A stretch of DNA of 32,000 bases from Candidatus Electronema aureum (GCA_004284765.1 NQJD01000003.1:90451-122450), one strand, 5' to 3'; positions 1-32,000 are shown, counted from the first letter of the stretch. Numbers and translations are program-made. The notes: generated by a model from the letters alone, not told the origin.

Positions 1-1264
1 GACTGTCCTCACTCGGCACATCATCCTCACCATTAGTCATCCATGCGCCGATACCGAGTCCCATGAAGAAGGGAGACCACGTTGCGCCGTTGGTTGAGCA
101 TTGGAAAAAGTTGTACTGCACCAAGAAATCAAGCAGGAAGGCATCAGCACCGGCATCGCCGTTTACTTTCGCTGCTCCACCGGCCAAGGCTAAGAAAGAG
201 AACTGTGGATTAAGAACATACTCCACGCCTAACCTGCCGATTCCATACTCCGCATCCTCAGACTGGCGAAGATAACCGCCATCAGCCACGAAATGGAAGG
301 GTGACTCGCAGCAGGTGGCCGCAGTCTGTACCTCTTTCACTTTGACCACTTCCTTGATCACTGGCTTGTCAACATAGACAGTTCTGGTCGGTCCCTGCAC
401 TCTGATCTTCTTAACCACCGTTCTGGTTGGGCCAGAAACACGGACTATTCTTTCTGGGCCGGGAACCTGTACCTCCTTCACCCGGTCAACATACTTGATC
501 ACTTCTTTAGGAACATAGACGGTCGGGCCAGGAACATTAACCGGTACCCGCACTTGTCTAACGACCTCTTTGGGAACATAAACTGTCGGACCAGGCACCT
601 GCACTTGTCTGATCACTTGTACTGGCACTTGAACCGGGCGATCAACATACTTGATCACTTCTTTAGGAACATAGACGGTCGGGCCAGGAACATTAACCTG
701 CACCGGCACCTGTCGGATCACTTCCACCGGTCTATCGACATATTTGATCACTTCAACGGGTACCTGAACTTGCTGAATTTGCTGCTGCTGTACCACGGGC
801 GCAGGAGCTGTCTCTTTCAGAGCCAAGTTACCGCATTGCATCGGCACGGCAAACGTATAGCGTCGTCCGTTTTTATCAATGGAGAATTCAAAGACCGACA
901 ATGAAGACTTACCGCCCCAAGTTACATCCTTCGCCACTTTCACCCGGCCTTGGCCGTAGCGACGGAAAAGCATCCAGTCAATGTGCTGGCCCGGTTGATA
1001 CTCAACGATGCTGATCTGCTGCGGATTTTGCTCAATGTGCGCCTGCATTAAAGGAAACAAATCAACATTTCCGGCCCTTCTCATGCCATCCTGAATGTCG
1101 TTGCCCATCTCTTGCATCATTGCCCGGAGATCATCTACGCTTGTCAGTGGGCGAGAAACCGGATGTCGTCCCACTGTCTGTAAAATGTTGGCGGCCTGAA
1201 CTGCACCTGTGGATGCTGATAGTGCCACTAACAAGGCGGCGGATGCTAAAATTTTCTTTTTCAC
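1..1264 (-). CDS. Secreted tandem-repeat protein with a signal peptide, VPGPTVYVPKEV-type repeats and a beta-barrel-like C-terminal region; its 3' end lies outside the window
   Basis: It is absent from the ORF track because no stop codon falls inside the window. My reverse-complement translation stays open from 1288 down to position 1. The likely start is GTG 1264, with AAGGAG about 9 nt upstream; ATG 1288 is the alternative. From 1264 it reads (M)KKKILASAALLVALSASTGAVQA|ANIL, a typical Sec signal. Three exact VPGPTVYVPKEV copies and degenerate relatives follow. The sequence then becomes Gly/aromatic-rich (FVADGGYLRQSEDAEYGIGRLGVEYVLNPQFSFLALAGG...), which resembles outer-membrane beta-strands. 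Confidence 0.6.
   Translation of the reverse strand, partial: MKKKILASAALLVALSASTGAVQAANILQTVGRHPVSRPLTSVDDLRAMMQEMGNDIQDGMRRAGNVDLFPLMQAHIEQNPQQISIVEYQPGQHIDWMLFRRYGQGRVKVAKDVTWGGKSSLSVFEFSIDKNGRRYTFAVPMQCGNLALKETAPAPVVQQQQIQQVQVPVEVIKYVDRPVEVIRQVPVQVNVPGPTVYVPKEVIKYVDRPVQVPVQVIRQVQVPGPTVYVPKEVVRQVRVPVNVPGPTVYVPKEVIKYVDRVKEVQVPGPERIVRVSGPTRTVVKKIRVQGPTRTVYVDKPVIKEVVKVKEVQTAATCCESPFHFVADGGYLRQSEDAEYGIGRLGVEYVLNPQFSFLALAGGAAKVNGDAGADAFLLDFLVQYNFFQCSTNGATWSPFFMGLGIGAWMTNGEDDVPSEDS
486..698. repeat. Perfect 57-bp direct repeat (486-542 and 642-698, period 156 bp) with degenerate copies between them, inside the repeat-protein CDS
   Basis: I compared the two copies base by base. Both read tcaacatacttgatcacttctttaggaacatagacggtcgggccaggaacattaacc. 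Degenerate versions occur around 561-603 and 700-760. Confidence 0.9.
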
Positions 1265-1366
1265 TGCGTTCTTTCTCCTTCTGTTCATTTTGTATATTCC
1301 AGACGGGCGATTCCCGCCTGACAATTCAGTCAACAGCATGACGCTGCTGGAGAACTCATAGGTTCA

Positions 1367-3013
1367 TCAGGCCGGAAATTCTTCTCTGCCGATCAAGGCT
1401 GCGCCGACCGCGTTGCCCACCTCATAATGCTCCGGGAAGCTAACGCTGGTGCGCAACCGCTCGGCCACCGCAGGCAAGAAGCAGCGTGAGGCCGCGCCAA
1501 TGCCGATGATTGGAATTTTCACCGCTACACTGAGGGAAAACAGCGAGTTGTCACGGCTGCTAAGGAATGGCGCGGCCTCGCTGGCAGGCCAGACTTTGTG
1601 AGCTAAATAATCAAGAATGATGGTTTCTATCGTCTGCTCGGTTTCTGCAACCACGCGCAGGCAGAGTGCTTCGACTTCCATATTCAAAGCAGCGGCTAAC
1701 GCAGCTGCCCCGCGTTCAGCCTGTTCTTTGTTGCCGATTGCTAATCTGCTAAGAACGTGCAGGGCATCAGTCGGCGTGAAACCAATCATCCTAATTTGCT
1801 GCAAATTAGCTAACCGCTCTAACCGTTTTTCCAACGGTACGCCGCTCAGTCCGGTCTTCCACGCTAAGGTTTCAGGATTAACCGGCCCGTGGTCGCGCAG
1901 ACAGCGGAGGATTTCATCCTGCGCCACGACCTGCTCGTCTAAGCCTTCGATGGGCATGATCAAAGCGTTGCGCAAGCCGCAGCCTAACCAGTCTGCCGGA
2001 TCAGGCAAATCAACAGTCATGGACAGCGGTTGCACCCGCGCGGTCGCCAGCCGGACGCAGCCTTCCTGTTCGTCAGCGGAGCAAATGACATGGGAATCGC
2101 CACCGCCGCCTGCTGTGTACATATCAACGGCCTCAATGTGGGTTTGCCACTGGCCGATCCGGCAGCCTTCGCTACTGAGAACCGGATGACCATCGCGGAT
2201 CATGCAGACATCGGTGGTGGTGCCGCCGACATCAACCACTAACGCGGTTTGCTCTCCGGCTGTGCAACCGAAACGAGCCGTAGCCGCCGGGCCGCTGGCC
2301 ACGGTGATCGCCGCCCGTTGCACTGCCTCGTCCAAGCCTGCGCCTCTGCCGCTGCCGCAGATAATCGTCACTGGGCAGCTCAGGCCAGCTCGAAGCATGG
2401 AAATCTGCACTGAAGAAAGAAAGCCAACCATCAGCGGCATCAGTCGGGCGTGCAGGCAGGCTGTAGCCGCCCGCCCGTGCATACCCGGACTGCCGCTGAC
2501 TTGGTGCGAGCAGAAAACCGGTTTAGGATCGAGAATGGCAATGGCTTCTTCCGCTACCAGCTCATGCACCGGATTTTTAATCGACATGGCACTGCACACT
2601 GCGTAGCTGTCAACTTCGCCTCGGATCGCCCGAACAGCATCCACTAGTCCTTCAACGTCAAGCGGCTCATCCTCGTCGCCGGTGATTTTGTGACCGCCTT
2701 TCATGAAAACACTGGCAGTCACAGGCAGCTTGAAATGACGGACATGGCCGAAAACCAGCAAGCCGACCCGCGCCCCTCGGCCTTCAACCACCGCGTTGGT
2801 AGCAAGAGTAGTGGAGACAGACAGCCGATTGATCGCTTCTGGCGAAATCCCAGAGGCTAACAGCCGTTGCAGTACTCGGCCCACGCCGATGCCGAGATCG
2901 TGGTGGGTGGTCGGCTCTTTGACCGAATATGCCACTTGGAGGGTGGAATTGCTGATCAGAACGCCGTCGGTACACGTGCCGCCGGTGTCAATGCCGATGC
3001 TATAACTGTCCAT
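1367..3013 (-). CDS. Hydantoinase/oxoprolinase (HyuA-like, ASKHA-fold) family protein
   Basis: A 548-aa ORF with an ATG start at 3013. The N-terminus MDSYSIGIDTGGTCTDGVL is the hydantoinase_A/oxoprolinase phosphate-1 motif. A second DVGGTTTD motif occurs mid-protein. Confidence 0.75.
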   Translation of the reverse strand: MDSYSIGIDTGGTCTDGVLISNSTLQVAYSVKEPTTHHDLGIGVGRVLQRLLASGISPEAINRLSVSTTLATNAVVEGRGARVGLLVFGHVRHFKLPVTASVFMKGGHKITGDEDEPLDVEGLVDAVRAIRGEVDSYAVCSAMSIKNPVHELVAEEAIAILDPKPVFCSHQVSGSPGMHGRAATACLHARLMPLMVGFLSSVQISMLRAGLSCPVTIICGSGRGAGLDEAVQRAAITVASGPAATARFGCTAGEQTALVVDVGGTTTDVCMIRDGHPVLSSEGCRIGQWQTHIEAVDMYTAGGGGDSHVICSADEQEGCVRLATARVQPLSMTVDLPDPADWLGCGLRNALIMPIEGLDEQVVAQDEILRCLRDHGPVNPETLAWKTGLSGVPLEKRLERLANLQQIRMIGFTPTDALHVLSRLAIGNKEQAERGAAALAAALNMEVEALCLRVVAETEQTIETIILDYLAHKVWPASEAAPFLSSRDNSLFSLSVAVKIPIIGIGAASRCFLPAVAERLRTSVSFPEHYEVGNAVGAALIGREEFPA

Positions 3014-3318
3014 GTCTATCGTGCCCGCTTGTCTCTTTTTCCGCTGAAAAGTATTCAGAAATCATGCGCCTTACTCAAAGCTGCTTGGAAGGAGCTATTG
3101 TAAACCGGCATCTACGGATTGTCCAGCGTGGACTGCACGGGCAGCAGGTGACAGAGGACGGTTTTTAGCGTATAGTGGGACAAAAAAGCGTTCACGCCGA
3201 AAATGAAATAATAAACAGTGCAAAACCTCAGCGTTAGACCTTAGACAGTCTGCGGCTAAAAAGTCCTTGCGGATGACTGAGCAAGAGGTCTAATATATTT
3301 CTTCATAGACATTTCCTC

Positions 3319-3705
3319 ACCTAATGTGCAACTCTTAACAAAGTCTCGTAGGTTGGGGTGAGGCACTAAACCCTAACAAGCATGAGAACCCCAACCTTCT
3401 GCGAGACAAAAGGCATAGGTTTTGCCTCGCAAAAGGCATAGGTTTTGCCATGCAAAAGGCATAGGCTTTGCCTCGCAAAAGGTATAGCTTTTGACATGCA
3501 AAAGGTATGCCTTTTGTTTATCAAGGTCTGGATAAGTGATTTTAAAAATGCGTCGCAAGCGGCGGGGTAGTAGACCCGCAGCTTCGCAATAAAACTGTCT
3601 CGATCCATTGGCGCACTCCTTGTGAATAGGGCTTAGATACCGCTATTCTACAGAATGCGCCCAATGGATCGGGCATCTTTTTTAAGAAAGAGTTGCACAT
3701 TAGGT
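3319..3705. mobile_element. MITE-like non-autonomous derivative of an IS982-like element (387 bp, 18-bp perfect terminal IRs, 8-bp TSD)
   Basis: ACCTAATGTGCAACTCTT lies at 3319-3336 and its exact reverse complement at 3688-3705. Both ends are flanked by the direct repeat ATTTCCTC (3311-3318 and 3706-3713). The same 18-mer sits at 31770-31787, next to a transposase 3' end. The internal ORF 3366..3608 (-) looks like a transposase N-terminal relic running into tandem repeats. Confidence 0.6.
3407..3516. repeat. Tandem 23-bp repeat, four full units plus an 18-bp palindromic terminal unit
   Basis: The units are caaaaggcataggttttgcctcg, caaaaggcataggttttgccatg, caaaaggcataggctttgcctcg, caaaaggtatagcttttgacatg and caaaaggtatgccttttg. 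The last unit is a perfect 7-bp stem (caaaagg/ccttttg) with a 4-nt loop. Confidence 0.9.
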
Positions 3706-3734
3706 ATTTCCTCTTCTGCTAAAGCCTACCCATT

Positions 3735-4535
3735 ATGACCACGCAAATATTATCAGTAACCAACCAGATACCCGAATACTGTCGCGCCATGAGCAGCAGC
3801 GACACCTTTCACTTTTCTTGTAATTCCAGCGTGGCGTGCTTCAACGAATGCTGCCGCCAACTCGACCTTGCCCTCACGCCCTATGATGTGTTGCGTTTGA
3901 AAAACCGACTCAAGTTGGATTCTGGAGCCTTTCTTGAACGCTACGTGATTGTTGAATGGGAAGAAGGAATGCGCTTTCCGCACTGCTACCTAACCACAGT
4001 TGACGATGGTCGGGGCAGCTGCGTTTTTGTCAAAGAGCAAGGATGCAGCATCTATGACGACCGGCCCGCTGCTTGCCGAGCCTATCCCACCGGACGCGGT
4101 GCCTCACGCCGGGTCGATGGCACGGTGACTGAGCAATATGTGCTGTTGCGAGAGCCGCACTGCCTCGGCTTTGCCACTGGACAACAGCATACCGTACCGG
4201 AATATTTCCAGACCCAAGGCTTGGCTGATTACAATCGCTACAACGATCAGCTCCTCCAGCTGCTCCACCACCCGCACGTCCGAGCGGGCTTTCGTCCCAA
4301 TCGAGCGCAGGCGGATCAGTTTATCATGGCCCTGTATAATTTAGATTTTTTCCGTCGGGAACTGATGACGGGCAGGCTCAAAATGAAGCAGCCTCTTTCA
4401 CCGATGGAATTTCGCTCGTTGTCCGCCGGTGATGACCGACCTCTGCTGCTTTTGGCCGTGCGCTGGCTCCTTCAGGAGTATTTCGATGAATACTGGACCA
4501 GCACTGGGTACCGGAAAATCAATTCAGCTGCATGA
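3735..4535 (+). CDS. YkgJ-family cysteine-cluster protein (CxxCxxCC putative Zn/Fe-chelating domain)
   Basis: A 266-aa ORF with an ATG start. It carries the motif CNSSVACFNECCRQLDL plus downstream C..C residues (GSCVF...GCSIYDDRPAACR). It aligns with its paralog from the PE(Y/H)C segment onward, which supports the 3735 start. Confidence 0.7.
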   Translation: MTTQILSVTNQIPEYCRAMSSSDTFHFSCNSSVACFNECCRQLDLALTPYDVLRLKNRLKLDSGAFLERYVIVEWEEGMRFPHCYLTTVDDGRGSCVFVKEQGCSIYDDRPAACRAYPTGRGASRRVDGTVTEQYVLLREPHCLGFATGQQHTVPEYFQTQGLADYNRYNDQLLQLLHHPHVRAGFRPNRAQADQFIMALYNLDFFRRELMTGRLKMKQPLSPMEFRSLSAGDDRPLLLLAVRWLLQEYFDEYWTSTGYRKINSAA

Positions 4536-5308
4536 ATTCTCTCATTCCCCACCAATACATTGCCATGACCGCCCATCTTCCTGAACACTGCCAACCCCTT
4601 GCAGCTGATGAAAAATTTTGCTTCGCCTGCCATCCCGGTGTGACCTGTTTCACCGAATGCTGTCGCCAGCTTGACCTCGCCCTCACTCCTTATGACCTAC
4701 TGCGCTTGAAAAAACGGTTAGGGTTGGATTCCGGCAGCTTTCTTGAACAATACGTGATCGTGGCTTGGGAGGAGGGCATGATTTTTCCTGCCTGCTTCTT
4801 GACTATGATCGACGACGGCAGGGCCAGCTGCGTCTTTGTCACCGACGAAGGGTGTAGCGTTTATGACGACCGGCCCGCTGCTTGCCGGGCCTATCCTGCC
4901 GGACGTGGTGCCTCGCGTCGGGCAGATGATACACTCGCCGAGCGTTTTGTTTTACTGCGGGAGCCGCATTGTCTTGGTTTTGCTGAACAGCAAGCGCAGA
5001 CTGCGCCGGAATATTTTCAAGCCCAAGGGCTGACTGAGTTCAACTGCTGCAACGATCAGCTCCTGAGCTTATTTCAGCATCCTCAGATTCAAGCAGGTTT
5101 TCGGCTCACGCAGGCGCAGATGGATCAGTACATCATGGCCTTGTACAACGTAGATTTTTTCCGTCAAGAGATGGCCGACGGCAGAATCATGATGAAACGC
5201 CCCCTTTCGGTCTTGGAGCTTCGTGCGTTAGCCGGTGATGACGAAGAGCTGTTGCTCCTCGGTCTGCGCTGGCTGTTACAAGAATATTTCGGTGAGACGA
5301 GCAGATGA
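4532..5308 (+). CDS. YkgJ-family cysteine-cluster protein, tandem paralog of the preceding gene
   Basis: A 258-aa ORF whose start overlaps the upstream stop as ATGA (4532-4535). It carries CHPGVTCFTECCRQLDL and is colinear with the upstream protein along its full length. Confidence 0.7.
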   Translation: MNSLIPHQYIAMTAHLPEHCQPLAADEKFCFACHPGVTCFTECCRQLDLALTPYDLLRLKKRLGLDSGSFLEQYVIVAWEEGMIFPACFLTMIDDGRASCVFVTDEGCSVYDDRPAACRAYPAGRGASRRADDTLAERFVLLREPHCLGFAEQQAQTAPEYFQAQGLTEFNCCNDQLLSLFQHPQIQAGFRLTQAQMDQYIMALYNVDFFRQEMADGRIMMKRPLSVLELRALAGDDEELLLLGLRWLLQEYFGETSR

Positions 5309-5994
5309 AGAACGAAACAGTAGAAATTCCCCCAGAGCTGTTAGCCGCTCTCCGCCAGATCAGCGCACAATACTGCACAGAGGCGGGTGGTTCGCACGGC
5401 CCGGATCACACCGAACGGGTTTTGCAAAACGCACTGGCTATAGGCCGCAGCGTGGGCGCACGATTAGATATTTTGATTCCCGCAGCCCTACTGCACGATA
5501 TTGGCCGGAGTGAGGAAAGCCGCAGCCAAGGCGCGCTTTGTCATGCCGACCTCGGCGCGGACATGGCAGAGCCGATTCTCCGCGAATTGGGCTACAGCGA
5601 GGAAGATCAAGTCGCAATCTGCCACTGCATCCGCGCCCATCGCTTTCGGGGCAGCACTGAGCCGGAAACTATAGAGGCAAACATTATCTTTGATGCCGAC
5701 AAGTTAGATTCAATCGGTGCTATCGGTATAGGCCGAGCTTTCCTTTTTGCTGGGCAGATCGGGGCGCGGTTGCACAACGCCGAGCTGGATCATACGAGAA
5801 CGAAAGCTTATTCCGGCGAGGACACCGCCTATCGCGAATTTCAGGTCAAGATGTCTAAGGTACGCGGCCAGATGCTGACTGCAGTTGGGCGGCAGGTTGC
5901 TCGCAAACGGCATGAGTTTATGGAGACCTTTTTTGCTGAACTAAATCTGGAGATTTATGGCAGCTTCTTGCAGGTTGAGGCAGAGGGTGATTAA
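5305..5994 (+). CDS. HD-domain metal-dependent phosphohydrolase
   Basis: A 229-aa ORF with an ATGA overlap (5305-5308). It has H...HD motifs (GPDHTERV, LLHDIGR, HCIRAHR, DADKLD). Confidence 0.75.
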   Translation: MKNETVEIPPELLAALRQISAQYCTEAGGSHGPDHTERVLQNALAIGRSVGARLDILIPAALLHDIGRSEESRSQGALCHADLGADMAEPILRELGYSEEDQVAICHCIRAHRFRGSTEPETIEANIIFDADKLDSIGAIGIGRAFLFAGQIGARLHNAELDHTRTKAYSGEDTAYREFQVKMSKVRGQMLTAVGRQVARKRHEFMETFFAELNLEIYGSFLQVEAEGD

Positions 5995-6165
5995 TCAATT
6001 TTTCCAAAGAGAAGATGGCTTGAATAGGACTTTCGTAGATTTCTTTTTCGGTGTACAACTAATCATCTGCATTAGAGAGCAAAGCCAATCGATTGTTCTT
6101 GGTATGACTATGTAGTTCCTGAAAGAAAGGCGACGGCAGCTGGTCTGCAAGGAGGGGGAAAAGCT

Positions 6166-6672
6166 ATGTTCCTGAATATTCCTGAAACAACATCTGCTCG
6201 TAAAACAACTCCACCCTCAAGCAAGTCTGCTGAACACGGTAACAGTCCAACGGCAAATCAGCTCTGGAGTGTGATTGAATTTTCCCGTCAGTTTCCTGAT
6301 CTGACGCTTTCTTTAGTTGCAGACCTGAAAGCGACCGAGTTAGCGGCAACGAAACGAATTCAGACAGAAGAATCTGCTGAACAGCTCGAATTTCCACCCT
6401 TGGTCGTTCCTGATCTCAAAGAACGCAGAACGCAGAAAAGACAACATGATCCTTCCGAGGACGAGGATATAGAGAAAGAAATAGCTCTTTTTGCTGCTGG
6501 CGAATTACCGCCTGAACCACTGCTGCCACCCGTTACCTCGCCGAAAGAAAAAATGCAAATCTGGCAGTATCTCCTGACTTTTTTCGCCCTTTTTCTCCTG
6601 TTCTTGTGGCTGCACAGCGGCATGGAGGACACCGTGCAGCCACAGAGCGACCATATCGCCTCAAGGCAGTAA
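6166..6672 (+). CDS. Hypothetical protein with an acidic/Pro-rich region and one C-terminal TM helix
   Basis: A strong SD (AAGGAGGGGG, 6149-6158) lies 7 nt before ATG 6166. The C-terminal hydrophobic stretch is IWQYLLTFFALFLLFLWL. I recognise no domain. Confidence 0.45.
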   Translation: MFLNIPETTSARKTTPPSSKSAEHGNSPTANQLWSVIEFSRQFPDLTLSLVADLKATELAATKRIQTEESAEQLEFPPLVVPDLKERRTQKRQHDPSEDEDIEKEIALFAAGELPPEPLLPPVTSPKEKMQIWQYLLTFFALFLLFLWLHSGMEDTVQPQSDHIASRQ

Positions 6673-6698
6673 ACAGATTTTCCTTGTTGAGCAGCGCA

Positions 6699-7058
6699 TC
6701 AATAGGAGTGCGTCCCCAGCACCACCTGCACCCCGAATTTCTTCTCCAGCGTAATCTTCAAATCTTCATACATCAGCGGGCAACCTGCGGTCTCCATCGC
6801 TGCCTTGATGCAGGTGCCGAGATGCACCACTTCCATCGGCCTGCCGATATTGCTGGTGGTCTCTTTCAGCAGTTTGACGCGCGGCACAGTTAGGCCGGGA
6901 CAGCCACCGCAGTCGGTCATTGCCACCAGCTCAATCTCCTCATCCTTGTAGCGGGCGAACTCACCGTTCTTTTCCGCCATGCCCTTGTAGCACTTGGCGC
7001 AGGCGATGCAAGAATGATCCTTGATTTGTTTGCAGTACAGAATTGCGATTTTAGCCAT
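6699..7058 (-). CDS. CGGC-domain protein
   Basis: A 119-aa ORF starting at ATG 7058, preceded by AAAGGAGAAG. It contains the literal CGGCPG motif plus further Cys pairs (CIACAKC, GTCIK, GCP). Confidence 0.75.
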   Translation of the reverse strand: MAKIAILYCKQIKDHSCIACAKCYKGMAEKNGEFARYKDEEIELVAMTDCGGCPGLTVPRVKLLKETTSNIGRPMEVVHLGTCIKAAMETAGCPLMYEDLKITLEKKFGVQVVLGTHSY

Positions 7059-7126
7059 TTGCTTCTCCTTTTTAGGCTTAGATGTTGGTTGTTAATAGTA
7101 GTAAATAGCATGGGGATAAAAAAACA

Positions 7127-7156
7127 TCACACACAGGTGTGACTTCATAATGAAGT
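7127..7156. promoter_or_regulatory. Two abutting perfect palindromes upstream of the CGGC gene (candidate operator)
   Basis: TCACAC-ACAG-GTGTGA lies at 7127-7142 and ACTTCA-TAA-TGAAGT at 7142-7156. They sit 69-98 nt upstream of the 7058 start, in an AT-rich divergent intergenic region. Confidence 0.25.
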
Positions 7157-7547
7157 AAAGATCAAAACATTTCTCATTTCTATCCATTTTAAAATGGTAG
7201 CAATGCCTGTTTTTGAATTAGTAACATTTTTTATGATTACTTCCTGCTTTGTTCAGCAAGAGACAGTAATCAAGTTACATTTTTTTAAATATCATCATCA
7301 AGATATAACATCTTATCACCTTTTGAAAAAAAATCAATACGCCAATCGCGGCCACTTGCCTTGTGCATACAGAATTTTCCCCTTAACTACCGCGCATCCG
7401 GCAGGGAAAATTTTCGCTGTACTCGGAATGACAGGCGTGGTGTTTGTGTTGATACTTTCATGCGTTTATGGTTGGATTCTTGTATTCGCACCAAAGCGGC
7501 ACCTCCGACCCATGCAGCATTGCACAAAAAACATTAAACGAACCTTG

Positions 7548-9077
7548 ATGCAGCAAGCACCAATGACTGAACAATCTTCCCGCCGCCTTGTTTGGCTGAT
7601 TCTGGCTCTCGGCTTGGCAGTGCGGCTGCTGATCAGCGGCCATTTCCTCCTTAGTCCAGATGAGACCAACTACTGGCAGTGGAGCCGCTATCTTGACTTA
7701 GGCTATTACGACCACCCGCCGATGATCGCTTGGACGATCTGGCTGACAACCACGCTCTTTGGTCAAAACGAGTTTGCTGTCCGCCTGCCGACCGTGCTGG
7801 GCATGAGCATTGCCTCATTTTATCTTTACCTGCTGGCCGCCCGCTGGTTTTCGTGGCGCACTGCGTTGCACACTGCTGTCGTCAGTCAGTCGCTCCTGCT
7901 TCTCAACGGTGCCGCCTTGATTGCCACACCAGACGGCCTGCTCCTGCCCTGCTGGGCTGCGGCCTGCTATCATGCCGCCGTAGCTGCGGAAGAGGACAAA
8001 CTGCGGCACTGGCTGCTCACCGGCCTGTGCTTTGGTCTCGGATTGCTGTCCAAATACACCATGTTGCTCTTTCTTCCCTCGCTCTTTTGCGCCCTGATTT
8101 TTACCGGCGCATACCGCACGCGACTGTTGAGCTGGAAGCCTTGGCTGGGTCTGCTGCTTGGGCTATCGCTGTTCACGCCAGTCGTCATTTGGAACTCGCA
8201 CCACAACTGGGTGACATTCCGGCACGTGCTGTTTCAAGGCGGAGCGAATAACACCGCGCTCTTCACCACCGAGTATCTGGCCGAGTTCTTCGGTAGCCAA
8301 GCCGGACTGCTCTCACCACTGATTTTCCTCTTTATCCTCGCGGCGTGGGTGCAAGGCTGGCGCAGCAGCCTGCCACAAGAACGGACGCGCTTCCTCATCT
8401 GGATGTCTCTGCCGGGTTTTGTCGTCTTCAGTCTGCTGGCCCTGCATGTGCGCATCTACGGCAACTGGCCTGCTCCGGCCTACCTGACTGGTCTGCTGCT
8501 GGCTGCGGCTCTGTATGCCAAGCAGCGGTGGTGGAATGTCGGAGTTGGCGTGGCGATGGTGATGTCCGCAGCAGTCATGCTTCAGCTCTGGTACCCTGTG
8601 CTACCGATACCGGTACAATGGGATAGAACCGCCCACGAAACCAAGGGATGGGATAAGATGGCTCAGGCAGTTGACCAAGAGCTGAGGCGGATGAAGCGGC
8701 CTGACAAAACCTTTGTCTTCGGCCTGCGCTACCAATTTGCCAGTGAGCTGGCCTTTTATATGCAGGGACAGCCGCGCACCGTGTCGATTAACCGCTGGTC
8801 ACGGCCTAATGTCTATGACTTCTGGTTTGATGATCAGCTGCTGCTGGGCATGGATGCGGTGGGTGTGTATGAACACAAGGGGATGGACATGATCCTGCGA
8901 GAGGTGTTTGAGCAAGTGAAGCCGGAGCGGGAGATTGTCCTTCGTCGCACCTCGCCGTGGTTCGGCAGCGAGGTGCTGCAAACACTGTATGTGATCAGGT
9001 GCTACGGCTTCAAGGGCGGTCTGCGCTGGCTACCCAAGGAAGTTGGGGATATCAGGGCTGCGAATAATGCGGAGTAG
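7548..9077 (+). CDS. ArnT/PMT-like (GT39/GT83-type) membrane glycosyltransferase
   Basis: The protein is polytopic. It has the family N-terminal signature LLSPDETNYWQWSRYLDLGYYDHPPMIAW after the first TM helix (RRLVWLILALGLAVRLL). The start is uncertain. The track gives ATG 7194, but 7194-7547 is AT-rich and looks intergenic. In-frame ATGs at 7548 and 7563 give a normal family N-terminus. Confidence 0.7.
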   Translation: MQQAPMTEQSSRRLVWLILALGLAVRLLISGHFLLSPDETNYWQWSRYLDLGYYDHPPMIAWTIWLTTTLFGQNEFAVRLPTVLGMSIASFYLYLLAARWFSWRTALHTAVVSQSLLLLNGAALIATPDGLLLPCWAAACYHAAVAAEEDKLRHWLLTGLCFGLGLLSKYTMLLFLPSLFCALIFTGAYRTRLLSWKPWLGLLLGLSLFTPVVIWNSHHNWVTFRHVLFQGGANNTALFTTEYLAEFFGSQAGLLSPLIFLFILAAWVQGWRSSLPQERTRFLIWMSLPGFVVFSLLALHVRIYGNWPAPAYLTGLLLAAALYAKQRWWNVGVGVAMVMSAAVMLQLWYPVLPIPVQWDRTAHETKGWDKMAQAVDQELRRMKRPDKTFVFGLRYQFASELAFYMQGQPRTVSINRWSRPNVYDFWFDDQLLLGMDAVGVYEHKGMDMILREVFEQVKPEREIVLRRTSPWFGSEVLQTLYVIRCYGFKGGLRWLPKEVGDIRAANNAE

Positions 9078-9107
9078 CTTGATGCTAGCGGAAAAAGACC
9101 ACTGCGG

Positions 9108-10352
9108 TCATTTTTTCCCGGTGATGATAGTGATTGGGTTCAGCCGCAGGCTGGAGTCTTCTCCGTCCTCGCCGTATTCTTTTCTTTCCCGCGTGACCGA
9201 GATAGTGCGGGCATCCGCCTCTAAGCCATTAGCAGACATCAGCAATGGGGCTTGCTCTGCCGTATTTTGTAGTACCGCACTGACCACTAATCTGCCGCCT
9301 TGATTGAGCCGCTGGGCGCAGGGAGCGATAATCTCAGCCAACAGGCCTCGGCTGCCGCCGATGAAGATTCGATCTGGGTCAGGCAGGTTAGGAAAGACAT
9401 CCGGGGCTTGGCCGCGCACCAAGGTGATGTTATAGAGGCTGTAGCGAACAATATTGGCCCGGATGTTGTTCCAGCTTTCTTCCTTCTGCTCCACCACATA
9501 GACGGAGAGATTCGGACAGAGCCGCGCCGCCTCGACTGAGATAGAACCGGAGCCGCCGCCGATGTCCCAAAAGACCCCGCTCTGCGGCAGGCGGAGCCGA
9601 TGCAGAATCACGGCTCGCACCTCATCCTTGGTGATTAGACCGCGAGAGTGACAGATTTCATCCTCTTGCAGGCCGAAAACGCAGTCAGCACCTGCCTGAT
9701 TCTCCTCCGCCGTCTGCTCGATCAGCATCATATTTAAGGGAGCAAAGTGCTGCCGCGCTGCCTCCTCAATGTTGCCTTCCCAAAGCCGCTCGTCTGGCCA
9801 GCCGAGATTCTCTGCCACTCGGACATGTAGTCGTTCTATCCGCTCATGATCGCCGTATTCCTCCAACAAAACCAAGAGGTCAGCAGCTATTCGGTTGGGG
9901 CTGCGGCGATGGTCAGTGAAGAGCATCACCTTCGGCTGCGAGAGAATTTTGCCTGCCAGCGTATCAAACGAGCGGCCATGCAAGCTGATCAAACAAAGAT
10001 CGTCCCAAGGAATTTTGAAGCGGGCGCAGGCTAACTGCACAGCGGAAATGGCCGGAAAAATCTCTACCCGTTCTACACCAAAACGTTCGATCAAGGTGCG
10101 GCCGATGCCAAAAAAAAGCGGGTCACCAGAGGCTAAGACCGCGACATCGCCGCTCTGAAGGGCCACAGCCAGCTCGAAAATCATGTCCTCGACCGGACTG
10201 ATGGCGATCCAGTGGATACCCAGACCGTGCAGCAGCTCGTGGTGTCGCTTTGACGCGACCACCGCACCACAGCCTTCGATCCTCTGCCGCTGCTCTGGCT
10301 CTAACCTGCCGCCGCTGATGCCGAAGAGTAAGATTTCAAACGTATTCAACAA
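9108..10352 (-). CDS. cobL: Precorrin-6Y C5,15-methyltransferase (decarboxylating), CbiE/CbiT fusion
   Basis: A 414-aa ORF. The N-terminal half looks like a tetrapyrrole methylase (ILLFGISGG..., VAVLASGDPLFFGIG). The C-terminal half is a SAM methyltransferase (VFWDIGGGSGSISVEAA). The start is TTG 10352 or the next TTG, after GGAAGG. Confidence 0.8.
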   Translation of the reverse strand: MLNTFEILLFGISGGRLEPEQRQRIEGCGAVVASKRHHELLHGLGIHWIAISPVEDMIFELAVALQSGDVAVLASGDPLFFGIGRTLIERFGVERVEIFPAISAVQLACARFKIPWDDLCLISLHGRSFDTLAGKILSQPKVMLFTDHRRSPNRIAADLLVLLEEYGDHERIERLHVRVAENLGWPDERLWEGNIEEAARQHFAPLNMMLIEQTAEENQAGADCVFGLQEDEICHSRGLITKDEVRAVILHRLRLPQSGVFWDIGGGSGSISVEAARLCPNLSVYVVEQKEESWNNIRANIVRYSLYNITLVRGQAPDVFPNLPDPDRIFIGGSRGLLAEIIAPCAQRLNQGGRLVVSAVLQNTAEQAPLLMSANGLEADARTISVTRERKEYGEDGEDSSLRLNPITIITGKK

Positions 10353-10512
10353 TTCCTTCCTTTGAGATCATGAGGCAAGAAAGTAAACTTTTTCATAGCG
10401 AAACTATTTGATAGGTTTTAAGCTCAAGCGTGGTGCTAGGCCGAGAGTCCGCACTGAAAAGTGCGTGAAAAACATAGCATACAATTTCCAAACAAATCAA
10501 GCAGAAAACCTG

Positions 10513-10926
10513 ATGGAACTCAGAGAGTTTGTCGAAATAGCATTGAAAGATATATTCGGCGGAACAAAGGATGCCCAAAAGCAGATTTTATACGGCGAGA
10601 TTATTCCGAACAAAGATGGGAAAACCGGCGAGGCTGACATTGAGTTTGAGATAGCGGTTAAACCTGAAAACAACAAATTAGTTGTGGTTATCCCGCCAGC
10701 TCCTCCGGCTCCTAATTTGAGCAAGGTGAAATTTAAAATACCTGTGCGGCTCCCAAAGAGACGAGGAGGTTTCCTGAGTCACGTAATTGAATATTATATC
10801 ATAAAGAGAAGGAAGCAAAAAGCAATGCCTGTGCCTGATGAATCTCAATCTCCGCCACAGCCCGCAGATGCGGCGACAGACGCGAAAGATGAGCCAAAAC
10901 CGCCTTCTGAGGGGGAAAGGAAATGA
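10513..10926 (+). CDS. Hypothetical protein; N-terminal ~80 aa weakly resemble a trypco2-type effector-associated domain, with a Pro/Lys/acidic tail
   Basis: The track ORF starts at TTG 10408, and the first ATG is 10513 (MELREFVEIALKDIFGG...). An N-terminal helix followed by short strands (ADIEFEIAV, SKVKFKIPVRL) recalls trypco2 proteins. This is a pattern-level resemblance only. There is no clear SD. Confidence 0.35.
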   Translation: MELREFVEIALKDIFGGTKDAQKQILYGEIIPNKDGKTGEADIEFEIAVKPENNKLVVVIPPAPPAPNLSKVKFKIPVRLPKRRGGFLSHVIEYYIIKRRKQKAMPVPDESQSPPQPADAATDAKDEPKPPSEGERK

Positions 10927-11116
10927 ACGAGAGTTGAACTGGAGCAGGAAAAAGAGTTTTGGCGGAGAAACTATCCAGCGGTTTATTGTTGACTTTTTAG
11001 ACTTCATCATGTTTAGTTACACGCTTCCAATCCAAAGGGTTGAATACAAACTTTGCGGGACACTTCACAGAAATTTCATTTTTCTATTGTCAAATATTCC
11101 GTTATAATCACTAATT

Positions 11117-11494
11117 ATGAATTGGACACATTATGGATTCCCTGAAAATTGCCCGCCAAATGATGCGAGAGAGTACGAAGGATTGATTTATGTGTTTGTA
11201 AAGCATAGTCCACCAGTCTCTGATGATTTTCGTACAGCTCACGATAAGAAAATACATCCAGACGGAGACCCGTGCCAAAGACGATCAATTTCTTGTGGAA
11301 CTGATATAGATTATTTGAATAAGACAGCAATATTATATCCTATCTTCAAAAAATGGCAAAAAGCTGTCGGGAAAATCAATTACGATGACGGTCTTATAAA
11401 ACAAACAGGAACTCAGTCTCTTCATTATAGTTTTTGGATATCGCCAGAAAAAAGAGAGAATTTTAACAAATTATTCGAGATAATTGAATTATGA
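11117..11494 (+). CDS. Hypothetical 125-aa protein (AT-rich orphan cassette, gene A)
   Basis: The ORF starts at ATG 11117. A perfect TATAAT (11103-11108) lies only 8 nt upstream, so the transcript may be leaderless. The stop overlaps the next start as ATGA. I recognise no domain. Confidence 0.5.
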   Translation: MNWTHYGFPENCPPNDAREYEGLIYVFVKHSPPVSDDFRTAHDKKIHPDGDPCQRRSISCGTDIDYLNKTAILYPIFKKWQKAVGKINYDDGLIKQTGTQSLHYSFWISPEKRENFNKLFEIIEL

Positions 11495-12624
11495 ATTTCA
11501 ATTGGCAGGATTATCGTCAGAAGATTCCAAGTTTTTTTTCTCCTGGAAAACATTTTTTAACTCTTATGGAGTACGAATTTCCATTACTCTTTATATCTTC
11601 AGCAGAAGAGAGTCTCTATTTAAATTATTTTATCGATGAAGATGAATGTGGAATAATTAGATATCTACATGTTCCGATCTCTATTATGAAAATTAGAGCA
11701 TTGGCATCAGGAGGGATTGCACTGTATGATTGCATAAATGCTGAAAATATTCATATATATGATCTCAACCAAGATGGAAACGTATCGTTTGTCGCTGAAT
11801 TAGATTTCTCTAATATCCCAACAGATGCTTTACCCCCAAAAGAAGAAAAAATTCCTGCTCTATCTAAAGATATAATTAATTCAGTTTTATACGGTTTTGA
11901 CCCTGGCGAGCTATGTTTCATACTGTCAAGTAAAACCACTTCAAAACACACGCTATCATTCAATAAACTTTCGAATTTTCTAAAAACTACTCAAAATTTA
12001 GTTTCAAAATTACCATTATACAATAAAGCTGTAGATAGATGTATAACTTCAGACGATTACGAACTCAGTGCTGTTGCTCTTAAAGCAGCATCGTTCGCAG
12101 TCACAGCTACAACAGAGAATGAAAGCGCAAAAAATGCAATTTCTACCTACATTCCAGAAATAACTAATCTTTTTTTGAAAAGTTCTCCCGATGACATTCG
12201 GCGTTATTTTGATTTAATACCAAAAGAATTAATTTTAGCTTTCTTTGAATATTACAAGGAAATATTAAGTAATAAATATGAATTTATACTGCAACACAAG
12301 AGTGGATCGATGTATTTAAATTATTCCGACGTTGAAAAAATAAAGCGAAATGTTAATAATGCAAATTATTCAAAAAAGGAATATCTCGAAAAAGAAGGCT
12401 ATTTAATCGGAGCGAATTTAAATACGAATTCTTTCTATTTTGAAGATATAGAAAAAAATATATACAAAGGAAAAATGTCTTCTGATTTCCTCACTTCACG
12501 CTCAGAGGTAACTCTGTCAAAAATAACTTGCAATGCTTCATTTAAAATCGAGACAGAAATGAAATTTTCAAAATTTACACATTTTTATGAACTTCTAAAG
12601 ATAGATGAATCTGATCATCATTAA
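11491..12624 (+). CDS. Hypothetical 377-aa protein (AT-rich orphan cassette, gene B)
   Basis: A long uninterrupted ORF in very AT-rich DNA, where stops are frequent by chance. It is translationally coupled to gene A (ATGA at 11491-11494). It has no TM segments and no motif I recognise. Confidence 0.55.
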   Translation: MNFNWQDYRQKIPSFFSPGKHFLTLMEYEFPLLFISSAEESLYLNYFIDEDECGIIRYLHVPISIMKIRALASGGIALYDCINAENIHIYDLNQDGNVSFVAELDFSNIPTDALPPKEEKIPALSKDIINSVLYGFDPGELCFILSSKTTSKHTLSFNKLSNFLKTTQNLVSKLPLYNKAVDRCITSDDYELSAVALKAASFAVTATTENESAKNAISTYIPEITNLFLKSSPDDIRRYFDLIPKELILAFFEYYKEILSNKYEFILQHKSGSMYLNYSDVEKIKRNVNNANYSKKEYLEKEGYLIGANLNTNSFYFEDIEKNIYKGKMSSDFLTSRSEVTLSKITCNASFKIETEMKFSKFTHFYELLKIDESDHH

Positions 12625-12814
12625 GATGATATAAGGGCTTTTAATGATAGCTCCTCGCGCTACGCTCCCTCCTTGGTAAAGATCAGCTCACCGATCGTCT
12701 CGTTAACGGTTCCCCACGTCAGCACAAAGCCGTTCGCCGAAACCGAGATGCTGTGAGAAAATAATCACCCCGAATAGGCTGTGCCTATTTATCCTGAACG
12801 CATCCCTGCTCGGC

Positions 12815-12850
12815 AATAAAACGCAAGCCGGGGCAAGAATTCACCCCGGC
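12815..12850 (-). terminator. Rho-independent terminator of the Ter/kinase/ATPase operon
   Basis: The minus strand reads GCCGGGG-tgaattcttg-CCCCGGC followed by TTGCGTTTTATT. The stem arms are 12827-12833 and 12844-12850. It begins 28 nt after the ATPase stop. Confidence 0.55.
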
Positions 12851-12877
12851 ATTAAACAAGGTTGTCAGCTGTCTCTC

Positions 12878-15565
12878 TTAGACTGTTTTCTTGTGCTTGC
12901 TGAAAAGATATTTTCTCGCAAGATCAAAAGGAATAATTCCCACAGAAAAGACAACAACCCAGAACCAATCCTGAATACCAAGGGAAACTGTTCTGAATAC
13001 TTCGCCGCCTATGTAGGTGATGATGACCTGAATGATAAAGATCATGCTCACCACTTTCAGAAATCCCTTGTTGGCAGCGAGATGATCAAAAAGGTTCAAT
13101 CCTTCTACGCGGACATTGAACTTGTTGAAGTTGCTTAAGAACACGAACACCCCGAAAAAGGCGGTCATGAAGATTTCCTCAGTGGCAAAAAGTCCGCGAA
13201 TACTGTCCGCCTTTAAAAAGGACACGCAAATCGCGGTAGTGAAAAAGCCGTTGAACAGGATGGACTGCCACATGCTGGATGTGATGATCTTTTCATCCCG
13301 TTTTTTCGGTTTTTCCTCCATGTATTCAGGCAGTGGCGGTTCTCCTGAAAAGGCTAAGGCAGCTAAGGAATCCATAATCAGATTCACCCAGAGGAGCTGA
13401 ATCATGGTCAGCGGCAACTCGAAACCTAAAAAGGGTCCGAGAAAGGTGATAGAAATCGCGGATACGCTGACCGTGAGCTGAAAGGTGATGAATTTCTGAA
13501 TGGACCGATAAATAGTCCGGCCATAATGCACCGCGCTGGCAATAGAGCGGATATTGTCATCAAGCACAACAATGTCTGAGGCTTCTTTTGCCACCTCAGT
13601 GCCACTGCCGAGTCCGAAACCGATATCAGCGGCACTCAAGGCCGGACTATCGTTGACTCCGTCACCAGTCATGCCGACTACCATGCCCATTTCCTGAGCT
13701 ATCTTCACCAAACGAGATTTGTCTGAAGGAAAACATCTTGCCACAACGCGCAAGCGAGGAAGAATACCTTTCAGCTTCTCATCAGAAATATTGGTCATCT
13801 CTTCAGAGGTTAAAATAATATCCTCTGCTGAACTGATTAGCCCAGCATCTTTAGCTATCGCTTCTGCTGTACCTTTGCGGTCGCCGGTAATCATGACCAC
13901 TTGAATTCCAGCACTGTGTAACTCTTTGATAGTGACAGCAGAGTCAAGACGCAGATCATCGCGGATCATTGCAAATCCAAGCAGGCAGAGATGATCTTCA
14001 ATGTCGTCTAAACTTTCTGGGATATCCTCTTCGGTCAAGGCAAGGCCGATCAAACGAAAGCCCTTGTCGCCTTTGCTGTCAATCTCCTTAAAGATAGCCT
14101 CTTTTTTTGAGGCTAAAAGAGCTGTAAGATTTCCTTGGCTATTGTAGAATGAACTAGATTTATTGAGAATTCTTTCTGGTGCCCCCTTGAGATAGGTCAT
14201 CCGTTGACCATCCTTCTCTTGTAGGCGAACTGCGGAAAATTTCCGGGAAGAATTGAAAAGCAGTTCATCTACCTGCTCAAAGGATTTCTCTTCATACTGA
14301 CATTCTTTGATATCTGCCCGGACGAATTTCAACAACGCACGGTCAGTGCTGTTGCCGCCTACAATCCGTTCAGATTCTTTATTCGCATTGCAATTCACCA
14401 CACAGGAAGTGTTCTCTCGCAGCGAGACATCGAGCAGATGAGCATTTTTCCTCGGCAGCTCCTCGCAGGAATTGTACTGAATCATAGCAGTTCCGGTTTC
14501 TTCATCGGCCACCGCAAGGAAGCCCACGGTTTCCATCTGCCCTTTGGTGATAGTACCTGTTTTATCAGTAAAAAGGAGATTAAGGCTACCAGAAGTCTCT
14601 ACACCAAGCAGCTGCCGTACCAGCACGTTGGATTTGAGCAGCTTCCGCATGTTCTGTGCCAAAACCACGGCAATCATCATCGGCAGACCCTCTGGAACAG
14701 CCACAACAATAATGATCACCGCCAGAATCAGGGCGATGGCAAGATCGTAAATCAGCTTGTGCCAATTGGCAATATAGGCGGCCATGGCCGCTGCCTCGCC
14801 GCCGTTGTCCAAATAAATTGCTTTAAACATGAAAACCACAGCAATCAGCGGTGCGGCAATATATCCAAACAAGGCAATACGGTCGGCCAGATGTGCCAGC
14901 TTTACCCGCAGTGGCCCAGGACGCTCATCGGTTTTCAATCCTTCAGCCAATTTACCCAAATGCGTCTTGTCACCAACCTGCTGCACCTCCATGACTGCTT
15001 CGCCGTCTTCAATAATTGTTCCTCTGAACACAGCATGAGGGTCTTCCAGATTGGCAGTATCTGCTGCACCAGGGATTTTAGTCCGCGCCTCTGGCTCGCC
15101 AGTCAGGGCAGCCTGACTCACTTTGACTTTGCCCTGAATGAGAGAGCCATCTGCCGGAATTTTATCTCCTGGCTGGAGAAGAATCATATCTCCGACCACT
15201 ATGTCATCAATGCTGATAACAGACACGCTGTTATCTCGGAAAACATTGACTCTAATTCTGGAGGCCTCTTCTTGGAGCTTCTGAAAAGTTTGCTCATTTT
15301 TGAATTCAGAAATCGTTGCTACTAACGCAGCCAAAACAACCGCAGCAGCAATACCAATCCCTTCATACCATTCAGCAAATCCAAGCAGAGCTAAAAGGGT
15401 GACAATAACCAAGGCAACTGTCAGAATGACAATCATTGGGTCTTTGAAATTGTCAATCAACTTATCCCAGAATGTTTCAGTCTCTACTGTGCTGATCTGG
15501 TTAGAGCCATGCGCAACTCTGGAGGTCATGACTTCCTGATGTGAAAGCCCTTTAACGTGATACAT
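12878..15565 (-). CDS. P-type (type II, Ca2+-translocating) cation ATPase
   Basis: The motifs are LTGEPEA, VAVPEGLP (TM4 Ca-site type), FTDKTGTITKG (phospho-Asp), MITGDRKGTA and MTGDGVNDSPAL. I place the start at ATG 15565 because AAGGAG lies 8 nt upstream. The track start, ATG 15610, would overlap the kinase gene by 8 nt. Confidence 0.85.
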   Translation of the reverse strand: MYHVKGLSHQEVMTSRVAHGSNQISTVETETFWDKLIDNFKDPMIVILTVALVIVTLLALLGFAEWYEGIGIAAAVVLAALVATISEFKNEQTFQKLQEEASRIRVNVFRDNSVSVISIDDIVVGDMILLQPGDKIPADGSLIQGKVKVSQAALTGEPEARTKIPGAADTANLEDPHAVFRGTIIEDGEAVMEVQQVGDKTHLGKLAEGLKTDERPGPLRVKLAHLADRIALFGYIAAPLIAVVFMFKAIYLDNGGEAAAMAAYIANWHKLIYDLAIALILAVIIIVVAVPEGLPMMIAVVLAQNMRKLLKSNVLVRQLLGVETSGSLNLLFTDKTGTITKGQMETVGFLAVADEETGTAMIQYNSCEELPRKNAHLLDVSLRENTSCVVNCNANKESERIVGGNSTDRALLKFVRADIKECQYEEKSFEQVDELLFNSSRKFSAVRLQEKDGQRMTYLKGAPERILNKSSSFYNSQGNLTALLASKKEAIFKEIDSKGDKGFRLIGLALTEEDIPESLDDIEDHLCLLGFAMIRDDLRLDSAVTIKELHSAGIQVVMITGDRKGTAEAIAKDAGLISSAEDIILTSEEMTNISDEKLKGILPRLRVVARCFPSDKSRLVKIAQEMGMVVGMTGDGVNDSPALSAADIGFGLGSGTEVAKEASDIVVLDDNIRSIASAVHYGRTIYRSIQKFITFQLTVSVSAISITFLGPFLGFELPLTMIQLLWVNLIMDSLAALAFSGEPPLPEYMEEKPKKRDEKIITSSMWQSILFNGFFTTAICVSFLKADSIRGLFATEEIFMTAFFGVFVFLSNFNKFNVRVEGLNLFDHLAANKGFLKVVSMIFIIQVIITYIGGEVFRTVSLGIQDWFWVVVFSVGIIPFDLARKYLFSKHKKTV

Positions 15566-15602
15566 GCAGTCTATTCTCCTTGCGTTAAAGCTATGCGGGA
15601 AA

Positions 15603-17105
15603 TCATGCATCCACCAACTGGATGTGCGCTAATCTACCGCCATTTTCTTTTGAAAACAAAATCTGACTGTTGTCGCTGAGGGCGATTCTGCTGCCGGGCG
15701 GAACCGGCTGCTTGCTGGCAAGATCAATCAAGCCGGGCAAACGCTCATTGACCAACAGCCATGTGCTGTTGTGAAAAATAAAATATCCAACTCGCTGCCT
15801 GTCCTGCAAAGACAGCCGTTCGTTGGGTACAATGTTTCGATTGACATGCCAAGGAAAAAGCGACTGACCAGTATAAACCATCAAACGATGATTGTCTGGC
15901 AAAAACTTGCCGTCATGGCGGCTGGAATAAAGATTGAGGACTGGCAGCTTACCCTTGTACGCTGTTCCACAAAACGGGCATTTGGGCGATTTAGTATTGT
16001 CAAAGACATACCATTTCTGCTCGCACTGCGGATTGGCGCAAGGCTGAAGCAAATCAACCGTCTTGATCAAAGCCTGCTCCCATTCATCTGCTGTGGGCCG
16101 TTTTTCGGGGCAATGCAGCCCGTCAACAAATGCCTGCTGGAAAAGTTTGCTCAGATACGGCCCGGTGATCTGGCAAGGCAAAGCAGCGGTGTCCTTCCAA
16201 GGTAGTTCTAAGGGCTTGAGATTGTCCAAGCGAATTTTATTAGAACGATCAGCCAGATGCTCAACAAAGAGGGCGCGTTCGCCCATTGACAGGTCTTCAT
16301 CCCGCTGCGGGTCGTCAAGATCATGCACCTTGTCCCCGCGCAAAGGATGGCGAAGCAAAAGGTACATGTAGATCAGCACTGCTAAGGCGTGCCGGTCGGT
16401 GGCAATGGAGGGCAATTTTCGGTTCAGGTCTGTTCTGTCTAAGCGACAGGTCTTGATCACCTCTGGGGCAATGAAATCCGGTGTGCCTACCACATCCGGG
16501 GGGAATTTTCCCGGTACTACCAAACCGTCAATGTCGATGATGCAGGCATGGCCACCTGCCGGATCGATCAGCACATTTTTATAGGAAAGATCAGAATGTG
16601 CCAGCCCGGCAGCGTGCATCCTCCGCACAGCCCGACTGAGCAAAATTGAAATCCGCAGATAATCAAGCCAGCAGCCGCGTTCCGCAGGATCAAGATATTT
16701 GTTCCTGTTGCTTGGCGAGGCAAACCATTTACCTTCTTTTTCTCTGCCCTTGATCTTGAGAAAATCGCTGTTGACTGAACCTGTTGCAAAGAAGAAGTGA
16801 TTCTGATAGGTAGATACTACTACGCCGATCCTGCCCTTGTCATCTTCAACCATTTGGCTGGGCCAGCAGAATAGATTCTCCCAGTATGCGCCGCCTTCCT
16901 GATTAAAAATCCGCTCACGATAGACCCCGGTGATCATTTCAAGCCGTTCCTGCGCCTGTCTGTCCTGCTTGTCCCGGAAAAAAGCGACAACATGCTTGCG
17001 GTCAGGGGTGAAATACACGTCCTTCATCCCACCGGAGCCAATGATCTCATCAAGATATTCGACAATTGTCCCGTTCTTTGCTTTAGCCTTGCGCACTTGA
17101 ATCAT
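15603..17105 (-). CDS. Ser/Thr protein kinase-like protein with a C-terminal Zn-ribbon and FHA-like module (TerY-P triad kinase type)
   Basis: Kinase motifs are a G-loop (IGSGGMKDVY), a catalytic loop (HSDLSYKNVLI), IIDIDG in the DFG position and GTPDFIAPEV as the APE motif. The Zn-ribbon CANPQCEQK...CPFCG follows. The tail (GYFIFHNSTWLLVN...LSDNSQILF) looks FHA-like. The start overlaps the PP2C stop as ATGA (17102-17105). Confidence 0.75.
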   Translation of the reverse strand: MIQVRKAKAKNGTIVEYLDEIIGSGGMKDVYFTPDRKHVVAFFRDKQDRQAQERLEMITGVYRERIFNQEGGAYWENLFCWPSQMVEDDKGRIGVVVSTYQNHFFFATGSVNSDFLKIKGREKEGKWFASPSNRNKYLDPAERGCWLDYLRISILLSRAVRRMHAAGLAHSDLSYKNVLIDPAGGHACIIDIDGLVVPGKFPPDVVGTPDFIAPEVIKTCRLDRTDLNRKLPSIATDRHALAVLIYMYLLLRHPLRGDKVHDLDDPQRDEDLSMGERALFVEHLADRSNKIRLDNLKPLELPWKDTAALPCQITGPYLSKLFQQAFVDGLHCPEKRPTADEWEQALIKTVDLLQPCANPQCEQKWYVFDNTKSPKCPFCGTAYKGKLPVLNLYSSRHDGKFLPDNHRLMVYTGQSLFPWHVNRNIVPNERLSLQDRQRVGYFIFHNSTWLLVNERLPGLIDLASKQPVPPGSRIALSDNSQILFSKENGGRLAHIQLVDA

Positions 17106-18850
17106 AACAGCTCGTTCTCCTTGTAGAGCAAGGCGATAGTCCGGTCATCATGATTGCCCGGCGACCAGAAAGAAAGCCAGTTCATCAAATTGGCAGCAGT
17201 TTTTCCTGATTCAGCAGACAGCTGGTTTTGAATCGTTTTTTGCCAGAATTGATCCCAGCACTCGCTTTGGCTCAACCTGTGATCGGTTTCAAAAATCGGA
17301 TCCGTGATTCCGTCTGTAAGCAAAATCAGCGCGGTCATCGTATCAAAAGACGCAAAGGATATCCGCTGCATGATATCTTCACCGTTATTAGCCTCTGGAT
17401 CGAGAAAACGGGTCTGTCCTGCATATTCGCCGCTGTCAGCCTGCCCTAACAGCGTTACTGAGCGACCTTCTTGATATACAGCCATGCCACCGTCGCCGAT
17501 CCAATATCCGACCACGAAATGTTTGCCTTTTATCTCTCTATGGGCTGCCAGCAATAGCGTAGCATAAAAATCACGAAACTTGCTCTCTTCTTTTTTACTG
17601 GTCTGATGAATGGTATTGATTGCAGCGTAAACCGCTTGGCTAAATACAGTATAGAGCTTCTGTCTGAGTAGCTTTGCTGTCTCATCTGATTGGCCCGCCT
17701 GTTCCCAAGCAGATACGGCCTCAAAGAGAGCATCGTTGTGCTCCGTCAGCTTTTCCGCCAGCAGTTTTGACGATTCCTGCACTGCTATCTTGGCACCTTC
17801 TCTGGAATACTGACAGCTACCTGCGCCATCAGACACAGCAAGAATATGCCATTGTTGAGGATGCTTGCCAATCAGAGCAAAATCATCATCCCGGCATTTT
17901 CCTTCATGGGCATGGGACCTACCTCGCTTGCTCGCGGCGACGAGCTTCCAGCCGTTCTGTCCGTCCTCCTCGTGGGCATCCTCATCCTTTTTCCAGAATT
18001 TCACGCTGGTATCTGAAGGAATATCTTTCCATAACGATTTCGGATCATGATTCACCACAAAAGTGTGGTAAGCGAAACCACTGCCACCCGTGGTTAAGAT
18101 ATAGGTGACTTTAAATTTGAATTCTCCCGGTTTGGATGGTGTTCCGCTCAGGCATTGCGTTTCGCTGTCATAGCAGACACCAGCCTCTTCCGTGCCTTCA
18201 ATTTTGGTGACTTTGCTGAATTGGCCACCATTATGAAAAATCTTCTCAGAATACCATGTATTGACCATTGCATTTGGAATTATGAGCATCATTCTTGTTT
18301 GATGTGAATCATGATTCATCTGTAGATTCTGAGTCGGCATGTCTATTTCGTGTACATTGCGTATTTTTTCATAATTTCTATCATTAGAAATGATAGCTTT
18401 TTCTATCCCTGTTGTTTCTGTATCATTTGTATTTTGTTCATCTGCACGTAGGGGAAGAAAATCTTTTGCCCCTACATCGGCCCGGCATAGCTCAATTCGC
18501 GGCTCATGCAAGAGGTCTATTGTAATGCGTTCTTGCTCTATTTGCTTTTCATCATCAATCGACCTGTGTTCAGATTGGCTTTTATCCACCACCAGCATAA
18601 CAGCATCTTTATCTCCATCTTCTATAGCTGGCTCGCTTATTTTTTTTACGGCATCATCAGTCATCTGTTTGTTCTCTTTCCAGCTGCACCACTTTTTAAA
18701 GATATCTTCTGAAATAACCCTCAACTGGGCAAGAATATCTTCGCCTGCAAACTGACATAGTTGATCAGGTAAAGGATGCTCATCATAGATTACTAACAGT
18801 TCTCGGCAGATTGAATGGAATACCTTTTTTTCCTCGCCCGCATCTTTCAT
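17102..18850 (-). CDS. PP2C-family protein phosphatase with a long N-terminal extension
   Basis: The C-terminal ~280 aa carry PP2C_2-like motifs (ASKRGRSHAHEGKCRDDDF, LAVSDGAGS, YWIGDGG, LLTDGITDP). The N-terminal ~300 aa are acidic and include an Ig-like segment (SGTPSKPGEFKFKVTY). There is an ATGA overlap with the upstream vWA gene (18847-18850). Confidence 0.7.
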   Translation of the reverse strand: MKDAGEEKKVFHSICRELLVIYDEHPLPDQLCQFAGEDILAQLRVISEDIFKKWCSWKENKQMTDDAVKKISEPAIEDGDKDAVMLVVDKSQSEHRSIDDEKQIEQERITIDLLHEPRIELCRADVGAKDFLPLRADEQNTNDTETTGIEKAIISNDRNYEKIRNVHEIDMPTQNLQMNHDSHQTRMMLIIPNAMVNTWYSEKIFHNGGQFSKVTKIEGTEEAGVCYDSETQCLSGTPSKPGEFKFKVTYILTTGGSGFAYHTFVVNHDPKSLWKDIPSDTSVKFWKKDEDAHEEDGQNGWKLVAASKRGRSHAHEGKCRDDDFALIGKHPQQWHILAVSDGAGSCQYSREGAKIAVQESSKLLAEKLTEHNDALFEAVSAWEQAGQSDETAKLLRQKLYTVFSQAVYAAINTIHQTSKKEESKFRDFYATLLLAAHREIKGKHFVVGYWIGDGGMAVYQEGRSVTLLGQADSGEYAGQTRFLDPEANNGEDIMQRISFASFDTMTALILLTDGITDPIFETDHRLSQSECWDQFWQKTIQNQLSAESGKTAANLMNWLSFWSPGNHDDRTIALLYKENELL

Positions 18851-19902
18851 CCTAATGACCTCACGATATCAACACGTTCATTTTTTTCCATCGGCACCAT
18901 CTCAAGATGCTGCTTGCACCAAGGACATTGCGCTCGTACTGCGCCATCCACGCAAAACAAGCGTCCGCATGAACAGAGGCCAAGAGCGGAAGGATTACCG
19001 CAGCAAGGACAGCTAGCTTGGCCGAGCAAATTATTCAGATCGACGTTCGCCTCGATTTCATTCACGGCGACAGACCAGTCAAAATACGTTTCGTCAATCA
19101 GATAACAGCCTGTCAACCGATAGCAATAGCCATTGTCTCCACTTTCCCGCAGCTCGGCGGCGGAAGAAAAAAAAATGCGCTCATATTTAAGCAAATAAGG
19201 CGTTCCGCGCTGCTGACAGCGACCAACAAAAATGGCAAAATTTTCATCAGAACTATGCGCATCACCAGCAAAAGACAAAATCCGCTCGGCCTTTTCAAGC
19301 GATATGGGCTGATTTTGTTCTCCGCGCTGCTGCACCATGATGCTTCGCGATTTCACTGACATACTCATCCAGTCGATAAAACGGGAAAAATCCGCATTGT
19401 TTTCTCCACTGTAGGTCAGGACGTGATCCGCAAAGCGAGATAAGGTGCCGGAAGCAGCGTATTTGCCCAAACCGATTGCAATGAGCATCACCCGGCCTGC
19501 ATATTTGCTTTTCCATGCCCTGATAGCTTCCTCGCAGTCGTCTGTGGGCTTGCCGTCGGTCAGTAAATAAACCAAAGGCTTCCAGTCTCCTTTGCGTTCC
19601 CGCGTGGTTGGCTGAACCTGCATATCTATTTCCCGCATCAGGTGTGTCAAGGCTCTGCCCAGCGCAGTACCAGAACCCAAGGGCAGGCGCGGCGGATAGA
19701 AAATCGGCAAATCCACAAGCGGAACCAATGTTTTCACTTTACCGGCAAAGGCGACAACCGAAAGAAAAACCGTTTCCAAGGCATGAGGGTCTTGGCGCAG
19801 CTTGGTGATGAGCTGATCAAGCCCCTGTTCAAGATACTGCAAAGGCTCTCCGATCATGGAGTCTGAAACATCAAGCACGAGAAAAATTGGCAGACGGCGC
19901 AT
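18847..19902 (-). CDS. terY: vWA-domain protein with a C-terminal Cys-rich TerY-C-type metal-binding domain
   Basis: The MIDAS motif is LDVSDSM...GSGTALG...LLTDGKPTD. The C-terminal cysteine cluster is CPCCGNPSALGLCSCGRLFC...CPWC. GGAGGAG lies 5 nt upstream of ATG 19902. Confidence 0.75.
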   Translation of the reverse strand: MRRLPIFLVLDVSDSMIGEPLQYLEQGLDQLITKLRQDPHALETVFLSVVAFAGKVKTLVPLVDLPIFYPPRLPLGSGTALGRALTHLMREIDMQVQPTTRERKGDWKPLVYLLTDGKPTDDCEEAIRAWKSKYAGRVMLIAIGLGKYAASGTLSRFADHVLTYSGENNADFSRFIDWMSMSVKSRSIMVQQRGEQNQPISLEKAERILSFAGDAHSSDENFAIFVGRCQQRGTPYLLKYERIFFSSAAELRESGDNGYCYRLTGCYLIDETYFDWSVAVNEIEANVDLNNLLGQASCPCCGNPSALGLCSCGRLFCVDGAVRAQCPWCKQHLEMVPMEKNERVDIVRSLG

Positions 19903-19937
19903 TGCATCTCCTCCAGCAACGATGTTGTTTAGCGGAA

Positions 19938-20576
19938 TTAGATCACAATCTGGATTTCAGCGGGGGGCGGTGGTAACACATCCGCAGAACCAGCACCGAT
20001 GCTGGAGCTTCTCATCTCTACGCTGGCTGAAACCCACTTGAAAAAGCTCGAAAAGGCCGTGCTGTCCGTGGTGTCAAGGCTGACAATCGTGTCAGTTAGC
20101 TTGCGCAGCTGGTCAATTTTGGCCTTGGGGCCAGCAGCGCAGGCGATGATTCTGCCGAAATGGCAATTTTTTATCTGCGGCAGTATCTCATCATAGCGGG
20201 CAACGTCTGACGGACTGCCGTCAGTCATCAAAAAAAGCATGGGCCGCCAGTCACCTTTGCGCTCGCTGGTGCTGGAAATGATGTCTCGTTTTGTCCGCTC
20301 AACAATCAGGGCCAAAGCCTCGCCGGTGTAGGTCGGTCCTGACCGAGGGCAGATGATCTCCCCGATTTGTACCTGAGATAGCGGTGTCAGCGGAAATAGC
20401 TCTTTAACCTCAATATCAAAGGTGATAACGGACAGATGTACAGAGTCAAGCGCGTGCGGGTCCTGCCGCAACGCAGTGAGCATCGCCTGCAATCCGACAT
20501 TGACAGACTGAATCGCTTCTCCGTACATGGAACCTGATGTGTCAATGGCAATATAAATCGGCAATCTGCGGGACAT
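19938..20576 (-). CDS. terY: TerY-type vWA-domain protein
   Basis: A 212-aa ORF with MIDAS motif IDTSGSM...TYTGEAL...LMTDGSPSD and the PPPP-containing C-terminal tail typical of TerY. AGGAG precedes the ATG. Confidence 0.8.
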   Translation of the reverse strand: MSRRLPIYIAIDTSGSMYGEAIQSVNVGLQAMLTALRQDPHALDSVHLSVITFDIEVKELFPLTPLSQVQIGEIICPRSGPTYTGEALALIVERTKRDIISSTSERKGDWRPMLFLMTDGSPSDVARYDEILPQIKNCHFGRIIACAAGPKAKIDQLRKLTDTIVSLDTTDSTAFSSFFKWVSASVEMRSSSIGAGSADVLPPPPAEIQIVI

Positions 20577-20625
20577 ACTTACTCCTGTGGGCAGTACGGG
20601 TAGATAAAATCAACTAGCAATTCTG

Positions 20626-21426
20626 TTACCTTGTCACCGGATACATGCTGGTGTTAAATGCTCCCAGACGTTTGTACACTTCTTCGGTCGGAGCAATCCA
20701 CACCATGCCGGGGCCTGTAAAGGTCTGAAGCAGCCCTTCGCCGCTGGTCGCGGATTGGAGAAAACTTTTTCCAGATTTTTCCGCACGAAATTCAACGCTG
20801 GCAGTTCTGGCAAAGGCAAAACTGCCATCAACGGAGAGTTTTTCTCCTGATTTCAGTTGATAAATCAACAACTCGGCAGTAGGCACCGGTGAAACCAGCA
20901 CAACTACACCTGTGCCTTTGATCTGGGTCTGAAAAAGCCCTTCTCCGCCAAACAGCGCACTGGAAACATTCCCTTGCATCTTAGCCGTGACTTCCAAATC
21001 AGCCGAAGCGCAATAGAATGCACCTTTATCAACAATCAGTCCATCTTCCTCAATATTGAATAATGAATAATGCCCGAAAGTCGGTTCTAAATAAACTTCG
21101 CCGCTACCTTTAATTCGAGATTGAAACAGCGTTTCTCCGGTGGTGAACTTACGCATCAGACCTTTGCTCAGTCCCTGTTGTATATCAGATTTCAGCTGCA
21201 AGTCACCTTTCATGAAATAGAGCGCACCCGGTTCTATCAGGATTTCACTCCGTTCAAGCGTGACGCGGATCATTTTAAGATGGATATCAGCCTTGTTGGC
21301 AAAAAATACCTTTTCCGCCACATAGAGATTGTCCGATCCTTTGAGAGACTTGTACTGCACAACTTCAAACTTTGCCCCTGGAATCTGTTCTGTTTCGACA
21401 ACTTCAAATATATCGGATTCATTCAT
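20626..21426 (-). CDS. AIM24 (DUF124/TIGR00266) family protein
   Basis: It has the threefold internal GE..F signature of the family: TGETLFQSRIKGSGEVYL, FGGEGLFQTQIKGTGVVVL and SGEGLLQTFTGPGMVWI. Confidence 0.75.
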   Translation of the reverse strand: MNESDIFEVVETEQIPGAKFEVVQYKSLKGSDNLYVAEKVFFANKADIHLKMIRVTLERSEILIEPGALYFMKGDLQLKSDIQQGLSKGLMRKFTTGETLFQSRIKGSGEVYLEPTFGHYSLFNIEEDGLIVDKGAFYCASADLEVTAKMQGNVSSALFGGEGLFQTQIKGTGVVVLVSPVPTAELLIYQLKSGEKLSVDGSFAFARTASVEFRAEKSGKSFLQSATSGEGLLQTFTGPGMVWIAPTEEVYKRLGAFNTSMYPVTR

Positions 21427-21602
21427 ACTATTTCTCCTCTGTTTTTCCTGATGCTCTCATTGCTGATGGAATCTTGTTCATGATTATTTCAATTGAACCT
21501 CACATTTTATCCTGCGTTGCGTGTTAGTTCGACCGTAGGGAGAAATCTAAACGGCAAACATCTTTCTTCAACCCAAAAACACTGTAACCGTGCCGCCGTA
21601 GA

Positions 21603-22241
21603 TCAGGCAACAATATTAATCTCCGGTGGAGGCGGCGGGAGTTCATCCAGCTTGGACAAATCTTTTTTGCTCAGATCGATCTTATGACTGCTGGTGCTGA
21701 CGCTGGCGGAAATCCATTGGAAAAATTTTTTGATTGTTGCAGAATCAGCCGTGTCAAGTTGCACAACAATGTCTGATATTTCTTTCAGCACGCTGAGATC
21801 AGCATCAGCACCGGCAGCGCAAGTAATAATCATGCCGGGTTTGCTTTTTTTCAGCTCCTCCAGACTTGGCCGCCAGTCATCCGTAGGCGAACCGTCGGTC
21901 ATCAAAAAAATCAACGGTTTCCAGTCGCCCCGACGTTCAGGGGTGGTTTTGATAACTTCGGTATTAATTTTTTCAGCGGTCAGTTTCAGAGCCTTGCCCA
22001 GCGAGGTAACACCCTGCGCTTGAATATCAGGAGGCTGAAAACTGACCACATCGGTCAGCGGAACTAACTGTTTGGCATCAGTGTTGAAGGTGATAACACT
22101 GATAAAAGCAGTTTCCAAAGCATAAGGGTCTTGCCGCAAGGTTGAAGCAAGTACCTGAACTCCATTTTTTACCGCTTCAATGGCCTCGCCAGTCATTGAA
22201 CCAGAATTGTCAAGCACAAGATACACAGGAAGTCGTCTCAT
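21603..22241 (-). CDS. terY: TerY-type vWA-domain protein
   Basis: A 212-aa ORF with MIDAS motif LDNSGSM...GVTSLG...LMTDGSPTD and a PPPPPE tail. It is a clear paralog of 19938..20576. Confidence 0.8.
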   Translation of the reverse strand: MRRLPVYLVLDNSGSMTGEAIEAVKNGVQVLASTLRQDPYALETAFISVITFNTDAKQLVPLTDVVSFQPPDIQAQGVTSLGKALKLTAEKINTEVIKTTPERRGDWKPLIFLMTDGSPTDDWRPSLEELKKSKPGMIITCAAGADADLSVLKEISDIVVQLDTADSATIKKFFQWISASVSTSSHKIDLSKKDLSKLDELPPPPPEINIVA

Positions 22242-22275
22242 TTAATCCTCTTAACTTAAGTAGTTATTGGTTCTC

Positions 22276-22304
22276 ATGATGCTGCTCTATTCAAGCAGCA
22301 TCAT
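22276..22304 (-). promoter_or_regulatory. Intercistronic 10-bp perfect stem-loop between terD and terY
   Basis: ATGATGCTGC (22276-22285) pairs with GCAGCATCAT (22295-22304) around a 9-nt loop. It starts 23 nt after the TerD stop. No U-tract follows on the transcribed (minus) strand. Confidence 0.4.
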
Positions 22305-22326
22305 ATTTATTTCGAAAACATGAAAA

Positions 22327-22914
22327 TCATCCCGCATTGAGTCCGTAGGTTATGCATGCAGCACCAAGACCTCCTGCATATCCTTGACCAACTGCTGTAA
22401 ATCTCCACTCTCCGTCTTTTTTATACAGCTCTCCAAAGACCATCGCTGTTTCTGTCGAATAATCTTCAGTCAGATCAAAACGAACAACCTCTTGGTTATT
22501 TTCATCATTAACAACGCGGATAAAGGCGTTGTTCACTTGGCCGAAATTCTGGCGGCGGCGTTCAGCATCATAGATTGTGCAGACCACTGCCATTCTTACA
22601 ACATCCGGGGACATGCTTTCTAACTTGCCGAGATCAACTCGGATGACCTCATCGTCACCGTCTCCACCGCCAGTCAAGTTATCGCCCATGTGTTCAACCG
22701 CGCCGTTTGCTCCTTTGAGGTTATTGTAAAAAATAAAATCCTGCTCACTGCGGGCTTTTCCCGCTGCATTCAGAAGAAAAACCGAAGCGTCGAGATCAAA
22801 ATCAGTGCCGTCAGTTGCCCGCTCATCCCATCCAAGCCCTATAAAAATCTTTGTAAGTCCGGGAGATTCTTTTGACAAAGATATTCTTCCGCCTTTTTCC
22901 AAGGTAATGCCCAT
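22327..22914 (-). CDS. terD: TerD-family stress protein
   Basis: A 195-aa ORF reading MGITLEKGGRISLSKE...IGLGWD...DFDLDASVFLL. It carries the canonical Ca2+-binding loop GDNLTGGGDGDDE. Confidence 0.9.
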   Translation of the reverse strand: MGITLEKGGRISLSKESPGLTKIFIGLGWDERATDGTDFDLDASVFLLNAAGKARSEQDFIFYNNLKGANGAVEHMGDNLTGGGDGDDEVIRVDLGKLESMSPDVVRMAVVCTIYDAERRRQNFGQVNNAFIRVVNDENNQEVVRFDLTEDYSTETAMVFGELYKKDGEWRFTAVGQGYAGGLGAACITYGLNAG

Positions 22915-22951
22915 GATTATACCCTTTGGTTATTGATAAAGAGAATGAATT

Positions 22952-23536
22952 CTACAGTGAATGCGAGATTATCGGCATAAGATCGTTGAAGGTTCTTCCA
23001 GCTCCCCATTCTCCAATAGCCTTGAATTTCCATTCACCGTTATGGCGATATAGTTTAGCGATAACGAGACCTGTTTTACTTCCACCTTCCACGCTAAGGT
23101 CATATTTTGCAATTATCTTGCCGGTCTTGTTATCCTTCAGAATGCAGAACGCATTGGGAACACCGTCAAATGAATCATTCAAGAAACTATTGACGGTAAA
23201 CATTAAGGTGCTGATGTTGCTTGGCACGGCGTTGAGCCGGACAAGAATTTCCTCATTGGGATCATCCGCCTGTCCTCCTCCGCTCCGATCATCTCCGCTG
23301 TGCGACACGGAGCCGTCCTTGCTTTGAAGCTGCCGAAACCAAACCGCATCTTTTAAGATTTTTTGTTCGTCAAATAAGAGACATGAGGCATCCAAGTCAA
23401 CATCCACCAATTTGGAAAGACCCAAGAAGCCTTTTTCTTTTCTCTGGCCCCAGCCTAATCCCAACACGGCATCAGTTAAATGGGGAGCCTCTTTTGCCAA
23501 TGAAATATTCGCACCTTTGGAAAGATTGATCGACAT
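22952..23536 (-). CDS. TerD-family protein (divergent paralog)
   Basis: A 194-aa ORF reading MSINLSKGANISLAKE...LGLGWG...DVDLDASCLLF. The Ca-loop region has diverged (GDDRSGGGQADDPNEE). AAGGAG lies upstream of ATG 23536. Confidence 0.85.
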   Translation of the reverse strand: MSINLSKGANISLAKEAPHLTDAVLGLGWGQRKEKGFLGLSKLVDVDLDASCLLFDEQKILKDAVWFRQLQSKDGSVSHSGDDRSGGGQADDPNEEILVRLNAVPSNISTLMFTVNSFLNDSFDGVPNAFCILKDNKTGKIIAKYDLSVEGGSKTGLVIAKLYRHNGEWKFKAIGEWGAGRTFNDLMPIISHSL

Positions 23537-23560
23537 AGCAGCACTCCTTTTGTAGTTGAG

Positions 23561-23881
23561 TTATTTGATCGCGTTGACTGTAATGATTATTCTTCCTAAT
23601 GTTATTTTGCTCCCATTTTTCAACAGGGTATTTTTTTTATTCATGTAATCAGTGTAAGTTATCGCCTTGTCTTTAAAAGAAATTTCTCCAACAACAGAAG
23701 AAAAACCATTTGTCGCTGGAAGATAAATATCCGCCTCTTGAGAACTACCAATAATGATTGGCCTTTTCCCTAAACTTACTGTAGATTTCTCATTTTTTTG
23801 CCATTCTATTTCTAACCATGCTTCTTTGAAGAAATCTTCGCTTAAATCAATCATTAATCCAACAAAAAAACCTATTGCCAT
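23561..23881 (-). CDS. Small protein with a short hydrophobic N-terminus and an FHA-like domain
   Basis: A 106-aa ORF and the first gene of the operon. The FHA-like pattern is VSLGKRPIIIGSSQEADIYLP...SSVVGEISFKDKAITYTDYMNKKNTLLKNGSKITLGRIIITV. An in-frame stop lies 9 codons upstream of the ATG, so the ORF cannot be longer. The gene is very AT-rich. Confidence 0.45.
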   Translation of the reverse strand: MAIGFFVGLMIDLSEDFFKEAWLEIEWQKNEKSTVSLGKRPIIIGSSQEADIYLPATNGFSSVVGEISFKDKAITYTDYMNKKNTLLKNGSKITLGRIIITVNAIK

Positions 23882-23971
23882 TGCGCCTGTAATTCTTTCT
23901 ATTCCTTCTTTAACATACTGTGAATTTGAGAATCATTATCAGTAAATAATATAAATTTATTGATGATTACT

Positions 23972-23999
23972 AAAAATAATACGAATTATTTAATTGTCA
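23972..23999 (-). promoter_or_regulatory. Candidate sigma70-type promoter of the Ter operon
   Basis: The minus strand has TTGACA (23999-23994), a 16-nt spacer and TATTTT (23977-23972) in a strongly AT-rich tract. It lies about 90 nt upstream of ATG 23881. Confidence 0.3.
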
Positions 24000-24235
24000 A
24001 TAAAAATATACCTTATTCTCTCCTTTTTTCTTCACTCGGAGAAGTCTAACCGTCTACCGCCTGCTGGGTAGCTTTGCAACGTGATAGAGTTTTTTCGTTC
24101 CAATACCAGTGCGTTAGAACAAAATCATGCTGCTTCAGATAAAAATTAATGCGGACATTCCCATGCTGGCATATAGTAAGCAACAGAGCAATCAATGGTT
24201 GCGGACTAAGCTGCGGACTAATCGGCCTTATTTTG

Positions 24236-24263
24236 TTGCATATCCCGCCTCTGTAGGTATAAT
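24236..24263 (+). promoter_or_regulatory. Candidate sigma70-type promoter of the pssA operon
   Basis: TTGCAT (24236-24241), a 16-nt spacer and TATAAT (24258-24263). It lies about 80 nt upstream of ATG 24344. Confidence 0.4.
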
Positions 24264-24343
24264 TCGCTGCATACGACAGGCCGACATTGTGCGCTTTCGG
24301 CCTGCTTCCCGTCTTCTGATTTCTCTTGCCATCGAGTCGCGTT

Positions 24344-25117
24344 ATGGAATTGCCTCAGCCCAATCGCTCTTTTTTACTGCCTTGCACCCTGACTATTGCC
24401 AGTCTCTTCAGCGGCTTTTATTCAATGGTCGCCTCGATCAACGGCCATTTTTACGCAGCAGCCGTGGCTATCATCGTAGCAGCCATCTTTGACGGATTAG
24501 ACGGCAGAGTGGCCCGCATGACCGGCTCCACCTCTGGCTTTGGAATGCAGCTTGACTCGCTCTGCGACATGGTTTCCTTTGGTGTGGCTCCAGGCCTGCT
24601 TGCCTATCTTTGGGCATTGAAGCCCTATGGTCGCTACGGCTGGCTAGCCGCTTTTCTCTACGTTGCCGCCACTGCCCTGCGCCTAGCTCGCTTCAACACC
24701 TTAGCTACTGCCCCGCCTCCGCCAGACAAGCATAAGAGCTACGATTTCGTTGGCCTGCCTTGCCCTGCCGCTGCCGGTGCCGTCGCCACTACGGTGATGT
24801 TCTTCCGGTTCCTCGGGGCGCAGGGTACAGTGAAGCATATTCCAATCCTGCTGCTGGTCTATCTACTTTCATATCTGATGATTTCCTCGCATCGTTACCT
24901 GAGCTTTAAGAAAGTTCACATTCCCCGCGAGCGACGTTTTCAGGCGGTAGTCGGTATCATTTTGGTTATGATGTTCCTCGCCTCTGAGCCGCCTGTGACG
25001 CTGTTCGTCACCGCGCTTTGCTATGCCGCTTCTGGGCCGCTGCTGGAGTTGTATCAGATGGCAAGAAGCAAGAAGGCGCAGGAACCACCGCCGCCTGATG
25101 CAGGCGCGTCCGCCTAA
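24344..25117 (+). CDS. pssA: CDP-diacylglycerol--serine O-phosphatidyltransferase
   Basis: It has the CDP-alcohol phosphatidyltransferase motif DGLDGRVARMTGSTSGFGMQLDSLCD and a polytopic profile. The track start, 24326, is TTG. The first ATG is 24344. Confidence 0.8.
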   Translation: MELPQPNRSFLLPCTLTIASLFSGFYSMVASINGHFYAAAVAIIVAAIFDGLDGRVARMTGSTSGFGMQLDSLCDMVSFGVAPGLLAYLWALKPYGRYGWLAAFLYVAATALRLARFNTLATAPPPPDKHKSYDFVGLPCPAAAGAVATTVMFFRFLGAQGTVKHIPILLLVYLLSYLMISSHRYLSFKKVHIPRERRFQAVVGIILVMMFLASEPPVTLFVTALCYAASGPLLELYQMARSKKAQEPPPPDAGASA

Positions 25118-25120
25118 ACG

Positions 25121-25702
25121 ATGCGTATCACCGGCGGCACCGCCAGAGGCCGCAATCTTGCCGGGCCGAAATCAGGCATCATTCGTCCAACCAGCGACCG
25201 AGTCCGCGAGGCTCTGTTCAGCATCATCGCCGCAGAAGTCCCTGGCAGCACGGTGTTGGATTTATACGCAGGCACCGGTGCCTTTGGCTTGGAGGCGTTG
25301 AGTCGGGGCGCAGCGGCAGCGGTGTTCGTTGATCAGTCGAAACAGGCCGTGGCATTGATTCAGGAGAATCTCAGTCGCTGCTTTGCCGGAGCCAAGGCTG
25401 CGCTGCTTCAAGTTGACCTTGCCGGGCCTGACAGTCTGGCCCGGCTGAAGAACCGCCTGCCCGCCGAAATGCTCTTCGACCTGATCTTTCTTGATCCGCC
25501 CTATGAAAAAAACTTGGCCGAGAAGACCTTGGCAGCGATTGAGCAAGAAACACTGCTGCAAGAAAGCGGTCTGCTGATTGCCGAAGAGCGGAAGACTGCC
25601 CGGCTGCCAGAGCAATGCGGCTCGTTGCGGCTCGTTGATCAGCGCAGCTACGGCGAAACCGGCCTTTGGTTTTATCGACAAGAGGCGGTGGAGAACAAAT
25701 GA
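25121..25702 (+). CDS. rsmD: 16S rRNA (guanine966-N2)-methyltransferase
   Basis: It reads MRITGGTARGR.L..P....IRPTSDRVREALF, then VLDLYAGTGAFGLEALSRGA and the DPPY motif (FLDPPYE). Confidence 0.85.
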   Translation: MRITGGTARGRNLAGPKSGIIRPTSDRVREALFSIIAAEVPGSTVLDLYAGTGAFGLEALSRGAAAAVFVDQSKQAVALIQENLSRCFAGAKAALLQVDLAGPDSLARLKNRLPAEMLFDLIFLDPPYEKNLAEKTLAAIEQETLLQESGLLIAEERKTARLPEQCGSLRLVDQRSYGETGLWFYRQEAVENK

Positions 25703-26190
25703 ACAAAGCCGCCCGCATCGCCGTCTATCCCGGCACGTTTGACCCAATTACCAACGGACATATCGACATCATCACCCGTTCGCTGCGGATGTTTGATCGG
25801 GTGATTGTCGCCATCGCGGTCAATGCAGCGAAAACGCCGCTGTTCAGCTTGGAAGAACGAATCGGCCTGATTCAGACCTGCTTTGCCGCTAACGAACGGG
25901 TGGAGATCGACACGACCAGTGGCCTGATCGTCAATTACGTGGTCAGCAAAAACGCCTGCGCCATCGTACGTGGCCTACGGGCAGTCTCGGATTTTGATTA
26001 CGAACTCCAGCTTGCTCTGATGAATCGCAAGCTCGAACGCCGGGTGGAAACAGTCTTCCTGATGACCGGCTTCCGCTGGATTTACATCAGCTCATCGATC
26101 ATCAAAGATGCGGCACGGTATGGCGGCGATATCAGCGGCATGGTTCCGGCCCATGTGCTGGCTGCGCTCAGGGCCAAATTCGGCAGATGA
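25699..26190 (+). CDS. coaD: Phosphopantetheine adenylyltransferase
   Basis: IAVYPGTFDPITNGHIDII is the classic CoaD N-terminus. ATG 25699 overlaps the rsmD stop as ATGA. The track start, 25666, adds 11 aa that are probably not part of the protein. Confidence 0.9.
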   Translation: MNKAARIAVYPGTFDPITNGHIDIITRSLRMFDRVIVAIAVNAAKTPLFSLEERIGLIQTCFAANERVEIDTTSGLIVNYVVSKNACAIVRGLRAVSDFDYELQLALMNRKLERRVETVFLMTGFRWIYISSSIIKDAARYGGDISGMVPAHVLAALRAKFGR

Positions 26191-26627
26191 AACCCTGCGA
26201 CTGCCAACAAGAAGAGCGGCGGAGCTTTATCACCGGCCTTGTTCGCTGGGCCGCTGCCCTGACCGGCGCAGCTCTGATTCATCCCTTGCTCAAATTCAGC
26301 GGCTACACAGTCAAACCTAAGCCGCGCTATGTGAAAGTGGCCGCGCCACTGCCGAGAAGCGGGGTTCATGCCGAACGAGAATTTTTCCTCTTTGCCTCGT
26401 CAGACCGCCAGCAGGCATGGGCAGTGTCGCGCACCTGCACCCATCTTGGCTGCCGGGTGAATTTCCTTGAAGATAAACAACTCATTGAATGCCCTTGCCA
26501 CCAAAGCCGCTTCACGCCGCAGGGAGCGCGGTTAGCCGGACCTGCGCAGAAGAATCTGCCGGTATTCAAGGTGGAGGTACAGAAAGATGAGACCAGCACA
26601 GTGACCGGTTACGTGGTGGAAATCTGA
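26187..26627 (+). CDS. Rieske [2Fe-2S] protein with a Tat-like signal
   Basis: The two cluster boxes are CTHLGCRV and CPCHQSRF. The N-terminus RRSFITGLV looks like a twin-arginine motif. There is an ATGA overlap with coaD (26187-26190). Confidence 0.8.
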   Translation: MKPCDCQQEERRSFITGLVRWAAALTGAALIHPLLKFSGYTVKPKPRYVKVAAPLPRSGVHAEREFFLFASSDRQQAWAVSRTCTHLGCRVNFLEDKQLIECPCHQSRFTPQGARLAGPAQKNLPVFKVEVQKDETSTVTGYVVEI

Positions 26628-27466
26628 TGGCGGTGAAAAACTGGCTGTTTTCCATCCGTTGGGGCGGTCATACGCTGATCAGCCTCTACATCTCGGTGCT
26701 GTCCGGCTTAGTGCTGGGCTTGCAGTACAATCCGGCGGAACCCTTCTATTCCACGGCAACTCTTCAGCTCGCTGTGCCCTTCGGCTTCTTCTGGCGTTCG
26801 CTCCATTATTGCTCCAGCCAAGCGTTTTTCCTACTCCTGCTCGTTCATCTGGTACTGGTCATTTGGCAGAATACCGCCCAGTTCTCTCGCACTGAATGGT
26901 TGCGGTTGAGCGCAGTTGCGCCCGTTGCTCTGCTGCTGCTTTTCACTGGGTACATCCTGCGCGGCGATGCAACTGGCGATGCTGCCGGAGCCATCAGCGA
27001 GAATATCGTTCTTTCCATTCCATTATTCGGCAAGCCGCTGAACAAGCTGCTTTTTGATATCAGCGCAGCAGGACTGCGGAAGGTTTATCTCCATCATATC
27101 ATAGGGCTGATGTTACTGGGTGGCTTCTGCGTTTGGCCGCACCTCAGACGCTACACCACCCTCTGGCGTAATCATCTGCCATTAGTACTGCTGATCTTAG
27201 CAGCGGCAGTTGGTCTCAAAATTCCCCTTGAGCCGGAACGATTTGGTCTGCTCCACATTGCCGGGCCGTGGTTCTTCATTGGCATGCAGGAGTTGCTGCG
27301 CTATCTGCCTGCGTTCTGGGCTGGAATATTTGTTCCGGCGGTGCTGACGATTCCCCTGCTTTTGTTGCCTGCTGAGGGTAAGGTGAGAAGATGGTGCTTG
27401 CTCTTTATAGCAGTTTGGCTGCTTGGGTATAGTGTGTTGAGCGGCTTCGGCTGGACAATGTTGTGA
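26627..27466 (+). CDS. Cytochrome b (N-terminal-type, b/b6-like) membrane subunit
   Basis: The protein is polytopic. It has the expected His pairs (RSLHYCSSQAFFLLLLVHL; VYLHHIIGLML...WPHL) and an FTGYILRGD segment matching the cytochrome b GY.LP region. It shares a TGATG overlap with the Rieske gene. Confidence 0.65.
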   Translation: MAVKNWLFSIRWGGHTLISLYISVLSGLVLGLQYNPAEPFYSTATLQLAVPFGFFWRSLHYCSSQAFFLLLLVHLVLVIWQNTAQFSRTEWLRLSAVAPVALLLLFTGYILRGDATGDAAGAISENIVLSIPLFGKPLNKLLFDISAAGLRKVYLHHIIGLMLLGGFCVWPHLRRYTTLWRNHLPLVLLILAAAVGLKIPLEPERFGLLHIAGPWFFIGMQELLRYLPAFWAGIFVPAVLTIPLLLLPAEGKVRRWCLLFIAVWLLGYSVLSGFGWTML

Positions 27467-27475
27467 CCGTAGGCG

Positions 27476-28611
27476 TTATCTTTTCAAAAAAATAGAGATT
27501 GCTTCGGCGAAACGCTTGAGATAAAGCAGCGGCAGGGCGGATTTTTCTTTCTTGCCATATCGCCAAAGCATGAATTCTGGCGGCGGAAAGGCATTTTGAA
27601 AAAGAAAGCGCAAACGCTCGCGCCACGTAGGAAGACCTTTCAGCTCCAGCAGAGCATGATTCTTGATACCAACCTGTCTGCCGCCCGGCTGAAGCAGGCT
27701 AGTAAAGGTTTCAGTCTCCGCCTTTTCTCGCAGCAACGCCGCTAATTCTTTCTGAAGAATTGTGTTGAACCAAGATTGCGCCACAACGATTGCATCGGCG
27801 CATAAGGCGGTTATTTCAAGCTGCTTGGCCTTGCTGCAAAATGCCTTTGTCTCCTGCTCCGTCAGGGTTTGGCAGAGCAGATGGATATCGTACAGCCAGA
27901 TCAGTCGGTCGCCGCTGTGGGAAAAATGTCCGGCCCGATGAAAACAGGCATAGATAAGACTGTCAACTCGGCTTAACGTGCGGGCATGTTTTCCCAAAGC
28001 GGGGATGTTGATAGCTGCGGTCAGCAGGTTACTGTCAGCGAATTTGCTGCTGAACTGCCTGTTATTGTTGCTGATCTGCCAATGTAGATCATAGCTGCAA
28101 CGAACGCCCTGTACGACTTTAGAGTAACTTTTCTGCGAACCGAGATATTCTGATTCCACCTCAAGCAGGGGCGTATATCCTATCCGTAGCAGTAGAGTCG
28201 CAGCATTTTTCCGTTCGGATTCTGCAACAAGCAGGTCGGTGTCGCAGTGAGGGCGCAGCCAAGGTTCGGGATAGAGACTGTATGCCAAAGCGGTTCCCTT
28301 GAGCAGCAACAGCCTGATCCCGATCTCGGCAAATGCCTTCAGCAGGGCGCGCGAAGATCAGTCTCGATCACGGATTCGGCTGCTGCTTGGCGTAAGGCTG
28401 CTTCCCGTAGGCGTTCCAATACCACAGAAGGCCAAGTGACTTGGCAGTTGTTCTTGGTGATTCTGTGGAACAGAAGTGGAACCATGCCCTGCGCGGCGAT
28501 TTCCTGAATAAACACATCAGTAGACAGCCCACTGGGCCAAGAAACTGCGTCATCGTGAAACAGCTTGCGCAGCTGCTCAACGTTTTCAGGGCGCAGATTA
28601 TGGAAGGTCAT
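27476..28611 (-). pseudogene. Uncharacterised nucleotidyltransferase (NTP_transf_5-like), split by a -1 frameshift near 28340-28365
   Basis: The 90-aa ORF (28339..28611) ends ...ETDLRAPC*. The 277-aa ORF (27476..28309, TTG in the track) stays open upstream in another frame as ...SSRALLKAFAEIGIRLLLLKGTALAYSLYP...CDTDLLV. The two pieces together form one typical family protein. The upstream start is ATGA-coupled to the dehydratase stop. Confidence 0.6.
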
Positions 28612-30461
28612 TTCAGGCTGTTCAAATCGGGCTTATATTCCGGCACCCAAATTTTCAGCTGGCGTTTCACTGCGGTCTCGTCACGGATACCGGGATGCGC
28701 CATCCATGTCAGGCATTCGGTCTGCCAATTAACATCAGCGGACCTCGCTTTGGCTACTCGCAGCTTGGGATGTGAGGTGGGCAGGGTGGATTCATCATCG
28801 GCGAGTAATTCTTCATAGAGCTTTTCGCCCGGACGCAGGCCAGAGTACTCTATGAGGATGCTATCCTCATCCTCGCCGGACAGTTGAATCATCAGCTTGG
28901 CTAATTCGGCGATTTTGACTGGCTCGCCCATGTCGAGGACGAAAATTTCACCGCCCTTGCCCATTAAACCCGCCTGAAGCACCAACTGGGCAGCTTCGGG
29001 AATTGACATAAAATAACGGGTGATTTCCGGGTGAGTCACTGTCACTGGCCCACCTGCGGCAATTTGCTTCTGAAATTTAGGAATTACGCTGCCGGAAGAA
29101 CCGAGGACATTGCCGAAGCGTACTGAGATAAACCGGGTACCCTCCGGCTGCTGCATAGCTTGGCAGGCCATTTCGGCTAATCGCTTGGTTGCACCCATCA
29201 CATTGGTTGGGTTGACCGCCTTGTCTGTGGAGATCATTACAAACTTGCCAACCCCACATTCCTGCGCTGCCGCCGCAACTGTCTGGGTGCCCAGCACGTT
29301 GTTGCGCACCGCTTCCCAAGCATTGCTATTCTCCATGAGTGGTACATGCTTATAAGCGGCAGCGTGAAACACTACCGTAGGGCGATGCTCGGCCATAACC
29401 TGACGCACCCGCGCTGCGTTGATAATGTCGCCGACTGCCAGAACAATGCGGAGATCAGGAAAACGCTGCGACAGCTCTTGCTCCATCGCGTACATCGCCA
29501 GTTCCGACTGATCGAGCAACACCAAACAGCTCGGTTTAAATCGTGCAATTTGACGACACAGTTCTGAGCCGATGGAACCACCCGCGCCAGTTATCAGTAC
29601 GGTTTGATCGGTCAGGAGGTCGTGCAAACCACTGTTGTCTAATTGAACCGGATCACGGCCCAGCAAGTCATCGAGTTCAATCCGGCGCAAGCTCGACACT
29701 GCCAGCTTACCAGAAACGAGGTCTTCAAAAGGCGGCACGGTCATTACGTTCAAACCAGCATCAGAACAAATTTGAGTAATCCGACGACGCACTCCGTGAG
29801 CGGCTGAGGGTAAGGCCAACACGATATTCTCAACGCCCATTTTTTCCGCCCAAACCGTTACTTCATCCAGTCGGCCTAACACAGGAATCCCCTGCACTAA
29901 CCGTCCTCGCTGGTCTAAGCTGTCATCCAGCAGGCCAACTGCGTGTAAGGTGACAGAACTGTGCGCCAGCTCACGCAGCAGCGAATCCGCTGTCTCGCCT
30001 GAACCAGCCACCAGCACGGGTTTGCTGTTTGGTCGCAGCAGGGCAGCCAAACGTTGTTCCTTCCAAATTCGGTAGGTCAGCCGACTGCCGCCCATAATAA
30101 GAATGAGCAGTAGTGGATCAAGAAGTAGCACGGAACGTGGTACCAGTGCATCAACCTGAAACAGAACCAATATTACCGGTACCAGCAGAGCGGTAAGTCC
30201 TACAGCCAGCACGATGCGTTGCAAATCAGGTAAACTGGCAAAACGCCATATCCCCCGATATAAATTGAAACGCCAAAATACGGCAGCTTGCAGAGGCAAA
30301 ACCCAAATCAAGGCGGCAAAGGCATCGTCTGCATACTGCGGCGGTAGGGATAGATTGAATCGCAGCCAGTAAGCGGCGAGCCAAGCAAGGATTGCCGCAA
30401 AAATGTCGTGCAGAATGATGGCGAGGATTCGGGAATTGGGCCTGGAGGAAAAGTGCTTCAT
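28608..30461 (-). CDS. Membrane-anchored polysaccharide biosynthesis protein, CapD/PglF/WbpM-like UDP-GlcNAc 4,6-dehydratase
   Basis: It has four N-terminal TM helices, then the Rossmann motif VLITGAGGSIGSEL and SDR-type catalytic regions (ISTDKAVNPTNVMGATKR). The track start, 30503, is TTG. ATG 30461 (MKHFSS...) forms an ATGA overlap with the aminotransferase stop. Confidence 0.85.
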   Translation of the reverse strand: MKHFSSRPNSRILAIILHDIFAAILAWLAAYWLRFNLSLPPQYADDAFAALIWVLPLQAAVFWRFNLYRGIWRFASLPDLQRIVLAVGLTALLVPVILVLFQVDALVPRSVLLLDPLLLILIMGGSRLTYRIWKEQRLAALLRPNSKPVLVAGSGETADSLLRELAHSSVTLHAVGLLDDSLDQRGRLVQGIPVLGRLDEVTVWAEKMGVENIVLALPSAAHGVRRRITQICSDAGLNVMTVPPFEDLVSGKLAVSSLRRIELDDLLGRDPVQLDNSGLHDLLTDQTVLITGAGGSIGSELCRQIARFKPSCLVLLDQSELAMYAMEQELSQRFPDLRIVLAVGDIINAARVRQVMAEHRPTVVFHAAAYKHVPLMENSNAWEAVRNNVLGTQTVAAAAQECGVGKFVMISTDKAVNPTNVMGATKRLAEMACQAMQQPEGTRFISVRFGNVLGSSGSVIPKFQKQIAAGGPVTVTHPEITRYFMSIPEAAQLVLQAGLMGKGGEIFVLDMGEPVKIAELAKLMIQLSGEDEDSILIEYSGLRPGEKLYEELLADDESTLPTSHPKLRVAKARSADVNWQTECLTWMAHPGIRDETAVKRQLKIWVPEYKPDLNSLK

Positions 30462-31636
30462 TGACAACCTGCAAGGTTCATAACTTCGCCCAGGACTGTA
30501 CAAGTTTTTTCGATGTCTGCATCGGCAAGCGTGGGATGTACAAGGAACATCAGGGATGTTTCTCCCAGTTCACGAGCTACGGAAAGCCGTTCAGCAGGTT
30601 GCCAGCCAGTGCCTTCAAAGGCTTTTTCGAGATAGACCTCTGAACACGACCCAGAATAGCAAGGTACGCCTCGCTCATTGATTTCTTTAATAATCAGGTC
30701 GCGTGACCAGCCAGATGATAGTTTATCGGGCTGCACATAGACATAGCATTTATAAGCTGCGTGTTCAATATCTGCGGGCAGTACAGGCACCCGCAAGGCA
30801 GGCAACATACGAGCGTACTCCCAGATACGATTTGCGTTTTTCAGCCGCGCTGTGTTCCATTCTTTCATCCTCCGAAGCTGTATCCTACCGATAACCGCCT
30901 GCATCTCCATCATCCGCCAGTTGGTGCCGAAGCTCTCGTGCAGCCAGCGAAAACCCGGAGGATGCTGCCGCTCATAAACCGCCTCGTAGCTCTTGCCGTG
31001 GTCTTTATACGACCACATCCTGCGCCACAGTCTTTCGTCATTGGTTGTGACCATCCCGCCTTCGCCGCCGGTGGTCATAATTTTGTCCTGACAGAATGAC
31101 CACGCGCCGATATGGCCGATAGAGCCAACCGATTGGCCTTTGTACCATGCACCATGGGCTTGAGCGCAGTCCTCAATCACCGCGAAACCGTGCTTTGTCG
31201 CTAAAGCCATAATCGGTTCCATATCGCAAGGCCAGCCTGCCAGATGTACACAGATAACTGCACGGGTGCGAGGCGATAGAACGCGGGCGATGGTGTTCGC
31301 AGAAATATTGCCGCTGTCCAATTCCACGTCTGCAAACACCGGCACTGCCCCGGCATTAACTACACAAGAAATGCTAGCGATGAAAGTGCGGGGCGTGACT
31401 ACCACTTCATCGCCGGGGCCGATATCTAACGCTTTTAAAGCCAGATCAAGGGCAACAGTGCCGTTGGCAAGAACAATGGCATAACGGGTTCCTGTCCAAA
31501 CTGCAAACTCCTTTTCAAACTCCCGGCATTCTTGTCCAGTCCAGTAATTAACTTTGTTGGAAAGGAGGATATCGCGGACGGCATCAGCTTCTTCTTTGGT
31601 GAAGGAGGGCCAATGGGAGAACGAAGTATTTTGCAT
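30458..31636 (-). CDS. DegT/DnrJ/EryC1/StrS-family PLP-dependent sugar aminotransferase
   Basis: A 392-aa ORF with family motifs (VNYWTG, ANGTVALDLAL, EDCAQAHGA) and the PLP-Lys region SFCQDKIMTTGEGGM. Confidence 0.85.
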   Translation of the reverse strand: MQNTSFSHWPSFTKEEADAVRDILLSNKVNYWTGQECREFEKEFAVWTGTRYAIVLANGTVALDLALKALDIGPGDEVVVTPRTFIASISCVVNAGAVPVFADVELDSGNISANTIARVLSPRTRAVICVHLAGWPCDMEPIMALATKHGFAVIEDCAQAHGAWYKGQSVGSIGHIGAWSFCQDKIMTTGGEGGMVTTNDERLWRRMWSYKDHGKSYEAVYERQHPPGFRWLHESFGTNWRMMEMQAVIGRIQLRRMKEWNTARLKNANRIWEYARMLPALRVPVLPADIEHAAYKCYVYVQPDKLSSGWSRDLIIKEINERGVPCYSGSCSEVYLEKAFEGTGWQPAERLSVARELGETSLMFLVHPTLADADIEKTCTVLGEVMNLAGCQ

Positions 31637-31645
31637 GGATTTTCT

Positions 31646-31761
31646 TAGGAGTTACGCAGTTGAAATCTGAAGTTCAATAATTACAGCAAGTTGAATTTCA
31701 GCTACATAAACTGCCAGTTGAACAAAATCAACGAGTTGCAAATCCAACTGCGTAACTCCTA
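31646..31761. repeat. 17-bp perfect inverted repeat enclosing four TTCAACT-like direct repeats
   Basis: TAGGAGTTACGCAGTTG (31646-31662) matches the reverse complement CAACTGCGTAACTCCTA (31745-31761). The 82-nt loop contains AGTTGAA at 31659, 31689 and 31716 and AGTTGCA at 31734 (plus-strand reading). The left arm ends 9 nt from the aminotransferase ATG. Confidence 0.7.
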
Positions 31762-31769
31762 TTTCTGTT

Positions 31770-32000
31770 ACCTAATGTGCAACTCTTTTAAACTTGATTA
31801 GGCAGCAATCAAGCCATCCAAGTCAAGTGGAGGGCGGTTATAGACCAAATTAAGGAAGACACAAACAGTGTGCGCCAAAATTTTACGAATCAGACGGTGT
31901 TGAAAATGCCAAAGATCGTGTACACGAATCTGATCTATTTTGAAACGTTTCGTCAACTGTGAGCCTACTGTTTCGATACGCTTTCTGATACGTCTACAGA
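31770..32000 (-). mobile_element. End of an IS982-like insertion sequence (continues past the window edge)
   Basis: The terminal IR ACCTAATGTGCAACTCTT (31770-31787) is identical to the MITE ends. It starts with AC, as I recall for IS982-family ends. The transposase ORF stops 10 nt inside the IR. Confidence 0.6.
31798..32000 (-). CDS. DDE transposase, C-terminal fragment (IS982-like); 5' part outside window
   Basis: It is not in the ORF track. My translation of the minus strand reads ...IETVGSQLTKRFKIDQIRVHDLWHFQHRLIRKILAHTVCVFLNLVYNRPPLDLDGLIAA*. The IETV..QL segment and the AHT...FLN tail resemble the catalytic-E region and C-terminus of IS982/IS4-type transposases. Confidence 0.55.
   Translation of the reverse strand, partial: CRRIRKRIETVGSQLTKRFKIDQIRVHDLWHFQHRLIRKILAHTVCVFLNLVYNRPPLDLDGLIAA

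Follow-up and report, generated by a model that had tools for sequence, protein, structure and literature searches.

A run of ten genes in the freshwater cable bacterium Candidatus Electronema aureum places TerD proteins, TerY-type vWA proteins, a phosphatase and a kinase alongside a gene for a Ca2+-type P-type ATPase. This raises the question of whether the locus is a novel composite lying outside the canonical ter locus, as the initial annotation had proposed, or a variant of a known system, and of whether the pump is a working part of it. The genes lie in a 32,000-nt stretch of DNA (GCA_004284765.1, NQJD01000003.1:90451-122450), referred to here as the window, from whose first letter all positions are counted. 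The reading favored here, at a probability of roughly 55%, is that of a cable-bacterium variant of the Ter/TerY-P stress-response and probable defence cluster whose membrane component is a recruited Ca2+ efflux pump. The locus is a lineage-specific variant of a known system, and we infer for it calcium coupling and a role in defence. An attached calcium-export pump is unusual for a Ter/TerY ('tellurite resistance') cluster, a type known from stress response and phage defence, and supports the idea that such systems work through calcium.

Organization and ends of the locus

The ORF listing for 12878-23881 gives ten co-directional ORFs, all on the minus strand, at exactly the coordinates first claimed. 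These (g1 to g10, 5' to 3') and the associated sites are as follows.

23973-24000, minus strand: promoter-like site, TTGACA-16 nt-TATTTT, best score in the region with 10 of 12 matches; a consensus match only
23561-23923, minus strand: g1, half a TM helix and an FHA-fold domain, from homology and fold prediction; 106-aa ORF at 23881-23561
22952-23536, minus strand: g2, TerD paralog, 194 aa; Pfam TerD 154.9 bits
22327-22914, minus strand: g3, canonical TerD, 195 aa; Pfam TerD 266.7 bits
22276-22304, no strand assigned: hairpin formed by a perfect 11-bp palindrome, within the 85 nt that separate terD (g3) from the first terY (g4)
21603-22241, minus strand: g4, TerY1-type vWA protein, 212 aa, MIDAS DNSGS intact; Pfam VWA
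21427-21602, minus strand: variable slot, the 176-nt gap, from comparison with other genomes
20626-21426, minus strand: g5, AIM24/TIGR00266-like protein, 266 aa; Pfam AIM24 158.1 bits, cut-off 25.7
19938-20576, minus strand: g6, TerY2-type vWA protein, 212 aa, MIDAS DTSGS; Pfam VWA
18847-19902, minus strand: g7, TerY3, vWA (MIDAS DVSDS) plus Cys-rich TerY_C metal-binding domain, 351 aa; TerY_C 125 bits
17102-18850, minus strand: g8, PP2C_2 phosphatase, 582 aa; Pfam PP2C_2 128 bits
15603-17105, minus strand: g9, Ser/Thr kinase, 500 aa; Pfam Pkinase 35.5 bits, just over the cut-off
12878-15565, minus strand: g10, predicted PMCA-type (IIB) P-type ATPase, 895 aa; TIGR01517, with the ATG at 15565 supported by a Shine-Dalgarno sequence
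12827-12850, minus strand: intrinsic-terminator-like hairpin, 10-bp stem with 7 G-C pairs and a T-rich tail

Successive ORFs are separated by 24, 37, 85, 176, 49, 35, -4 and -4 nt, the last two values being the 4-nt overlaps of g8 with g7 and of g9 with g8; the PP2C phosphatase and the zinc-ribbon kinase appear to be translationally coupled. At the kinase/ATPase junction the spacing is -8 nt from the first ATG (15610, giving 910 aa) and +37 nt from the ATG at 15565, which is the better start because an AAGGAG Shine-Dalgarno sequence precedes it, so that the 37-nt gap originally reported is retained. The promoter-like site lies about 90 nt upstream of the g1 ORF in an AT-rich intergenic tract (38.7% GC), and the terminator-like hairpin starts 28 nt past the ATPase stop codon and is the strongest such site in 12400-24600. 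The best-scoring sites stand at the two ends (24000-23973 and 12850-12827), where a promoter-like tract and a terminator had been proposed, and the totals of such sites are no higher than in shuffled sequence. No strong terminator was found inside the ten-gene run, in which the largest gap is 176 nt; the palindromic hairpin at 22276-22304 is followed by no T-run on the minus strand and may serve to process or stabilize a transcript.

The ten-gene block has a GC content of 46.8%, compared to 53.2% and 53.4% in its flanks and 31.8% in a neighboring orphan cassette. Together with the different chromosomal neighbors of the clusters in relatives, the lower GC bears out the accessory-island character suggested at the outset. 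Using annotated IncHI2 references, tblastn gave no match to TerZ, TerA, TerB, TerC or TerW in the 32-kb window, and with Pfam scans of the flanking ORFs no canonical terZABCDEF set was recognized there, in agreement with the reported absence of TerA, TerB and TerC; the genome beyond the window may still encode TerC or TerB.

The TerD and TerY-P core

Apart from FHA, all of the domains first assigned (two TerD, three VWA, TerY_C, AIM24, PP2C_2, Pkinase and P-type ATPase) score over their Pfam thresholds. The two TerD proteins share 31% identity and both exceed the gathering cut-off of PF02342 (25.3 bits). The canonical protein, g3, aligns to Klebsiella TerD (2KXT) with E = 3.5e-78 and has both Ca2+-binding motifs intact, DFDLDAS and GDNLTGGGDGDDE; judged by the Klebsiella motifs DxDxS and GDN(R/L)TGxGDGDDE, it is predicted to carry the acidic Ca2+-binding loops. 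In g2, DVDLDAS is kept and the second acidic loop is partly degenerate (GDDRSGGGQADDPNEE); this is the paralog type that adjoins AIM24 at other loci, where 50-54% identical genes are found. Passages of PMC8123226 cite both Ca2+ binding by Klebsiella TerD (Pan 2011) and an effect of a Streptomyces TerD-domain gene on Ca2+ homeostasis (Daigle 2015).

The three vWA proteins all show the DxSxS pattern of a putative MIDAS; g4 shares 54-86% identity with its homologs at other loci, and among 23 TerY_C homologs D11, S13, S15 and eight Cys are invariant. Conservation of g8 is confined to its C-terminal half (31-64% identity), the N-terminal 300 aa being poorly conserved, while that of g9 is very high, at 64-87% identity across classes. 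The C-terminal part of g9 comprises a zinc ribbon (CANPQC...CPFC, with C17, C22, C37 and C40 invariant in 28 homologs) and a conserved domain of ~115 aa for which no match was found. By the adjacency of g7, g8 and g9 and the C-terminal zinc ribbon of the kinase, these genes form the TerY-P triad first annotated, and they fit the triad of Anantharaman, Iyer and Aravind (2012) as it is described in a passage of PMC10542128. Across a comparison sample of 80 species genomes, or TerY_C loci, the vWA2-TerYC-PP2C-kinase segment is contiguous in 65 and TerD-family genes lie within 10 kb in 64; the exact ten-gene order, initially presented as one composite operon, is not conserved.

AIM24, first listed among parts not known as classical Ter partners, is not a new partner: it stands beside TerD paralogs in 12 of the 80 loci, and the association was noted earlier by Anantharaman et al. 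(2012), as cited in PMC5822837, whose mention of 'group I' ter clusters with AIM24 fits the arrangement seen here. The protein is related to PDB entries 1YOX (1.8e-12) and 1PG6 and scores 75.7 bits against NCBIfam TIGR00266, under the cut-off of 96.6, and is therefore an AIM24 family member and not an equivalog. It occupies the slot of the TerD paralog TerX, which 38 of 50 loci carry in the vWA1-vWA2 interval; the 176-nt slot elsewhere holds TerX, a TerD-HSDR_N fusion, or inserted MNT/HepT and SIR2 genes.

The ter islands of IncHI2 (R478-type), Proteus and Serratia have in common with the locus the block order vWA, (TerD paralog), vWA, vWA+TerY_C, PP2C, kinase, with identities of 54-68% for vWA, 43-48% for TerY_C and 59-68% for the kinase, and TerD paralogs are nearby in both. 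By this comparison the six-gene core is not new, corresponding to the canonical terY1-X-Y2-Y3-PP2C-kinase block of classical islands, so that the locus is best regarded as a variant of the ter locus and not as a composite outside it. Compared to the terW-Y1-X-Y2-Y3-PP2C-kinase block, it has AIM24 instead of TerX and no TerW; compared to the islands, it lacks the divergent terZABCDE(F) genes and the PRTase/ATP-grasp/StiP/HpcH metabolite module, and has an extra Ca2+-ATPase after the kinase. Its direct relatives are L003 and L004 (Ca. Electrothrix aarhusensis, with Desulfamplus magnetovallimortis), which share the order TerD, TerD, vWA1, (TerD fusion), AIM24, vWA2, TerY_C, PP2C, kinase, identity to the Electrothrix cluster being 72-88%; they differ in having PgpA, a Na+/Ca2+ exchanger, PRTase_2 and StiP after the kinase, with no P-type ATPase there.

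The stand-alone TerY-P anti-phage system of Gao et al. (2020), as outlined in a passage of PMC10542128, shares vWA, PP2C and kinase components with the locus; however, its kinase is fused to an OB-fold, where g9 has the zinc ribbon and ~115-aa domain, and the vWA and PP2C proteins of the locus were matched by none of the PADLOC models. No defence system was recognized by PADLOC over the locus, which leaves the anti-phage role initially suggested circumstantial. At E <= 0.01, PADLOC-DB gave no match for the two TerD, three vWA, AIM24, PP2C and ATPase proteins; g9 had weak matches alone, to the PD-T4-6, mad6 and MkoA kinase models, and g1 one marginal match (PDC-M02A, E = 0.0032, 15.6 bits).

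The FHA-like protein and the predicted calcium pump

Homology of g1 to its full-length relatives extends 14 codons 5' of the ATG, to 23923, with stop codons beyond; the gene is aberrant in composition (32% GC, 28% GC3) and has no Shine-Dalgarno sequence. It is a 5'-truncated remnant of a membrane-anchored protein with several TM helices and an FHA-like domain. Sequence models place it below the Pfam threshold (Yop-YscD_cpl, 17.6 bits against a cut-off of 33.2), and at E <= 0.05 Yop-YscD_cpl is matched by 10 of the 41 family members and FHA by one. The AlphaFold2 model from the 41-sequence alignment (pLDDT 86.1) indicates a true FHA beta-sandwich fold, its best 50 Foldseek matches in the PDB all being FHA domains (E down to 3.4e-5, TM-scores 0.54-0.69). 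The FHA-like assignment of the initial annotation holds for the fold, but the sequence model is sub-threshold and the gene truncated. The local copy is a remnant, but its family is a real partner of TerD/TerY-P in other genomes, and in L096 the third TerY carries a fused FHA domain of the g1 type.

At the positions of the canonical FHA GR and SxxH motifs, members of the family have the consensus ...GSS... and ...G.P...A..., with a registration of the pThr residues that is uncertain because it was read from sequence without structural superposition. Archaeal ArnA/ArnB (PMC6509490) and the Deinococcus DRA0331-0334 operon (bioRxiv 10.64898/2026.01.23.701218) likewise combine vWA, FHA-fold, Ser/Thr kinase and phosphatase components, and ArnA/ArnB, according to the outline and abstract of PMC6509490, offers a precedent for phosphorylation-dependent FHA-vWA pairing, its vWA protein having a phosphorylated tail to which the FHA domain binds. 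In contrast, the FHA-like domain of the locus lacks the canonical pThr residues on this reading, is truncated, and has a membrane anchor in intact relatives; that outline and abstract and the abstract of the Deinococcus preprint mention no TerD or Ca2+ components.

All P-type ATPase domains are recognized by Pfam in g10, which scores 595.6 bits against NCBIfam TIGR01517 (PMCA-type Ca2+; cut-off 507.05) and remains under the cut-offs of the SERCA, PMR1, H+, Mg2+ and Na/K NCBIfam models. With the motifs DKTGT, VPEGLP and VNLIMD and best PDB matches to plant and human PMCA, it is a predicted PMCA-type (IIB) Ca2+-exporting P-type ATPase. Arabidopsis ACA8 (8QMP), human PMCA1 (6A69) and Listeria LMCA1 (6ZHF) have the same full domain set and share its DKTGT, PEGL and NLIMD motifs; g10 differs in having none of the long calmodulin-binding tails found in eukaryotic PMCAs and in sitting in a Ter gene block right after a Ser/Thr kinase. 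The passages of PMC10542128 and PMC5822837 that cite the earlier work mention neither Ca2+ transporters nor a TM+FHA module as Ter partners, and the Ca2+-ATPase linkage appears to be a new part of the locus.

Proposed calcium coupling and competing explanations

In the proposed mechanism, envelope damage, phage attack or chemical stress would raise cytosolic Ca2+ or another divalent cation, which the TerD proteins and AIM24 would bind, serving as sensor or buffer. TerY vWA complexes, the assembly of which the kinase/PP2C pair would switch, would be their targets or partners, and the membrane-anchored FHA-fold module would read the switch in relatives with an intact copy; in Ca. Electronema aureum this step may not operate, as g1 is truncated and on sequence reading lacks the canonical pThr-binding Arg/Ser/His. 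The co-expressed pump would export Ca2+ and so both define the baseline and reset the signal, filling the membrane cation-transporter role played elsewhere by the TerC or the Na+/Ca2+ exchanger of a Ter cluster. Against this reading, what stands 3' of the kinase varies among other lineages. TerC-TerB follow the kinase immediately in Extensimonas, the order is kinase-PgpA-Na_Ca_ex-PRTase_2-StiP in Ca. Electrothrix aarhusensis, and in Desulfamplus the order is similar, the Na+/Ca2+ exchanger lying downstream of the kinase after PgpA plus a TerA-like gene. Na_Ca_ex genes also occur within TerA/TerD arrays of two Pseudoalteromonas genomes and one Cellvibrionaceae MAG, with no TerC detected in the 10-kb flanks. 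That a non-homologous Ca2+ exporter recurs across other Ter clusters lends the calcium idea independent support, and the link first suggested remains plausible.

The pump could still be a passenger, a possibility of lower but appreciable probability, in which an ordinary Ca2+ efflux ATPase landed downstream of a self-contained TerD/AIM24/TerY-P module in a cable-bacterial ancestor and is uncoupled from it, being read through or separately expressed. Consistent with this, orthologs of g10 outside the cable bacteria (Desulfonema and relatives, 67-68% identity) are stand-alone housekeeping genes adjoining methionine aminopeptidase, a P-type ATPase is present in 0 of 80 TerY_C loci outside the clade, none of 53 more distant PMCA-type relatives has Ter neighbors, and ATPase similarity broadly tracks taxonomy, which fits vertical descent. 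Against it, the kinase-ATPase adjacency, with a gap of 37-46 nt, has outlasted three different rearrangements of the cluster in other genomes of the clade: in L087, Gabija and other inserted genes split the cluster and PP2C-kinase-ATPase are still together; in Electrothrix YB6 (L088/L089) a kinase-ATPase-PRTase_2-StiP...TerD, TerB segment lies 0.9 Mb from a TerY_C-PP2C remnant; and in L090 PP2C-kinase-ATPase stand alone. At 46.7%, the GC content of the ATPase gene agrees with the island and not with the flanks (53%), the only good terminator follows this gene, with none between kinase and pump, and the unrelated exchangers downstream of the kinase in sister lineages and inside gammaproteobacterial Ter arrays also weigh against chance placement. 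Cluster membership of the ATPase, as first claimed, is borne out within cable bacteria and only there, and as the four Ter-linked cases share one clade, they may go back to one juxtaposition in an ancestor, as yet unbroken.

Cable bacteria acidify the surrounding sediment and dissolve carbonates, thereby raising pore-water Ca2+. It is conceivable, if rather unlikely, that the locus serves niche-specific calcium or metal homeostasis and not immunity, with TerD buffers, the TerY-P switch and the pump guarding against Ca2+ or Mn2+ surges; the restriction of the pump linkage to cable bacteria, the Ca2+ binding of TerD and the Streptomyces phenotype (cited in PMC8123226), the negative PADLOC result and the housekeeping genes found by Pfam scans of the flanking ORFs would all agree with this. 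Against it stand a close relative in which genes for Gabija, a type II methyltransferase, SIR2 and MNT/HepT lie among those of the cluster, the fusion of TerD to a restriction-enzyme N-terminal domain in Electrothrix aarhusensis, the phage and colicin resistance conferred by classical ter islands (cited in PMC5822837) and the TerY-P triads that accompany CoCoNuT restriction systems (a passage of PMC10542128). That the locus is a decaying, non-functional remnant, from which TerZABC, the nucleoside-like metabolite genes and a 5' portion of g1 have disappeared, is very improbable: the truncation of g1, the lack of TerB, TerC, PRTase and StiP in the window and the broken-up Electrothrix YB6 cluster beside transposase genes point that way, but the other nine ORFs, g2-g10, are all intact and preceded by Shine-Dalgarno sequences, each of the MIDAS, PP2C, kinase, DKTGT and Ca2+-loop motifs is retained, the kinase and vWA proteins are 84-87% and 81-88% identical to those of relatives, and identical copies are present in independent sequencing runs.

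A delimited Ter cluster around a known core

The gene cluster is real and has clear limits; it belongs to the Ter/TerY-P kind, in a lineage-restricted form. ORF listing confirmed ten minus-strand ORFs at 12878-23881, with intergenic distances of 24, 37, 85, 176, 49, 35, -4 and -4 nt from the first gene (g1) to the ninth; a start of the tenth gene, the ATPase, at its first ATG (15610) gives an 8-nt overlap with the stop codon of the kinase, and the 37-nt kinase-ATPase gap of the initial annotation matches the ATG at 15565, which has AAGGAG just 5' of it. The domain calls made from the DNA were confirmed with Pfam: TerD (two genes), VWA (three), TerY_C, AIM24, PP2C_2, Pkinase and the full P-type ATPase domain set. 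The proposed 3' terminator corresponds to the top-scoring terminator-like hairpin of 12400-24600 (12850-12827, 28 nt past the ATPase stop), and the 5' promoter-like tract holds the best promoter-like match, at 24000-23973, some 90 nt ahead of g1; total counts of both kinds of site are not above those in shuffled sequence. A perfect palindrome with an 11-bp stem lies in the terD-terY1 gap (22276-22304) and might set the ratio of TerD to the downstream products.

As had been noted, the block is AT-richer than its flanks (46.8% GC vs 53.2% and 53.4%), and the genes on either side are housekeeping ones. The reported lack of TerA, TerB and TerC also stood, as tblastn with IncHI2 plasmid reference proteins found no homolog of TerZ, A, B, C or W in the window. 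Megablast of the 11-kb block against E. coli genomes and plasmids gave no DNA match, Rfam and tRNA scans of the window were empty and thus indicate no tRNA-linked integration site, and the direct or inverted repeats flanking the cluster included no att-like ones, only motifs common to the paralogous vWA genes. The AT-rich cassette beside the cluster is as follows.

11117-12624, plus strand: two orphan ORFs (125 and 377 aa, ATGA overlap), 31.8% GC, converging on the operon end

No match to this cassette was found in Pfam, PADLOC, PHROGs or PDB sequence searches, and a further AT-rich ORF at 10408-10926 is likewise without a match.

The initial annotation presented the cluster as a composite operon. 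A survey was anchored on TerY_C, taking the best 80 of 565 confirmed loci in species-representative genomes; the tblastn queries used to score them were the ten proteins of the window and annotated IncHI2 plasmid ter island references. Among these best 80 loci, the second vWA gene, TerY_C, PP2C and kinase genes are contiguous in 65, at least one TerD-family gene lies within 10 kb in 64, and, of the 50 loci with both a first and a second vWA gene, 38 have the TerD paralog TerX between the two. The annotated IncHI2 plasmid carries terZABCDE on one strand and, on the opposite strand, genes for PRTase, a hypothetical protein, StiP, HpcH, DUF4236, TerW, vWA, a TerD-family protein, vWA, TerY-C, PP2C and a disrupted kinase; 2,330 plasmid records contain a relative of TerY_C. 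The survey and the plasmid gene order together show that the six-gene core is not a new composite: it is the known terY1-X-Y2-Y3-phosphatase-kinase unit, that is, the TerY-P triad (TerY-like vWA, PP2C and kinase) with extra TerY paralogs. In tblastn comparisons with the survey homologs, identity is 42-72% for TerY_C and 29-64% for PP2C. The window proteins carry the conserved motifs of their families, including the Ca2+ loops in the second TerD (g3), the MIDAS in all three vWA proteins, the PP2C and kinase catalytic-loop motifs and the kinase zinc ribbon.

The kinase (15603-17105, minus strand) is conserved far above its partner proteins: its full 500 residues are 64-87% identical among Desulfobacterota, Beta- and Gammaproteobacteria, and this conservation takes in the zinc ribbon, with its four Cys, and a domain of about 115 aa at the C-terminus. 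The N-lobe (GSGGMKDVYF...VVAFFRD) has no Lys at the usual VAIK position and the Gly-rich loop holds a nearly invariant Lys, a pattern that suggests a WNK-like placement of the catalytic lysine. Motif likeness had raised the suspicion of an FHA-like fold in the domain after the zinc ribbon; its sequence profile had no PDB match and hhalign against the g1 family gave a probability of 2%, and the candidate was rejected. A gene for PgpA (phosphatidylglycerophosphatase A) lies directly 3' of the TerY-P kinase in Ca. Electrothrix aarhusensis (L003, 15736-16212), Desulfamplus magnetovallimortis (L004) and loci L005 and L044, and also in Extensimonas (L021); this recurrence hints at a link to membrane lipid.

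AIM24 and the FHA-fold module

AIM24 had been listed among parts not recognised as classical Ter partners, a view that does not hold, because PMC5822837 credits Anantharaman et al. 2012 with defining AIM24-containing ter clusters as 'group I' and with proposing a TerD-AIM24 interaction. Among the best 80 of 565 loci, 11 from Beta- and Gammaproteobacteria have a more distant AIM24 homolog (25-28% identity) flanked by TerD paralogs, bringing the loci with AIM24 beside TerD to 12 of 80 when E. aarhusensis is counted; the neighbour in each is a TerD of the g2 type or, in two loci, a TerD labelled TerZ. What is unusual here is the position alone: the window AIM24 sits between TerY1 and TerY2, the slot usually held by TerX, and in E. 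aarhusensis that slot holds both AIM24 and a TerD-HSDR_N_2 fusion.

The small first ORF, g1, had been called FHA-like, and its modeled fold bears this out. Its Pfam match to Yop-YscD_cpl is marginal (17.6 bits), and an exhaustive HMMER search returned 292 relatives. These are longer multi-TM proteins whose last ~100 residues align with the whole of g1; many have about 490 aa and carry an N-terminal vWA domain. AlphaFold2 from the single sequence was unusable (pLDDT 36), so an alignment-based model with 41 relative sequences was used instead (pLDDT 86.1), and the top 50 PDB matches to this model were all FHA domains. The domain may be closer to YscD than to a classical phosphopeptide reader, because the family consensus, as read from the sequence, seems to be without the canonical GR and SxxH pThr-binding residues. 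The g1 copy of the window is a damaged one: homology extends 14 codons 5' of the ATG and then meets stop codons, the protein begins in the middle of a TM helix, the GC content of 32% (GC3 28%) is unlike that of the other operon genes, and there is no Shine-Dalgarno sequence. At the equivalent position in a close relative g1 is not present. In locus L095 the ortholog is full-length (194 aa, 59% identity) and lies 18 nt ahead of TerDa-TerDb, which matches the gene order of the window. A Pseudoalteromonas ter cluster has a g1-family member 3' of the kinase, and in L096, a locus of JGI metagenome 3300003874, the third TerY (2740-4221, 493 aa) joins its vWA domain to several TM helices and an FHA-fold domain of the g1 type, instead of the vWA plus TerY_C arrangement, and lies directly 5' of PP2C and kinase. 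A membrane-anchored FHA-fold module is thus a recurrent TerY-P partner.

The calcium pump and other cation exporters

The recruited Ca2+ pump is the informative feature of the locus. The ATPase scores 595.6 bits against the PMCA-type Ca2+ equivalog TIGR01517 (NCBIfam curated cut-off 507), with all other P-type subfamily models under their own cut-offs; its closest solved structures are plant PMCA, human PMCA and Listeria LMCA1, it carries the motifs DKTGT, VPEGLP and VNLIMD, and its GC content is that of the island. No P-type ATPase occurs in the TerY_C survey loci (0 of the best 80 of 565). Orthologs of 67-68% identity in Desulfonema limicola and an uncultured relative stand alone, and 53 further metagenomic PMCA-type loci showed no Ter, TerY, PP2C or kinase neighbour, in a scan of mainly distant gut relatives (39-49% identity, one at 65%) that served as a negative control.

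Within the cable-bacteria clade, to which the freshwater species Ca. Electronema aureum of the window belongs, the kinase-ATPase gap is 37-46 nt throughout. In the close relative GCA_026645415.1 the cluster is interrupted by inserted genes with PP2C-kinase-ATPase still intact, and in GCA_976560315.1 these three are the only cluster genes at that site. In Ca. Electrothrix sp. YB6, TerY_C-PP2C is at 3.03 Mb (L084, 9671-13065), where its neighbours are DDE transposase fragments and toxin-antitoxin genes, and kinase-ATPase is found 0.9 Mb off at 2.17 Mb (L089, 8460-12679), followed by PRTase_2, StiP, a HAD-like gene, TerD and TerB. The YB6 ATPase, between kinase and PRTase_2-StiP, thereby takes the position of an exchanger in E. 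aarhusensis, where the genes 3' of the kinase are, in order, PgpA, a Na_Ca_ex (CaCA) exchanger, PRTase_2 and StiP; D. magnetovallimortis has the same set plus a TerA-like gene. Two Pseudoalteromonas genomes and a Cellvibrionaceae MAG have homologous exchangers of 35% identity embedded in TerA-TerD-TerD-TerD arrays, at the following places.

L022, 3181-4209: array-embedded Na+/Ca2+ exchanger gene
L027, 3101-4140: array-embedded Na+/Ca2+ exchanger gene
L059, 2290-3315: array-embedded Na+/Ca2+ exchanger gene

TerC was not detected within the 10-kb flanks of the exchanger loci, and in Extensimonas TerC-TerB is directly 3' of the kinase. Two unrelated kinds of Ca2+ exporter have been recruited to Ter clusters: cable bacteria have the P-type pump, and the Na+/Ca2+ exchanger occurs in Desulfobacterota and in marine Gammaproteobacteria. 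A fixed transporter slot 3' of the kinase was considered and rejected, as the next gene varies (TerD, ATP-grasp_Ter, PgpA, HAD, one TerC and one DUF475), which places the regularity at the level of the cluster. A split between marine exchanger and freshwater pump was not adopted because YB6 has the pump.

Possible roles in calcium signalling, defence and homeostasis

Genes of the ter type are among the most widespread accessory determinants of stress, phage and colicin resistance, and their mechanism has been obscure for decades. In the mechanism proposed for the cluster, TerD and AIM24 would sense or buffer Ca2+, the TerY complexes would be switched by the kinase and PP2C, and the pump, replacing TerC, would set and reset cytosolic Ca2+. 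A bolder reading is possible, though unlikely at a probability of roughly one in five: that Ter systems are calcium-signalling devices with an interchangeable divalent-cation exporter (TerC, CaCA Na+/Ca2+ exchanger or PMCA-type pump) at the membrane, and that in cable bacteria the TerY-P kinase and phosphatase directly gate a co-transcribed Ca2+ pump, such that stress or phage attack leads to a controlled Ca2+ transient with TerD/AIM24 and TerY as its sensors. Elements of the proposed mechanism have precedents: PMC8123226 cites Ca2+ binding in vitro by Klebsiella TerD and an effect of a Streptomyces TerD-domain gene on Ca2+ homeostasis, PMC10542128 describes TerY-P as a predicted metal-sensing phospho-switch that accompanies restriction systems, and PMC6509490 shows that phosphorylation can be required for an FHA domain to bind a vWA protein. 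In jumbo gut ('Jug') phages, several TerD genes and a strongly transcribed gene for a Ca2+-translocating P-type ATPase are located in separate operons (PMC12880540), a further case of both functions in the same genome. No genetic link of ter genes to Ca2+ transport was found in the accessible literature.

The linkage of the pump rests on one clade plus analogy, and should it be no more than positional, the locus would simply be one more ter variant; by analogy, the entry of two unrelated Ca2+ exporters into Ter clusters is the main argument that the pump may be more than a mere neighbour. Direct gating, if true, would give bacteria an equivalent of the control of PMCA by phosphorylation. For this old problem the finding brings a testable hypothesis into sharper focus, namely that Ter function depends on controlled Ca2+ export, and the cluster is usable as a test case, being a compact nine-gene version without TerABC or a metabolite module.

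A serious alternative is that the cluster deals with calcium stress peculiar to the niche of cable bacteria, a role that need not exclude defence. PADLOC recognised no defence system among the ten proteins, and the evidence for defence is contextual: lower GC, varying neighbourhoods (the chromosomal surroundings of the cluster differ in each relative), inserted defence genes and a TerD-restriction-domain fusion. PMC5822837 ties ter islands to phage, colicin and tellurite resistance. The fusion, a 425-aa TerD + HSDR_N_2 protein between terY1 and AIM24 in E. aarhusensis (L003, 7182-8459), is a direct link of TerD to a nuclease fold; HSDR_N_2 is the domain at the N-terminus of the R subunit in type I restriction enzymes. 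The insertions in GCA_026645415.1 comprise MNT/HepT and SIR2_2 between terY1 and AIM24 (L083, 5591-8498) and, in the terY3-PP2C interval (L083, 11659-18996), fn3, a type II DNA methyltransferase, a TPR/DUF4034 protein and a complete Gabija system (GajA 825 bits, GajB 539 bits); in this genome the Ter cluster acts like a landing pad into which defence systems insert.
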